49,001 bases of DNA from Candidatus Methylomirabilota bacterium (GTDB lineage Bacteria; Methylomirabilota; Methylomirabilia; Rokubacteriales; CSP1-6): the NCBI GenBank assembly GCA_046734515.1, contig JBKPRI010000269.1, forward strand, positions 1 to 49,001. Reading direction: 5' to 3'. The translations under genes and the position numbers were made by a program. The notes beneath the pieces are model-generated. The model was not told the DNA's origin. It ran no database searches and was given only the letters and a program-made list of their open reading frames with translations. Below are positions 1 through 49,001 of the stretch, one piece after another; positions within the stretch are counted from its first letter, which is position 1; every line of letters begins with the position of its first letter.

Positions 1-220
1 GCGCCTGCTCGTCGCTGACCGTCGCGTTCACCGTACCGCGCGGCGCCTGCTCGTCGCTGACCGTCGCGTTCACCGTACCGCGCGGCGCCTGCTCGTCGCT
101 GACCGTCGCGTTCGCCGTACCGCGCGGCGCCTGCTCGTCGCTGACCGTCGCGTTCACCGTACCGCGCGGCGCCTGCTCGTCACCAATGGTCGCCTCGGCG
201 CGTGGAGCCTGCTCGTCCTC
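1..220. repeat. 42-bp tandem repeat: 4 near-identical copies plus degenerate copies
   Basis: Units at 1-42, 43-84, 85-126 and 127-168 are identical except one substitution in unit 3 (ttcGcc vs ttcAcc). Degenerate copies continue to about 220. The period of 42 is 14 codons, in frame with the minus-strand CDS, and there are no spacers, so this is not a CRISPR array. Confidence 0.9.
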
Positions 221-313
221 CGTGGAGGCTGCCAGCGCCGGCGTCCGGCCGACCGTGGCGAACGTGAGGAACACCGCGCTCACTACCGTCGCGAACGTCT
301 TGAAGGTCTTCAT
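1..313 (-). CDS. secreted tandem-repeat protein, 5' part only (gene runs off the left edge)
   Basis: ATG at 313-311 on the minus strand, with AGGAGG 9 nt upstream (cctcct at 323-328 on plus). The frame is open to the window edge, so it is absent from the ORF track (no stop in window). Translation MKTFKTFATVVSAVFLTFATVGRTPALA/AS is a signal peptide with an AXA site, followed by repeated DEQAPRGTVNATVS units. Confidence 0.65.
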   Translation of the reverse strand, partial: MKTFKTFATVVSAVFLTFATVGRTPALAASTEDEQAPRAEATIGDEQAPRGTVNATVSDEQAPRGTANATVSDEQAPRGTVNATVSDEQAPRGTVNATVSDEQA

Positions 314-402
314 GATCTCGTTCCTCCTTGCGCCTTAGGACGCCCCGCGCGGCGCGGAGGTTTCGGGGCAGAATGCCCGATTCCATCGGCGGGCGCTCAG
401 CC

Positions 403-3228
403 CTATCGCCAGGAGGCCAGCAACGTCTTGGCTGTCACGAGATCGACAGTCGCGAAACCTTCCGTGAATCGCCCATACACGGGCGCCAGCGTCTTGCGAG
501 CCTGCGTCGTCCGGCGTTGTCGACGGAACAGACGGGCAAGACTGATCGCCGCACGGAGCTCCCACGCGAGCGCTTCCTGGCTTCGCGCCCAGTCGATCGC
601 CTTCACGAAAGACTCCTCGGCCTCGGCGGGGTCGCCCGGCGTGTCGCGAAGGAGGAGGAGCTCGCCCTTCTTGCGCAGCAGCTCGGCGAAGCACCAGCGC
701 TCGTCGAGGATCTCCGAACGCTCGAGCGCCTCGTCGATGAGCGTGAGGCCTTCGCCGATCCGCCCGGCCGCGGCAAGACCTTCGGCCAGCTCACCGCGCA
801 GCATGTTCCGGTGCAGATGGAACGCGGCGGGGGTCAGGGCCGCAAGCCCGGCCTGCAGCAGCGGCACGCCGGCGGCGGCATTTTCCTGCTTGATGAGGAC
901 CATGCCCTCGTAGCACTGGCCCCACACGCCCCAGCCCGTCATGGCGTGCTTCGCCGAGAGGTCACGAACCTCCTGGATGAAGCGTCGCCCGCTCGCGAGG
1001 TCACCCGCGTACAGGGCGAGCGGACACGCCGCCTCGAACAGCGCGTACAGCAGTGAGATGACGTGATCGGCCGCGCGCGCGAAGTCGACCAGGCCGGCGA
1101 CGGTCCGCAGCGCCTGGTCGGGACAGCCCTGCACCCACAGGATGCGGGCGTGATAGCAGTGCGTCACGACCCGCTGGTCGAAGTGATACCGAAGGATGTG
1201 CAGCCGGCGATTCTCCGCGAAGTCCGCCTCGAGCAGCGGGTCGAGGCGTCGCCGGGCAGCCGGCTGGTCACCGAGGCCGTGCAGGATGGCCGCGACCAGT
1301 CGCTCGGCGATCAGGACGTCGCTGGGGTCGCCCGTCTTGACGGCAATGGCGCGAAGCTTGCCGGCGAGCGTCAGCGCGTCGCGATAGTCACCATTGACGA
1401 ATCGATGAACGCACAGGCAGTACGTCGCTCGCAGACGGTATTCGGTGTCGTCCAGCGCCTCGGCCAGCTCGAGGGCGTGTGTCGAAGCCGTGCTCATCTC
1501 CGGGCTGCCGATGCCCCGCGTGTGCAACAGCGCGGTGCCGAGCGCGTGGAAGAGGCGCATGTCGCGGCGGGAGTCGGCGGGTACGCCGGGGCCGAGGCGC
1601 GCGAGCGCCTGCTCGACGCGGGCACGACACTCCGTCATCAACGACAGGTGCGTCCACAACGGCACCGCCGCCACCGTCAGCGCGACCCCGATCGCCCGAT
1701 CCCCGGCCGGCGAGAACGCCCAGTCCAGCGCGATCCGAACGTTGTCGACCTGACGGCCGTACACCGCCAGCCAGTCGGCTGGAGCGCCCGTGGCATCCGT
1801 CAGGTCGATGCGCTCGCAGGCCTTGAGCTGGTACTCCGCGTGACGCCGGGCCATCGCGGCGAATTCGCCGCACTCGACGAGCTTCTCGGCCGCGTAGGCG
1901 CGGGTGCTTTCGAGCAGCCGGTACTCGGGGACCACGCCGGAGAGATCGGCCGTGATCAATGACTTCGAGACCAGGGCCCCGAGCGCATCGATGACGTCGT
2001 CAGAGGACATGTCCTCCGCGGCCGCGACGTCTCCGGCCGCGGCGCCATCGAAGCCCCCCGCGAAGATCGAAAGCCGCGCCAGCCCGCTTCGCTCGCGCTC
2101 GGAGAGCAGACCGTAGCTCCAGTCGAGCGTCGCCCGCAGCGTCTGCTGGCGCTGCAGCGCGGTCCGATTGCCTCTCGTCAGGACCGCGAAGCGATCGTCC
2201 AGCCGGGCGGCGATGCCCTCCACGCCGAACGACGGGACGCGCGCGGCGGCCAGCTCGATGGCGAGCGGCATTCCATCCAGGCGCCGGCAGATCGCGCTCA
2301 CGACCGACACGACGCTCGCGTCCGGCGTGAACTGCGGCTCGACGGCGCGGGCACGGGCGACGAAGAGTCTCACGGCGTCCCCGGTGTCCTCGTGCTCGGC
2401 CGGCATCGCCAGCGACGGCACCCGGTAGACGTGCTCTCCGGTCGCCCGCAGCGGCTCGCGGCTCGTGGCCAGCAACGCGAGTCCCGGCGCGACGCTCAGC
2501 AGCGTCTCGGCGAGGCGCGCCGCGCCCTCGATCAGGTGCTCGCAGTTGTCGAGCACGAGCAGGAGCCGCCGCGTGCCGAGGGCGGCGCCGATCCCCGCCG
2601 CCGAGACCGCATCGGCCACGAGCGGCAACCCGAGCGAGGCCGCGACGGTCACCGGGATGAGATCGGGATTGCTCAGCGAGGCCAGCTCGGCGAGAAAGAC
2701 CCCGCCGGGAAATGCCGGGCCGAGCCGACGGGCCAGCTCGACCGCCAGCCGGGTCTTGCCGATGCCGCCGGCCCCGACGAGCGTGACGAGCCGATGCCTC
2801 GTGATCAGGCTCGCCACCGCCCCGAGCTCCGCCTCCCGGCCGATGAGCTCGGACAGAGGCGCCGGAATGTTGCTCAGCGGCGCCGCTGGAGCGCTCGCAG
2901 CCCGCGTCAGGCGGACCTCCCCGGTGAACTGGTAGCCACGCCCGGCCACGGTACGGATGAGACCGCGGTCGGCGCCAAGCGCTTTCCGGAGCATCGAGAT
3001 CTGAACCGCCAGGTTGTTCTCCTCGACGACCCGGTCCGGCCACACACGCCGCATCAGGGCTTCCTTGCTGAGGAAGGTGCCGGGGGCGTCGACCAGCGCC
3101 AGCAGGGTGTCGAAGGCCCGGTCTCCCAGCTCGACGGCGCCGCCATCGACGAGCAGCTGCCGGCGGGCGGGGACAAGGCGGAAACGTCCGAATTCCATGG
3201 CTTCCGGGTCGTCGGGCGGCAGCGCCAT
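403..3228 (-). CDS. one-component STAND regulator, paralog 1: N-terminal OmpR/PhoB-type winged-helix DNA-binding domain + P-loop NB-ARC-like NTPase + TPR-like helical C-terminus
   Basis: 941-aa ORF. The N-terminus [49 protein letters not shown] matches the trans_reg_C-type wHTH. Walker A is GAGGIGKTRLA and Walker B is [21 protein letters not shown] is NB-ARC-like, and a long helical repeat region follows. It is alignable end to end with the ORFs at 4014-6842 and 6865-9684. Confidence 0.85.
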   Translation of the reverse strand: MALPPDDPEAMEFGRFRLVPARRQLLVDGGAVELGDRAFDTLLALVDAPGTFLSKEALMRRVWPDRVVEENNLAVQISMLRKALGADRGLIRTVAGRGYQFTGEVRLTRAASAPAAPLSNIPAPLSELIGREAELGAVASLITRHRLVTLVGAGGIGKTRLAVELARRLGPAFPGGVFLAELASLSNPDLIPVTVAASLGLPLVADAVSAAGIGAALGTRRLLLVLDNCEHLIEGAARLAETLLSVAPGLALLATSREPLRATGEHVYRVPSLAMPAEHEDTGDAVRLFVARARAVEPQFTPDASVVSVVSAICRRLDGMPLAIELAAARVPSFGVEGIAARLDDRFAVLTRGNRTALQRQQTLRATLDWSYGLLSERERSGLARLSIFAGGFDGAAAGDVAAAEDMSSDDVIDALGALVSKSLITADLSGVVPEYRLLESTRAYAAEKLVECGEFAAMARRHAEYQLKACERIDLTDATGAPADWLAVYGRQVDNVRIALDWAFSPAGDRAIGVALTVAAVPLWTHLSLMTECRARVEQALARLGPGVPADSRRDMRLFHALGTALLHTRGIGSPEMSTASTHALELAEALDDTEYRLRATYCLCVHRFVNGDYRDALTLAGKLRAIAVKTGDPSDVLIAERLVAAILHGLGDQPAARRRLDPLLEADFAENRRLHILRYHFDQRVVTHCYHARILWVQGCPDQALRTVAGLVDFARAADHVISLLYALFEAACPLALYAGDLASGRRFIQEVRDLSAKHAMTGWGVWGQCYEGMVLIKQENAAAGVPLLQAGLAALTPAAFHLHRNMLRGELAEGLAAAGRIGEGLTLIDEALERSEILDERWCFAELLRKKGELLLLRDTPGDPAEAEESFVKAIDWARSQEALAWELRAAISLARLFRRQRRTTQARKTLAPVYGRFTEGFATVDLVTAKTLLASWR

Positions 3229-3252
3229 CGCGCCGGAGAGTGTACCGCCGCT

Positions 3253-3314
3253 TCAGGACTCTTCAGGACGACTCAGGCCGGCACAAAGACTCGCAAGCGC
3301 CCGCCTCATACGCT
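3253..3314 (+). promoter_or_regulatory. candidate activator-dependent promoter: three TCAGG repeats phased 10 bp + AAGACT-17 nt-TACGCT
   Basis: TCAGG starts at 3253, 3263 and 3273 (cTTCAGGACt cTTCAGGACg acTCAGGCCg). AAGACT at 3286-3291, a 17-nt spacer, then TACGCT at 3309-3314. It lies in the 121-bp divergent region between paralog 1 (ATG at 3228, minus) and the sigma gene (ATG at 3350). The same architecture recurs at 9708-9769. Confidence 0.5.
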
Positions 3315-3349
3315 GAGTCCCACGATCGCCAGTTATCAGGAGGGTTGCC

Positions 3350-4024
3350 ATGTACAGCTCAGCGATGCTTCCCGTGCTCGACAGCGCGATGCCCGTTCGA
3401 CGCGACACCACCGCCGCGCGCGTCGACCCCGACCGTGAGCTTCTTGCCGCGCTCCAGCGGCAAGATCCGGCGGCGGCCGAGCTCCTGGTCGCCCGGTACG
3501 CCGACCGGGCCTATCGCCTGGCCGTCGGGATCACGCGCAACCCGCGGGATGCCGAGGAAGCCGTGAACGACGCGTTCTGGAGCGTCGTTCGCAGGATCGA
3601 GACCTTCAGGGGCGACTCTGCGCTGGCGTCATGGATCTACCGCATCGTCGCCAACGCGGCCTACCTGAAGATTCGTCGGCAGGCGCGCCGGGGCGATGAG
3701 ATCCCGCTGGACGACGTTTTGCCGGCCTTCGACGAGGACGGCCGCCATGTCGGCCCGCTGCACGACTGGTCGAGCAGCGTCGACGACCCGGCCGTGCAGA
3801 TGCGGCTGCGCGAGGCGCTGCAGACGTCGATCGACGAGCTGCCGCCGGACTATCGTGCGGTCTTCGTCCTCCACGACGTGGAGGGCATGCTCCTGAGCGA
3901 GGTCGCGAGCTCGCTCGGCATCACGGTGGCGGCCGCCAAGGCCCGCTCGCACCGCGCAAGGCTCCTTCTCCGCAAGCGTCTCTCGGCGTTCATGGAAGAC
4001 GCCGCGCTGGCGCTCACGGCGTGA
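3350..4024 (+). CDS. ECF-type RNA polymerase sigma-70 family factor
   Basis: Region 2 is AEEAVNDAFWSVVRRIETFRGDSALASWIYRIVANAAYLKIRRQ. Region 4 is ELPPDYRAVFVLHDVEGMLLSEVASSLGITVAAAKARSHRARLLLRKRL. AGGAGG at 3337-3342 lies 7 nt before the ATG at 3350. Confidence 0.85.
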   Translation: MYSSAMLPVLDSAMPVRRDTTAARVDPDRELLAALQRQDPAAAELLVARYADRAYRLAVGITRNPRDAEEAVNDAFWSVVRRIETFRGDSALASWIYRIVANAAYLKIRRQARRGDEIPLDDVLPAFDEDGRHVGPLHDWSSSVDDPAVQMRLREALQTSIDELPPDYRAVFVLHDVEGMLLSEVASSLGITVAAAKARSHRARLLLRKRLSAFMEDAALALTA

Positions 4025-6842
4025 GGAGCGCCTTGGCGGCGATGAGATCCGGCGTCCCGAATCCCTCGGTGAATCGGCGGTACACCGGCGCCAGCGCTCG
4101 TCGAGCTGCGCCGGTCTGGCCCCGTCGCCGCTGGAGTCGGGCCAGGCTCATCGCGGCTCGAAGCTCCCACGTGAGCGCGCCCTGGCGCCGTGCCACGTCG
4201 GCGGCCTCGAGGAAGAAGCCTTCGGCGTCCTCCGCTGCGGTCGGCGCGCCGGTCAGCACGAGCAGCTCGCCCTTCTTGCGGAGGAGCTCCGCGTGGCACC
4301 ACCCCTCTTCGGTCCGCTCCACGCGCGCGAGTGCATCGTCGATGACCGTCACGGCCTCGCTCACCTGCCCCCGGGCGCCCAGGCCCTCCGCCAGCTCGGC
4401 CAGGAGCAGCGTTCGGTTCAGATAGAACGCGCCCTCGGGAAGTCCCCCGAGCGTCGAGCGCAGCAGCCGGCAGCCGGCTTCGCCCTCCCCGCGCTTGACG
4501 AGCAGCAGGCCCTCCAGGGAGTGTGCCCACAGACTCCAGGTGCTCAGCCCGCGTGTCGTGGCCAGCTCGCCGATGCGCTGCACGTAACGTTCGGCGGTCG
4601 CGAGATCGCCGGCATAGATCGCGATCGGACACGCGGCATGACCGAGCGTGTAGAGCAGTGACAGGTCGTGGCCTTCCGCATCCGCGTAGTCGACCATCTC
4701 GCGCGCGACGCCCATCGCCTGCTCGGCGAATCCCTGCAGCCAGCGAATGCGCGCGTACAAGCAGTGGATCACGACGCGCTGATCCCACTGGTAGCGGATG
4801 ATGTGCAGGCGGCGGGCCGCCGTGAAATCGGCGTCCAGCAACGGCTCGAAGCGCTGCGCGGCACCGTGCTGGTCCCCGAGCATGTGCAAGACCGTGCCGA
4901 CGAATCGCTCGCCGAGAAGCGCGTCGGTGGGGTCCGCGGTCCGGGCGGCGCCGGCGCGCAGGCTCTCGCCGAGCGCCAGGGCGCTGCGATAGTCGCCCAT
5001 GGTGAGGCGATAGAGATACAAGCCGAACAGCGCGCGCAGACGGTACTCGATGTCGTCCAGGCCCTCGGCGAGCTCGAGGGCCTTCGTCAGCGCCGCGATC
5101 ATGGCCGGGCTGCCGATGTCCAGCGTATGGATGGCGGTCGTGCCCAGTGCGAGATACAGTCGCACGTCGCGGGCCGCGTCCGCGGGCACGTCGCGCTCGA
5201 GCCGCTGAATGGCGTGCTCGACGCGCGCGCGGCATTCGCCCACCAGGGCCAGGCGCGTCCACATCGGCACCGCCGCCGCGGTCAGCGCCACGCCCACCGC
5301 GGCGTCGCCGGTCGCCGAGAACGCCCAGTCCAGCGCCACCCGGACGTTGTCGATGTGCTGGCCGTAGACGCGAAGCCAGTCCGCCGGCGGGCTCGCGGCC
5401 GAGGCGACCTCGTCACCCGGACACCCGGCGATGTAGTACTCCGCGTGACGCCGGGCGAAGCGGTCGAACTCCCCCGTGCCGACCAGCTTCTCCAGCGCGT
5501 ACGCCCGCATCGTCTCCTGGAGACGGTACTGGGTCAGGCCGTGGAAGTCGGCGGAGACCAGCGATTTCGAGACGAGGTCGGCCAGCGTGTCGACGACATC
5601 CGCCGGCGAGAGGCCCAGCCCCGAGGCGACGTCGGTCGCGGCGTCGATGGTGAACGCACCGGCGAACACCGCGAGGCGGCGCAAGACGATCCGTTCCTGC
5701 TCGGACAGCAGCTCGTAGCTCCAGTCGAGCGTCGCGCGCAGCGTTTGCTGCCGCGGCAGCGCCGCTCGGTTGCCGCTGGTGAGCAGCGTGAACCGGTCGT
5801 CCAGGCGGGCGGCAATGCCGGCGGCGCCGAGCGAGGGCACGCGGGCCGCGGCGAGCTCGATGGCGAGGGGCATGCCGTCCAGCCGGCGACAGATCGCCGC
5901 GACGACGCCGGGATCCGCGACGAACGCCGGCTCGGCCGCCAGCGCGCGGGTGATGAAGAGCCGCACGGCGTCGTGGCGAAGGACCTCGTCGACCTTTGCG
6001 TGCTCGGGGGGCATGGCGAGCGGCGGCACCCGGTACACGTGCTCACCGTCGACGCGGAGCGGCTCGCGGCTCGTCGTCAGCAGTACCACCGAGGGGCTCG
6101 AGGACAGCATCCCCTGCGCGACGCGCGCCGCGGCCTCGACGACGTGCTCGCAGTTGTCGAGCACCAGGAGGACGCGTCGCGCGCCGATGGCGGCGCCGAT
6201 CCGCTCGGGCGACACCGCGTCCGCGACCAGCGGGAGGTTCAGCGTCGCGGCCACCGTGCGCGCGACCCCATCGCCCGCGGTCAGCGGCGCGAGGTCCGCC
6301 AGCACCACGCCCTCGGCAAACGCCCGCACGAGCCGGCGCGCGACCTCCAGACCGAGACGCGTCTTGCCGATCCCGCCGGTTCCCGTCAGCGTGACGAGCC
6401 GATGCGTCGTCAGCAGGCTCATGACCTCGTGGATCTCGGCCTCGCGCCCGATCAGCTCGGAGACCGGCACCGGGAGCGTCGCCGCGGAGGGCCGTGCGGC
6501 GGCCGGGGCCCCCGCCGCGGGAACACGCACGTCCCCGGTGAACTGGTAACCGCGGCGCGCCACGGTGCGGATGAGATCGCGGTCGGCCCCGAGAATCTTG
6601 CGGAGTGTCGAGATCTGGATCTCGAGGTTGTTCTCCTCGACCACCCGATCCGGCCAGACGCGGCGCAGCAGCTCGTCCTTGCTCACGACCAGCCCGCGCG
6701 CGTCGACGAGGATCGACAAGGTGTCGAACGCCCGCCCCCCGAGCTCCACGGGCTGGCCGTCGGCGAGCAACTGCCGCGCGCGACGATCCAGCCGGAAGCG
6801 GCCGAACTCGATGCTCGAAGGCTGCGCGGCCTCGTCCGTCAT
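4014..6842 (-). CDS. one-component STAND regulator, paralog 2 (wHTH + NB-ARC-like P-loop NTPase + TPR-like)
   Basis: 942-aa ORF with the same motif order as paralog 1: [90 protein letters not shown]. It starts 22 nt downstream of the paralog 3 stop, so co-transcription is likely. Confidence 0.85.
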   Translation of the reverse strand: MTDEAAQPSSIEFGRFRLDRRARQLLADGQPVELGGRAFDTLSILVDARGLVVSKDELLRRVWPDRVVEENNLEIQISTLRKILGADRDLIRTVARRGYQFTGDVRVPAAGAPAAARPSAATLPVPVSELIGREAEIHEVMSLLTTHRLVTLTGTGGIGKTRLGLEVARRLVRAFAEGVVLADLAPLTAGDGVARTVAATLNLPLVADAVSPERIGAAIGARRVLLVLDNCEHVVEAAARVAQGMLSSSPSVVLLTTSREPLRVDGEHVYRVPPLAMPPEHAKVDEVLRHDAVRLFITRALAAEPAFVADPGVVAAICRRLDGMPLAIELAAARVPSLGAAGIAARLDDRFTLLTSGNRAALPRQQTLRATLDWSYELLSEQERIVLRRLAVFAGAFTIDAATDVASGLGLSPADVVDTLADLVSKSLVSADFHGLTQYRLQETMRAYALEKLVGTGEFDRFARRHAEYYIAGCPGDEVASAASPPADWLRVYGQHIDNVRVALDWAFSATGDAAVGVALTAAAVPMWTRLALVGECRARVEHAIQRLERDVPADAARDVRLYLALGTTAIHTLDIGSPAMIAALTKALELAEGLDDIEYRLRALFGLYLYRLTMGDYRSALALGESLRAGAARTADPTDALLGERFVGTVLHMLGDQHGAAQRFEPLLDADFTAARRLHIIRYQWDQRVVIHCLYARIRWLQGFAEQAMGVAREMVDYADAEGHDLSLLYTLGHAACPIAIYAGDLATAERYVQRIGELATTRGLSTWSLWAHSLEGLLLVKRGEGEAGCRLLRSTLGGLPEGAFYLNRTLLLAELAEGLGARGQVSEAVTVIDDALARVERTEEGWCHAELLRKKGELLVLTGAPTAAEDAEGFFLEAADVARRQGALTWELRAAMSLARLQRRRGQTGAARRALAPVYRRFTEGFGTPDLIAAKALLTP

Positions 6843-6864
6843 CGGCGTTGGATTGTACCGGCGC

Positions 6865-9684
6865 TCAGCCCAGCGCTTTCAGCAGCGCCCGAGCCGACAC
6901 CAGATCCGCCGTCTCGAAGCCTTCGGTGAACCTGCGCAGGACGGGCGCGAGGATCGCCCGCGCCCTGATCCGTCGCTCACGCCGCCACAGACGCGCGAGA
7001 CTCATCGCCGCACGGAGCTCCCACGCGAGAACGCCGTGTCTGTGTGCGTGGTCGATGGCCTGCTCGAACTGCGCTTCCGCCTCCTTCGATGCGCCCTCTC
7101 GCGCGAGTAGCTCGCCCCTCACGCGGAGGAGCTCCGGCCAGGACCACTGCTCCTCCGTCACCTCGCAGCGTGCGAAGGCCTCCGCGATCAGCCGCTGAGC
7201 GTCGGCGGTGCGGCCGGCCGCGCCGAGACCATCGGCGAGCGCCGCCAGAAAGCCGGTGTAGTGAAAGAAGTACCGGCCCTCGCCGAGCTGTTCGAAGGCG
7301 GGCCGGACGAGCCGGCCGTAGCCGTCGGCGTCGCCACGCTTCACCAGCAACACCCCCTGCAGACAGCGACCGACGGCGTGCCATGCCACACTTCCGTGGC
7401 GGCTCGTGACATCGAGCAGCCGCGTCACCGAGCCGTCCAGCGCGCCGAGGTCGCCGGTGTACAGGGCAATCGCCGAGGCCGCTTCGGCGAGCGCGAAACA
7501 CAGCGAATGATGATGACCGGTCGCCTCGCCTTCGGCCACGGCCTGATGGGCCAGCTCGACCGCCCGCGCAGATGCCCCCTGCAGCCACACGACATGCGTC
7601 AGCGTGTTGAGCGCCAGCACCCGCTGGTCGAAGAGGAATCGCATCGTTTGCGAGCGGTAGGTCACCGGGCGCGGCTGGCGCTCCAGCATGCGCTCGATGT
7701 GGCGCCGCGCGGACTCCTGATCGCCGATGTAATGCAGGGACGCTCCGATCAGGCGGTCGGCGATCGCCTGATCGTCGGCATTCGGCCGCCGCGCCGCAAT
7801 GCCGGCGAAGCGCTGCGCGAGGGCCAGCCCCATCCGTCCTGAGCCGGTCTGGTTCCGGCACGCATACTGTCCCCAGATCGCGCGCAAGCGGTACTCGTCG
7901 TCATCGAGGCCTTCTGCCATGTCGAGGAGCGTCGTCCAGAGCGTGTCGATCTCGGGACGCGGCCCGCGCACATGAAGGGTCGACATGGCGAGCGCGGCCT
8001 GGAGCTTCAGCGCAAAGCGGCCCTCCACCGGAGCGCCGGTCTCGGCTGCGCGCTGGACCCGCTCAAAGCTCTCGTTCAGCAGCGACAGCTCCAGCCAGAG
8101 TGGCACCGCTGCGATCGTCAGCGCAGTGCCGAGCGTTGCGTCGCCGCCCGGCGCGAACGCCCAATCGAGCGCGGCGCGCACGTCGTCGAGCGTGTGGGCG
8201 TACGCGGCCAGCCACTCCGCCGTCGGCCGCGTGGGCCAGTCAGCCTCGGCCGTCTCCATCATGCCGCGGAAGTACGACGCGTGCCGGGCCAGCGCGACCT
8301 GGAGCTCCCCCGCCTCCCCGAGACGCTCGCGCGCGTAGGCGCGCGTGGTCTCCAGCAGGCGATAGCGCGGGGCACCGCCGGCGACGTGCGCGACGATGAG
8401 CGAGCGGCTCACCAGGCTCGCCACGCCGTCCGCCGCGGCCGCCTCGGGAAGCTCAGCGCTCGCGACGATCGCGCACGCGGCCTCCACCGAGAAGCTTCCC
8501 GCGAAGACGCCGAGCCGCCGCAGGACGATCCGCTCGGGCTCGGACAGGAGCTCGTGGCTCCAGTCGAGCGTGGCGCGCAGGGTCTGGTGGCGGGCGAGCG
8601 CCGTGCGCTTGCCGGTGGTGAGCAGCCGGAACCGGTCGTCGAGCCGCGCGGAGATGCCCTCGACACCCAGGGCCGCCACGCGAGCGGCAGCCAGCTCGAT
8701 GGCGAGCGGGATACCGTCGAGGCGGCGGCAGATGGCGGCGACCGTCGCGGCGTGCCGGCGATCCGACATCGCCACCGCTTCCACGGCGGCGGCGCGCGTG
8801 CTGAACAGCTGGACGGCGCCGTGGCGCAGCACGTCGTCGGCGTCGAGGTTGTCCTCGGCGGGGACCTCCAGCGATGGGACGCGATAGATGTGCTCTCCCG
8901 CGGTCCCCAGCGGCTCGCGGCTGGTCGCGAGCACGACCGTGCGCGGGCCCGTGCTGAGCAGCGCCGCGGCCATGTGCGCGGCCGCGTCGATCACGTGCTC
9001 GCAGTTGTCCAGCACCAGCAGGAGCTGCCGGTCGGCGACGGCGGCCGCGACGCGCTCGGGCGTCACCGTCGCGCTGCCCAGCGGCAGACCGAGCGCGGCC
9101 GCGACCGTCACGGCTACCAGGCTTCCATCGGTCAGCGGCGCGAGCTCGGCCAGCCAGACGCCGTCGGAAAACCGCTCGAGGATTCGGCGCGCGACTTCGA
9201 GTCCCAGGCGCGTCTTGCCAACTCCGCCTGAGCCCGTGAGGGTGACGAGCCGATGCGCCGTGGCCAGCTCCGTCACCGCCTGCACGGCGGGCGCGCGGCC
9301 GATAAGCTCTGACACTTCCACCGGCAGATTCGTGGACGCCGTGAGGCGGGGCGACGCGCTGGGGTCGCGGATCACCCCCGTGAACTGATACCCACGGCCG
9401 TGGACCGTGCGGATCAGGTGCCGGTCGGCGCCGAGGACCTTCCGCAGGGCCGAGATCTGGATCTCGAGGTTGTTCTCCTCGACGACCCGGTCAGGCCAGA
9501 TTCGACGCAGCAGCTCGTCCTTGCTGAGCACCGCACCGCCTCCGTCGAGCAGGACGAGCAGGGTGTCGAAGGCACGGTCGCCGAGGTCGATCCGGCGGCC
9601 TTCTTCAAAGAATTCACGACGTTGCCGATCGATCCGGAAGCGACCGAACTCGATCACCCCCGGCCGATTCGTCGCCGTCGCCAT
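6865..9684 (-). CDS. one-component STAND regulator, paralog 3 (wHTH + NB-ARC-like P-loop NTPase + TPR-like)
   Basis: 939-aa ORF with [79 protein letters not shown] and [11 protein letters not shown]. Confidence 0.85.
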
Positions 9685-9707
9685 GGCCGGCCAGCGTACT
9701 CCCGCCC

Positions 9708-9769
9708 TCAGCCCTTTTCAGGACGTTTCAGGCCGCCACAAAGACTTGTCTGCCCGGGATCCGTACGCT
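9708..9769 (+). promoter_or_regulatory. second copy of the phased-repeat promoter architecture
   Basis: TCAG starts at 9708, 9718 and 9728 (TCAGCC, TCAGGA, TCAGGC). AAGACT at 9741-9746, a 17-nt spacer, then TACGCT at 9764-9769. Segment 9716-9748 is identical to 3261-3293 at 28 of 33 positions (hand count). It lies between paralog 3 (ATG at 9684, minus) and the hydrolase gene (ATG at 9797). Confidence 0.5.
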
Positions 9770-9796
9770 GCGGGCGCAAGGATGCAGGAGGGCGGC

Positions 9797-10618
9797 ATGC
9801 GCACCGTGACGATGAAGGACGGCACCGAGATCTACTTCAAGGACTGGGGCCAGGGCCAGGCAGTGGTCTTCAGCCACGGGTGGCCGCTGAGCGCCGACGC
9901 ATGGGAAGACCAGATGCTCTTCCTCGCCGAGCGCGGCTACCGCGTGATCGCCCACGACCGCCGAGGGCACGGCCGATCCAGCCAGCCGTGGCGCGGCAAC
10001 GACCTCGACACCTACGCGGATGACCTCGCCGCGCTGGTCGAGGCGCTCGATCTCAAGAACGCCGTGCACGTCGGCCACTCTACGGGTGGCGGCGAGGTGG
10101 TGCGGTACATCGCCCGTCACGGCACGCGGCGCGTGGCGCGGGCGGTGCTGATCGGCGCGATTCCGCCCCTGATGCTGCGCACGCCGGCGAATCCGGGCGG
10201 CTTGCCGATCGAGGTCTTCGACGGCATCCGGACCAACGTGCTCGCCGATCGCGCCCAGTTCTTCAGGGACCTCGCCGGGCCGTTCTATGGCGCGAACCGT
10301 TCCGGCGCGAAGGTCTCTCAGGGGCTACGCGACTCGTTCTGGCTGCAAGGGATGCAGGCCGGCTTCAAGAACGTCTTCGACTGCATCAAGGCCTTCTCGG
10401 AGACGGACCAGACCGAGGATCTCCGCAAGCTGACCGTGCGCACGCTGTTCATCCACGGCGACGACGATCAGATCGTGCCTATCGGCGCCTCGGCCCATGC
10501 CGCCGTGAAGCTCGCGCCGAAAGCCACGCTGACGGTCTATCCCGGCGCTCCGCATGGCCTGTGCAGTACCCACAAGGACCAGGTGAACGCCGACCTCCTG
10601 GCGTTTCTGCAGTCATGA
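9797..10618 (+). CDS. alpha/beta hydrolase, non-haem chloroperoxidase / arylesterase (perhydrolase) family
   Basis: [39 protein letters not shown], nucleophile elbow [20 protein letters not shown] and PGAPHGL. The track ORF (9407) extends upstream over the paralog 3 coding region. The ATG at 9797 has GGAGGG just upstream and gives the canonical N-terminus. Confidence 0.85.
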
Positions 10619-10670
10619 CCGCTGCATCGCTCGACGCCCGGACGGACTCTCAAGGCGAGAGGAGCGAACC

Positions 10671-11084
10671 ATGAGCTTCGAGAAGATCCTGTACACGGCG
10701 AAAGCACACACCACGGGCGGCCGGGAGGGTGGCGCCTCCCGCAGCGACGACGGCCGGCTCGACGTCAAGATCTCGCCGCCCGGCTCCGGCGCCGGCACCA
10801 ACCCCGAGCAGCTCTTCGCGGCGGGCTGGTCGACGTGCTTCCTCTCGGCGATCAAGGTCGTGGCCGCCAGGAAGCGGATCGCGCTGCCGCCTGACGTGGC
10901 CGTCGACGCCGAGGTCGACCTCGGCACGGCGCAGGGCAACTACGGCCTCGCGGCGCGCCTGAATGTCAGCCTGCCGGGCCTCGAGCGCCAGGCGGCGCAG
11001 GCCCTCGTGGACGCCGCGCACCAAGTGTGCCCGTACTCCCGCGCGACGCGCGGCAACATCGACGTCACCATGACCGTGGTCTGA
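10671..11084 (+). CDS. ohr: organic hydroperoxide resistance protein (OsmC/Ohr family)
   Basis: 137 aa. YTAKAHTTGGREG, NPEQLFAAGWSTCFLSA and HQVCPYSRATRGNIDV carry the two Ohr-type catalytic Cys motifs. GAGAGGAG lies before the ATG. Confidence 0.85.
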   Translation: MSFEKILYTAKAHTTGGREGGASRSDDGRLDVKISPPGSGAGTNPEQLFAAGWSTCFLSAIKVVAARKRIALPPDVAVDAEVDLGTAQGNYGLAARLNVSLPGLERQAAQALVDAAHQVCPYSRATRGNIDVTMTVV

Positions 11085-11092
11085 GAGAGAGG

Positions 11093-11680
11093 ATGGAGAT
11101 GAAGGCCAAGAGGCTCCCGGCAGTCGTGATGATCGCGGTATCGCTCGCTGTCTCGACCCTCATCCTCCTGGGTGCCAGGGCTGTCACCGCGCAGGACACT
11201 GGGCAGGCCAAGTACACCGTGCGGGTGCCAAACGGGCTCGCGTTCTCCGAGTTCAAGGGCTACGAGAGCTGGCAGACGATCTCCATCAGTCATAGTGAAA
11301 AGCTGCTCGCGGTGACCCTCGGCAACCCCGAGATGATCAAGGCCTTCCAGTCCGGCGTTCCCGGCAACGGCAAGCCGTTCCCCGACGGCGCCAAGATGGC
11401 GAAGATCCACTGGAACCCGAAGAAGCACGAGACCTTTGCCACGACGGCGGTGCCGGCCAGCCTGCACGACGTCGACTTCATGGTGAAGGACAGCAAGCGG
11501 TTCGCGGACAGCGGCGGCTGGGGCTGGGCCGCGTTCAAGTACGACGCCGCGTCCGACACCTTCAAGCCCTTCACCACGACCGACACACCGCCGCAGGGGA
11601 ACGACGCCAAGTGCGGGCTCGCCTGCCACACGATCGTGAAGAACAGGGATTACGTGTTCACGGAATACGGAAAGCGCTGA
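11093..11680 (+). CDS. cytochrome P460 family protein (secreted, c-type haem CxxCH)
   Basis: After an internal ATG (11093 or 11099) comes the signal peptide MKAKRLPAVVMIAVSLAVSTLILLGARAVTAQ. This is followed by YTVRVPNGLAFSEFKGYESWQ, PGNGKPFPDGAKMAKIHW, FMVKDSKRFADSGGWGWAAF and the haem motif CGLACH near the C-terminus. The upstream part of the track ORF overlaps ohr. Confidence 0.75.
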   Translation: MEMKAKRLPAVVMIAVSLAVSTLILLGARAVTAQDTGQAKYTVRVPNGLAFSEFKGYESWQTISISHSEKLLAVTLGNPEMIKAFQSGVPGNGKPFPDGAKMAKIHWNPKKHETFATTAVPASLHDVDFMVKDSKRFADSGGWGWAAFKYDAASDTFKPFTTTDTPPQGNDAKCGLACHTIVKNRDYVFTEYGKR

Positions 11681-11693
11681 CCGAGGCGCCACC

Positions 11694-13010
11694 ATGCGAA
11701 CGAGGGTTCTCGTCGTGGCGGCCGCCCTCGCGGCCGCCATCGCTGGCTGCAGCAGAGGCGGGGCCGCGCCGCCTCCCTCCGCCCCGGCGGTCAAGGTCGA
11801 GGTCGTCGTCGAGCAGGACGTGCCGATCAGCCGCGAGTACGTCGGGAGTCTGGTCGGCTACATCAACGCGCAGATCCGCGCCCGCGTCAGCGGGCACCTC
11901 GTGAGCCAGAAGTACACCGAGGGAGCGCTGGTCAAGAGCGGTGACGTGCTCTTCCAGGTCGACCCGCGGCCCTTCCAGACCGCGGTCGACCAGGCCGACG
12001 CGAAGCTTCGCCTCGCCGAGTCACAGCTGAGTCAGTCGAAGGCCCAGGTCAGCGCCGCCGAGGCCCAGATCGAGCAGACGCAAGCGAAGGTCGCACAGGA
12101 CGAAGCCCAGGTGACGCGGGCAGCGGCGACGCAGCGGCAGACCGAGCTCGACGTCAACCGCTACACGCCGCTGGCCCAGCGCGGCTCCGTCAGCCAGCAG
12201 GAGCTCGACAACGCGGTGCAAAACAATCTCGCCAATCTCGCGGCGGTGGAGGCCGCGCGGGCGGCCGTCCTGAACTCGCGGGCCAGCGTGTCGCAGGCGC
12301 GGGCCGCGCTCGAGAAGGCGCACGCCGACGTGAAAACCCAGGAGGCGAACATCGCCGCCGCGCGCGCCGCGGTGGCCGAGGCCCGGCTGAACCTCGGCTA
12401 CACGACGATCCTGTCGCCCATCACGGGCGTGGCCGGCTTCCGCGGGGCGAACATCGGTGACTTCGTGGGACCGACCGACGCCACCCCGCTCACGACGGTC
12501 TCGCAGGTCGATCCCATCTACGCGGAGTTCCCGGTGAGCGAGCAACGGGCCCTCGCGGTGTTCCGGCGGTGGGAGGCTGATCCTCGCGCGCGTCGCGACA
12601 TCGAGCTCGAGATGATCCTGGCCGACGGCACCCCCTACGCCCATCGCGGCCGCGCGGCCGCGCTCGACCGGCAGGTCGACGTGACCACCGGCACCGTGCT
12701 CGGGCGCGGCGTCTTTCCGAATCCCGGCAACCTGCTGCGTCCCGGCCAGTATGCAAAGGTCCGCGCGGTCGTCGAGGTTCAGAAGGGCGCGCTCCTCGTT
12801 CCCCAGCGGGCCGTCAACGACCTGCAGGGCGTGCACCAAATCGCGGTCGTCCGTGCCGATGACACGGTCGACGTGCGGACAGTCAAGACCGATACGCGCG
12901 TCGGCTCGATGTGGATCATCGCGGAGGGATTGAAGCCGGGCGAGCGCGTGGTCGTCGAGGGTGGCGACCGGGTGCGAAGCGGCCAGAAAGTCCGCGTGGC
13001 GGGGAAGTAG
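11694..13010 (+). CDS. RND efflux periplasmic adaptor (membrane fusion protein), lipoprotein
   Basis: Lipobox AIAGCS, a coiled-coil hairpin region (AQVSAAEAQIEQTQAKVAQDEAQ), barrel motifs (ILSPITGV) and an MFP-typical C-terminus. It lies 13 nt after the P460 stop and 3 nt before the RND permease. Confidence 0.9.
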   Translation: MRTRVLVVAAALAAAIAGCSRGGAAPPPSAPAVKVEVVVEQDVPISREYVGSLVGYINAQIRARVSGHLVSQKYTEGALVKSGDVLFQVDPRPFQTAVDQADAKLRLAESQLSQSKAQVSAAEAQIEQTQAKVAQDEAQVTRAAATQRQTELDVNRYTPLAQRGSVSQQELDNAVQNNLANLAAVEAARAAVLNSRASVSQARAALEKAHADVKTQEANIAAARAAVAEARLNLGYTTILSPITGVAGFRGANIGDFVGPTDATPLTTVSQVDPIYAEFPVSEQRALAVFRRWEADPRARRDIELEMILADGTPYAHRGRAAALDRQVDVTTGTVLGRGVFPNPGNLLRPGQYAKVRAVVEVQKGALLVPQRAVNDLQGVHQIAVVRADDTVDVRTVKTDTRVGSMWIIAEGLKPGERVVVEGGDRVRSGQKVRVAGK

Positions 13011-13013
13011 GCG

Positions 13014-16000
13014 ATGGCCAGATTCTTCATCAATCGGCCGATCGTCGCGATGGTGATCTCCATTCTCATGGTGATCCTCGGCGTCGTGGCGATGGTGCAG
13101 CTGCCGGTCGCGCTGTATCCGAACATCGCGCCGCCAGAGATCCTGCTGCAGGCGCGCTACCCGGGCGCCGACGCCGTCACACTGGAGCAGTCGGTGGCCA
13201 CGCCGATCGAGCAGCAGATGAGCGGCGTGGACAAGATGCTCTACATGTACTCGCTCAACCAGGGCGCCGGCAGCCAGATGCAGCTGCGGGTGAACTTCGA
13301 CGTCACCACCGACCCGAGCGTCGATCAGGTGCTCACCAATCTGCGCTACACGCAGGCAGCGTCCCAGCTTCCCCCCGACGTGGTGAACCAGGGCGTCACC
13401 GTCATCAAGTCGGTGACCAGCCCGCTGGGGCTCTTCGCCGTGTACTCGCCCAAGGGCACCTACGACGCGTTGTTCCTCGCCAACTACGCGTACGTCAACA
13501 TCAACGACCCGATGACGCGCGTGCCCGGCATCGGCCAGGTCCTGATCTTCGGCGCGTCGCAGTACGCCATCCGCCTGTGGATCAATCCCGACACCCTGGC
13601 CAAGCTGGACATCACCGTCAACGAGATCGCCAGCGCGCTGCAGGCACAGAACACCGTGAATCCCGCCGGCCAGCTGGGCGGCGATCCGATTCCGCGGGGC
13701 CAGGAGTTCACGTACACGGTGCTGGCGCAGGGGCGCTTGAGGAGTCTGGAGGAGTTCGAGAACGTCGTGGTGCGGGCCAGGCCGGACGGCGCGCTCGTGC
13801 GGGTGAAGGACGTCGCGCGCGTGGAGCTCGGCGCGCAGAACTACATCCGGCGCGGACGCCTGAATGGCCGGCCGGCCGCCATCGTCGCGGTCTACCAGCT
13901 GCCCGGCTCGAATGCCATCGAGGCCATGAAGGCCGCGACGAAGCTGATGGACGAGATGAAGGCGCGATTCCCGGCCGACCTCGACTACGTGACGGCGCTC
14001 GACACGACGCTGGCGGTCAGCGCCGGGATCCGGGAGATCACGATCACGCTCGTCGAGGCGCTGCTCCTCGTCGTCCTCGTCGTGTTCGTCTTCCTGCAGG
14101 GCTTCCGGGCCACGCTGATCCCGCTGCTGGCGGTGCCGGTGGCCCTGGTCGGCGCCTTCATGGTCTTTCCGCTGCTGGGATTCTCGATCAACACGCTGTC
14201 GCTGTTCGGCCTCGTGCTGGCCATCGGCCTCGTGGTGGACGACGCCATCGTGGTCGTCGAGGCCGTCGAGCAGCACATCGAGCACGGGCTCTCGCCGCGT
14301 GACGCCGCGTTGAAGGCGATGGAGGAGGTGTCGGGACCGGTCATCGGCATCGCCATCATCATGGCCGCGGTGTTCATCCCGACGGCGTTCATCCCCGGTA
14401 TCACCGGCCGGATGTACCAGCAGTTCGCGGTCACCATCGCGGTGTCCGTCCTGATCTCGGCCTTCAACGCGCTCACGCTGAGCCCGGCGCTCTCGGCGCT
14501 CTTACTGAAGCCGAAGCGCGAGATGCGCGGCCCGCTCGGCGTGTTCTTCCGTGGCTTCAACCGTGTCTTCGAGCGGGTGATGGGCGGGTATCTCGACGGC
14601 AGTCGCTACCTGATCCGCAAGGCCGCCTTCGCGCTGCTCCTGCTGCTGGGCGCGGCGGCCGTGTCGGGCCTGATCAGCCTCCGGCTTCCCGGGGGGTTCG
14701 TCCCGGAGGAGGACCAGGGCTACGTCTTCGCCAACGTCCAGCTCCCGCTGGCTGCCTCCCTCGACCGCACCGCGGCGGTCAACGACAAGCTCGATGCGAT
14801 CTTCAAGACGCAGCCGGGCATCAAGTACTACACGGGCGTGGCGGGCTTCAGCCTGCTGAGCCTGGTCACGACCACCTACAACTCCTTCTACTTCATCACG
14901 CTGGAGGACTGGGACGCCCGCAACAAGCACGGCCTCACGGCGGACGTGATCGTCCGGCAGCTGAACCAGAAGCTGGCCGGCGTGGCCGAGGCCCAGGTCT
15001 TCGCGTTCTCACCGCCCGCCATTCCCGGCATCGGCACCTCCGGCGGTGTGACGTTCATCCTCGAGGATCGCGCGGGCAAGGATCCGGCGTTCCTCGCCGA
15101 GCAGACGGACAAGTTCCTGGCCGCCGCGCGGAAGCGCCCCGAGTTCGCGCGGCTGTTCACGACCTTGCTACCGAGCGTGCCGCAGTTCTTCGCCGAGGTC
15201 GATCGCGAGAAGGTCCTGAAGCAAGGGATCAGCTTGCCCTCGGTGTACCAGGCGCTCCAGGCGTTCCTCGGCGGCGCCTTCGTGAACTACTTCAACCAGT
15301 ACGGACGGGTCTGGCAGGTGTACGTCCAGGCCGAAGGCGAGTTCCGGACCCAGGCCGACAACGTCGGCCGCTTCTACGTCCGCAACGCCGCCGGTCACCC
15401 GGTGCCCCTGTCGACGCTGGTCCGGATGAAAGAGGTCAACGGCCCCGAGTTCACGACACGGTTCAACGAGTATCGCGCAGCGCAGATCAACGGGCTGCTG
15501 GCGCCCGGGTTCAGCACCCGGCAAGGCATGCGCGCCCTCGAGGAGGTCTTCGCGGAGAGCATGCCGCGCGAGATGGGCTTCGACTACTCGGGGATGTCGT
15601 ACCAGGAGCAGGTGGCGTCGCAAGGGGTGCCGCCGAGCGTGGTGCTCGCCTTCTCGGTGCTGGTGGTGTTCTTGATCATGGCCGCCCTGTACGAGAGCTG
15701 GACGCTTCCGTTCGCCGTCCTGCTCGCCACGCCCATCGCCATGTTCGGCGCCCTCGCCGCGCTCTGGCTCCGGCGCTACGAGCTCGACGTCTTCTCGCAG
15801 ATCGGCCTGCTCATGGTGATCGGCCTCGCCGCCAAGAACGCGATCCTCATCGTCGAGTTCGCCAAGGTCGCGTACGAGGGGGGCATGCCGCTCGTCGACG
15901 CCGCGCTCGAGGGCGTCCGCGTGCGCCGGCGCGCCCTCTTCATGACCTCGTTCGCGTTCATCCTGGGCTGCGTGCCACTGTGGACCGCCGCCGGCGCCGG

Positions 16001-16211
16001 CGCGGTTGGCCGCCGGGTCCTCGGCACCGTCGTCATCGGCGGGATGCTGACCGACACGCTCATCGCCAGTCTCTTCATCTCGGTGAGCTTCTACGTCAGT
16101 GAGCGCTACGGCCGGACGTCGCCGCACGCGGCCGCCCCGCCGGTCTCCGCGCCTGCGGCGATCTCCGGCGGGGCCGGCGACGAACCTCCGGCGGCGGGAT
16201 CGCGCCCATGA
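13014..16211 (+). CDS. RND (HAE1-type) efflux permease, AcrB/MexB-like
   Basis: 1065 aa. MARFFINRPIVAMVISILMVILG..LPVALYPNIAPP, 12-TM pattern, VVDDAIVVVE. Confidence 0.95.
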   Translation: MARFFINRPIVAMVISILMVILGVVAMVQLPVALYPNIAPPEILLQARYPGADAVTLEQSVATPIEQQMSGVDKMLYMYSLNQGAGSQMQLRVNFDVTTDPSVDQVLTNLRYTQAASQLPPDVVNQGVTVIKSVTSPLGLFAVYSPKGTYDALFLANYAYVNINDPMTRVPGIGQVLIFGASQYAIRLWINPDTLAKLDITVNEIASALQAQNTVNPAGQLGGDPIPRGQEFTYTVLAQGRLRSLEEFENVVVRARPDGALVRVKDVARVELGAQNYIRRGRLNGRPAAIVAVYQLPGSNAIEAMKAATKLMDEMKARFPADLDYVTALDTTLAVSAGIREITITLVEALLLVVLVVFVFLQGFRATLIPLLAVPVALVGAFMVFPLLGFSINTLSLFGLVLAIGLVVDDAIVVVEAVEQHIEHGLSPRDAALKAMEEVSGPVIGIAIIMAAVFIPTAFIPGITGRMYQQFAVTIAVSVLISAFNALTLSPALSALLLKPKREMRGPLGVFFRGFNRVFERVMGGYLDGSRYLIRKAAFALLLLLGAAAVSGLISLRLPGGFVPEEDQGYVFANVQLPLAASLDRTAAVNDKLDAIFKTQPGIKYYTGVAGFSLLSLVTTTYNSFYFITLEDWDARNKHGLTADVIVRQLNQKLAGVAEAQVFAFSPPAIPGIGTSGGVTFILEDRAGKDPAFLAEQTDKFLAAARKRPEFARLFTTLLPSVPQFFAEVDREKVLKQGISLPSVYQALQAFLGGAFVNYFNQYGRVWQVYVQAEGEFRTQADNVGRFYVRNAAGHPVPLSTLVRMKEVNGPEFTTRFNEYRAAQINGLLAPGFSTRQGMRALEEVFAESMPREMGFDYSGMSYQEQVASQGVPPSVVLAFSVLVVFLIMAALYESWTLPFAVLLATPIAMFGALAALWLRRYELDVFSQIGLLMVIGLAAKNAILIVEFAKVAYEGGMPLVDAALEGVRVRRRALFMTSFAFILGCVPLWTAAGAGAVGRRVLGTVVIGGMLTDTLIASLFISVSFYVSERYGRTSPHAAAPPVSAPAAISGGAGDEPPAAGSRP

Positions 16212-17650
16212 GCTCACGGGCGTCCGGCTGGCTGCTCGTCGCCGCAGTGCTGCTCGCCGGCTGCGCGATCGGGCCCGACTACAAGCGTCCGGTGGTGGCC
16301 GAGCCGGCGACGTTCCGCGGCCAGGCGATCGCCGAGGCGGCCTCGTTCGCCGACCAGCCATGGTGGGACGCCTTCCAGGATCCCGGCCTGCAGGCATTGA
16401 TCCGCGAGGCGCTGCGCCAGAACTACGACGTGGCGATCGCTGCCGCGCGCGTGCAGGAAGCCCGCGCCCAGCTCCGCGTGGCGCGCTCGGACCTCTATCC
16501 GTCGCTCAACTACGGCGTCGGCGTGTCGTATAGCAAGGTCGGCCCCGGCATTCAGGGGCAGCCGGGCGGGCCGGTGCCGAACGCGAACGACTTCTACTCG
16601 GCCACGATGTCGGCCTCCTGGGAGATCGACATCTGGGGCCGCGTTCGCCGCTTGAACGAGGCGGCCCGGGCCAATCTCTTCGCCACCGAGGACGCCCGGC
16701 GCGGCGTGTGGCTCACGCTGGTGAGCGATCTCGGCCAGGCCTACTTCGAGCTGCTGGCACTCGACGTGCGGCTCGCGATCGCCCGCAACAGCACGGACGC
16801 CTACCAGCGCACGTACGATCTCTTCCTGGACCGCTTCGAGCACGGTGTGGCGTCCCGGCTGGAAACCTCGCGGGCCCAGGGCGCGCTCGGGGAAGCCCAG
16901 GCCAACATTCCGCAGATCGAGAGCGACATCGTCGCCAAGGAGAATCAGATCAGCATTCTCCTGGGAAAGCCGCCCGGTCCCATCGCTCGCGGCAGGGCGA
17001 TGTACGAGCAGCCGATCGCGCCGGCAGTGCCGGTGGGCCTGCCCTCGGCGCTCCTGGAACGGCGGCCCGACCTGCGCCAGGCCGAGGAGTTCCTCGTGAG
17101 CGCCAACGCGCGCATCGGCGTCGCCAAGGCCGACTTCTTCCCGCGGCTGAGCCTGACCGCGCTCTTCGGCACCGCCAGCCCCGAGCTCTCGGCACTCACC
17201 GGCGGCACCGCAACGATCTGGGCGATGGCCGGCACGCTGAGCGGCCCCCTCTTCAACGCGGGCCGCACGCTCGGGAACTACCGCGCGTCGATCGCGCAGG
17301 CGGACCAGGCGCGGCTGGTCTACGAGCAGGCCGTCCTGATCGCGCTGCGCGAAGTCTCCGATGCTCTCACGGCGCTCGCCAAGCTGGATGAAGCCGAGAC
17401 GGGACAGCGCCTGGCCGTGACCGCGCTGGAGCAGGCCGTCGGCCACGCCACCGACCGCTATCGCCAGGGGCTGGCCAACTACTTCGAGGTGCTGGAGGCT
17501 CAGCAGCAGCTCTACCCGGCGCAGAACGCGCTCGCGCAGATCCGTCGCAACCGCCTGCTGGCCTACGTGCAGCTCTACAAGGCCCTCGGCGGAGGCTGGA
17601 GCCTCACCGACGCCCAGTGGGCGGGTCAGGAGGCAGCGAGAACGCCCTGA
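16208..17650 (+). CDS. RND efflux outer-membrane factor lipoprotein (NodT/OprM family)
   Basis: Lipobox LLAGCAIGPDYKRP, W.FQDP.L..LI..AL..N.D, C-terminus YKALGGGW. ATGA overlap with the permease stop. Confidence 0.9.
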   Translation: MSSRASGWLLVAAVLLAGCAIGPDYKRPVVAEPATFRGQAIAEAASFADQPWWDAFQDPGLQALIREALRQNYDVAIAAARVQEARAQLRVARSDLYPSLNYGVGVSYSKVGPGIQGQPGGPVPNANDFYSATMSASWEIDIWGRVRRLNEAARANLFATEDARRGVWLTLVSDLGQAYFELLALDVRLAIARNSTDAYQRTYDLFLDRFEHGVASRLETSRAQGALGEAQANIPQIESDIVAKENQISILLGKPPGPIARGRAMYEQPIAPAVPVGLPSALLERRPDLRQAEEFLVSANARIGVAKADFFPRLSLTALFGTASPELSALTGGTATIWAMAGTLSGPLFNAGRTLGNYRASIAQADQARLVYEQAVLIALREVSDALTALAKLDEAETGQRLAVTALEQAVGHATDRYRQGLANYFEVLEAQQQLYPAQNALAQIRRNRLLAYVQLYKALGGGWSLTDAQWAGQEAARTP

Positions 17651-17753
17651 GGGCGTGAGACGGCCTAGATAGCGCGTCCTTCGTGGCGGTATGGTTTACT
17701 GTGTTGAGCAGCGATACTCGGCGCGCTCAACCAAAAACCAAGAGTTTGAATCG

Positions 17754-18767
17754 ATGAGCACCCGATTGGTGGGCTCGGTCGGGCTGTGCCTCCTCCTGCT
17801 GCTCGCGGGACCACGTCCGCTGGCTGCGCAGCTGGCTGCGCAGAACGACGCCCTGTCGACGCAATCCTTTCCGGCCTACCACCTGCTGCCGGAGGACTCT
17901 GCCGCTTCCTGGACGCAGCCCTACTTGACGACCCAGCTGTTGATGGACGCGCCTCCCCAGGTCGAAGCCGACCTGCCGCGGTGGGAATTCCTGGAGCGTC
18001 ACCAGCGGCTCTTTTCGATCCTCATTCCCATCACGTCGGTGGGCGGGGTCATGGCGAACTCGCTGATCGGGTACGACAAGAATCACAGCCTCGAGATCCA
18101 CCACGAGGGCTTTTTCGGTCGCAACACGACCAACGGGGGGGCGGACAAGGCCTCGCACCTCACCGATTACTTCATCGTCGCCAATCTCTTCGAGGATGTT
18201 TACAGGATGCTCGGATACTCGGAGAACGCGGCAATCCTGTGGGGCTTCGGCATCGCGGTCGCCACGGGTGCCGCGAATGAGCTGAGCGACGGGTTCACGA
18301 GACACGGTTTTTCCTGGGAAGATCTCGTGATGGACACGACCGGGGCCGCGATTGCCAGCGTGGTCTCGTTCACCCACACCAAGGACCTCTTCGGATTGCG
18401 AACGTCTCACGTCCCCGGAAAGTTCTACGACAACGACGTGTACTCGGGGGATCTCAAGCTCTCGGGGGTCGGACAGCGTCTGGGAGTCAACATCGGCCCT
18501 CTGCGCTGGCTGCTCCTCTCGGCCACCTACAGCACCAAGGGTTACCGGGCCAACCCCCCGACCGAAGAACAGCGCCTGGTCGGCATCGAGGTGGGTCTCA
18601 ACCTTCAGCAGATCCTGAACGACCTCGGAGTGAAGCGGAACACGTGGTGGGGGTACGCGCTTCATCTCGTCGGTGACAATGTCCGCTTCCCCTACACCGC
18701 GGTGGGATGGCGATATGACGTGAACCACGGCAAGTGGCACGGTCCGAACAGCGGCAATTTCGACTAG
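17754..18767 (+). CDS. secreted protein with DUF2279/YfiM-like core and extra C-terminal region
   Basis: Signal peptide MSTRLVGSVGLCLLLLLAGPRPLAAQ from the ATG at 17754. The core GGADKASHLTDYFIVANL...GAANELSDGF..HGFSWEDLVMDTTGAAIASVV resembles, from memory, E. coli YfiM (DKALHF...SKELWDS..GWSWKDLAWDVAGA). Confidence 0.5.
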   Translation: MSTRLVGSVGLCLLLLLAGPRPLAAQLAAQNDALSTQSFPAYHLLPEDSAASWTQPYLTTQLLMDAPPQVEADLPRWEFLERHQRLFSILIPITSVGGVMANSLIGYDKNHSLEIHHEGFFGRNTTNGGADKASHLTDYFIVANLFEDVYRMLGYSENAAILWGFGIAVATGAANELSDGFTRHGFSWEDLVMDTTGAAIASVVSFTHTKDLFGLRTSHVPGKFYDNDVYSGDLKLSGVGQRLGVNIGPLRWLLLSATYSTKGYRANPPTEEQRLVGIEVGLNLQQILNDLGVKRNTWWGYALHLVGDNVRFPYTAVGWRYDVNHGKWHGPNSGNFD

Positions 18768-18782
18768 AGCGGGGGGCGGACG

Positions 18783-19967
18783 CTAGGCGCGCACCTCGCG
18801 TCCCAGGTATTCGACGGCGGCCTGGAGGCCGCCCCGCCCGTGCGGGATGTCCAGCGCACCGAGCGCCATCTCGACCGCGCCGAGCACACCGAAGACCATC
18901 GGTGCGTTGACGTAGCCCATGTGTGCGATCCGGAACGCGCGGCCCTGCAGCTCACCAATCCCGCGACCGAGCACGACCCCGCACTTCTCGCGACAATAGT
19001 CGCTGAGCGGGCCGGGCTCGCGGCCCTGCACCAGCACCGTGGTGACCGAGTTCGCGCGCTCCTCGGCGCGGACGACGTTGAACGCGAGCGCCTCCGCCTC
19101 CGCCCACCGGCTCACGGCCTGGCGCGTGGCCTCGGCGAGCAGCGCGTGCCGGCGGATCGCGGCGTCCAGGCCCTCCTCGAGGAGCATGTCGAGCGCCGTG
19201 CGCAGGCCGAACAGCAGGTGCTGCGGCGGCGTGCCCCCGTACTTCTGGTAATGCGCCTCGCCGTTGCGGAACGTCCAGTCCCAGTAGCGCGTGCGGAGAT
19301 CCGCGTGCTCGTGGGCGGCGAGCGCGCGCGCGCTGGCGGCGACGAACGCGAGGCCGGGCGGCGTCATCAGCCCCTTCTGCGAACCCGCCATCGCGACGTC
19401 GATCCCCCACGCATCCATCTCGAACGCCATGCAGCCGAGCGACGCCACGCAATCCACCATCAGCAGCGCGGGGTGGCCGACCGACGCGATCGCGCGCTGG
19501 ATCGCCGGAAGATCGTTCACCACACCGGAGGCGGTATCGATCTGGACGACGAGAATGGCCTTGATCTCGCGCGTGGTATCGGCGGCGAGGCGCTGCGCGA
19601 GCGCCGCGGGATCGACCGCGCGCCGCGGGTTGCCCTTCAAGACCTCGACCTTGACGCCCATCATCCGCGCCATGTCGCCCCATCCGAGCGCGAACAGGCC
19701 GCTCTCGAGCACCAGCACGGTCTCACCGCGCGACAGCACGTTGGTGAGCGCGGCCTCCCAGCCGCCGTGGCCGTTCGCGGCGTAGATGTAGGCGCGCCCG
19801 GTCGTCCGGAAGATCTTCGGCAGATCCTCGAGAAGGCTGTGGGTGACGGCGAGCATGTCGCCGGCGTAGATGTCGATGGCCGGCCGGTGCATCGCGGCCA
19901 GCACCGCGTCGGGAATGTTCGTGGGCCCTGGAATGCTGAGAAATTCGCGACCCCTGGAGACTGTCAT
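18783..19967 (-). CDS. class V PLP aminotransferase (serine/alanine-glyoxylate aminotransferase family)
   Basis: MTVSRGREFLSIPGPTNIPDAVLAAM, PLP-lysine motif AGSQKGLM, RIAHMGY. An internal ATG at 19967 is chosen because it gives the family-typical N-terminus. Confidence 0.85.
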   Translation of the reverse strand: MTVSRGREFLSIPGPTNIPDAVLAAMHRPAIDIYAGDMLAVTHSLLEDLPKIFRTTGRAYIYAANGHGGWEAALTNVLSRGETVLVLESGLFALGWGDMARMMGVKVEVLKGNPRRAVDPAALAQRLAADTTREIKAILVVQIDTASGVVNDLPAIQRAIASVGHPALLMVDCVASLGCMAFEMDAWGIDVAMAGSQKGLMTPPGLAFVAASARALAAHEHADLRTRYWDWTFRNGEAHYQKYGGTPPQHLLFGLRTALDMLLEEGLDAAIRRHALLAEATRQAVSRWAEAEALAFNVVRAEERANSVTTVLVQGREPGPLSDYCREKCGVVLGRGIGELQGRAFRIAHMGYVNAPMVFGVLGAVEMALGALDIPHGRGGLQAAVEYLGREVRA

Positions 19968-20052
19968 GGGGTCAATTCTAAGCCGACTCCGCGCACCGTT
20001 GCGGAATTCTGCCGCCCCCGTAGAATCCCGGGCCAGGAGGAACGCCACGGCG

Positions 20053-22098
20053 GTGCGCTATCGGCTCGGGATCGACATCGGGGGCACGTTCACCGACTTC
20101 GCGCTCTTCGACACCGAACGGGGCGAGATGCTCGGGCTCAAAGTCCCCTCGACGCCGCAGGATTTCTCGGACGCGGTCGCGGTCGGTCTGCAGCAGCTCG
20201 CGGAGGAGCACGGCATCGCACTCGGCGAGCTCGGCACCGTGGTGCACGGGACGACCATCGCCGTCAACACACTGATCCAGCGGACCGGCGCTCGCCTGGG
20301 GCTGCTGGTGACCGACGGCTTTCGCGACGTGCTCGAGCTGCAGCGGCTGCGGCTGCCGAACCCCTTCGACCTCGACGGCGCCCGGCCCCTGCCCCTGATC
20401 CCGCGTGAGCGGGTGGCCGAAGTGCGCGAGCGCCTGCGCGCCGACGGCCGTGTCGATACACCGCTCGACGAGGCCAGCGTGCGCGACGCCGTGCGCCGGC
20501 TGGCCGGCCTGGGCGTCGAGGGCCTCGTGGTCTCGCTGCTTCACGCCTATCGTGATCCGGCGCACGAGCGCCGGACGCGGACCATCGCCGAGGCCGCCGC
20601 CGGCCTGCCGGTGACCATCTCGGGCGACGTCTGGCCTCAGGCGCGCGAATACGAGCGGACGGCGCTGGCGGTGCTCGACGCCTACGTGCAGCCGAAGGTG
20701 CGTCACTACCTCGCCGGGTTCGAGCGGGCGCTGGCCGCGCGCGGCGTGCCGGCGGCGCTGATGGTGACAAAGTCGAACGGGGGCATCATGCCGGTCGGGG
20801 CGGCTCGTGGGCAGGCGGTGACGACGCTGCTCTCGGGCCCGGCCTCAGGCGTGATCGGCGCCGCCTACATCGCCGCCGAGTCGGGACGGCCCAACGTCAT
20901 CACGCTCGACGTCGGCGGCACCAGCGCCGACCTCGCGGTCGTCGAGCGCGGGCGCCCGCGCTCGAGCACGAGCGAGCACGTCGGCGGCGTGCCGGTGATG
21001 ATGCCCGTGGTCGGTGTCACGGCCATCGGCGCCGGTGGCGGCTCGGTGGCGTGGGTGGACGACGTCGGCGTGCCGAAGGTGGGGCCGCAGAGCACCGGAG
21101 CGCACCCGGGCCCGGCCTGCTACGCGCGCGGCGGTAAAGAGGCGACCCTCACTGACGCGTTCCTCGTCTGCGGCTATCTCGATGCCGAGCGGTTTCTCGG
21201 CGGGCGCATGCGCTTACACCTCGAGCTGGCCGAGGAGGCCATCGCCCGCTTTGCTGATCGACTCGGCGTGGCGGTCCCCGAGGCGGCCGAGAGCATCGTG
21301 CGCGTGGCCGTCTCGAACATGTACGCGGAGTTCACGAAGATTCTGTCGCGCGCGGCGGTGGACCCGCGCGATTTCGCCCTCGTCGCGTTCGGGGGCGCCG
21401 GTCCCGTCGTCGGCGCGCTGCTGGCCCGCGAGGTCGGCGTGTCCGCGGTGTTCGTGCCGCGCTCCCCGGGAACCCTGTGCGCGCTCGGCGCGCTGTGCGC
21501 CGACGTCGTCAACGACGCGGTGCGCACCGTGCACGTGCGCATGGACGACACGACACTTGCCTGGGCAGCGCTGGGCGAGCAGGGCGAGGCGTTGCGCGCC
21601 GAGCTGGCCGACTGGCTCGCGCGGCACGGGACCGACGCGGGCCCGGCGACCTTTCGTCACGCCGCCGACATGCGCTACGTGGGGCAGTCCTACGAGATCG
21701 AGGTGCCCATCGATCCCGGCTGGCTCACAGCGGGTGGCGTCACGACGATCCTCCGAGCCTTTCACGACGCCCACGAGCGGCTGTACGGCCACGCCGATCG
21801 CCAGGCGCCGGCAGAGATCGTCAACCTGCGCGTGCAGCTGCGCGCGGCGCGCCCCCGCGTCCCGCTGGTCGAGTTACCGGCCGGCGCCACGACGGCGGTC
21901 CCGCGCACGGCCCGCCGCGTCTGGCTCGACGGCCGGTCCGTCGAGGCGCAGGTCTTCGAGCGCGCCACGCTCGGCCGGGGCGCGCGTCTCGTGGGCCCGG
22001 CCGTCGTCGAGCAGCCGGACACCACTGTGCTGCTGCCGGTCGGCCACGTCGGCGAGGTCGATCGCTTTGGCAACCTGCTGATCCGGAGGGAAGGCTGA
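20053..22098 (+). CDS. hydantoinase/oxoprolinase family protein, A subunit (HyuA-like)
   Basis: RYRLGIDIGGTFTDF, DVGGTSADL, FGGAGP. A GTG at 20053 is in frame, with AGGAGG at 20035-20040. The upstream part of the track ORF overlaps the divergent aminotransferase. Confidence 0.85.
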   Translation: MRYRLGIDIGGTFTDFALFDTERGEMLGLKVPSTPQDFSDAVAVGLQQLAEEHGIALGELGTVVHGTTIAVNTLIQRTGARLGLLVTDGFRDVLELQRLRLPNPFDLDGARPLPLIPRERVAEVRERLRADGRVDTPLDEASVRDAVRRLAGLGVEGLVVSLLHAYRDPAHERRTRTIAEAAAGLPVTISGDVWPQAREYERTALAVLDAYVQPKVRHYLAGFERALAARGVPAALMVTKSNGGIMPVGAARGQAVTTLLSGPASGVIGAAYIAAESGRPNVITLDVGGTSADLAVVERGRPRSSTSEHVGGVPVMMPVVGVTAIGAGGGSVAWVDDVGVPKVGPQSTGAHPGPACYARGGKEATLTDAFLVCGYLDAERFLGGRMRLHLELAEEAIARFADRLGVAVPEAAESIVRVAVSNMYAEFTKILSRAAVDPRDFALVAFGGAGPVVGALLAREVGVSAVFVPRSPGTLCALGALCADVVNDAVRTVHVRMDDTTLAWAALGEQGEALRAELADWLARHGTDAGPATFRHAADMRYVGQSYEIEVPIDPGWLTAGGVTTILRAFHDAHERLYGHADRQAPAEIVNLRVQLRAARPRVPLVELPAGATTAVPRTARRVWLDGRSVEAQVFERATLGRGARLVGPAVVEQPDTTVLLPVGHVGEVDRFGNLLIRREG

Positions 22099-24134
22099 TG
22101 CGCCTCGACGCGCTGACCGTGGAGATCCTCCGCAACTACCTCCAGGGCGCGGTGGAAGAGATGGCGTACGTCACCGAGCGCACGGCCTACACCACGTTCG
22201 TCAAGGAGACCGCCGACTTCACCGCGGGACTCTTGACGCCCTCCGGCGAGTTCTTCGCGTATCCGGTCGAGCTGGGCGTAGCCTCGTTCGGCGGCATCAG
22301 CTATGCGCACACGCTGGAGACGGTGGGACCGCTCGAGGCCGGCGACGTGATCATCACCAATGATCCCTACGGCTCGGCCGCGGCCGCCACCCACCTGCCC
22401 GACATTCACCTCATCCGGCCGATCTTCCACGACGGGCGTTTGATCGCCCACGGCGCGGGATTTCTCCATAGCTCCGACGTCGGCGGCATGGTGCCGGCCA
22501 GCATCTCCCCGCGCGCGTCGGAGATCTTCCAGGAAGGGCTGCGGCTGCCGCCGAAGAAGCTCTTCGTGCGTGGCGCCGTGAACCGCGACCTCCTGGACGT
22601 GATCCTCGCCAACTGTCGCATCCCCGAGCAGAACTGGGGCGACCTGCAGGCGCTGGTGGCCGGGCTCACGACCGGCGAGCGCCGCATGCACGAGCTGATC
22701 CGGCGCTTCGGCTCCGACACCGTCGACAAGGCGATGGACGATTTGATCGACTACGCCGCGCGCAAGGTCGAGGCGCTGATCCGCCGCATGCCCGCCGGCC
22801 GCTATGAGTTCTGTGACTACATCGAGGACGACGTGGTCACGGACATCCCGATCCGTCTGAACGTCGCGCTCACGATCGGCGACGGCCGGATCCATCTCGA
22901 CTTCACGGGCAGCGACGTCCAGGTCGGCTCCGCACTCAATGTGCCGACGGCGGGACGCGTTCACCCGTTCATGGCCGTGGCGCTGGTGAACTACTTCGCC
23001 ACCCGCGACCGCACCATTCCGCTGAACGCCGGCGTGTTGAAGCCGGTGCGGATGACGCTGCCCGAGGGCTCGGTCGTGAATCCGAGATTCCCGGCGGCGT
23101 GCGGCGTCCGTTACGCCACCGTGCTGCGGATTTACGACGCCGTGCTGGGCGCCCTCGCCCGCGCGGTCCCGGAGCACATCCCGGCCGCCAGCGGCGGGCA
23201 GGGCTGCATGGTCGCGCTCTCGCTGCCGGATGCCGAGGCCGGCCGGCGTCACGTGACGGTGATCGAGCCGATGATCGGCGGTGGCGGCGGCCGACCCGGC
23301 CGCGACGGCATCGACGGTTGCGACGCCTCGCTCGGCTTCCTCAAGACGACGCCGGCCGAGACGCTCGAGGCGGAGGTGCCGATCGTGGTGCGCCGGTTTC
23401 ACCTGGTGCCGGACTCGGCCGGCCCCGGACGGTTTCGCGGCGGGTTCGGCGTGCGTCTGGACTTCCAGGTGTTCCGCCCCGAGGGTCTCGTGACCGCGCG
23501 CGGAATGGAGCGGCTGCGCTTCGCGCCGTGGGGCGTGGCCGGCGGCACGGCCGGCGCGACCGGCAGCGTCGTGCTGAACCCGGGGACGCCGGCGGAGCGC
23601 GTGCTGCCGAAGATCGACGTCCTCGCGCTGGAGCCGGGCGACGTCCTGAGCGTGCGCACTCCGGGTGGCGGCGGTCACGGTGACCGGTTCGACCGGTCGC
23701 CGGCCGCGGTGCTGGCCGACGTCGCCTCGGGGCTCGTCTCACGGGAGCTCGCGCGCGAGGCGTACGGAGTCGTGCTCGTCGGCGATCGCGTCGACGCGAC
23801 GGCGACCGCTGCTCTGCGCGCCACGGAGCGCCAGCGCGCAGCAGCGGCCGGCAGTGGGTCCTCCGGAGACGTCGCGTTCGATTTCGGGCCCGCGCGCCGC
23901 GCGCACGAGCGCCGCTGGCCGCCCGCGCTGCAGGACGCGTTCATCGCGCTGCTGATGAGCCTGCCGGCGCCCTACCGCGCGTACGCGCGCCGCACACTCT
24001 ACGGGCGCGTCGAAACGCTGTCCGCGCAGCGGCCGGTGACGGCGGCGGATCTCGATCGCCTGTGGCAGGATCTGTCAGACGCGATCGGGCTCCGCGTCCC
24101 GCGGAGCGATCTTCCTCGACCAGCCCCACGCTAG
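22098..24134 (+). CDS. hydantoinase B/oxoprolinase family protein (HyuB-like)
   Basis: MRLDALTVEILRNYL..EEM, ETADFTAGLLTP, ITNDPY, PGGGGHGD. The ATG overlaps the hyuA-like stop by 1 nt (cTGATG). The N-terminal part of the 885-aa track ORF is out-of-frame overlap of hyuA. Confidence 0.85.
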   Translation: MRLDALTVEILRNYLQGAVEEMAYVTERTAYTTFVKETADFTAGLLTPSGEFFAYPVELGVASFGGISYAHTLETVGPLEAGDVIITNDPYGSAAAATHLPDIHLIRPIFHDGRLIAHGAGFLHSSDVGGMVPASISPRASEIFQEGLRLPPKKLFVRGAVNRDLLDVILANCRIPEQNWGDLQALVAGLTTGERRMHELIRRFGSDTVDKAMDDLIDYAARKVEALIRRMPAGRYEFCDYIEDDVVTDIPIRLNVALTIGDGRIHLDFTGSDVQVGSALNVPTAGRVHPFMAVALVNYFATRDRTIPLNAGVLKPVRMTLPEGSVVNPRFPAACGVRYATVLRIYDAVLGALARAVPEHIPAASGGQGCMVALSLPDAEAGRRHVTVIEPMIGGGGGRPGRDGIDGCDASLGFLKTTPAETLEAEVPIVVRRFHLVPDSAGPGRFRGGFGVRLDFQVFRPEGLVTARGMERLRFAPWGVAGGTAGATGSVVLNPGTPAERVLPKIDVLALEPGDVLSVRTPGGGGHGDRFDRSPAAVLADVASGLVSRELAREAYGVVLVGDRVDATATAALRATERQRAAAAGSGSSGDVAFDFGPARRAHERRWPPALQDAFIALLMSLPAPYRAYARRTLYGRVETLSAQRPVTAADLDRLWQDLSDAIGLRVPRSDLPRPAPR

Positions 24135-24204
24135 CGAGACGCCGACCGCACGATCGGTAGCGGCGGGCGCGACTCCGTGAGACGATTTTTTGCGAGCGCC
24201 CTTC

Positions 24205-25356
24205 ATGCACAGACGCCGCTGGCGGCCGGGTCTCGCGATTCATGCCCTCGCCGTCCTCGGGCTCGTGGCATGCGCCACGCGAGGGGCCGGGCCGCTGGCC
24301 GGCGCCATCCCAGCGTCGGATGCGGAGGCGATCGACGGCCTCTTCGCCGACTATGCCGTCCCTCACGGGCCGGGCGCCGCCGTCGCGGTCGTCGTGAACG
24401 GCCGTGTCGCGTTCTCCCGTGGTTATGGCCTGGCCAACATCGGAACGAAGACCGCCGTCACCGAGCACACCATCTTCCGGCTCGCCTCGCTCACGAAGGC
24501 GTTCACCGCGATGGCGATCATGCTGCTGGTGGACGAGGGGCGTTTAGACCTCGAGGACCATGTTCAGCGCATCCTTCCCGATTTTCCGTCGTATGGGCGA
24601 GACATCACGGTTCGTCATTTGCTCACGCACACCTCCGGCCTCCCTCCCTACCAGAAACTCGTTCCCGACCTGGTCACGCGACAGATCACGGACCGCGACG
24701 CGCTGATCCTGCTGCGCCGGGCCGGCCCCATCCAGTTCGCGCCCGGGTCGGAGTTTCGCTATGGCGATTCCGGCTACGCGATGCTTGCCCTCGTGGTGGA
24801 AGCCGTTTCGAAGACGCCCTTTGCGCGATTCGTCCACGATCGGATCTTCGCGCGCGCCGACATGACGTCGGCGACGTTCTACGAGCCCGGCCTCTCCGTC
24901 GGACCCCATCGCGCGCTCGGCTACTCCGTCACCACCACCGGCGTCCAGCTCGCCGATCAGAGCGCCACGAGCGCCGTGCTCGGCGATGGCGGCATCTACG
25001 CCTCGGTGCGGGACCTCGCCGCCTGGGATCGCGCGCTCGACGATCACACGCTCGTCAGCCCGCGCCTCCAGCAGATCGCCTGGACACCGGCGAGACTGAG
25101 CGACGGGACACGGGCACCTTATGGATTCGGCTGGTTCGTCGACGACGACGCCAGCGGCGTTCGGCTGTCGCATCACGGCGAGACGAGCGGATTCAATCAT
25201 TTCATCCTGAAGTATCCGAAGCGACGGCTCACCGTGGTCATCTTGACCAATCGGCGGAGCGGGACGCCGAGAACGATCGCGGCGGCGATCGCCGCGCTCC
25301 GCTCACTTCGGCCCGGCACGACGGCGAGCGCATGGTCCGCAGGAGGCCTATCGTGA
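24205..25356 (+). CDS. serine hydrolase (beta-lactamase/PBP4* family), lipoprotein
   Basis: Lipobox LGLVAC, SxxK motif FRLASLTKAF, RYGDSGYAML, HHGETSGF. Confidence 0.8.
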   Translation: MHRRRWRPGLAIHALAVLGLVACATRGAGPLAGAIPASDAEAIDGLFADYAVPHGPGAAVAVVVNGRVAFSRGYGLANIGTKTAVTEHTIFRLASLTKAFTAMAIMLLVDEGRLDLEDHVQRILPDFPSYGRDITVRHLLTHTSGLPPYQKLVPDLVTRQITDRDALILLRRAGPIQFAPGSEFRYGDSGYAMLALVVEAVSKTPFARFVHDRIFARADMTSATFYEPGLSVGPHRALGYSVTTTGVQLADQSATSAVLGDGGIYASVRDLAAWDRALDDHTLVSPRLQQIAWTPARLSDGTRAPYGFGWFVDDDASGVRLSHHGETSGFNHFILKYPKRRLTVVILTNRRSGTPRTIAAAIAALRSLRPGTTASAWSAGGLS

Positions 25357-26357
25357 ACAAGCTCATCGCGCAATGCATCGCGCTGCTCGTGATCTGTTCG
25401 TCTGCGCTCAGTGCCGCGTCCGCCGCCGAGCTCGGTCTGATCACGGGCGGCGAAGGTGGCACGTACCACAGATTCGGACTCGATCTCAAGAGACTGGTCA
25501 AGGCGGACGGCATCAATCTGACTGTCCTTCCGTCCAAAGGGTCGGTCGAGAACATCTTCGCCGTCTCTCAGCGGCCCGGCGTGGACATGGGGATCGTGCA
25601 GTCCGACGTGCTGGCCTTCGTCGGCGAGCAGCCCTCCAATGCTGCCCTGAGCCACATCGCCAGGAGCATCCGCCTGGTGTTCCCTCTCTATGACGAGGAA
25701 GTCCACGTGATCGGACGACAGGAGATCCGCAGCTTCGATCAGCTGGCCGGCAAGCGGATCGCGGTCGGGCAGGAGGGAAGCGGGACATACCTGACGGCGA
25801 CCCGGCTCTTCAAGCTGTCGGACATCCGCCCGAGCGAAAGCGTACCGATCGAGGGCCCCGAGGCGCTGGCGCAGCTGAAGGCGGGCCGAATCGACGCGAT
25901 GGTCTACGTCGCCGCGGCTCCCGTCCAGCTCCTGAAGAACGGCGTGAGGGCCGCCGACGGCCTCGCCCTCATCCCGATCGTGAACACGGCGGTCCTCCAG
26001 TCGTATGCCGCCGCAGAGATTCCGACGAACACGTACGGGTGGCAGCCCACGCCCGTGAGCACCGTCGCGGTGAAGGCGATCCTCGTCACGTTCGACTTCC
26101 AGGGCGCGGAGTGCGAAAGGATCGGACGATTCGCCCAGCAGGTCGCGAGCGGCATGGACTGGCTCGCCAGGAACGGCCATCCGAGGTGGACCGCGATCGA
26201 CCTCGACTATCGCCTCGCGGGCTGGCAACAGCACGAGTGCGTGCAGAAGGCCCTCGGGAAATCCCCGCCCCAGGAATCGAGCCCGAGCGCGAGCGCGAGC
26301 GGCCGCGAGCGAAACCCCGTCGCCGATGCCGTCAAGAGCATTCTCGGCGATGACTGA
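25353..26357 (+). CDS. TAXI-family (TRAP-associated extracytoplasmic) solute-binding protein
   Basis: GTG at 25353 after AGGAGG (25341-25346), with a GTGA overlap onto the upstream stop. Signal peptide, then LGLITGGEGGTYHRFGLDL, VQSDV, VGQEGSGTY. No TRAP membrane subunit gene is present in the window. Confidence 0.7.
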   Translation: MNKLIAQCIALLVICSSALSAASAAELGLITGGEGGTYHRFGLDLKRLVKADGINLTVLPSKGSVENIFAVSQRPGVDMGIVQSDVLAFVGEQPSNAALSHIARSIRLVFPLYDEEVHVIGRQEIRSFDQLAGKRIAVGQEGSGTYLTATRLFKLSDIRPSESVPIEGPEALAQLKAGRIDAMVYVAAAPVQLLKNGVRAADGLALIPIVNTAVLQSYAAAEIPTNTYGWQPTPVSTVAVKAILVTFDFQGAECERIGRFAQQVASGMDWLARNGHPRWTAIDLDYRLAGWQQHECVQKALGKSPPQESSPSASASGRERNPVADAVKSILGDD

Positions 26358-26359
26358 GC

Positions 26360-27676
26360 CTAGAACTCGCGGAGGTGCTCCCGCAGGGTGGTGCCCGTGT
26401 ACTCGGTGCGCACGGCGCCTCGCTGCTGGAGCAGCGGGATGACCTTCTCCACGAAGGGCCCGACGTAGCCCGGCCAGATGCCCTGGCGGATCGCGAAGCC
26501 GTCGCCCCCCACCGCGTCGATGGTGCGCGCCAGCTCATCGGCCACGCGTTCCGCCGTGCCGATGTAGGGCTTGGAGTCGATGCTGACCTTGCGGGTGGCG
26601 ATGTCCCGCAGCGTCGGCGTCCGCCCGGACATGTAGAAGCGATCGAGCTGGCTGCGGATGCCCTGGATGGCTCGGGTCTGGATCGCGGCGGGCAGCGGCT
26701 GGTCGAGGTCGTAGGTCGACAGGTCCATCTGGAGCATGGTCGACAGTGACGCGAGCCCGGCCTCCACCGGCGCATTGGCGTACAGCTCGCCGGCGCGCCG
26801 CTCGGCCGCCTCGTCGGTATCGCCGATGATCGGCTTGGTCAGGAAGAAGACCTTGCACTCGTCGGGGTCGCGCCCCTGCTTCTTCACCCGGGCCTTGAAC
26901 GCATCGTAGTACTGCTTCATCTCGTCCACCGTCTCCCGGGACACGATGACGGCCTCGGCGTGGCGGGCCGCAAAGTCCTGCCCCCGGTCCGAGGCGCCGG
27001 CCTGGATGATGACCGGACGCCCCTGCGGCGACGGGGCGGCGTTGAGAGGGCCGCGCGAGCGATAGTACGTGCCCTCGAAGTCGATCGCCCGCACCTTCGC
27101 GGGATCGGCGAAGGTGTTGGTGCTCTCGTCCATGACGACCGCGTCGGGATCCCAGCTCGACCAGAGCCGATAGCACAGCTCCATGTACTCGTCGGCCCGG
27201 TCATAGCGCTGGTCGTGGTCGAGGAGCTCCTGGTACCCGAAGTTCAGCGCCTCCTCGATCTTGTAGGACGTCACCACGTTCCAGGCGATGCGTCCACGGC
27301 TCAGGTGGTCGAGCGTCGTCATGAGGCGTGCGAGCAGGAATGGCGGGTAGAACGTCGTCGACAGCGTCGCCGCGAGGCCGATGCGGCGCGTCACGGCCGC
27401 CATGATGGCGACCAGGGGACCCGGATCGTGAAAGGGCGCGTGCTCGGCGTAGCGGAGATAGGCGTCCATCCGTCCCTGGTAGGTTCCCGGCACGGCGAGG
27501 CTGTCCCCGAGCATGATCAGATCGAACTTGGCGCGCTCGAGCGCCACCGCCATGTCCTGCCACAGCTCCGGCCGCGTCCACTCGTAGCCGATCGTTCGGG
27601 GCCCCGCCCATCCGTCGAGGCCGAACCCCGCGTGCGGGCTGAACGCGCAGAACCACATCAGATGCATTCTCGTCAT
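26360..27676 (-). CDS. LLM-class flavin-dependent monooxygenase (NtaA/DszA/SnaA family)
   Basis: 438 aa. MHLMWFCAFSPHAGF..GW, RIAWNVVTS, GRPVIIQAGASDRG. Confidence 0.85.
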   Translation of the reverse strand: MTRMHLMWFCAFSPHAGFGLDGWAGPRTIGYEWTRPELWQDMAVALERAKFDLIMLGDSLAVPGTYQGRMDAYLRYAEHAPFHDPGPLVAIMAAVTRRIGLAATLSTTFYPPFLLARLMTTLDHLSRGRIAWNVVTSYKIEEALNFGYQELLDHDQRYDRADEYMELCYRLWSSWDPDAVVMDESTNTFADPAKVRAIDFEGTYYRSRGPLNAAPSPQGRPVIIQAGASDRGQDFAARHAEAVIVSRETVDEMKQYYDAFKARVKKQGRDPDECKVFFLTKPIIGDTDEAAERRAGELYANAPVEAGLASLSTMLQMDLSTYDLDQPLPAAIQTRAIQGIRSQLDRFYMSGRTPTLRDIATRKVSIDSKPYIGTAERVADELARTIDAVGGDGFAIRQGIWPGYVGPFVEKVIPLLQQRGAVRTEYTGTTLREHLREF

Positions 27677-27729
27677 CGCCGCTCACCTCACCTGCAGCGC
27701 ACGCTACCACCCGGAGATCTCCTGGGAAA

Positions 27730-27764
27730 ATCTCTGATATCGTTGCTCCTCGTTCCCTGAGGAG
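27730..27764 (+). promoter_or_regulatory. conserved 24-nt leader/promoter element, copy 1, plus SD-pairing arm
   Basis: ATCTCTGATATCGTTGCTCCTCGT at 27730-27753. CTCCTC at 27746-27751 is complementary to GAGGAG at 27759-27764 with a 7-nt loop. It contains TGaTATCGT, an extended -10-like sequence. Copy 2 is at 32353-32376, 22/24 identical. Confidence 0.45.
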
Positions 27765-27840
27765 GGTGGCGTGCTCGTGAAACCCGAGGAAGTCGGACTG
27801 TCGCCCGGGATGTTCACCGAGACGCAGATCATGCAGAGGG

Positions 27841-29085
27841 GTGTGCCTGCGCCGTACCCGCCGCTGCGTCGCGAACTGCGGACCCTGGCCTATTCAGCCC
27901 TCGTCGAATAACGGTCGGCTGCTGCGCTTCGTGGCGCTCTACGCCTTCATGTACGGCGCCTTCGGCGTGTCCTCGCCGTTCATGCCGGCGTTCTTCGAGC
28001 GCCGCGGGCTCGTCCCCGCCGAGCTCGGCGTCCTCTTTGGCGCCGGGACGGCGGTCCGGCTGATCTCGGGGCCGGTGTGCGGCCGTCTCGCCGATCTCAC
28101 CCGGAGTCGGCGAGGGGTGCTCGCGATCTGTGCGGCGATCGCCGCTCTGGTTGGCCTGAGCTTGCTCGGGGTCGGTGGGTTCTCCGCCCTCTTCGCGGTG
28201 AGCGTCCTGCACGCGGCGGCGCTGGCGCCCATCACCACGCTCGCCGACGCCCTCGCCCTGGGTGCGTCGGCCGCGCGCGCTGGAGGCGGCACGTTCGAGT
28301 ACGGCTGGGTGCGCGGCACGGGGTCGGGGGTCTTCATCCTCGGCACGCTCCTGAGTGGCCAGCTCGTCAGCGCGTGGGGTCTCGGCTCGATCCTGGTGTT
28401 GCAGGCGGCCCAGCTGGCCGCCGCCGCGGGCACCGCGATGCTCGTGCCCGCACCGCCACCGTCGAGCGCCGGGAACGACAGCATTGAACCGGCGCCGCGC
28501 GACGGGATGGCGGGGTTGCTGCACGTCGCCGCGTTTCGGCGCGTGGTGCTCGTCTCCAGTCTCGTGCTGGGCAGCCACGCCATGCACGACACGTTCGCGG
28601 TCATCCGCTGGAGTGCGGCCGGCGTCAGTCCTTCGGTGGTCAGTGTGCTGTGGTCGGAGGCGGTCGCGGCCGAGGTCTTCATCTTCTTCCTGCTCGGCGC
28701 GCCGCTCGTGAGGAGGCTTGGCCCCGGCCGCGTCATGGCGCTCGCCGCGACGGCAGGCGTGCTGCGGTGGGTCGTCATGGCGTGCACGAGCGCGGTCACG
28801 GCTCTCGTCCTCGTCCAGCCGCTTCACGGCCTCACGTTCGCAGCGCTCCACCTGGCCTGCATGCGCGTGCTCCTGGCGGTCACCCCGCCCGGCCTGGCCG
28901 CCACCGCGCAAGCGATGTACGCCCTCGGCGCTGGTGCCGCGACCGCCCTGCTGACGGTCGCCTCCGGGCCCCTGTACGCGAGTCTCGGCGGCCAGGCGTT
29001 CTTCGTGATGGCCCTGCTGTGCGCTGCCGCCATCCCCTTGGCCCTCGGGTCGCAGGTCAGCGCGATGACTCGTTCGAGCGCGTAG
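27841..29085 (+). CDS. MFS transporter (MFS_1_like / HcaT-like)
   Basis: LRFVALYAFMYGAFGVSSPFMPAFFERRGL..ELGVLFG, GPVCGRLADL, about 12 hydrophobic segments. The start (GTG at 27841) is uncertain. Confidence 0.7.
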   Translation: MCLRRTRRCVANCGPWPIQPSSNNGRLLRFVALYAFMYGAFGVSSPFMPAFFERRGLVPAELGVLFGAGTAVRLISGPVCGRLADLTRSRRGVLAICAAIAALVGLSLLGVGGFSALFAVSVLHAAALAPITTLADALALGASAARAGGGTFEYGWVRGTGSGVFILGTLLSGQLVSAWGLGSILVLQAAQLAAAAGTAMLVPAPPPSSAGNDSIEPAPRDGMAGLLHVAAFRRVVLVSSLVLGSHAMHDTFAVIRWSAAGVSPSVVSVLWSEAVAAEVFIFFLLGAPLVRRLGPGRVMALAATAGVLRWVVMACTSAVTALVLVQPLHGLTFAALHLACMRVLLAVTPPGLAATAQAMYALGAGAATALLTVASGPLYASLGGQAFFVMALLCAAAIPLALGSQVSAMTRSSA

Positions 29086-29110
29086 ACTCTTGGGGGCAAG
29101 GAGAAAGACC

Positions 29111-31849
29111 ATGCCCGGGGGCGAAGAGAGCAGGAGACTCGAGGCCGCGCGCATGGGTGACGCGCCCTGGAAGAAGTGGGGGCCGTACCTGAGTGAACGC
29201 CAGTGGGGCACCGTGCGCGAGGACTACAGCGACAACGGGGATGCCTGGAACTACTTCACCCATGATCAAGCGCGGTCCCGGGCCTATCGGTGGGGTGAAG
29301 ACGGCCTGGCGGGGATCTCCGACGACAAGCAGCGCCTCTGTTTTGCCCTCGTGCTGTGGAACGGCAAGGATCCGATCCTGAAAGAGCGCTTGTTCGGGCT
29401 CACGAACAGCGAGGGGAATCACGGGGAGGATGTGAAGGAGTACTACTTCTACCTGGACAGCACCCCGACCCACGCCTACATGAAGTATCTCTACAAGTAT
29501 CCCCAGGGGCCGTACCCCTACGACGGCCTGGTCGAGACGAATCGCCGGCGCACGCGCAGCGAGTTCGAGTACGAGCTCCTCGACACCGGTGCGATGCACG
29601 AGGATGCCTACTTCGACGTCTTCGTGGAGTACGCGAAGGCCGCTCCGGATGACATCCTGGTGCAGATCACCGCGGCCAACCGTGGCCCCGCGGCAGCCCC
29701 GCTCCACGTGCTGCCCACCCTGTGGTTCCGGAACACGTGGGCGTCCTGGGTGACCATGCCCACGGAGAAGCCGGTCCTCGAGCGAGTGGAGGGACCGCCG
29801 GGTGTGGGGACGATCGAGGCGAGACATCCGACCCTGGGCCGGTACCGGCTGTACTGCGACGGCGCGGTGCCCCTGCTCTTCACCGAGAACGAGACGAACA
29901 ACGCCCGACTCTTTCCCGCGTTTCCGAACGCGAGTCCCTGGGTGAAGGACGGCATCAACAACTACGTGGTGGATGGCCAGGCGAATGCGGTGAATCCAGC
30001 GCAGACGGGCACGAAGGCCTCCGCTCACTATCGCCTCCAGGTCGAGCCCGGCCAGTCGGCGATCGTGCGTGTGCGGCTCACCAGTCAGGCGCCGCCGGCC
30101 GACGTTCCCTTCGGCGCGGCGTTCGACGAGATCGTGGCCGTGCGCCGACGGGAAGCCGACACGTTCTATGCCTCCGTCACGCCCCCCTCGGCGAGCGAGG
30201 ACGAAGCGCGGGTGATGCGCCAGGCGCTGGCAGGCATGCTGTGGACCAAGCAGTACTACTACTTCGACCTGGATGAGTGGCTGAGCGAGCACCAGGCGAA
30301 CTACTTGCGCGGTGGCAGGAAACACATGCGCAACCGCGGCTGGTTCCACATGATGAACGAGAGCATCATCTCCGTGCCGGACAAGTGGGAGTATCCCTGG
30401 TACGCCGCCTGGGACCTGGCCTTCCACACCATCGTCCTCAACATCGTGGATCACGACTTCGCCCGTGAGCAGCTCGACCTGATGCTGAGCGAGCTGTACC
30501 TCCACCCCAGCGGCCAGATCCCCGCCTACGAGTGGAACTTCAGCGACGTGAACCCGCCGGTTCACGCTTTCGCGACGCTCTTCAACTACGTGCAGGAAGA
30601 ACAGCTCGGGCGGGCGGATGCCGAGGGTCTGAAAGAGACGTTCAGGAAGCTCCTGCTGAACTTCGCCTGGTGGGTGAACCGGAAGGACCCGGAGGGCCGC
30701 AACGTCTTCGAAGGCGGCTTCCTGGGACTGGACAACATCGGCGTCTTCGACCGCAGCGCGCAATTGCCCACCGGCGGGTCCTTGGAGCAGGCCGACGGCA
30801 CCGCCTGGATGGGCTTCTTCTGCCAGAACATGATGGAGATTGCCCTGGAGCTCGCCCGACACGACGCCGGCTACCAGGACATCGCCGCGAAGTTCATGGA
30901 GCACTTCCTGTGGATCGCTGCCGCGATGGACAGGGTCGGCCTCCACGAGGACGAGCTCTGGGATGAGGAGGACGGCTTCTTCTACGACGTCCTTCGTCTT
31001 CCCGACGGCTCGGCCCAGCGCCTCAAGACCCGCTCCATGGTCGGGTTGCTGCCCCTCTGCGCGACGACGACGATTCCTGCCGACGTGAGCACGCGATGCC
31101 CGGAGTTCATGAAACGGCTCGAGGTCTTCCTGAGCCGTCGCCGCTCCATCCTGGCCAACGTCCACCCGCCGGACGTCCCGGGCGCGGAAGGCCGGTACCT
31201 GCTCAGCGTGTGCGACGAGAAGAAGCTGCGCCGGATCCTGACGCGGATGCTCGACGAGGAGCGATTCCTCTCCCCCTTCGGTATCCGGTCACTGTCCAAG
31301 TGGCACGAGAAGCACCCCTACTCGTTCGACGTGCAGGGTCATCACTACGAGGTGAAGTACCTTCCCGGCGAGTCCGACAGCGGTCTGTTCGGCGGCAACT
31401 CCAACTGGCGCGGGCCGATCTGGCTGCCCATCAACGTACTGATCCTGCGCGGGCTGCTCCAGTTCTATCTCTACTACGGAGACAGCTTCAAGATCGAATG
31501 CCCCACGGGCTCCGGCCGGATGATGAACCTCTTCGAGGTGGCCATTGAGATCGGCCGGCGGCTGATCCGGATCTTCCTCCGCGGCGAGGACGGACGCCGA
31601 CCCGTCTACGGCGGCAGCGAGAAGTTCCAGACCGATCCGCACTGGCGCGACTACATTCTCTTGTACGAGTATTTCCACGGCGATAACGGCGCGGGACTCG
31701 GCGCCAGCCACCAGACGGGGTGGACCGGACTGGTGGCCAAGCTCATCCAGCTCGTGAACACCCTCGACGCCGAGGCGGTGCTCAAGGGGGGCGCGCGGCC
31801 GACGATGAACGTCTACCGCCCGGCCCCACCCGGCCAGCGGGCTTCGTAG
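29111..31849 (+). CDS. GH63-like glucosidase (MGH1-like glycoside hydrolase)
   Basis: WKKWGPYLSERQWGTVREDYS..GDAWNYF..ARSRAYRWGEDG, WNGKDPILKERLFGL, YPWYAAWDLAFH, GGNSNWRGPIWLPIN, GASHQTGWTG. AAGGAG lies before the ATG at 29111. Confidence 0.7.
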   Translation: MPGGEESRRLEAARMGDAPWKKWGPYLSERQWGTVREDYSDNGDAWNYFTHDQARSRAYRWGEDGLAGISDDKQRLCFALVLWNGKDPILKERLFGLTNSEGNHGEDVKEYYFYLDSTPTHAYMKYLYKYPQGPYPYDGLVETNRRRTRSEFEYELLDTGAMHEDAYFDVFVEYAKAAPDDILVQITAANRGPAAAPLHVLPTLWFRNTWASWVTMPTEKPVLERVEGPPGVGTIEARHPTLGRYRLYCDGAVPLLFTENETNNARLFPAFPNASPWVKDGINNYVVDGQANAVNPAQTGTKASAHYRLQVEPGQSAIVRVRLTSQAPPADVPFGAAFDEIVAVRRREADTFYASVTPPSASEDEARVMRQALAGMLWTKQYYYFDLDEWLSEHQANYLRGGRKHMRNRGWFHMMNESIISVPDKWEYPWYAAWDLAFHTIVLNIVDHDFAREQLDLMLSELYLHPSGQIPAYEWNFSDVNPPVHAFATLFNYVQEEQLGRADAEGLKETFRKLLLNFAWWVNRKDPEGRNVFEGGFLGLDNIGVFDRSAQLPTGGSLEQADGTAWMGFFCQNMMEIALELARHDAGYQDIAAKFMEHFLWIAAAMDRVGLHEDELWDEEDGFFYDVLRLPDGSAQRLKTRSMVGLLPLCATTTIPADVSTRCPEFMKRLEVFLSRRRSILANVHPPDVPGAEGRYLLSVCDEKKLRRILTRMLDEERFLSPFGIRSLSKWHEKHPYSFDVQGHHYEVKYLPGESDSGLFGGNSNWRGPIWLPINVLILRGLLQFYLYYGDSFKIECPTGSGRMMNLFEVAIEIGRRLIRIFLRGEDGRRPVYGGSEKFQTDPHWRDYILLYEYFHGDNGAGLGASHQTGWTGLVAKLIQLVNTLDAEAVLKGGARPTMNVYRPAPPGQRAS

Positions 31850-31851
31850 CC

Positions 31852-32334
31852 ATGCAGCCACAGGATGTGACTCGAGTGCTGAGCGATCCGCTGGCCCAGG
31901 AGCTCATGCGATCCAGTATTCCGGCGCGGCTGGCCTACGTCGGGCCCGATGGATTCCCGCGCGCGATCCCGATTGGCTTCCACTGGAACGGCGCTCAGTT
32001 CGTGCTGGGCACGGTTCCGGACGCGCCCAAGGTGCCGGCGCTGAGAGCGAATCCGAAGGTGGCCCTCACCGTCGACACGAACGCGTTCCCGCCGCACGTG
32101 TTGCTCGTGCGAGGTACGGCCGCCATCGATATTGTCGATGGCGTACCGCCCGAATACCTCGAGGCATCCAGAAAGGGTGTCGGCCCCGACCAGTGGGACG
32201 CGTTCGAGGCGCAGGTGCGCGCGATGTACAAGCAGATGGCCCGTATCACGATCACGCCGCTGTGGGCCAAGGTGCTGGACTTCCAGACGCGCTTTCCCAC
32301 TCCCATCGAGAAGCTGATCCGCCGGCCGAGCTAA
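31852..32334 (+). CDS. pyridoxamine 5'-phosphate oxidase-like (split-barrel flavin/F420-binding) family protein
   Basis: 160 aa from the ATG at 31852, 2 nt after the upstream stop. ARLAYVGPDGFPRAIPIGFHW, ANPKVALTVD, LLVRGTA. Confidence 0.6.
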   Translation: MQPQDVTRVLSDPLAQELMRSSIPARLAYVGPDGFPRAIPIGFHWNGAQFVLGTVPDAPKVPALRANPKVALTVDTNAFPPHVLLVRGTAAIDIVDGVPPEYLEASRKGVGPDQWDAFEAQVRAMYKQMARITITPLWAKVLDFQTRFPTPIEKLIRRPS

Positions 32335-32352
32335 CGGCGCGACTCGGATCGC

Positions 32353-32398
32353 ATCTCTGGTATCTTTGCTCCTCGTCGCCACTGGGACTCACGAGGAG
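32353..32398 (+). promoter_or_regulatory. conserved 24-nt leader/promoter element, copy 2, plus SD-sequestering hairpin
   Basis: ATCTCTGGTATCTTTGCTCCTCGT at 32353-32376. CTCCTCGT at 32369-32376 pairs perfectly with ACGAGGAG at 32391-32398 (8 bp, 14-nt loop). GAGGAG is the SD for the ATG at 32407. Confidence 0.45.
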
Positions 32399-32406
32399 AT
32401 CGACAC

Positions 32407-32715
32407 ATGGCTCAGAAGAAACCGACGGTGTACGAATTCATCCCCAAGCTCGGGCAGCTCCGCGACGACGTCCTGTTCGGAGACGTCTGGGAGCATCCCG
32501 ACCTCAGCAAACGTGACCGCAGTCTGATCACCGTGGCCATGCTGGCTGCGCTCTACCGGACCGACGAGATGCGGGGCCACATGCAGCGGGCGCTCGACAA
32601 CGGGGTGACGGAGACCGAGTTGAAGGGGCTGATCACCCACGTCGCGTTCTATGCCGGCTGGCCCTGCGCCGTGAACGCGGGCCGTATCGCCATCGACGTG
32701 TTCGGACCCAAATAG
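32407..32715 (+). CDS. carboxymuconolactone decarboxylase (CMD/AhpD-like) family protein
   Basis: 102 aa. FGDVWEHPDLSKRDRSLITVAML, GVTETELKGLITHVAFYAGWPCAVNA. Confidence 0.8.
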   Translation: MAQKKPTVYEFIPKLGQLRDDVLFGDVWEHPDLSKRDRSLITVAMLAALYRTDEMRGHMQRALDNGVTETELKGLITHVAFYAGWPCAVNAGRIAIDVFGPK

Positions 32716-32738
32716 TCAGCCGCGCGAGGGAGACCTCC

Positions 32739-33485
32739 ATGGCGTTTTACGAGAAGGGCCGTGTTCGCATCCACTACGAGGAGGCCGGCTCCGGCTTCCC
32801 GCTGTTCGTCATTCCCGGTGGGGGCCAGAACTCGACCATCGGCTTCATGTCGGACCGGGCGCCGTTCAACGCGATCACGGAATTCCAGGACGAGTTCCGG
32901 TGCATCACGGCCGACCTGCGCAACGCGCCGAGCGGCCAGTCCTCCGGGCCGCTCGAGATCGATCGACCCTGGGACTCCTATGCCGACGACCACCTCGGTC
33001 TCATGGATCACCTGGGCATCCGCCGGTTCATGGTGATCGGCTACTGCATCGGGGGGCCCTTCATCTGGAAGCTGGTCGAGCGCGCGCCGGAGCGGATCGT
33101 CGCCGCGGTCGTGTCGCAGCCCGTCGGGTTCCGTCGAGAATCGAATCCCATGTACGACAACAGCATGCAGACCTGGGGACCGGCGCTGGTCAAGCAGCGG
33201 CCGGACCTCACGATGGACATGATCGACAAGTTCCTGACGCGGATGTACGTCACGAACGCCGACTTCGTGTTCAGCGTGCCGCGCGACGTCGTCCAGGCGT
33301 GCCCGGCGCCCGTGCTGGTCATGCCGGACGACACCCCCGCGCACCCCTACGAGCCCGCCATCGAGTCGGCGATGCTGGCCCCGAAATCCGAGCTGACCTT
33401 CTTCCCGTGGAAGGACACGAAGGAGAAGATCCCCCTCGCGGTCCGGCACGTGCGCACATTTCTCACGGCGAACCGGCCGGCCTGA
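32739..33485 (+). CDS. alpha/beta hydrolase fold protein with Cys in the nucleophile elbow
   Basis: IHYEEAGSGFPLFVIPGGG. The nucleophile elbow is VIGYCIGGP, a G-x-C-x-G in place of G-x-S-x-G. LVMPDDTPAHP is also present. Confidence 0.7.
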   Translation: MAFYEKGRVRIHYEEAGSGFPLFVIPGGGQNSTIGFMSDRAPFNAITEFQDEFRCITADLRNAPSGQSSGPLEIDRPWDSYADDHLGLMDHLGIRRFMVIGYCIGGPFIWKLVERAPERIVAAVVSQPVGFRRESNPMYDNSMQTWGPALVKQRPDLTMDMIDKFLTRMYVTNADFVFSVPRDVVQACPAPVLVMPDDTPAHPYEPAIESAMLAPKSELTFFPWKDTKEKIPLAVRHVRTFLTANRPA

Positions 33486-33488
33486 TCC

Positions 33489-34529
33489 ATGGCGTTCGGT
33501 TGGGGCATCGTCAGCACGGGCAAGCATCCCGACATCAAGATCGCGCCGGCGATGGCCGCCGCCGCCGGCGGTGAGCTCATCGGCGTGTACAGCCGCGATC
33601 AGCAGCGCGCCGAGGAGTTCGCACAGAAGCACGGCGCCCGCGCCGCCTGCAGTCACCTCGGCGACCTCCTCAAGGACTCGCGTGTCGACGGCGTCTTCGT
33701 GGCCTCGCCGAACGCCTTGCACGCCGAGCACGTCGTCCAGGCAGCGGAAGCGGGCAAGCACGTGCTGTGCGAGAAGCCGATGGCCACGACGATCGCCGAC
33801 GCGGTGCGCATGCTGCAGGCGTGCCGCCGAGCGGGCGTCACGCTCGGCGTGGCCTTCAACTTGCGTCAGCACCCAGCCTATCGGCGCGCGCGCGAGCTGG
33901 TCGCCGCCGGGACGCTGGGGCGCATCGTGCTCGCCCAAGCGCAGTGGGCGTTCGGCGTGCGCGGCCGCGACGGCTCGCCGCCGCGCACGCCGCTGACACA
34001 GTGGTGGGACACGCCGGAGCTGATCGGGGGCGCCTCCACGATGATGGGCACCGGCGTGCACTCGGTCGACTTGCTGCGCTTCGTGCTCGGCGCCGAGGTG
34101 GACGAGATCACGGCGGTCACCGACGGCCAGACGGCCGCGCGCCCGCTCGAGCAGCTCGCCTGCCTCACGCTGCGCTTCGGCAACGGCACGCTCGGTCAGG
34201 TGGTCGCGAGCCGCCTGCTTCCGGACTCGCGCAACGATTTCCGCGTGTACGGGATCACCGGGCTCATCGCCGGACACCACTCCATGTGGGAAGCGCGCAC
34301 CGGCCGCTTCGAGATCACGAGCGACACCGTCAACGAGACCGCCGACTACCCGGAAGCGCTGCTGCCGAACTACGTGGCCGAGATCGAGGACTTCCAGCGG
34401 GCGGTCGCCACCGGCGGCCAGCCCGCCGCGACCGGCCTGGACGGGCTGCGCGTCGTGGAGGTCACGCTGGCGATGATCGAGTCCGCACGCACGCGCCGGA
34501 GCGTGAAGATCGAGCGCGTCGAGCCGTAG
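33489..34529 (+). CDS. Gfo/Idh/MocA family NAD(P)-dependent oxidoreductase
   Basis: WGIVSTGKH, VASPNALHAEHVVQAAEAGKHVLCEKPMA, GGAST.MGTGVH. Confidence 0.8.
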   Translation: MAFGWGIVSTGKHPDIKIAPAMAAAAGGELIGVYSRDQQRAEEFAQKHGARAACSHLGDLLKDSRVDGVFVASPNALHAEHVVQAAEAGKHVLCEKPMATTIADAVRMLQACRRAGVTLGVAFNLRQHPAYRRARELVAAGTLGRIVLAQAQWAFGVRGRDGSPPRTPLTQWWDTPELIGGASTMMGTGVHSVDLLRFVLGAEVDEITAVTDGQTAARPLEQLACLTLRFGNGTLGQVVASRLLPDSRNDFRVYGITGLIAGHHSMWEARTGRFEITSDTVNETADYPEALLPNYVAEIEDFQRAVATGGQPAATGLDGLRVVEVTLAMIESARTRRSVKIERVEP

Positions 34530-34560
34530 CTCACAACGTTAGAGTCCCCGGGAGGACACC

Positions 34561-35379
34561 ATGCTGAGAGCCCTGTTCGTGGTCGGCGTGTGCGCCACCG
34601 TTCTCGTCGGCCTACCGGTGTTTGCGCAAGCGCCGGCCGAGGTCACGCTGACACGCATCGACTGCGGCACCGGCGCCACCCCGACGGACGTCGGCCAGCG
34701 CTTCACCGACACGTTCGCGTACAAGGATCTCAAGCTGACGTTCACGTTCAGCTGCTACCTGATCAAGCACGGCACCGACTACATGGTGTGGGATACCGGC
34801 TTCGCCCCCGGCACGAGCCCCAACGCGCCGAAGGTGGGCATCGTGGATCGCCTGAAGGAGCTCAACGTGACGCCCGACCAGGTCAAGTGGGTCGGCATCA
34901 GTCACTTTCACGGCGACCATACCGGCCAGCTCGCGCCGTTCACCAACGCGACGCTGCTCATCGGCAAGGGCGACTGGGACGGGGTCACCGCGCCGACGCC
35001 GATGCAGGGCGCCAATGCCGCGGGCTTCAAGAGCTGGATCGATGAAAAGAGGAAGGTCGAGCCGCTCACCGGGGACAAGGACGTGTTCGGCGACGGCAGC
35101 GTGACCGTTCTCAGGACGCCGGGGCACACACCGGGCCACAGCTCCCTGCTGGTCAGATTGAAGGACATGGGCCCGGTATTCCTCACCGGCGACCTGGTCC
35201 ACTTCCGGGAGAACTATGAAAGCGGCGGGGTGCCGCACTTCAACTTCGACCGTGCCCAGACCGTCGCGTCGATCGAGCGCATGAAGCAGATCGCCGCCAA
35301 TCTCAAGGCCACCGTCGTCATCCAGCACGACATGCGCGACATCGGCAAGCTGCCGGCGTTCCCGGCTGCCGCGAAGTAG
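34561..35379 (+). CDS. secreted MBL-fold metallo-hydrolase (N-acyl-homoserine-lactonase-like)
   Basis: Signal peptide MLRALFVVGVCATVLVGLPVFAQA, HxHxDH motif SHFHGDHTG, TPGHTPGH, IQHD. Confidence 0.8.
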   Translation: MLRALFVVGVCATVLVGLPVFAQAPAEVTLTRIDCGTGATPTDVGQRFTDTFAYKDLKLTFTFSCYLIKHGTDYMVWDTGFAPGTSPNAPKVGIVDRLKELNVTPDQVKWVGISHFHGDHTGQLAPFTNATLLIGKGDWDGVTAPTPMQGANAAGFKSWIDEKRKVEPLTGDKDVFGDGSVTVLRTPGHTPGHSSLLVRLKDMGPVFLTGDLVHFRENYESGGVPHFNFDRAQTVASIERMKQIAANLKATVVIQHDMRDIGKLPAFPAAAK

Positions 35380-35396
35380 CCCCGAGAGGAGACTCC

Positions 35397-36626
35397 ATGT
35401 CCGCCAGCGTGTGCGACTTCACCTTTCTCAGCGGCGTGAAGATCGTCGATTTCACCCAGTTCGAGGCGGGGCCGTCGTGCACCGAGGCCCTCGGCTGGCT
35501 GGGCGCCGACGTCGTGAAGATCGAGAACCCGAACCTGGGGGACCCCGGCCGGCGTCTTCGCCCCGGCCAGCCCGACAACGATCCCTATTACTTTCACGCC
35601 TTCAACGCCAACAAGAAGTCGATCACCGTCAATCTCAAGTCGCCCCGAGGACTCGCGCTCGTGAAGGACATGATCCGCAAGGCGGACGTGATGATCGAGA
35701 ACTTCGCCCCCGGCGCCATCGAGCGGCTGGGCCTGTCCTATGACGTCGTGAAGGCGATCAATCCGAGCATCATCTACGCCCAGGTCAAGGGCTTCGGCGA
35801 GGGCAGCCCGTTCGAGCACAACCTCGCCTTCGACATGATCGCCCAGGCGTGCGGCGGCACCTTCAGCGTCACCGGAGACCCGAAGGGCCCGCCGACCCGG
35901 CCCGGCATCTCGATCGGTGATACCGGCACCGGCATGCTGATGGCGATCACCATCCTGGGCGCGCTGTACAAGCGCCGTGAGACGGGCGAGGGCCACCGTC
36001 TGCAGGTCGCCATGCAGGACGCGATGCTGCACTACATGCGCATCAACTTTGCGACGCAGGGCCTGACCGGCAAGGCGGCCGAACGTGGCGGCAGCAAGGT
36101 GCCGGGCGTGAGCAACGCGCCGATGGGGCTATATCCGTGTGCGCCGGGCGGGCCGAACGACTACGTGTACATCATGACCAGCCGGGCGAACCCCGACCAC
36201 TGGGACCGCCTGCTGAAGCTGATCGATCGGCAGGATCTGGTCGGCGACACGCGCTACCTGACCCCCGCCGACCGCGTCGAGCGGGAAGCCGAGGTGGATG
36301 AGGTCATCTCCGCGTGGACCCGCACGCACACCAAGCTCGAGGCCATGCGGCTGGTCGGCGAGGCCGGGATTCCAGCGGGCGCGGTCCTGGACACCGACGA
36401 GCTGAACAAGGACGTCACGTTCGAGCAGCGCGGAATCATGCAGACCATGGTCCATCCCGTGCACCGGCCGTTCAAGATGCCGGGCTGGCCGGTCCGCGTC
36501 GATGGCAAGGCCACGCGCATCACACCGTCCCCCGTGCTCGGCGAGCACACGGACGAGGTGCTGAGCGACTGGCTGGGGCTGACGGCCCAGGCCGTGGCGG
36601 AGATGAAGCGCGAGGGCGTGATCTGA
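35397..36626 (+). CDS. family III CoA-transferase (CaiB/BaiF; formyl-CoA-transferase-like)
   Basis: VKIVDFTQFEAGPSCTEALGWLGADVVKIE, ADVMIENFAPGAIERLGL, GDTGTGM, PVLGEHTDEVL. Confidence 0.85.
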   Translation: MSASVCDFTFLSGVKIVDFTQFEAGPSCTEALGWLGADVVKIENPNLGDPGRRLRPGQPDNDPYYFHAFNANKKSITVNLKSPRGLALVKDMIRKADVMIENFAPGAIERLGLSYDVVKAINPSIIYAQVKGFGEGSPFEHNLAFDMIAQACGGTFSVTGDPKGPPTRPGISIGDTGTGMLMAITILGALYKRRETGEGHRLQVAMQDAMLHYMRINFATQGLTGKAAERGGSKVPGVSNAPMGLYPCAPGGPNDYVYIMTSRANPDHWDRLLKLIDRQDLVGDTRYLTPADRVEREAEVDEVISAWTRTHTKLEAMRLVGEAGIPAGAVLDTDELNKDVTFEQRGIMQTMVHPVHRPFKMPGWPVRVDGKATRITPSPVLGEHTDEVLSDWLGLTAQAVAEMKREGVI

Positions 36627-36633
36627 CCGGAGC

Positions 36634-37428
36634 GTGCCCTACCGCGTAGACATCGCGCGCGCCGGCGACGCCGCGCTCGATCGCCTCGTCGAGCTCGGCG
36701 CCCTCGACGTCGACCGCTCGCCCGGCGGCGGCATCGCCGCCCTGCTGCCCGACGCCGTCACGCCGGAACAGGTCGCACGCGCGCTGGGCATCGACGATCT
36801 CTCCATCTCTCCTGCCGTCGGCCGCGACGCAGCATCGGTCTGGATCCTGAGCCCGCGCGCGACTCGCATCGGGCGCCTGCGGATCGTGCCGGCGCACGCC
36901 GGCGCGGAACCCGGTGCCCTGAGGTTGACCGACTCGGCGGCGTTCGGCACGGGACTGCATCCGACGACGGCGATGTGCCTCGAGGCGATCGAGGAGGCGC
37001 TCCAGCCCTCCACTCCCAGCGCTCTGCTCGACGTGGGGACCGGGACGGGGGTGCTGGCGCTGGCGGCGCTGCTGATGGGCGTGCCGCAAGCGCTCGGCCT
37101 GGACATCGACGCCGAGGCGCTCCGCGCCGCCGCCGAGAACGCGCGGCTCAACACCCTCGAGCGGCGCCTGCACCTGGTACGCGGCGGACCGGACGCGGTC
37201 ACCGGCAGCTGGCCGCTGGTCGTGGCCAATCTGCTGGCAGCGCCACTCGTCGATCTGGCGCCGGTCCTCGCGCAGCGTGTCGGACATCACGGTCGTCTCG
37301 TGCTCTCGGGCATTCCGTCTTCAGTCTCGGGCGATGTCGATCAGGCGTACCGGCGTCTGGGCATGCAGCACGTGCGGGCGCAGTCGCGCGCGGGCTGGAG
37401 CGCGCTCGTGCTGCAGGCGTCCTGGTGA
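36634..37428 (+). CDS. PrmA-like (ribosomal protein L11 methyltransferase family) SAM-dependent methyltransferase
   Basis: AFGTGLHPTTAMCLEAIE, LLDVGTGTGVLALAA, GLDIDAEALRAAAENARLN, VVANLLA, GRLVLSGI. Confidence 0.7.
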   Translation: MPYRVDIARAGDAALDRLVELGALDVDRSPGGGIAALLPDAVTPEQVARALGIDDLSISPAVGRDAASVWILSPRATRIGRLRIVPAHAGAEPGALRLTDSAAFGTGLHPTTAMCLEAIEEALQPSTPSALLDVGTGTGVLALAALLMGVPQALGLDIDAEALRAAAENARLNTLERRLHLVRGGPDAVTGSWPLVVANLLAAPLVDLAPVLAQRVGHHGRLVLSGIPSSVSGDVDQAYRRLGMQHVRAQSRAGWSALVLQASW

Positions 37429-37441
37429 GGCTGAATGCTAC

Positions 37442-37470
37442 TTGACTGGCGCGCTCTTTCCGCAGATTCT
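37442..37470 (+). promoter_or_regulatory. weak sigma-70-like promoter candidate
   Basis: TTGACT at 37442-37447, a 17-nt spacer, then GATTCT at 37465-37470, upstream of the amidohydrolase gene. The -10 matches the consensus at only 3 of 6 positions. Confidence 0.2.
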
Positions 37471-37535
37471 CCAGCGCACCGAGCGGCTGTGGTGTGACGC
37501 GATGTAATCGACCGCCGACAGGTGGGGAGGACGTC

Positions 37536-39167
37536 ATGTGCATACTGTGTGATCGCGGCAAGCCGCAGCTTCCTTCGACGTCGCGGCGCAATTTCCTGAA
37601 GGGCACGGCGGCGACAGGCCTCGCGGCAGGGGCCACGGGCCTGTTCGGGTCGAGCGCCGAAGCGCAAGGCCACAACGTCAACCCGCCGCCGCAGACGGGC
37701 AGGCCGGGCCGCCGCTACGTCATCCGCAAAGGCTACGTGCTGACGATGGAGCCCGGGACGCCGGGTGCGAACTCGTCATTCGGAGAATTCATCGAAGGCG
37801 ACGTGCTCGTCGAAGGCAAGACGATCAAGGCCATCGGCCGGAACCTGCAGGCCGGCAACGCCACCGAGATCGACGCCCGCGGCAAGGTCGTCATGCCGGG
37901 CTTCATCGACACGCACCACCATCAGGCCTGGACGGCGATCCGAAGCGCGATTCCCGACAGCATCCTGATCAACGACGGGACGGGAACGGCCAGCGCGGAG
38001 CAGAACTATTTCGAGCACGTTCTGGCTGGGCCGACCGGGACGACCGGCTTCGCCCGCCACTACCGGCCGGAGGACGTCTACGTCAGCGAGCTGTTCGCCG
38101 GGCTTTCACAGCTCGACGCCGGCGTCACGACAGTGCTCGACATCTCGCAGATCCATCACTCGCCCCAGCACTCCGATGCCGCTATCCAGGCGCTTCGCGA
38201 TACCGGCCGCCGCGCCAAGCTGGGCTACTTCGAGAGCGCCGGCAATGTCGCGGGGAACCAGTATCCGCAAGATGCCACGCGCCTGGCCGGCATCTTGTCG
38301 TCCGACGATCTCGTCGGCTTCATCATGGGCGGCGAGGTCTATCTCGGGGAGCCGACCTACAGCGCGGCCTGGGCGATCGGTCGCCAGCTCCACGCCCAGA
38401 TCGCGGCCCACATCCTGTCGCCGTTCGGCATCCGCCCGATCCTGGACGACCTCGCCGCCGGTACCGGCGGCGTCAACAACGACATCGCGCTCGGGCCGGA
38501 CAATCTGTTCATCCACATGACCGGCATGTCGGACGCCGGCTGGAACGGGGTCAAGAACAGCGGCGCCCAGGTGTCGATCGCGTTCCCGATCGAGATGAAC
38601 ATGCGCCACGGCATGCCGCCCATCGTCAAGATGCAGCAGCTGGGGCTGGAGCCGTCCCTCAGCACCGACGTCGAGACCAACATGACGGCGGACTTCTTCA
38701 CCCAGATGCGCTCCGCCATGACCATGCAGCGACTGGTCATCAACCAGGCGGTCCTCAATACGGGGGACTTCGTGACGTTCCCGAACGGGACGTGGCCGCC
38801 GTTCCCGGCGGGTCTGCCGCCGCTCCTCAATGCGCGCGACGTGCTGCGCTTTGCCACCCTCAACGGCGCCAGGCACCTGCGGCTGGACAGCAAGACCGGC
38901 TCGCTCAAGGTCGGCAAGGAAGCCGACATCATCATCCTCGACGGCACCCACCTCAACGTGTTCCCCATGAACAACGTCCCCGGCGCCGTGGTGACGATGA
39001 TGGAGCGGGCCAACGTCGAGACCGTAATCGTCGCCGGCAAGATCCGCAAGTGGAACGGATCGCTGCTCGACGCCGACGTGAACCGACTGCGCAGCGGGCT
39101 CGCGGCGACGCGCGATTTCCTTTACAGCGCGGCCGGCGTTCCGCAGAACCCGTTCCCCGCCAAGTAG
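37536..39167 (+). CDS. Tat-exported amidohydrolase family protein (metal-dependent hydrolase)
   Basis: GGGGAGGA lies before the ATG at 37536. Twin-arginine signal TSRRNFLKGTAATGLAAGA..AEAQG, metal motif PGFIDTHHHQ, KEADIIILD. Confidence 0.8.
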   Translation: MCILCDRGKPQLPSTSRRNFLKGTAATGLAAGATGLFGSSAEAQGHNVNPPPQTGRPGRRYVIRKGYVLTMEPGTPGANSSFGEFIEGDVLVEGKTIKAIGRNLQAGNATEIDARGKVVMPGFIDTHHHQAWTAIRSAIPDSILINDGTGTASAEQNYFEHVLAGPTGTTGFARHYRPEDVYVSELFAGLSQLDAGVTTVLDISQIHHSPQHSDAAIQALRDTGRRAKLGYFESAGNVAGNQYPQDATRLAGILSSDDLVGFIMGGEVYLGEPTYSAAWAIGRQLHAQIAAHILSPFGIRPILDDLAAGTGGVNNDIALGPDNLFIHMTGMSDAGWNGVKNSGAQVSIAFPIEMNMRHGMPPIVKMQQLGLEPSLSTDVETNMTADFFTQMRSAMTMQRLVINQAVLNTGDFVTFPNGTWPPFPAGLPPLLNARDVLRFATLNGARHLRLDSKTGSLKVGKEADIIILDGTHLNVFPMNNVPGAVVTMMERANVETVIVAGKIRKWNGSLLDADVNRLRSGLAATRDFLYSAAGVPQNPFPAK

Positions 39168-39198
39168 GCGGAGGACGTAGAGCGCCTGAGGGTATTTC

Positions 39199-40248
39199 AT
39201 GCCCGTTGCGACCGTCGCAAACTTTTCCGCGCGGGGGGTTGTGAGCGTCTCGGCCAGCCGCGGTGTCGACATCGGTCGTCTCCTTCGAGATTCGGGGCTG
39301 GATGAGAAGTCCCTCGAGACACCCGGGGCTCACCTCCCGCTCGATGGGGTCATCAACCTGTGGGAACGGGCGCGCAGGAGCACGAAGGACGAGAACCTCC
39401 CGCTCCATGTCGCGGAGTTCCTGCCCGTCGGGACCTACAAGACATGGGATTTGTTCCTGGCGACGGCACCGACCGTGGGCGATGCCCTGGACAAGATCGC
39501 CACATTCAACGGATGGATGGACGACACGTTCCGACTCACGCTCAGGAAGCGACGCGACCAGGTCGCCATCGAATACACGAACGTGGTCGATTCCGAGTGC
39601 CAGCCGCCGGAATACCTCGAGTTCAACTTCGCGCGGGCCTTGCTGCGGGCCCGAGTCACGACGGGTATGAACATTCGGCCCGCCGAGATGCACTTCCGGC
39701 ATTCACCGCCGAGAAATATCGCGGAACACTACCGTATTTTCCAGGCTCCCATTCGGTTTCGGCAGCCCGCGACCCAGGCCATCTTCGATCCGGCTGTCCT
39801 CCGCATCCCGCAGCTCTTCGCGGACGCGGCCACGTGCGAGCTGCTGGAACACTACATCCAAGCCAGACTCAACAAGGCTCGCGCCTACGACGAGCTCGCG
39901 GTGGCGGCACGCCGTTCGCTGGCTCGCTTGAATTCGTCGGAGACCGCGACCGTCAGCGCCACCGCGCGAGAGCTCGGGATGAGCCGTCGGGGGCTGCAGC
40001 GAAGGCTGGCGGAGCGGGGCACGTCGTTCCGTGAGCTCTTTCGCTCGGCGCGCTACAACCTTGCGATGAGGCTCCTGAACCGGCACGACCTCACCATCGC
40101 CGAAGCCGCTGAACTCCTCGGCTTCTCCGAGGTGAGCGCGTTCAGCCGTGCGTTCAAGCAATGGACCGGCATGAGCCCCCAGGCCCACCGGCACCAATTA
40201 CGGAAGACCCAGGCGCCCTCCGTGAGGCAGCGAAAACCCTCCCGCTGA
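39199..40248 (+). CDS. AraC family transcriptional regulator
   Basis: The C-terminal double HTH includes ELGMSRRGLQRRL and TIAEAAELLGFSEVSAFSRAFKQWTGMSP. An N-terminal ligand-binding-type domain is present. Confidence 0.85.
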   Translation: MPVATVANFSARGVVSVSASRGVDIGRLLRDSGLDEKSLETPGAHLPLDGVINLWERARRSTKDENLPLHVAEFLPVGTYKTWDLFLATAPTVGDALDKIATFNGWMDDTFRLTLRKRRDQVAIEYTNVVDSECQPPEYLEFNFARALLRARVTTGMNIRPAEMHFRHSPPRNIAEHYRIFQAPIRFRQPATQAIFDPAVLRIPQLFADAATCELLEHYIQARLNKARAYDELAVAARRSLARLNSSETATVSATARELGMSRRGLQRRLAERGTSFRELFRSARYNLAMRLLNRHDLTIAEAAELLGFSEVSAFSRAFKQWTGMSPQAHRHQLRKTQAPSVRQRKPSR

Positions 40249-40266
40249 CGTTGCCGTGGCGCAGTC

Positions 40267-40299
40267 GGTCAAGTGTTTGACACCAACGGTCAAGGTCAC
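40267..40299 (+). promoter_or_regulatory. operator-like GGTCAA repeats upstream of the response-regulator gene
   Basis: GGTCAA at 40267-40272, a 4-nt spacer, then TTGACA at 40277-40282 form an imperfect palindrome. GGTCAAGGTCAC at 40288-40299 is a direct repeat of GGTCA. No function is demonstrated. Confidence 0.2.
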
Positions 40300-40319
40300 G
40301 GAGGACCCGCGCATGTAAA

Positions 40320-40721
40320 GTGACCGCCACGACGAAACCTCGCAAGGCCGCCCGGTTGTCCGCCACCGTGCTGGTCGTCGACGACGATCACTCTCTACGA
40401 GCCATGGCCCGCCGCCTGCTGGAGTCGCACGGGTACCGAGTCCTGGACGCCGGCGATTCGGCCGCGGCGGAGCGAATCGCCAAGCTGTACGTAGGGCCCA
40501 TCCACGCCCTCCTCATCGAGCTCGATCTCTCCGGCGTCAGTGGGGTCGCCCTCGCCGACCGCCTTCGCTCACTGCGTCCGGAGCCGAGGATGCTGTTCAT
40601 GTCGCGCCACGCGCACCGCGAGTTGCTCGCGGAGGGACGCATCGGCGCCCACCTGCCCTTCATCCAGAAACCCTTCAAGGGTCGTGAGCTGATGGCGCGG
40701 CTGTCGTCATTGGCAAAGTAA
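40320..40721 (+). CDS. stand-alone response regulator receiver domain protein (CheY-like)
   Basis: VLVVDDDHSLR is the acidic pocket, LLIELDLSG the phospho-acceptor Asp region, LFMSRH follows and FIQKPF carries the conserved Lys. There is no output domain and no histidine kinase in the window. The GTG start at 40320 is uncertain. Confidence 0.75.
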   Translation: MTATTKPRKAARLSATVLVVDDDHSLRAMARRLLESHGYRVLDAGDSAAAERIAKLYVGPIHALLIELDLSGVSGVALADRLRSLRPEPRMLFMSRHAHRELLAEGRIGAHLPFIQKPFKGRELMARLSSLAK

Positions 40722-40830
40722 TTGGCGTCCTCGGTCAACGGCGCAGCGTGGACCGGGATGTAGGCTTCGGCGCGTCTCGCTTCGATGGGGTGTTGCCATC
40801 GTGTGGGGCGAATCAGAGGAGGGTCAAACA

Positions 40831-41406
40831 ATGACGAGATTCAAGACGGTAGCGGTCGTCGCCGCCCTAGGCGTGTTTGCCGCGCTCACCTTGGCGGGAA
40901 CATCCGGAGCTGCACCAGGGGGCAGGCTCAGGACGTTCGGGACGGGCGAGGTCACGACGGCGGACAACAACGCCACGATCGTCATCGACGTCGGCGAGTT
41001 CGGTGGCGTCTTTCAGCAGGGCAAGGGCCAGGGCGGCAAGTTGCTGGGCGACGCAATCTTCTCGTTCACGTCTCGTGGCGACGTGGCCGGTGGCGCACCG
41101 CGCTTCAGCATCCCCATCGACGACGGCGCGTTTGATCCCAACACGGACTACGCTTTCATCGACGCGGCCGGCTGTGGTGCAACCGTGGGAGACAACCCGG
41201 GCAACGTCGCCACGCTGGTGAGCACCCAGAACCCCGCCTGCCACGTGAACTTCCACGGTGTGGACTACGCCAACTGGACCACATTCGCGAACGCAAATCC
41301 GACCTTCAGAATCGCCAAGGATATCCCGTTCATCATCGCCGACGCAGTCCCTCCGGGGAGTGCGAGTGCGACATTCGTCGTGACGGGAATCGTCCTTAAC
41401 CCCTGA
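40831..41406 (+). CDS. secreted hypothetical protein
   Basis: GAGGAGGG lies before the ATG at 40831. The signal peptide is MTRFKTVAVVAALGVFAALTLAGTSGAAPG. The body is beta-rich and Gly/Asn/Thr-rich with two Cys. I recognise no family. Confidence 0.55.
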   Translation: MTRFKTVAVVAALGVFAALTLAGTSGAAPGGRLRTFGTGEVTTADNNATIVIDVGEFGGVFQQGKGQGGKLLGDAIFSFTSRGDVAGGAPRFSIPIDDGAFDPNTDYAFIDAAGCGATVGDNPGNVATLVSTQNPACHVNFHGVDYANWTTFANANPTFRIAKDIPFIIADAVPPGSASATFVVTGIVLNP

Positions 41407-41425
41407 GCCTGCTGCTCATCCGGGC

Positions 41426-41467
41426 CCCCTTGAGGCTGGGGTGTCGACTCCGCCCTGCCTCAAGGGG
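41426..41467 (+). terminator. hairpin downstream of the secreted-protein gene (possible terminator)
   Basis: CCCCTTGAGGC at 41426-41436 pairs with GCCTCAAGGGG at 41457-41467, an 11-bp perfect stem with a 20-nt loop. A T8 run lies at 41489-41496 but is not adjacent to the stem, so this is not a canonical intrinsic terminator. Confidence 0.3.
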
Positions 41468-42087
41468 TCACCGATGAAGCCTTGTCAGTTTTTTTTACTG
41501 TTGGGACCAGCGAGGATCACGACAGGCTGGCCTGCCCGCGAGACGCGTGCCGAGCATCAGCACGGGACTCGAGATTCGACATGGATGAAGGAATATCCGA
41601 AATACTGCCGGTCACTCCGAGCAGACCGCCGTTCCCGATGGCTGCGGCGTTCTGGGACTCGGGGCTCCTCCTGACGGCGTCGTTCACCCCGACGTCGCTC
41701 TAGCATGACCTGAACGCCCTGAACGCCCCCCACCCGGCGAGCCAGGTACTCGTAGAGCGCGACCTCTCGTCGCGCGACGATAACGAGGAGGATGGGAGAG
41801 CCCCCTACGGTGCTTTAGCTGGAATTCATCCCGCGCGCCACGTCGCGCTCCGCGTCGACCGCCTCGCACACGACCGCCTTGGCTCCATCGACGTTTTGCT
41901 CTCACAGCAATCGCCATACCGAATGCCACAGTCGCGATTTCCGGGCACGCCCCTGACGCGCGGTCGCGAAAAGGAAAGTTTCTCGACTGGCCAGCTACGT
42001 TCCAACGGGTACGGCGGAACGCGTGGTGGGGGGGGCTTCACCCCGTCGGTGACAACGTCCGGTGGCAATTTCGGCCAGGCGGGACTG

Positions 42088-43590
42088 TCAGCGGCGGCGC
42101 TTGAGCAGCCAGTCGATCGCGCCACTGCCATCGTCGGCGTCGGCGCCACTCTCGACTCGTGGCGTCCGTTCCGCGGGGACTCGGCGTTCGATCGACGCCG
42201 ACGACTCGCCGGTGGCCGGGAGCTCGGTCGGACGACGGCGATCGGCCCGGGGCGATGATTCGACTGGGGCACGCGGCGCGATCGGCGCCGCTGACTGGAC
42301 GGCGCGCGGGCGACGGTCGATCGTCGACCGAGCACTCGCGGACGGCGCGATCGGCGGCAGAATCATGGGCGGCGGAGCGGCCGGCGATTCGGGCGCGACC
42401 ACCGCAGCTCGTGGTTCCGCGGGTGGCCTGTTCTCGACCGCGCCGGCTTCGGACGGCGCCGTCAGCTCGCGAGGGGCCGAGAGCTGCGCCGCCGCCTCGG
42501 ATGACCGCAGAACCTCCGGCTCGATCGGAACGGCCGTGACCGCCGGCGGCGTTACACCGCGGTAGAGCTGCGCTGCGATGTGATCGAGGCCGGCAATCCA
42601 CACGATGGCGGCCGTGACGCCGGCCATGGCGACGGCCGCGGTCATGCGAAGCGCGATCGGCCGCTGACGGCGGCGCACGCGGCGACGGGCATTCCCCCGC
42701 CCCTTCACCAGGCGAGGGGGATTCTCCGGCGCGGTGACGGCTGCCGCCGCACCCCAGATGTCATTGATCATCACCGTGATGTCCGGATAGCGGCGCTCGG
42801 GCCGTGGCTCGAGTGCCGTCTCGATGATCCGCTGGATGGTCGGTGACAGGGGCGGCGTCACCGCGACAGCGCCCGGAGTCTGCTCCCCTTTGCCGGCCGT
42901 CAGGACGTGCCGGAGCAGCATCCCCAGCGCGTACACGTCGGTGGCCTCAGTCGCTTCGCCGCCTTCGAGCTGTTCCGGCGCGAGATAGGACGACGGGAAC
43001 GGCTCGCGGAAGCGCCGGCCGATCGGGGTGCGGTACGCGGCGGCCAGCTCGGCTCCGACGACGCTGATCCGTTCACCGTCGTTCAGCATGAGCACCGTGT
43101 CCGGGCCCAGCCGGCCGTGAACGAGGCCGTTGTGATGAAGCGCCTCGAGCGCCTCGCCGACCCGGATGGCCACGCGCAGCCCCGTGGGCACGGCGAGGGC
43201 GCCGCCGCCGTCGATGACTTCACCCAGCGTGGCGCCCTCGACCCGCTCGAGCGCGACGAAGAGCTGGCCGGTCTCGATCGCGCCACACTCGTAGACGCGC
43301 TGCACCCCGCGGAGCACCTGGGCCGGTGTCGCCAGCGCGAGGGATCGCGCGCGTACCGCCGCCACGAACTTCGTGTCACGCGCGAATTCGTCTCGCAGCA
43401 CTTTCAGCGTGATCGGCCGATGGTGGCGGATGTCCTCGGCGCTGTAGACGACCACGTCGGCGTCGACCGACGTGATGGCCTTCACCCGGTATCGCGCGTT
43501 AATGAGCGAGCCGATGAGACTCGAATTGAACTCCGGCACGGCCGCCGGCTGAGGCGCGGCGCCGACCGTCACGTCAGTCGTCACCGGCAA
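42088..43590 (-). CDS. membrane-anchored Hanks-type kinase-like protein, predicted pseudokinase
   Basis: The kinase fold is recognisable: ITLKVL (VAIK Lys), YLAPEQ (APE), DVYALG, RPERRYP. The catalytic motifs are lost. The Gly-rich loop reads ITSVDADVVVY, HRDLKPxN reads VHGRLGPDTV and DFG reads VVGAEL. One TM follows (IALRMTAAVAMAGVTAAIVWIAGL), then a Pro/Ala/Arg/Ser-rich low-complexity tail. It uses a TTG start. Confidence 0.75.
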   Translation of the reverse strand: MPVTTDVTVGAAPQPAAVPEFNSSLIGSLINARYRVKAITSVDADVVVYSAEDIRHHRPITLKVLRDEFARDTKFVAAVRARSLALATPAQVLRGVQRVYECGAIETGQLFVALERVEGATLGEVIDGGGALAVPTGLRVAIRVGEALEALHHNGLVHGRLGPDTVLMLNDGERISVVGAELAAAYRTPIGRRFREPFPSSYLAPEQLEGGEATEATDVYALGMLLRHVLTAGKGEQTPGAVAVTPPLSPTIQRIIETALEPRPERRYPDITVMINDIWGAAAAVTAPENPPRLVKGRGNARRRVRRRQRPIALRMTAAVAMAGVTAAIVWIAGLDHIAAQLYRGVTPPAVTAVPIEPEVLRSSEAAAQLSAPRELTAPSEAGAVENRPPAEPRAAVVAPESPAAPPPMILPPIAPSASARSTIDRRPRAVQSAAPIAPRAPVESSPRADRRRPTELPATGESSASIERRVPAERTPRVESGADADDGSGAIDWLLKRRR

Positions 43591-43817
43591 TGGTTCACGA
43601 TCGAGGGCACCGCCGCGGGAGTTGAAGGCGATCGAGCGAGAGTCGAAGCCAAGCTCGCGACCGACATTCTGGACGCATCATGAGACCACTCCCGATCCAC
43701 GTCAAGAGCGGAATCACCTAGAAAAAACTCTTGCCGAAACCCCGACGATGTCCTACACCTAGGTCAGCCGGTGAAACATTGCGTATCGATGAGACGCTGA
43801 CGCCGGGAGCTCCTCAG

Positions 43818-45293
43818 ATGCAAAAGCTCGTCGACCTCGCGCGGCGCACGCTCGAGGTCGACCGGAAAGCCGCCGACGCCGCCCGCCGCGACAGTCCCAA
43901 GACGGCAAACGCCTCGCCCGACGCCACCGAATCGGAGATCTGCGCGCACTTCATCGCGCTCGCCCGCGAGCGACGCGAGGGCTGCGAGGGGCGTCTGGCC
44001 CGGCTGGAGCTCGATCGCAAGGCGACCGCGGCGAAGATCGACGTGAGGCAGACCCGCGATGCTTTCGCGCGCCTGCTGACGCCCGTCGAGCCGGGCCTCG
44101 AGAAGCTCCGATCGGACCACACCGCGGTGCTCTATCAGGCCAAGGAGAACGAGGCGCGCGCCCTGAAGCACCTGCGATGGTTCCAGAACAAGCACGGCCT
44201 TCACCACCGGGCCGCGTCATACCCGGGCTCGCCGCTGTACCACTTCGCCATCGTGGCCGGGCTGGCGCTGGTCGAGTGGATGTCGCTCGCGGCGTTCTAC
44301 GCGGAGGGCAGCGACTTCGGTCTCCTCGGCGGCGTGCTGATCGCGATGACGCTCTCCGTCGTCAACATCAGTCTCGCCATCCTCGCCGGTGGGCTCCTGC
44401 GGTACGTGAATCACCGGAGCGGTCGCCGGAAAGCGCTCGCCTTGACGGGGGTCGCGGTGCTGTACGCCGGTTTTCTCCTCGTGACGCTCGCCGCCGCGCA
44501 CTATCGGGTCGCGACCGGCGACATCGCGCAGTCACAGCCGGAGGTGTCCGGACCGGCCGGCGCGGCGCTGCCGCCTCAGGTCGCGGCGGACTTCGATCAG
44601 TGGCGGGCCGCGCGGCTGGCCTGGCAGCGCTTCTCCCGCAATCCGGTCGGATTCGAGGACGTCTTTTCCTGGATCCTGGTCGTGCTGGCCGGCGTCTTTG
44701 GCATCTTCGCCTCGTACAAGGGCTACCGGATCGACGACCCGTATCCGGGCTACGGCGAGCTCGATCGAGAGCTGAACGCACGGCGGGCCTACTACGAAGG
44801 CCGCAAGGCCGAGTACTGCCGCCTCATCGACCAGGTCTTCGACCGCATCGTCGACGAGCAGGCGCGGCTGTTCGCGGACGTGAAGGCGAACATCGAATAC
44901 TATCAACAGCTCGTCGCCAAGAGCGACGACGAGCGCCGGGCCTTCGCGCACGAGACGGCCGAGCTCCAGGACGCGTGCAACCTTCTGCTGAAGCGCTATC
45001 GGGAGGCCAACGCGCGCGCACGCACCTCGCCGACGCCCTACTACTTCAAGGACACCTTCGCCTTCGATGGCGATCTCTTGCGGCCGCCCGAGGCGATCTC
45101 GGCGTACGACGCGCGGTTGCTGGCGTCCTACGAGAGCGCGATGAAGGACTTCAGCGACATCGCCCGGCAGAACGACGCGACCGTCCAGAACCTCCGGACC
45201 GGCGAGATCCGCCGCCGCGACTACTACTTCAACAAGCTCGAGCGCGAGGTTCGCGAACGGCTCGTCCGGGAAGCGTGGGAGATCAAGAGCTGA
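43818..45293 (+). CDS. cassette gene A: 4-TM membrane protein flanked by long helical/coiled-coil cytoplasmic regions
   Basis: ATG at 43818 with GGGAG 8 nt upstream; the track ORF starts at a TTG at 43731. There are four hydrophobic segments: LYHFAIVAGLALVEWMSLAAFY, FGLLGGVLIAMTLSVVNISLAILAGGLL, ALALTGVAVLYAGFLLVTLAAAHY and VFSWILVVLAGVFGIFASY. The N- and C-terminal regions are charged and heptad-like. I recognise no family. Confidence 0.7.
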   Translation: MQKLVDLARRTLEVDRKAADAARRDSPKTANASPDATESEICAHFIALARERREGCEGRLARLELDRKATAAKIDVRQTRDAFARLLTPVEPGLEKLRSDHTAVLYQAKENEARALKHLRWFQNKHGLHHRAASYPGSPLYHFAIVAGLALVEWMSLAAFYAEGSDFGLLGGVLIAMTLSVVNISLAILAGGLLRYVNHRSGRRKALALTGVAVLYAGFLLVTLAAAHYRVATGDIAQSQPEVSGPAGAALPPQVAADFDQWRAARLAWQRFSRNPVGFEDVFSWILVVLAGVFGIFASYKGYRIDDPYPGYGELDRELNARRAYYEGRKAEYCRLIDQVFDRIVDEQARLFADVKANIEYYQQLVAKSDDERRAFAHETAELQDACNLLLKRYREANARARTSPTPYYFKDTFAFDGDLLRPPEAISAYDARLLASYESAMKDFSDIARQNDATVQNLRTGEIRRRDYYFNKLEREVRERLVREAWEIKS

Positions 45294-45297
45294 CCCT

Positions 45298-46116
45298 GTG
45301 CCGCTGAGCAGCCTGGATCGGCGGGGCATCTTCATCCTGAGCGGTGTCGGCGCCTTCGCGGCAGTGCTGCTGGCGACCGTCGTCGGCGTCACGTGGAGCC
45401 GGCCCATCATCGGCCCCGACAACTGCGTGTACCGGGACCGGCGCTTTCTCAGCCGGGCCCCGACCGACCAGACGGTGGTGCTGGTCGACCAGTCGGAGGC
45501 GCTGACCGAGACGCATCGGCGATTCGCACTGACCTTCCTCAAGGACTATGTCGCCGACGACACACGATTCGCCGTGCGCTCACGGATCGCCCTGTTCACC
45601 TTCAGCAAGGCGACCTTCGAGCTCCGGAGCGGCCCGCGCCTGCGCCCGAGCTCGGATCTGTGCCGGCCGCCGTCGCGGGGGAACGACCTCTACGAGAACA
45701 ACCGGAAGATCACCAAGGACTTCCACCAGCGCTTCCTGGTCCCGGTCACCGCCACGCTCGAGCAGAGCCTCACCACCGAGGTCGGCGAGCAATCACCGAT
45801 CCTCGAGACGCTGCAGCTCATCTCGCGCTCGCAGGAGATCGACGACGGGGGCCGCAAGACCTTGATCATCGTCTCCGACATGCTGCAGCACACCGCCGCG
45901 TTCAATCACTACGGGCCCGCCCGCGGCTACGATGACTTCGTGCGATCCGGCTTCGCCGCCGACGTGAAGGCGGACTTCCGGGACTGGAACGTCATCGTGA
46001 TCTATCTGCGCCGGTACCAGGATCGCCAGCTGCAGCAGGCCGCGCATATCGACTTCTGGCAGCGCTATTTCCACGAGGCCGGCGCGAAGATCATCCGCTG
46101 GGCCGGAGTCGACTGA
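45298..46116 (+). CDS. cassette gene B: N-terminally membrane-anchored alpha/beta domain protein, vWA-like
   Basis: The GTG start lies 4 nt after the gene A stop. The TM is IFILSGVGAFAAVLLATVVGV. TVVLVDQSEALTE is MIDAS-like (DxSxA), and SPILETLQLIS and TLIIVSDMLQH fit the vWA/Rossmann-like strand-helix pattern. The assignment is tentative. Confidence 0.6.
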   Translation: MPLSSLDRRGIFILSGVGAFAAVLLATVVGVTWSRPIIGPDNCVYRDRRFLSRAPTDQTVVLVDQSEALTETHRRFALTFLKDYVADDTRFAVRSRIALFTFSKATFELRSGPRLRPSSDLCRPPSRGNDLYENNRKITKDFHQRFLVPVTATLEQSLTTEVGEQSPILETLQLISRSQEIDDGGRKTLIIVSDMLQHTAAFNHYGPARGYDDFVRSGFAADVKADFRDWNVIVIYLRRYQDRQLQQAAHIDFWQRYFHEAGAKIIRWAGVD

Positions 46117-46121
46117 GCCAC

Positions 46122-47810
46122 GTGACCCGCCTGGTGGCGAGTCTGCCGTCCACGTTCCTCGGCTTTATCGCTCTCGGGGTCGGCGTGATCCTGACGTTCA
46201 GCGCATGGTCCGCCGGGGGGCCGGGCGGTTCGCGACACTGGATCATGACCGCGCTGGTCGTGGGGCTGATGTTCGTGTACGGACTCCTCCTCTGGCTCAG
46301 GTCGAGGACGGCGTACGCCGCCGAGACCGATGGCGAGACGTTCTATTACCTCGGCTTCATCTACACGCTCGCCACCCTGGTCGCCACGTTCGCGCCGCTG
46401 CTCAACGCGCCGGAGCGAGTCGAGAGCCGCCACGTGCTGGGCCTGTTCGGGGTGGGCCTCATCACGACGTTCGTCGGCCTGGCCGGGCGGATTGTCTTCG
46501 CGCAGACCGTCGCGGGGCCGGCCCGGCCAGAGGACGACGCGCGGCGCCTCGGCGACGCCTACACGGACGCGGCGCGCGCCATCGAGCGGAGCACCGTTCG
46601 CATCGTGCACGCCCAGCAGCGCGCCGAGGGACATCTGAACGAGTCGTATTCCGGTGCGGTCGAGACGATCCGGAACGTCTCCGATCGCGTGACGCAGCAG
46701 CTCGATGCGCTGAACGCGCAGGTCCTGCGGCAGTTCGCGGCGATGATCGAGCGCGTCAGCGCCGACGCCGAATCCGCCTTCGCGGAGGTGCGCACTCGCG
46801 CGGTCCAGCAGATCGACGCGGCGTGCCGGGACGCGGCCAAGACGCACGACACGGCCAGGGAGCAGATCGAGAGCCTGGCGGCCGGAACGGCCGGCGCCGT
46901 CCGGGCCGTCGGCGAGCAGGTCGTCCGGGACGTCGCCCGGATGGCGCGGGAATCGGCGGCGGAGCTCGCCGAGTTCGTGCGCCAGACGAACGGCAGCGTG
47001 AGCACGGCCCTGCAGCAGTTCGAGACACGCGTCGACGCGCTTCGCCTGCCCTCCGGGGACATCGGCGAGAAGCTGACCGCGGTGTTGACCGAGCTCGCGG
47101 AGCGGGCAGAGCGGCTCCGGCGTACGACCGTCGACGTGGACGCCGCCTACGGTGAGCTCGAGGAGACGCTGGCCGGCGCGGTGAACGGCGCGCGAGACGG
47201 CGGCCGGGCCTTCAATGCCCTGGCCGTCTCGGCCGACGCGGCGACGTCAGCGGTGACGTCGGCCAACACGAACGTCGAGCAATTCGCCGCACACCTCAAG
47301 GAGCTCGGCGCCCTCGCTGCCGCGCTGGAACAGCTGCCGCAGGAGGGCGCCGGCATCATCGCAACCCTCGGTGACCTGCGCACGCACCTCGGCGAAGCCA
47401 ACCGCGCGTGGGCAGAGGTGGCCGGCGTGACCGACGACGCCAGCAAGTCGATGGCGCGCGCGGGCGCGGCCCTGACGTCGCTCGAGCACGGCACGCGCGC
47501 GGCGGAGCAGTCCGTGCGCACGTGGAGCGGCGGCCTGACGAACGCGGGCCTCGGACTGCACGCGCTGACCGAGGTGACCGAGCGTGTCGTGAAGCTTGGC
47601 CAGGACGCCGTGACCACCCAGGCCCAGCTCTCCGCGCAGATCTCGGGACCGCTCGTCGAGCAGCTGCGCCTCCACAGCGAGGCGGCCGGCGCGCTCGCGA
47701 GCCGGCTGCAGGAAGACCTGCAGGCGTCCGAGGAAGCCGTGCGCCGGGTCCACCATCACCTCATCGATGCCTCACGCTTCATTCTGAGCAAGGTCGAGTA
47801 TCGGCGGTGA
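46122..47810 (+). CDS. cassette gene C: 4-TM ExbB/MotA/TolQ-like stator-type protein with ~430-aa Ala-rich helical tail
   Basis: The GTG start lies 5 nt after the gene B stop. There are four N-terminal TMs. TM3 FYYLGFIYTLATLVATF and TM4 LGLFGVGLITTFVGLAGRIVF resemble, from memory, the ExbB signatures GLFGTVWGI and EALLATAIGLVAAIP with similar spacing. The remaining ~430 aa is predicted helical, with no catalytic motif visible. Confidence 0.6.
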   Translation: MTRLVASLPSTFLGFIALGVGVILTFSAWSAGGPGGSRHWIMTALVVGLMFVYGLLLWLRSRTAYAAETDGETFYYLGFIYTLATLVATFAPLLNAPERVESRHVLGLFGVGLITTFVGLAGRIVFAQTVAGPARPEDDARRLGDAYTDAARAIERSTVRIVHAQQRAEGHLNESYSGAVETIRNVSDRVTQQLDALNAQVLRQFAAMIERVSADAESAFAEVRTRAVQQIDAACRDAAKTHDTAREQIESLAAGTAGAVRAVGEQVVRDVARMARESAAELAEFVRQTNGSVSTALQQFETRVDALRLPSGDIGEKLTAVLTELAERAERLRRTTVDVDAAYGELEETLAGAVNGARDGGRAFNALAVSADAATSAVTSANTNVEQFAAHLKELGALAAALEQLPQEGAGIIATLGDLRTHLGEANRAWAEVAGVTDDASKSMARAGAALTSLEHGTRAAEQSVRTWSGGLTNAGLGLHALTEVTERVVKLGQDAVTTQAQLSAQISGPLVEQLRLHSEAAGALASRLQEDLQASEEAVRRVHHHLIDASRFILSKVEYRR

Positions 47811-48466
47811 TCCGCCGAGATCGCCTGGCCCGAAACCGCGACGTCGCGCTCACGACCCTGATCGATCTGCTCGTCCAGGTCATCTTCGTGCTGGCGCTGA
47901 TCCTGGTCTCCGCCGACGTGGGCGGCAACGAGTCGCGTGAGCGGGGCTGGGTGACGCCCGAGGCATGGAAGACGCTGATCAGCATCTTCGATGTCGATCC
48001 CCGGACGCTCCGCGAGGTCCCCGCGCAGGTGGCGGCCATCGAGGCCACCTACGGCAGGCTGCAAGACAATCTGAAAGCTTGCGACGCCAGGACCGGCGCC
48101 TGCGAAAGAAACGCCGGACGAGGTCCGGGGAACGCGCCGTGCCGCAATTCGGCGGGAGTCGAGATGGTGGTCGCCGAGGCGACGATCGATCACCACGGGC
48201 GGATCGTCGTGGCGCCCGGGCGCGACGCGGATCAGCTCGAGCAAGACCATCCGCTCGGCGCCGACGCGTTCGGCGTCCCGCTTTCCGCCGAGCGATTCGC
48301 CGCCGTCTTCCGCCGGTGGCGCGAGCACGGGCTGACGCATCAGCCTCCGTGCGCCTTCAAGGCGGACGTGCGCTACGATGCGCGCGCGCCGGCGGGCGAC
48401 TACGAGCCGGCGCGGCGCGCCATCGCCAGCTACTTCACGTTGTCGGCGTCCCCCAAGCGCTTCTGA
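47807..48466 (+). CDS. cassette gene D: ExbD/TolR/MotB-like single-TM protein with conserved TM Asp
   Basis: The GTG at 47807 overlaps the gene C stop (GTGA). A short basic N-terminus (IRRDRLARNR) is followed by DVALTTLIDLLVQVIFVLALILV, which resembles the ExbD/TolR TM (INVTPFIDVMLVLLIIFMV) including the Asp. The C-terminal domain has four Cys and an ExbD-like pattern (EATIDHHGRIVV...FKADVRYD). No OmpA-type peptidoglycan-binding motif is seen. Confidence 0.55.
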   Translation: MIRRDRLARNRDVALTTLIDLLVQVIFVLALILVSADVGGNESRERGWVTPEAWKTLISIFDVDPRTLREVPAQVAAIEATYGRLQDNLKACDARTGACERNAGRGPGNAPCRNSAGVEMVVAEATIDHHGRIVVAPGRDADQLEQDHPLGADAFGVPLSAERFAAVFRRWREHGLTHQPPCAFKADVRYDARAPAGDYEPARRAIASYFTLSASPKRF

Positions 48467-48477
48467 GCGCTGACCCC

Positions 48478-48735
48478 GTGTCGCCGCCGACGCGCCGCGA
48501 TCTCGCCGAACAGCTCACGGGACTCCTGAACGGCATCGACATCGCGATCCGTGTTCGGCGGCACGAATCCGCCACGCCCACGGGCGAGCCACCCTCGGAG
48601 ACCGATCGGCGCGACACGGGAATCCGCGAGGCGCTGGTCGCGGCGCTCCGGCGGCTGCGTCTCTCCTCGCCCCCTCAACTACTGAGCAACCACGCTCGAA
48701 CTCACCCGCGGGGCAAGTCCACTCGGACACAGTAG
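48478..48735 (+). CDS. cassette gene E (possible): small hypothetical protein
   Basis: The GTG lies 11 nt after the gene D stop. It encodes 85 aa, with high GC3 over roughly the first 60 codons and no recognisable motif. Confidence 0.3.
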   Translation: MSPPTRRDLAEQLTGLLNGIDIAIRVRRHESATPTGEPPSETDRRDTGIREALVAALRRLRLSSPPQLLSNHARTHPRGKSTRTQ

Positions 48736-48783
48736 CGCGCTGGGGCGAAGGACGGGCACCGCCGCAACGGGGTACAACAGGAC

Positions 48784-49001
48784 ATGCCCTACGACCACCT
48801 CGAGATCGAGGCCCGCTGGCAACGCTACTGGGACGCGCACGGGACGTTCCGCGCTACGCGCCGGAGCGGCCGGCCCAAGCGCTACGTCCTCGACATGTTC
48901 CCCTACCCGTCCGGCGTCGGTCTGCATGTCGGTCATCCCGAGGGGTACACCGCCACCGACATCATGGCGCGTGCCTGGCGCATGCGCGGCTACGACGTGC
49001 T
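48784..49001 (+). CDS. leuS: leucine--tRNA ligase, N-terminal part (runs off the right edge)
   Basis: [22 protein letters not shown]...[41 protein letters not shown], the classic LeuRS N-terminus with the HIGH motif (HVGH). There is no stop in the window, so it is absent from the ORF track. Confidence 0.9.

Follow-up and report, generated by a model that had tools for sequence, protein, structure and literature searches.

Which machine, if any, is encoded by a row of closely packed membrane protein genes in a soil Rokubacteria genome? The initial annotation of a 49,001-nt stretch of this genome (hereafter the window) had described genes A to E as a co-directional, closely spaced set with a stator-like core. 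On rechecking, the coordinates and gaps proved exact: all five genes lie on the + strand, with junctions of +4 nt (A/B), +5 nt (B/C), a 4-nt GTGA overlap (C/D) and +11 nt (D/E). A GC3 of 0.87-0.92 in A to D gives a strong coding signal, whereas the TTG extension 5′ of A (43731-43817) has a GC3 of only 0.45 and is non-coding, and the start of A is therefore placed at ATG 43818, as proposed. Hydropathy analysis gave four TM helices in A, one in B, four in C and one in D, and one in the kinase-like protein K encoded upstream.

A-B-C-D are strictly co-conserved in related genomes, being syntenic in 14/14 species-level Rokubacteria genomes and standing in the order A-B-C-D in all 53 metagenome loci that hold the four genes; the C/D start-stop overlap is preserved in 37/37 loci. 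The Rokubacteria cassette is strongly conserved and under purifying selection, and the four-gene set recurs across bacterial phyla. Both flanks vary between the genomes examined while A-B-C-D stays together, and we therefore read the four genes as a single functional unit. Profile and structure searches matched no already characterised operon, in line with the initial annotation, which could assign the core to no named system; Pfam, NCBIfam, PADLOC and PHROGs returned no direct match for A, B, the TM domain of C or D, and no description of the A-B-C-D set was found in curated models and the literature. A-B-C-D is a real, widespread and undescribed cassette of the 5:2-motor kind, Zorya- and Ton-like, whose role we infer. 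Among A to E and the ten upstream genes scanned, none of ZorC/D/E/F/G, including ZorF (DUF3348) and ZorG (DUF2894), and no TonB or Pal partner was found, which confirms the absence of known effectors and partners claimed at first. No flagellar genes were found near the cassette, and no cassette homologues in the phage genomes searched. In the window, the cassette sits among metabolic genes and carries no mobile-element marks.

Divergently from A is transcribed K (42088-43590, - strand), a membrane-anchored Hanks-type pseudokinase (Pfam Pkinase, E = 7e-9) in which a single TM helix (aa 312-330) separates a cytoplasmic kinase-like domain from an extracytoplasmic tail rich in Pro and Ala. Its early reading as a divergent membrane pseudokinase is borne out, since in all K orthologues HRD is changed to HG(R/Q) and DFG to VGAE, the catalytic Asn is replaced and there is no Gly loop. 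The order K-A-B-C-D holds in 14/14 species-level genomes, with K directly adjoining in 12 of them and in 35 of the 44 metagenome loci that extend far enough upstream; K is a frequent, dispensable neighbour of the cassette. The divergent control region between K and A (43591-43817) was analyzed by alignment of 13 orthologous intergenic regions and a consensus scan. On the + strand, a conserved block (43722-43765) contains a −35-like TTGCCG (43731-43736), a 17-nt spacer and a −10-like TACACC (43754-43759); on the - strand, the scan found TTGACG (43705-43700), a 17-nt spacer and CATGAT, with 0.0 expected in shuffles, a candidate promoter that would serve K. An Rfam search of the region gave no match. 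CACCTAG does occur twice, at 43715-43721 and 43756-43762, but both copies are specific to the window and none was found in the 13 aligned orthologous regions, so it does not hold as a conserved signal.

At the other end, the doubtful 85-aa ORF E (48478-48735, + strand), between D and leuS, had been considered a possible fifth gene of the unit. It was found by tblastn in only 2/14 genome loci, has a lower GC3 (0.79), no TM helix and no family match in curated models, and probably lies outside the unit. The housekeeping gene leuS (start 48784, + strand) does follow the cassette as described; this adjacency is incidental and exists in the window alone.

The motor-like character of the cassette lies in C and D. 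C (46122-47810) consists of a 4-TM domain (aa 1-128; 46122-46505), with the signatures Y75-Y-L-G78-F-I-Y-T82 in TM3 and G-L-I-T-T116-F-V-G119-L-A-G-R in TM4, in which Thr82 and Thr116 are invariant, followed by an Ala-rich, helical, predicted cytoplasmic tail of ~430 aa (aa 129-562; 46506-47807) with a conserved C-terminus. Against curated models, C gave no direct match apart from weak, tail-only ones to ZorA/SMC. A profile of its aa 1-143, however, recovers a superfamily of 1416 representatives, and among the 105 members scanned, 14 match Pfam MotA_ExbB (PF01618) and 42 match PADLOC ZorA. The best PF01618 match (P0465; 32 bits, gathering score 22.9), the sole one of the 14 above that score, aligns residues 73-149 with profile positions 50-126 and covers the same helices. 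TolQ was the top PDB sequence match of TM3-TM4 (E = 0.1), and hhalign placed C on TolQ in the same register (P = 0.0046), with T82 on T145 and T116 on T178. Through this transitive profile link and the TolQ register, the TM domain of C is assigned by sequence to the MotA/ExbB/TolQ channel superfamily, together with ZorA, in agreement with its first description as MotA/ExbB-like. The tail is helical over ~430 aa as had been described; ~20 conserved Gly/Pro positions make a segmented helical domain likelier than one unbroken coiled coil, and the tail may not build a continuous ZorA-like bundle.

D (47807-48466, 219 aa) has a basic, predicted cytoplasmic N-terminus ahead of its TM helix (47840-47914), in which Asp20 (47864-47866) is invariant within the motif LTTLIDLLVQ; a distant homologue carries Glu at this position. 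After the helix come two periplasmic helices and an alpha/beta C-terminal domain (aa 110-215; 48134-48451), and Cys112 and Cys182 are invariant, Cys92 and Cys99 nearly so. Pfam, PADLOC and PDB sequences gave no direct match to D. Its AlphaFold2 model reaches a pLDDT of ~90 in the C-terminal domain, and Foldseek against the PDB placed ExbD periplasmic domains at ranks 1-5 (probability 0.77-0.95, E = 0.07-0.22, target TM-score 0.49-0.67) and TolR at rank 14, while hhalign against TolR/ExbD (P = 0.0079) set D20 on TolR D23. The invariant Asp and the ExbD matches thus sustain the proposal of an ExbD/TolR-like axle subunit. Because of the superfamily links, the Thr register, the invariant Asp, the ExbD fold and the preserved gene overlap, we read C-D as a stator pair. 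Taken one at a time, the TolQ, hhalign and Foldseek scores for C and D are weak. Since the direct similarity scores are weak, one could suppose that unrelated membrane genes merely came to lie side by side and that the stator likeness is a coincidence of hydrophobic helices. This we find scarcely credible: it is already contradicted by a gene order and spacing invariant across 67 independent loci and by the same order in other phyla, the matches land in register on the critical Thr, Thr and Asp, and a remote C homologue exceeds the Pfam MotA_ExbB threshold.

B (45298-46116, + strand) has an N-terminal TM anchor (aa 10-33) and a periplasmic von Willebrand A domain (aa 55-272) with a non-canonical MIDAS-like site (D64-x-S66-E67-A68, S166, D194); Cys122 is invariant and Cys43 conserved. 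The AlphaFold2 model (pLDDT 90.2, pTM 0.83) retrieved vWA or I-domains from the PDB in 50/50 top Foldseek matches (E from 1.3e-4), in keeping with the membrane-anchored vWA protein suspected at the outset. B is the best-conserved protein of the set (72-95% identity within Rokubacteria). Both B and D were placed in the periplasm because a positively charged N-terminus precedes the TM helix and conserved cysteines follow it. A (43818-45293, + strand; 491 aa) is an orphan: neither the single sequence nor a family profile matched Pfam, NCBIfam, PADLOC, PHROGs or PDB sequences. Hydropathy agrees with its description as a 4-TM protein between helical regions, the N-domain (aa 1-142) and C-domain (aa 304-491), both predicted cytoplasmic, flanking the TM region (44253-44726). 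Glu153 (TM1), Asn183 (TM2) and His199 are invariant across phyla, as are the stretches A227-H-Y-R230 and D307-P-Y-P-G311, in which Tyr229 and Tyr309 are nearly so.

Outside Rokubacteria, plasmids of Alphaproteobacteria carry homologues of A, B and C in this same order. Homologues of A were found on 24 plasmids (E = 3e-30 and 2e-26 in alphaproteobacterial cassettes); tests of sequence homology covered Paracoccus and Microvirga, the others being tblastn matches with the four-gene layout. The place of D is taken there by a ZorB-like OmpA protein, whose best PADLOC match was ZorB in 7/7 alphaproteobacterial cassettes (E = 1.5e-27 to 2.6e-3), and the C homologues match ZorA models, which strengthens the Zorya lead of the initial annotation; a ZorB in fourth position also speaks against mere coincidence. 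One of the C homologues carries a chemoreceptor annotation, which fits the reported likeness between part of the ZorA tail and the signalling bundles of chemoreceptors (PMC11946911). Neighbours of the non-Rokubacteria cassettes include PDDEXK_4, PIN, HipA, Phd/YefM, CHAT, DUF4041, IS elements and a recombinase, surroundings that are defence- or mobile-element-like. An exported SNase, carrying either a signal peptide or a TM anchor, adjoins 7/10 of these cassettes in three positions or orientations, and is usual in Alphaproteobacteria and in a lineage of ~54% GC.

This nuclease raises the idea of an export or DNA-processing apparatus, in which the motor would energise the release, positioning or activation of the SNase for extracellular-DNA scavenging, biofilm remodelling or plasmid entry exclusion, and the Rokubacteria cassette would be a form derived after nuclease loss. 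The MotAB-like SiiAB, cited as a 5:2 motor serving type I secretion (PMC12204202), offers a precedent. We nevertheless hold it to be quite improbable: three plasmid cassettes have no adjoining SNase, no SNase or other nuclease was found near the Rokubacteria cassette in the window, 14 genome loci or 80 metagenome loci, the cassette has no linked gene for a secretin, an outer-membrane channel or an ABC component, and the long C tail has no obvious use in export.

The reading we favor as probable is that the C-D proton-motive-force motor, with A and B, forms one Zorya-related envelope-surveillance and signalling machine, for whose family defence against phage or other incoming DNA is the likeliest role. 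C and D would form the core of a proton-motive-force-driven inner-membrane 5:2 motor like MotAB, ExbBD, TolQR and ZorAB, with several C copies around a D dimer, the ratio being borrowed from motors of solved structure. Coming from the periplasm, protons would reach D Asp20 by way of C Thr82/Thr116, and their passage would turn C, with its big cytoplasmic helical tail, around D. On the periplasmic side would stand the ExbD-fold domain of D and the vWA domain of B, tethered by its single helix; A, with its four helices and invariant Glu, would have its two cytoplasmic helical domains positioned to meet the C tail. A periplasmic event registered by D and B might then license proton flow, and the rotation of the C tail would be read by A, with lineage-specific outputs, the pseudokinase in Rokubacteria and the exported SNase in Alphaproteobacteria and the ~54% GC lineage. 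Stoichiometry, rotation, sensed signal and biological role are thus what we infer, by contrast with the domains, residues, topology and cross-phylum linkage observed above.

Defence is less certain for the Rokubacteria version than for the family, as high conservation, the lack of a nearby nuclease and metabolic surroundings make it look more like a housekeeping envelope system than a patchy defence one. The cassette may accordingly be a Ton/Tol-type machine for envelope maintenance or force transduction and no immune system, in which the C-D motor pulls or repositions the B vWA domain or A so as to work on the peptidoglycan, on the outer membrane or on some ligand in the periplasm, and the pseudokinase reports envelope state. 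Besides purifying selection throughout Rokubacteria, the absence there of a nuclease partner and of mobile-element marks in the window, the ExbD-like, not OmpA/ZorB-like, periplasmic domain of D agrees with such a role, and so does the proposal that vWA proteins beside TolQR-like motors are force transducers (PMC12204202). We still rate it as unlikely, if clearly the more plausible of the alternatives. The vWA domain of B begins ~20 residues past the TM helix and therefore cannot span the periplasm, and B lacks the traits of the published vWA-transducer families; linkage to TonB, TolA, Pal or TolB-type genes was not found, the flanks vary in every genome examined, and outside Rokubacteria the cassette is plasmid-borne among toxin-antitoxin genes, IS elements and nucleases.

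Compared with known motors, C-D resembles MotA-MotB/PomA-PomB in its four-TM A-subunit, single-TM B-subunit with an essential acidic residue and overlapping genes; C lacks the torque-generating cytoplasmic loop between TM2 and TM3, D has no OmpA domain, and the neighbourhood shows no flagellar genes. With the Ton/Tol systems it shares the order A-subunit to B-subunit, the C threonines (TolQ Thr145/Thr178, equivalent to ExbB Thr148/Thr181), the TM motif LIDLL of D (TolR LLDVL, ExbD FIDVM) and the ExbD-fold periplasmic domain. It differs from them in that TonB, TolA, a TonB-dependent receptor, Pal, TolB and CpoB were not found, C carries a ~430-aa tail and no ExbB/TolQ-type cytoplasmic domain, D has 219 aa with extra periplasmic helices and four Cys, and the Pfam ExbD and MotA_ExbB models give D or C no score. 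B resembles the inner-membrane-tethered vWA force transducers predicted beside TolQR-like motors (Mol Biol Evol 2025; PMC12204202) in being a single-pass protein whose vWA domain lies in the periplasm and whose gene neighbours those of a MotA/TolQ-type motor, a pairing which suggests that the domain works in the periplasm as a module coupled to the motor. Family 1 of these transducers is marked by an SHLS/His motif in the TM helix, by a long linker that is disordered and by a TPR gene, none of which B has; in family 2 a TM Asp is present and the protein replaces TolR, whereas the TM helix of B is without Asp and the cassette has D as a subunit of its own. Neither family has a counterpart of gene A.

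Zorya combines a ZorA5B2 motor with ZorC/D (type I), ZorE (type II) or ZorF/G (type III). Here the partners are the membrane proteins A and B instead of ZorC/D/E/F/G, and the window D has an ExbD fold, not a peptidoglycan-binding OmpA domain, and matches no ZorB model. The four TM helices of C are closely spaced, without the membrane-proximal cytoplasmic domain that MotA, ExbB and ZorA hold between theirs, its tail has many conserved Gly/Pro breaks, and the nuclease of the distant cassettes is exported, not cytosolic. Set against these differences, in C a MotA/ExbB-like TM core continues into a C-terminal helical tail of several hundred residues in the cytoplasm, the adjacent D gene overlaps C and encodes a TM acidic residue, remote C homologues match ZorA, and the alphaproteobacterial cassettes have a ZorB-like fourth gene (E down to 1.5e-27) and lie near nucleases and defence-type genes.

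The cassette comprises four packed, co-directional genes for membrane proteins, A (43818–45293), B (45298–46116), C (46122–47810) and D (47807–48466), followed by a small ORF, E (48478–48735), and a kinase-like gene, K (42088–43590, minus strand), lies divergent from A. The five ORFs from A to E had been placed exactly in the initial annotation, and the junctions reported there were likewise reproduced, with spacings of +4 nt (A/B), +5 nt (B/C) and +11 nt (D/E) and a 4-nt GTGA overlap between C and D. GC3 ranged from 0.87 to 0.92 in A to D, which is how GC is spread over codon positions in genuine genes of this 69% GC genome, and was lower (0.79) in E. A candidate TTG extension of A had a GC3 of 0.45, and A was therefore taken to start at the ATG at 43818. 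Hydropathy analysis predicted four TM helices each in A and C and one each in B, D and K. No Rfam match was found within 43000–49001. The leuS gene begins at 48784, on the strand that also carries E, and is covered over 48784–49001 in the window; no terminator-like site separates it from D. The ten nearest upstream genes scanned in the window are metabolic or regulatory. Upstream of K lie genes for a stand-alone response-regulator receiver protein (40320–40721) and an AraC-family regulator (39199–40248), neither of which is kept beside the cassette in other genomes. Elsewhere in the window, three tandem paralogues of 939–942 aa with 48–60% mutual identity are encoded on the minus strand (403–3228, 4014–6842 and 6865–9684), each with a winged-helix DNA-binding domain of OmpR/PhoB type at its N-terminus and a P-loop (GAGGIGKT) after it, and this triple array looks like STAND transcriptional regulators of the AfsR/SARP type.

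More than 200 close relatives of C (65–87% identity) were found, almost all from soil metagenomes, and every one of the 14 species-representative genomes carrying C belongs to Candidatus Rokubacteria/Methylomirabilota. Whether the four genes co-occur in related genomes had been left as a check in the initial annotation, and the A-B-C-D order was intact in 14/14 of these genomes and, among 80 further loci obtained by a metagenome scan, in all 53 that hold the four genes; the start-stop overlap between C and D was retained in 37/37 metagenome loci. A, B, C and D are thus strictly co-inherited. K was divergently adjacent in 12 of the 14 genomes, with one of the other two loci (L005) having no K upstream and the other (L012) ending at a contig edge, and was found in 35 of the 44 metagenome loci having sufficient upstream sequence; one subclade of Rokubacteria lacks it, as does a sister group of lower GC. 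On the far sides of K and D, the flanks differed in each genome examined. A linkage with leuS was rejected, as leuS follows D only in the window, and so was E as a fifth component, being detectable in just 2/14 genomes and having a weak coding signal. Because the gene order is kept while the flanks vary and E is rare, the conserved unit is A-B-C-D, with K as a frequent companion.

Within the K-A intergenic region, two promoter-like blocks, one per strand, are conserved at 43677–43765 across 13 Rokubacteria species: TTGCCG, 17 nt and TA(A/C)ACC on the plus strand, with a conserved GAGAAAAC before it, and TTGACG, 17 nt and CATGAT on the minus strand. The CACCTAG repeat, which had been pointed out in this region, was missing from all 12 orthologous intergenic regions and was therefore rejected as an operator. 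As for K itself, a Pfam scan recognised its protein-kinase fold, and the Gly-rich loop, the HRD Asp, the catalytic (Mg-binding) Asn and the DFG Asp are replaced in every orthologue. Lacking the Hanks-type catalytic residues throughout, K is a pseudokinase, and with its single TM helix the membrane pseudokinase initially proposed is borne out.

C was described at the outset as a MotA/ExbB-like protein, a proposal that direct searches did not bear out: a Pfam scan gave no match of C to PF01618 even at E ≤ 1, a search of PDB sequences with C alone gave nothing meaningful, and NCBIfam and PADLOC gave weak matches to the tail only, those to the ZorA models (E 0.0024–0.04) being confined to it. An exhaustive profile search with aa 1–143 retrieved 1416 representative proteins at E ≤ 1e-3, which share the signature GDxFYYLGF(I/L)(F/Y)TL ... 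FG(I)AL.TT(I)VGLAGR, with Y75, G78, T82, T116 and G119 (window numbering) invariant across the superfamily. Of 105 members scanned, 14 matched Pfam MotA_ExbB and 42 matched the PADLOC ZorA (ZorA1) models. The best of the former, P0465, was found by the aa 1–143 profile at E 5.5e-11 and matches PF01618 with 32 bits (gathering score 22.9) over the same helices that matched the C profile. By way of such intermediate sequences, the last two TM helices of C are assigned as homologous to the MotA/TolQ/ExbB family, in keeping with the initial description. A large subgroup of the superfamily (P0389–P0443) consists of shorter proteins of ~220–400 aa in which the motif DRLGDNFYYLGFIYTLASLSAAL is nearly invariant and the N-terminus is basic ('LPRRRF..DMPD').

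The same relationship was seen, more faintly, at the level of functional residues. Searched against all PDB sequences, the superfamily profile had two TolQ proteins as its top matches, weakly (E 0.1), and hmmsearch placed C Y76-x-G78-x-x-x-T82 over TolQ Y139-G141-T145 and C T116 over TolQ T178. An hhalign comparison with E. coli TolQ/ExbB gave the same register, again weakly (P = 0.0046), so that T82 and T116 stand in register with TolQ T145/T178 and ExbB T148/T181, the two threonines established as lining the proton pathway of TolQ and ExbB. ZorA Thr147 and Ser184 play the same part as these channel threonines (PMC11946911). The ~430-aa tail of C had been described as helical and set beside the long coiled-coil tail of ZorA. 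Direct scans of the tail returned nothing beyond coiled-coil noise (SMC, JetC, tape-measure proteins and ZorA tails), and its ~20 conserved Gly/Pro positions mean that a ZorA-like continuous bundle of 60–70 nm should not be taken for granted and that the tail may be segmented.

D has a basic cytoplasmic N-terminus followed by one predicted TM helix carrying a conserved acidic residue. Its TM segment LTTLIDLLVQ, Asp20 included, was invariant in 59 sequences, with Glu at the Asp20 position in one distant homologue, and hhalign aligned D20 with TolR D23 and ExbD D25 (P = 0.0079, a weak score). No match of D to PF02472 was obtained in Pfam at E ≤ 1, none to PDB sequences by single-sequence or profile search, and none to ZorB or OmpA in Pfam and PADLOC. 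In the AlphaFold2 model, the C-terminal domain (aa 110–215) has a pLDDT of ~90, and Foldseek against the PDB ranked ExbD periplasmic domains at positions 1–5 and TolR at position 14, the ExbD matches having probabilities of 0.77–0.95 and target TM-scores of 0.49–0.67 at E values of only 0.07–0.22. As modelled, the periplasmic domain of D has the ExbD/TolR fold, and together with the invariant Asp20 this agrees with the ExbD/TolR-like protein with a TM Asp proposed initially.

B was modelled with a pLDDT of 90 and a pTM of 0.83, and its top 50 PDB matches by Foldseek were all vWA or integrin I-domains, which upholds the earlier reading of B as a vWA domain protein. Its metal site consists of D64-Q-S66-E67-A68, S166 and D194, with S166 and D194 invariant, and the corresponding alphaproteobacterial site reads D-x-[ST]-D-x. 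The site thus departs from the canonical MIDAS (DxSxS ... T ... D) and is MIDAS-like by sequence, with putative metal binding. The B TM helix contains no His, no SHLS motif and no acidic residue. A matched no Pfam family and no solved structure by single-sequence or profile search, a Pfam scan of 11 A-family members revealed no shared family, and no match to A was found in phage genomes. Across phyla, a Glu in TM1 and an Asn in TM2 of A are invariant, as are an AHYR stretch where TM3 meets the periplasm (Tyr229 nearly so) and a DPYPG stretch immediately after TM4 (Tyr309 nearly so). The possibility that A is a paralogue of C, forming a second motor pair with B, was rejected on the grounds that phmmer detected no similarity and that the B TM helix has no acidic residue. 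The distribution of charges and the conserved cysteines suggest a periplasmic location for the B vWA domain and the D ExbD-like domain, and a cytoplasmic one for the C tail and the two helical domains of A.

The same cassette was also found outside the phylum. Distant B homologues (47–59% identity) lie on metagenome contigs of ~54% GC on which all four genes recur in unchanged order, without the kinase, and with PDDEXK_4, PIN and SNase genes as neighbours. By tblastn against plasmids, 24 were found to carry an A homologue, and A, B and C homologues sit side by side, ordered as in the window, in Rhizobium, Sinorhizobium, Microvirga, Paracoccus and Tistrella; comparisons of A, B and C with the Paracoccus and Microvirga proteins were significant (E 3e-30 to 2e-12). 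The fourth gene of the alphaproteobacterial cassettes encodes an OmpA-family protein instead of an ExbD-like one, and its best PADLOC match was ZorB in 7/7 loci (E 1.5e-27 to 2.6e-3), namely at L021 10667–11707, L027 11205–12242 and L024 11345–12319 and also in L025, L026, L028 and L029. In these proteins of 313–467 aa in total, a periplasmic coiled coil of variable length replaces the ExbD-fold domain, and the TM helix carries Glu (LT[VM]AE) instead of Asp. As position D is filled by either of two known stator-axle types, this exchange gives independent support for a C-D stator pair. Since independent weak signals agree on the functional residues, one transitive Pfam link is solid and ZorB substitutes for D, C and D very probably form a pair of MotA/ExbB type and ExbD type.

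A thermonuclease (SNase) with a signal peptide or membrane anchor adjoins 7/10 of the non-Rokubacteria cassettes, placed upstream and co-directional, downstream and co-directional, or downstream and convergent (L015 7003–7632, minus strand; L016 5586–6161; L020 12993–13685; L024 12320–13063, minus strand; L025 12799–13455, minus strand; L028 12487–13176; L029 6915–7580). No SNase was found in the window, in the 14 genome loci or in the 80 metagenome loci of Rokubacteria. Around the non-Rokubacteria cassettes there are also toxin-antitoxin genes (HipA and Phd/YefM), IS elements, DUF4041 and genes for a CHAT protease and a recombinase.

If the solved 5:2 motors are taken as a guide, C would be arranged around a D dimer, and protonation of Asp20 would turn C together with its tail. 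Architecture and context suggest that D and B may register a periplasmic or envelope event, that the movement of the tail may be received by A, with its cytoplasmic domains on either side of the TM bundle, and that the output could vary by lineage, with a pseudokinase scaffold in Rokubacteria and, in some other lineages, an exported nuclease. Taken as a whole, this explanation of the cassette as a motor module is the one towards which we lean, with appreciable reservation. A role in conflict or defence fits the plasmid and nuclease contexts, and a housekeeping role in the envelope fits the strong conservation and the ordinary surroundings in Rokubacteria. The furthest-reaching proposal, which we consider improbable, is that A-B-C-D represents a class of proton-driven machine, for immunity or surveillance, that has gone unrecognised. 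Such a machine would have both its sensing and its output in the membrane and the periplasm and would intercept phage or plasmid DNA before it reaches the cytoplasm; sensing and output would be served by the 4-TM protein A and the vWA domain, joined in many lineages by the exported nuclease, and both the B-subunit (ExbD-type or ZorB-type) and the output module (nuclease or pseudokinase) would be exchangeable. Should the cassette serve in defence, Zorya-like immunity would come to include effectors of the membrane and periplasm, and the system would be one that the PADLOC and NCBIfam models currently miss.

To our knowledge, the functional classes of 5:2 ion-driven motors are few, comprising the flagellar, Ton, Tol, gliding/T9SS and Zorya motors. 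A motor module of the kind favoured here would add a widespread class, abundant in soil Rokubacteria and present also on rhizobial and Paracoccus plasmids. It would bring a minimal core of MotA type to which a large tail is fused, B-subunits of two kinds, ExbD-like or ZorB-like, at the same position in otherwise homologous cassettes, and new obligate partners from two families, of which one has no detectable relatives. The cassette would serve as a natural experiment in the wiring of such motors to differing inputs and outputs, and since its carriers include cultured bacteria (R. johnstonii 3841 with pRL11, S. fredii NXT3 and P. yeei), its function is directly testable.

When the cassette was compared with known systems, a fit to an already characterised operon, the outcome named in the initial annotation as a refutation, was not found in Pfam, NCBIfam release 20, PADLOC 2.0 or PHROGs, none of which recognised A, B, D, E or the TM domain of C. 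One close counterpart is Zorya, in which ZorA has a MotA-like TM core and a long tail, and the overall architecture of C agrees with this, with the reservations that its tail may be segmented and that its own matches to ZorA models are weak. ZorB, however, has an OmpA-like peptidoglycan-binding domain, whereas D in the window is ExbD-like and only the alphaproteobacterial relatives are ZorB-like. Zorya effectors are ZorC with ZorD, or ZorE, or ZorF (DUF3348) with ZorG (DUF2894) (PMC11890865), and the lack of ZorC/D/E/F/G noted from the start was confirmed, as A, B and E had no Pfam or PADLOC match and the ten upstream genes are metabolic or regulatory. Equally, no TonB, TolA, Pal partner, TolB or TonB-dependent receptor occurs in the cassette or the ten upstream genes scanned, consistent with what had been observed, and the SHLS-type TM helix of the TonB/TolA partner in Ton/Tol-Pal systems has no equivalent in B. 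Two families of vWA transducers have been predicted beside TolQR-like motors, one with an SHLS TM helix and a long linker, the other with a TM Asp and in the place of TolR (PMC12204202); B has neither feature, and in contrast to the latter family a separate D subunit exists here. In papers as late as 2026 the number of Zorya subtypes still stands at three (PMC11890865, PMC11946911), and we found in the literature no description of A-B-C-D, of a Zorya type IV, of a Zorya-like system with a vWA protein or of a MotAB-like defence cassette, nor is this group covered in the MotAB phylogeny paper. The cassette would resemble Zorya and Ton/Tol in its working but belongs to neither by these comparisons. 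From these departures and the literature, we therefore regard A-B-C-D as a probable motor of the 5:2 type, one whose axle subunit is exchangeable and whose partners come from two new families.

What the first reader, a model, noticed from the sequence alone, without database searches (positions are those of the whole stretch)
46122..48466. ExbB/MotA-like protein with very long helical tail paired by GTGA overlap with an ExbD/TolR-like protein
Gene C:
- TM3 contains LGFIYT, comparable to the GLFGT signature of ExbB.
- TM4 contains GLITTFVGL, comparable to ALLATAIGL, about 18 residues downstream. That is the order and spacing seen in the channel-forming helices of ExbB/TolQ/MotA.
- These helices are followed by ~430 aa of Ala/Glu/Arg-rich helix with no enzymatic motif.

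Gene D:
- It starts inside the gene C stop codon.
- Its single TM, DVALTTLIDLLVQVIFVLALILV, mirrors the ExbD/TolR helix, including the proton-accepting Asp position.
- Its extracytoplasmic domain lacks an OmpA-like peptidoglycan anchor and carries four Cys.

This would be a divergent 5:2-type ion-driven motor whose output is a cytoplasmic filament-like tail.
Basis: inference. Interest (0 to 1): 0.75.

Follow-up and report, generated by a model that had tools for sequence, protein, structure and literature searches.

The report
Zorya-like proton motor gene pair
Two overlapping genes encode a very divergent relative of the ZorA/ZorB (MotA/ExbB–MotB/ExbD) ion-driven membrane motor with a roughly 430-residue cytoplasmic helical tail. 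They form the last two genes of a conserved, so far unannotated four-gene cassette found in many bacterial phyla.

Summary

**Gene C (46122-47810)**
- It has a compact four-helix membrane domain followed by a 432-aa amphipathic helical tail.
- C itself hits no curated model. Its wider family has 1212 cluster representatives.
- That family links it to MotA_ExbB (Pfam, below threshold, constant register), to TolQ, and best to type II ZorA by HMM, PADLOC models and Foldseek.
- The family-invariant residues G78, T82, T116 and G119 align with ExbB G144, T148, T181 and G184.

**Gene D (47807-48466, GTGA overlap)**
- It has an Arg-rich N-terminus and one TM helix with an invariant Asp20. Distant relatives carry Glu at that position.
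- Its four-Cys periplasmic domain gives ExbD and TolR as best structural matches, not OmpA.

**Context**
- C and D are the last two genes of a conserved cassette A-B-C-D.
- The cassette occurs in Rokubacteria, Alphaproteobacteria (including SAR11), Acidobacteriota and methanotrophs, among others. RefSeq annotates the genes as hypothetical.
- In some lineages the D-like subunit is a clear ZorB homologue with an OmpA domain.
- About 40% of distant loci carry a fused or signal-peptide nuclease.

**Limits and verdict**
- The 5:2 stoichiometry, rotation and biological role are untested.
- Verdict: a new variant of a known kind.

The parts
43731..45293 (+). Gene A. It is 520 aa from the TTG at 43731; an internal ATG at 43818 is a possible true start. 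It has about 170 aa of N-terminal coiled coil, four predicted TM helices (about aa 176-331) with invariant polar residues, then the motif 'DDPYPGYG' and about 180 aa of C-terminal coiled coil. It is the first gene of the cassette.
   Evidence: Homologues lie upstream of C in 74 of 83 sequences (82 loci plus the window), always in the order A-B-C-D. Conserved columns are in alignment A11. No Pfam, PADLOC, NCBIfam or PDB family matches. The topology is my reading of the sequence.
45298..46116 (+). Gene B, 272 aa. It has an N-terminal TM anchor and an alpha/beta-looking domain that is probably periplasmic. Conserved residues include D64 (consensus 'IL.D.TD.L'), C122, P124, 'SPIMES' and 'VSDMLQH'. 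It is the second gene of the cassette.
   Evidence: Homologues occur in 79 of 83 sequences (82 loci plus the window). Conserved columns are in alignment A10. No family or PDB match was found. A vWA-like or Rossmann-like fold is only my impression from the motifs.
46122..46511 (+). Gene C membrane domain, aa 1-130. It is four TM helices with both the N-terminus and the tail in the cytoplasm. Helices 3 and 4 correspond to ExbB/TolQ TM2-TM3 and ZorA2 TM2-TM3.
   Evidence: The AF2 model has pLDDT 90.9 and pTM 0.81. Foldseek gives 8vvi_C, ExbB, TolQ and PomA.
46365..46367 (+). Codon of Thr82 in TM3 (motif YYLGFIYTL). It is family-invariant and aligns with ExbB T148 and ZorA2 T61. It is a predicted proton-path residue.
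   Evidence: Invariance is shown.
46467..46469 (+). Codon of Thr116 in TM4 (motif GLITTFVGLAGR). It is family-invariant and aligns with ExbB T181 and ZorA2 S95.
   Evidence: Invariance is shown.
46512..47810 (+). Gene C cytoplasmic tail, aa 131-562, plus the stop codon. Invariant Pro310, Pro406 and Pro510 split it into four amphipathic helical segments. The tip 'VHHHLIDASRFILSKVEYRR' is very conserved.
   Evidence: Composition and periodicity are. The only hits are to coiled-coil or apolipoprotein-like families and to ZorA-tail models.
47807..48466 (+). Gene D, 219 aa. Its GTG start lies inside the GTGA overlap with the stop of C. It has an Arg-rich cytoplasmic N-terminus, one TM helix (aa 12-35), a helical linker and a periplasmic domain.
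   Evidence: See, and the AF2 model.
47864..47866 (+). Codon of Asp20 in the D TM helix. It is the candidate proton-carrying carboxylate and aligns with ExbD Asp25.
   Evidence: It is invariant in 21 orthologues. It is Glu in 48 of 48 distant partners.
48134..48436 (+). D periplasmic domain, about aa 110-210. It is an ExbD/TolR-like alpha/beta fold with conserved Cys112 and Cys182. There is no OmpA-type peptidoglycan-binding domain.
   Evidence: pLDDT over this region is 88-93. The top Foldseek hits are ExbD (8p9r, 8vgd, 8pek) and TolR 5by4. It is the same domain as in distant partners (hhalign P 5.5e-5).
42088..43590 (-). Membrane-anchored Ser/Thr protein kinase, divergent from gene A. The link is by synteny only.
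   Evidence: The same divergent arrangement is seen in 13 Rokubacteria/Methylomirabilota loci and in no distant locus.

Best explanation
**Proposed machine**
- C and D form the core of a proton-driven (or other ion-driven) inner-membrane motor of the MotAB/ExbBD/ZorAB superfamily. The closest known relative is type II ZorAB.
- By homology, five C subunits would surround two D helices.
- D Asp20 would take up a proton that arrives past C Thr82 and Thr116. Cycles of protonation would then turn the C ring around D.
- D would be held still on the periplasmic side by its ExbD-like, disulfide-bonded domain. That domain probably binds another protein, with the periplasmic domain of B the obvious candidate, rather than peptidoglycan through an OmpA-type domain.
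- The five 432-residue C tails would bundle into a long cytoplasmic shaft. It would couple the motor to cytoplasmic partners, plausibly the two coiled-coil arms of membrane protein A.

**Biological role**
- The four tightly packed genes A-B-C-D act as one machine.
- The most likely role is Zorya-like: sensing or answering envelope perturbation or invading DNA.

**Shown versus inferred**
- Shown: the homology, the topology logic, the conserved residues and the cassette conservation.
- Inferred: the stoichiometry, the rotation, the partners and the role.
For: **Gene C**
- The C family has 1212 representatives at E<=1e-3.
- Y75, G78, T82, T116 and G119 are invariant.
- PF01618 is hit by 41 of 121 members. 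Every match whose coordinates I inspected used profile positions 51-125 on TM3-TM4.
- ZorA2 PADLOC models match the whole TM domain of some members. They also match TM3-4 plus the start of the tail in relatives, at E 5.6e-5 and 8.8e-6.
- The family HMM scores annotated E. coli ZorA2 at 16.9 bits (P 1.7e-7), against a shuffle maximum of 3.9 bits. TolQ scores 10.2 bits.
- The high-confidence model matches type II ZorA 8vvi_C with TM-score 0.68 and rmsd 2.5 A.
- ZorA2 has the same build: a TM domain within the first 110 aa or so, then a tail of about 435 aa, 550 aa in all.

**Gene D**
- The best structural matches are ExbD and TolR.
- Asp20 aligns with ExbD Asp25.
- The acidic TM residue is conserved as Asp or Glu.
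- In Rhodobacterales relatives the partner is a ZorB homologue: ZorB2 model E 4e-29, and 37.6% identity to E. coli ZorB2.

**Cassette and role**
- The order A-B-C-D is conserved across phyla: A in 74 and B in 79 of 83 sequences (82 loci plus the window).
- Nucleases are fused to the cassette or lie next to it in about 26 of about 63 distant loci.
Against: **Weak or missing direct evidence**
- The window's own C and D reach no curated threshold. PF01618 gives E 4.6 and no ExbD model matches.
- Foldseek E-values are marginal: 0.03 for D and 0.2-1.7 for C.
- hhalign against thin ExbB/TolQ profiles gives only P of about 0.01-0.04.
- The PDB profile searches found nothing.

**Differences from known motors**
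- C has an extra N-terminal TM helix compared with ZorA2 and ExbB.
- C lacks the cytoplasmic domain found between TM helices in MotA, ExbB and type I ZorA.

**Against a Zorya-like role here**
- No ZorC, ZorD, ZorE, ZorF or ZorG is present.
- No nuclease lies within 7 kb in the Rokubacteria loci.
- In the phylum the operon is strongly conserved and syntenic with a kinase. That pattern looks more housekeeping than defence-island-like.
- Where nucleases are present they are periplasmic, not cytoplasmic as in Zorya.

**Untested**
- Neither stoichiometry nor rotation was tested.
Confidence: 0.75

Rival explanations
1. The cassette is a Ton/Tol-type energiser, not a Zorya-type signalling motor. C-D would be an ExbBD/TolQR paralogue. 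It would pass force in the periplasm, through D's ExbD-like domain, to a TonB/TolA-like partner (A or B). The work done would be envelope maintenance or uptake, for example of DNA breakdown products where secreted nucleases accompany the cassette. On this view the tail is a scaffold, not the output.
For: - D's periplasmic domain matches ExbD and TolR best.
- TolQ is the second-best hit of the family HMM, at 10.2 bits.
- The accompanying nucleases carry signal peptides or sit on the periplasmic end of the D-like subunit. This includes a SAR11 genome.
- In Rokubacteria the operon is vertically conserved.
Against: - No TonB or TolA C-terminal domain, and no outer-membrane receptor, is recognisable in the cassette.
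- A appears to have four TM helices with both coiled-coil arms on the cytoplasmic side (my reading of the sequence).
- C lacks the ExbB/TolQ cytoplasmic domain.
- C shares its build and its best scores with ZorA2.
- The 432-aa tail and its tip are highly conserved.
Confidence: 0.15
2. C is a non-motor membrane-anchored helical scaffold or stress protein. It would resemble PspA-associated, Rv2743c-like or apolipoprotein-like membrane-binding helices. D would be an unrelated small bitopic periplasmic protein. The ExbB and ExbD motif similarities would be convergence in glycine- and threonine-rich TM helices.
For: - The tail hits Apolipoprotein, DUF1664, DUF948 and similar families.
- One family member passes the Pfam Rv2743c threshold.
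- Direct hits of the window proteins to the motor families are not significant.
Against: - Several independent lines agree in one register: the Pfam hits, the ZorA2 HMM with its shuffle control, Foldseek 8vvi_C, and the invariant Thr and Gly positions.
- C is always paired with a bitopic protein that carries a buried Asp or Glu.
- In some lineages that partner is an unambiguous ZorB.
Confidence: 0.07

Closest known systems
Type II Zorya ZorA2/ZorB2. Examples: E. coli plasmid pQnrS1_005237 zorA2-zorB2-zorE, and the Sulfuricurvum kujiense ZorAB structure 8VVI.
   Same: - The A subunit has a compact N-terminal TM domain followed directly by a helical tail of about 430 aa (550 versus 562 aa).
- The Gly/Thr motif in the penultimate TM helix and the Thr/Ser-x-x-Gly motif in the last TM helix are shared.
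- The B subunit is bitopic, with an acidic residue in the TM helix, and is encoded immediately downstream.
- This is the best HMM, PADLOC and Foldseek relative.
- In Rhodobacterales members of the cassette the partner is 37.6% identical to ZorB2.
   Different: - C has a fourth TM helix, at the N-terminus.
- The window's D has an ExbD-like Cys-containing domain in place of the OmpA-type peptidoglycan-binding domain.
- There is no ZorE. Two conserved membrane proteins, A and B, precede the pair instead.
- Where nucleases occur in the family, they are exported or periplasmic.
- No Zorya model reaches significance on the window proteins' TM parts.
ExbB-ExbD and TolQ-TolR (Ton and Tol-Pal energisers; Pfam PF01618 and PF02472)
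   Same: - The TM hairpin register matches: G78, T82, T116 and G119 align with ExbB G144, T148, T181 and G184.
- D Asp20 aligns with ExbD Asp25.
- The fold of D's periplasmic domain matches.
- The two genes are adjacent and translationally coupled.
   Different: - Scores are below threshold.
- There is no large cytoplasmic domain between TM1 and TM2.
- The cytoplasmic tail is long.
- There is no TonB, TolA, TolB or Pal partner.
- D has four Cys and a longer helical linker.
Flagellar stator MotA-MotB / PomA-PomB
   Same: - The A subunit has a four-TM topology with both ends in the cytoplasm.
- The B subunit has an acidic TM residue.
- PomA appears among the Foldseek matches.
- OmpA-type B subunits occur in part of the family.
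   Different: - There is no cytoplasmic torque-generating loop between TM2 and TM3; here the loop is about 8 residues.
- There is no plug region.
- The genes are not in a flagellar context.
- MotA scores only 1.5 bits against the family HMM.

Membership tests
MotA/TolQ/ExbB proton channel family (Pfam PF01618) | A profile match above the Pfam gathering score (22.9 bits) | tested here: not met
   - Window C scores 7.4 bits, E 4.6, at residues 69-125 against profile positions 51-106.
- Relatives score below threshold in the same register. P0339 gives 18.5 bits (E 0.0017) and others give E 0.015-0.36.
- 41 of 121 members hit at E<=1, with a best of 1.7e-5.
MotA/TolQ/ExbB proton channel family (Pfam PF01618) | A C-terminal TM hairpin with a conserved Gly-x-x-x-Thr in the first helix and Thr-x-x-Gly in the second, lining the ion path | tested here: met
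   - G78, T82, T116 and G119 are invariant in 137 family members.
- They align with ExbB G144, T148, T181 and G184 and with ZorA2 G57, T61, S95 and G98.
- The functional role of the ExbB residues is taken from my own knowledge of the literature.
MotA/TolQ/ExbB proton channel family (Pfam PF01618) | A 5:2 (or similar) complex with the bitopic partner inside the pentamer | not testable with these tools
   Only monomer prediction was available.
ExbD/TolR (Pfam PF02472) | A profile match to PF02472 | tested here: not met
   - No Pfam, NCBIfam or PADLOC family hits D at E<=1.
- The PDB profile search gives only a weak PilN hit.
ExbD/TolR (Pfam PF02472) | A basic cytoplasmic N-terminus, and a single TM helix with an essential Asp near its cytoplasmic end | tested here: met
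   - The N-terminus 'MIRRDRLARNRD' is followed by a TM helix at residues 12-35 containing Asp20.
- Asp20 is invariant and aligns with ExbD Asp25.
- Distant partners have Glu at this position.
ExbD/TolR (Pfam PF02472) | A periplasmic alpha/beta domain of the ExbD/TolR fold | tested here: inconclusive
   - The top four Foldseek hits are ExbD: probability 0.85-0.99, TM-score 0.66 normalised to the target, rmsd 3.3 A. TolR 5by4 and ExbD 2pfu also appear.
- E-values are only 0.03-1, and the model's overall pLDDT is 70.5, although the domain itself scores 88-93.
Zorya anti-phage system (ZorAB plus ZorC/D, ZorE or ZorF/G) | A ZorA-type subunit: a MotA-like TM domain plus a long C-terminal helical tail | tested here: inconclusive
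   - The architecture is met: 130 aa of TM domain plus a 432-aa tail.
- Window C hits ZorA models only in the tail (E 0.0024).
- Relatives hit ZorA2 models over the TM domain.
- The family HMM scores E. coli ZorA2 at P 1.7e-7. The Rokubacteria-only HMM gives P 0.009.
Zorya anti-phage system (ZorAB plus ZorC/D, ZorE or ZorF/G) | A ZorB subunit with a dimeric OmpA-type peptidoglycan-binding domain | tested here: not met
   - Window D has no OmpA or ZorB hit and an ExbD-like fold.
- The feature is met only in another branch of the family, where ZorB2 gives E 4e-29.
Zorya anti-phage system (ZorAB plus ZorC/D, ZorE or ZorF/G) | Subtype-defining soluble partners (ZorC/ZorD, ZorE, ZorF/ZorG) in the same operon | tested here: not met
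   - A and B hit no PADLOC model.
- No nuclease lies in the window or in the Rokubacteria loci.
Zorya anti-phage system (ZorAB plus ZorC/D, ZorE or ZorF/G) | Protection against phage | not testable with these tools
   This needs an experiment.

The most novel reading that the evidence does not exclude
A-B-C-D would be an undescribed system that is related to Zorya and widely distributed.

- It has at least 1200 clusters at 50% identity.
- It occurs in Rokubacteria, Alphaproteobacteria (including SAR11), Acidobacteriota and methanotrophs.
- A ZorAB-type ion motor would work with two dedicated membrane partners.
- Where an effector is recognisable, it is an exported periplasmic nuclease rather than a cytoplasmic one. 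That would make this a motor-coupled machine acting at the envelope or periplasm.
- In the Rokubacterial branch, an ExbD-like protein-binding domain has replaced the peptidoglycan anchor of the stator subunit.
Probability: 0.45. Interest if true: 0.8.

Novelty: new variant of a known kind. Interest (0 to 1): 0.68.

Why it matters
**A new branch of a small superfamily**
- Only a handful of functional classes of 5:2 ion-driven motors are known: the flagellar stator, Ton, Tol, gliding/T9SS, and Zorya.
- This branch has a minimal membrane domain, a Zorya-length tail and exchangeable periplasmic modules (ExbD-like, OmpA, OmpA plus nuclease).
- It also has two new obligatory membrane partners.
- It gives a natural experiment on how such motors are anchored and what their tails talk to.

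**An annotation gap**
- RefSeq labels the genes as hypothetical, even in cultivable Paracoccus, Rhizobium, Rhodopseudomonas, Methylomonas and Sphingomonas. In those organisms the hypothesis can be tested directly.

Tried and rejected
**Direct scans of the four window proteins**
- Pfam, PADLOC and NCBIfam gave nothing beyond coiled-coil noise (SMC, JetC, ZorA-tail).

**PDB sequence searches**
- Profile searches with the C, D, A and B alignments gave no usable hit.
- A single family member's TM domain run against PDB also found nothing.

**Profile comparisons**
- hhalign of the C family against ExbB/TolQ gave the expected register but only P 0.01-0.04. The ExbB/TolQ homologues I could fetch were nearly all enterobacterial, with Neff about 1.7. 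My first hhalign run used a wrong option and was discarded.
- The D-family HMM against ZorB2 was not significant. The link to ZorB comes from the OmpA-type branch only.

**Pfam rescans**
- Ten members of the 'GDNFYYLGF' subgroup gave no PF01618 hit at E<=0.01.

**Foldseek**
- The C model has no hit below E 1e-3. Generic four-helix bundles (TARP, syntaxin, talin) are mixed in with the motor proteins. Foldseek alone would therefore not have been convincing.

**Other searches**
- No relative was found in phage genomes.
- Literature searches for Zorya-like, type IV Zorya or new 5:2 motor families found no description of this cassette.
- The promoter and terminator scan was uninformative.

**Idea considered and dropped**
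- A as a TonB/TolA analogue. Its four TM helices and two cytoplasmic coiled-coil arms do not fit.
Full report
**1. What is in the window.**

The region is the end of a tightly packed operon on the + strand, in DNA of about 68-70% G+C.

| Gene | Coordinates | Length |
|---|---|---|
| A | 43731-45293 | 520 aa |
| B | 45298-46116 | 272 aa |
| C | 46122-47810 | 562 aa |
| D | 47807-48466 | 219 aa |

- The gaps between genes are 4 nt (A to B) and 5 nt (B to C). C and D share a GTGA overlap.
- In that overlap D's GTG is 47807-47809 and C's TGA is 47808-47810.
- C has about 210 homologue clusters and D about 235. All listed ones are at least 65% identical. They come from soil and sediment metagenomes, and one is named Candidatus Rokuibacteriota.
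- Both are therefore real genes, and the organism is a member of Rokubacteria/Methylomirabilota.

**2. The observation.**

*Gene C:*
- An AlphaFold model of C residues 1-147, built on 40 diverse relatives, is confident (pLDDT 90.9, pTM 0.81). It has four long helices at 8-30, 37-61, 70-94 and 102-130.
- LGFIYT (77-82) lies in helix 3 and GLITTFVGL (112-120) in helix 4.
Thr82 to Thr116 is 34 residues, against 33 for ExbB T148 to T181.
- The rest of C (131-562) is Ala/Arg/Leu/Glu-rich with only three prolines, at 310, 406 and 510. All three are invariant in orthologues.
- This tail has strong amphipathic-helix periodicity. It is about 3.6-3.7 (hendecad-like) for residues 136-290 and about 3.5 (heptad) for residues 312-510. 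Power is 161, against a 99th percentile of 60 in shuffles.
- If the tail were one continuous helix, it would span about 65 nm at 1.5 A per residue. That is my arithmetic, not a measurement.

*Gene D:*
- D starts with MIRRDRLARNRD, followed by one TM helix containing Asp20.
- A helical linker follows, and then a C-terminal domain with Cys92, Cys99, Cys112 and Cys182.
- The basic N-terminus and the cysteines put the C-terminal domain in the periplasm. This is an inference from the positive-inside rule.

**3. Direct database hits fail; relatives supply the link.**

- None of the four proteins reaches any Pfam, NCBIfam or PADLOC threshold.
- C collects only coiled-coil noise (SMC, JetC, ZorA-tail models).
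- PDB profile searches were empty.
- A profile of the C membrane domain was then searched against 1.84 billion cluster representatives. It found 1212 proteins at E<=1e-3.
- These proteins are 250-690 aa long and share D..FYYLGF(I/L)(Y/F)TL and FG(I/L)(A/G)L.TT(I/F)VG(L/I)(A/G)GR.
- In 137 of them Y75, G78, T82, T116 and G119 are invariant.

**4. C is a MotA/ExbB-superfamily protein, closest to type II ZorA.**

- *Pfam.* Of 121 family members, 41 hit PF01618 (MotA_ExbB) at E<=1, with a best E-value of 1.7e-5.
- *Pfam register.* Isolated TM fragments and full-length members match profile positions about 51-125 with their TM3-TM4 in every case I inspected. Examples are P0339 at E 0.0017, others at E 0.015, and window C at E 4.6.
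- *PADLOC on TM domains.* ZorA2 models match the whole compact TM domain of some members, for example residues 8-125 against profile positions 3-118 of 494.
- *PADLOC on relatives.* The same models match TM3-4 plus the start of the tail in relatives from Methylomonas and Ruegeria, at E 5.6e-5 and 8.8e-6.
- *Targeted HMM test.* I fetched an annotated E. coli zorA2-zorB2-zorE locus. The family HMM scores ZorA2 at 16.9 bits (P 1.7e-7 for a single comparison), matching HMM positions 34-125 to ZorA2 residues 16-109.
- *Controls.* 200 shuffles of the ZorA2 TM part reach at most 3.9 bits. TolQ scores 10.2 bits, MotA 1.5 and ExbB 0.2.
- *Narrow HMM.* The Rokubacteria-only HMM gives the same register at P 0.009.
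- *Residue alignment.* hhalign pairs G78, T82, T116 and G119 with ZorA2 G57, T61, S95 and G98. It also pairs them with ExbB G144, T148, T181 and G184.
- In type I ZorA the equivalent Thr147 and Ser184 contact ZorB Asp26 and act as the ion-selectivity filter (PMC11946911).
- *Foldseek.* No hit is significant by E-value. However, ExbB (6tyi, 5sv0), TolQ (9kpz, 9ddn) and PomA (9ijm, 8zyv, 8brd) recur in the top 50.
- The type II ZorAB structure 8vvi_C is the best superposition: probability 0.96, TM-score 0.68, rmsd 2.5 A over 87 columns.
- *Same build.* ZorA2 has its TM domain in the first 110 residues or so, then a tail of about 435 residues (550 aa in all).
- *Differences.* C has one extra N-terminal TM helix. 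It has only an 8-residue loop where MotA, ExbB and type I ZorA carry a cytoplasmic domain.

**5. D is the ExbD/TolR/MotB/ZorB-type partner.**

- The AlphaFold model of D has overall pLDDT 70.5, with the C-terminal domain at 88-93.
- Its four best Foldseek hits are periplasmic domains of E. coli ExbD. For 8p9r_B the probability is 0.99, the TM-score to target 0.66 and the rmsd 3.3 A. TolR 5by4 and ExbD 2pfu follow.
- hhalign aligns 'ALTTLIDLLV' with ExbD 'NVTPFIDVML', so Asp20 pairs with Asp25.
- Asp20 is invariant in 21 orthologues.
- There is no OmpA domain.

**6. The pair belongs to a conserved four-gene cassette.**

- A scan of 185,579 species-representative genomes found 220 relatives of the C membrane domain. 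This is a lower bound, because the scan used only two peptide patterns.
- Seventeen are Rokubacteria/Methylomirabilota orthologues.
- The rest are 26-42% identical. They include Rhodopseudomonas, Bradyrhizobium, Ruegeria, Sphingomonas, Pelagibacter, Methylomonas, Methylobacter, Acidobacteriota, Latescibacterota and Bdellovibrionales, among others.
- In my ORF and HMM analysis of the 82 fetched loci plus the window, a homologue of A lies upstream in 74 and of B in 79. The order is always A-B-C-D'.
- The downstream D' proteins start with 'YRRGLVLGLTMAEIMVLIIF'. The TM carboxylate is Glu in 48 of 48 matched cases.
- After a coiled-coil linker, D' carries one of two modules.
  - The same Cys-containing domain as window D. 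hhalign gives P 5.5e-5 over 106 columns, with both Cys aligned; 25 distant loci have it.
  - An OmpA domain, in 12 of 52 members. That OmpA module is a true ZorB domain: the PADLOC ZorB2 model gives E 4e-29, and it is 37.6% identical to E. coli ZorB2.
- RefSeq annotates the cassette as three hypothetical proteins plus an 'OmpA family protein'. Examples are Paracoccus yeei pYEE1 and Rhizobium johnstonii pRL11.
- A and B match no Pfam, PADLOC or PDB family.
- I found no paper that describes the cassette.

**7. Hints to function.**

- In about 26 of about 63 distant loci a nuclease accompanies the cassette.
  - SNase is fused to the periplasmic end of D' in L062, L034 and L078.
  - A GmrSD_C/HNH-type nuclease is fused in L031, L058 and L077.
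  - Separate SNase or HNH-like genes lie directly beside the cassette. Most begin with an obvious signal peptide.
- Zorya also pairs its motor with nucleases (ZorD, and ZorE as an HNH nickase; PMC11946911, PMC11890865). There the nucleases are cytoplasmic and are recruited through the tail.
- The Rokubacterial loci, including this window, have no nuclease within 7 kb.
- Those loci instead keep a divergent membrane Ser/Thr kinase upstream of A, in 13 loci.
- No relative occurs in phage genomes.

**8. Most likely mechanism.**

Shown:
- homology to the 5:2 motor superfamily;
- conservation of the Thr/Gly and Asp/Glu positions;
- a topology compatible with ExbB/ExbD;
- translational coupling of C and D;
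- an obligatory association with A and B.

Inferred:
- A C5D2 complex in which proton flow through Thr82, Thr116 and Asp20 turns the C ring.
- D is held by its ExbD-like domain. ExbD binds TonB and TolR can bind peptidoglycan, so a protein partner such as B's periplasmic domain is plausible here.
- The bundled tails reach about 60 nm into the cytoplasm, towards the coiled-coil arms of A.
- The very conserved tail tip 'VHHHLIDASRFILSKVEYRR' may be a docking site. In ZorA, truncations that remove the tail tip abolish defence (PMC11946911).

My probabilities:
- About 0.75 that C-D is such a motor.
- About 0.35-0.4 that the biological role is defence-like.

**9. Rivals.**

- A Ton/Tol-like periplasmic force transducer (0.15).
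- A non-motor helical membrane scaffold (0.07).
- Pure chance resemblance is excluded by the shuffle control and by several lines of evidence agreeing in one register.

**10. Verdict.**

- Its interpretation is supported by homology.
- The closest known system is type II ZorAB.
- Membership in Zorya proper fails on the peptidoglycan-binding domain and on the partner proteins.
- I file it as a new variant of a known kind, embedded in a widespread and unannotated cassette.

Noticed in passing
window 403-3228, 4014-6842, 6865-9684 (- strand): Three tandem paralogous ORFs of about 940 aa, 60% identical to each other. Each has an N-terminal OmpR/PhoB-type winged-helix DNA-binding domain, a P-loop ('GGIGKTRL') and a long helical, TPR-like C-terminal part. 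They look like a triplicated STAND/AfsR-like regulator.
   Followed up: partly
window 42088-43590 (- strand): A membrane-anchored Ser/Thr kinase with a Pro/Ala/Arg-rich C-terminal region lies divergent from gene A. The same arrangement occurs in 13 Rokubacteria/Methylomirabilota loci and in no distant locus. Whether it regulates the cassette is unknown.
   Followed up: partly
L062 7978-9798, L034 7643-9151, L078 8181-9701, L031 8047-9555, L058, L077; L050 3825-4475, L047 3609-4094, L066 2168-2647, L040 4050-4625, L056 4954-5544, L051 3658-4671: In distant versions of the cassette, an SNase or GmrSD_C/HNH-type nuclease accompanies the genes. It is either fused to the periplasmic end of the ZorB-like subunit or encoded next to the cassette, in most cases with an N-terminal signal peptide. 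One of these loci is in a Pelagibacter genome.
   Followed up: partly
distant D' proteins, e.g. L050 8299-9252, L020 7757-8821: The TM carboxylate of the stator-like subunit is Glu ('GLTMAEIM') in all 48 distant partners matched. In the Rokubacterial clade it is Asp. Known MotB, ExbD, TolR and ZorB proteins use Asp; that last point is from my own knowledge.
   Followed up: partly
protein P0323 (family member), residues 91-300: It passes the Pfam gathering score of PF25587 'Rv2743c family' (28.9 bits against 27.7). Other members give weak hits to the same family. The M. tuberculosis psp-operon membrane protein family may therefore be related to this ZorA-like family.
   Followed up: no
L001 13293-13924 (downstream of the orthologous operon on a 5.6-Mb contig): A ParE/PhdYeFM toxin-antitoxin pair lies about 1 kb downstream of the D orthologue. 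Copper-resistance genes follow it.
   Followed up: no
database names: Some C orthologues are labelled 'BMFP domain-containing protein YqiC' by JGI, which looks like a coiled-coil artefact. Many Salmonella ExbB records carry the name 'tol-pal system-associated acyl-CoA thioesterase', apparently a propagated misnomer.
   Followed up: no
window 43731-43818: The mechanical ORF of gene A starts at a TTG with an Arg/Pro-rich 29-aa extension. An in-frame ATG ('MQKLVDLARR') at 43818 may be the true start. Orthologue calls vary between 504 and 571 aa.
   Followed up: no
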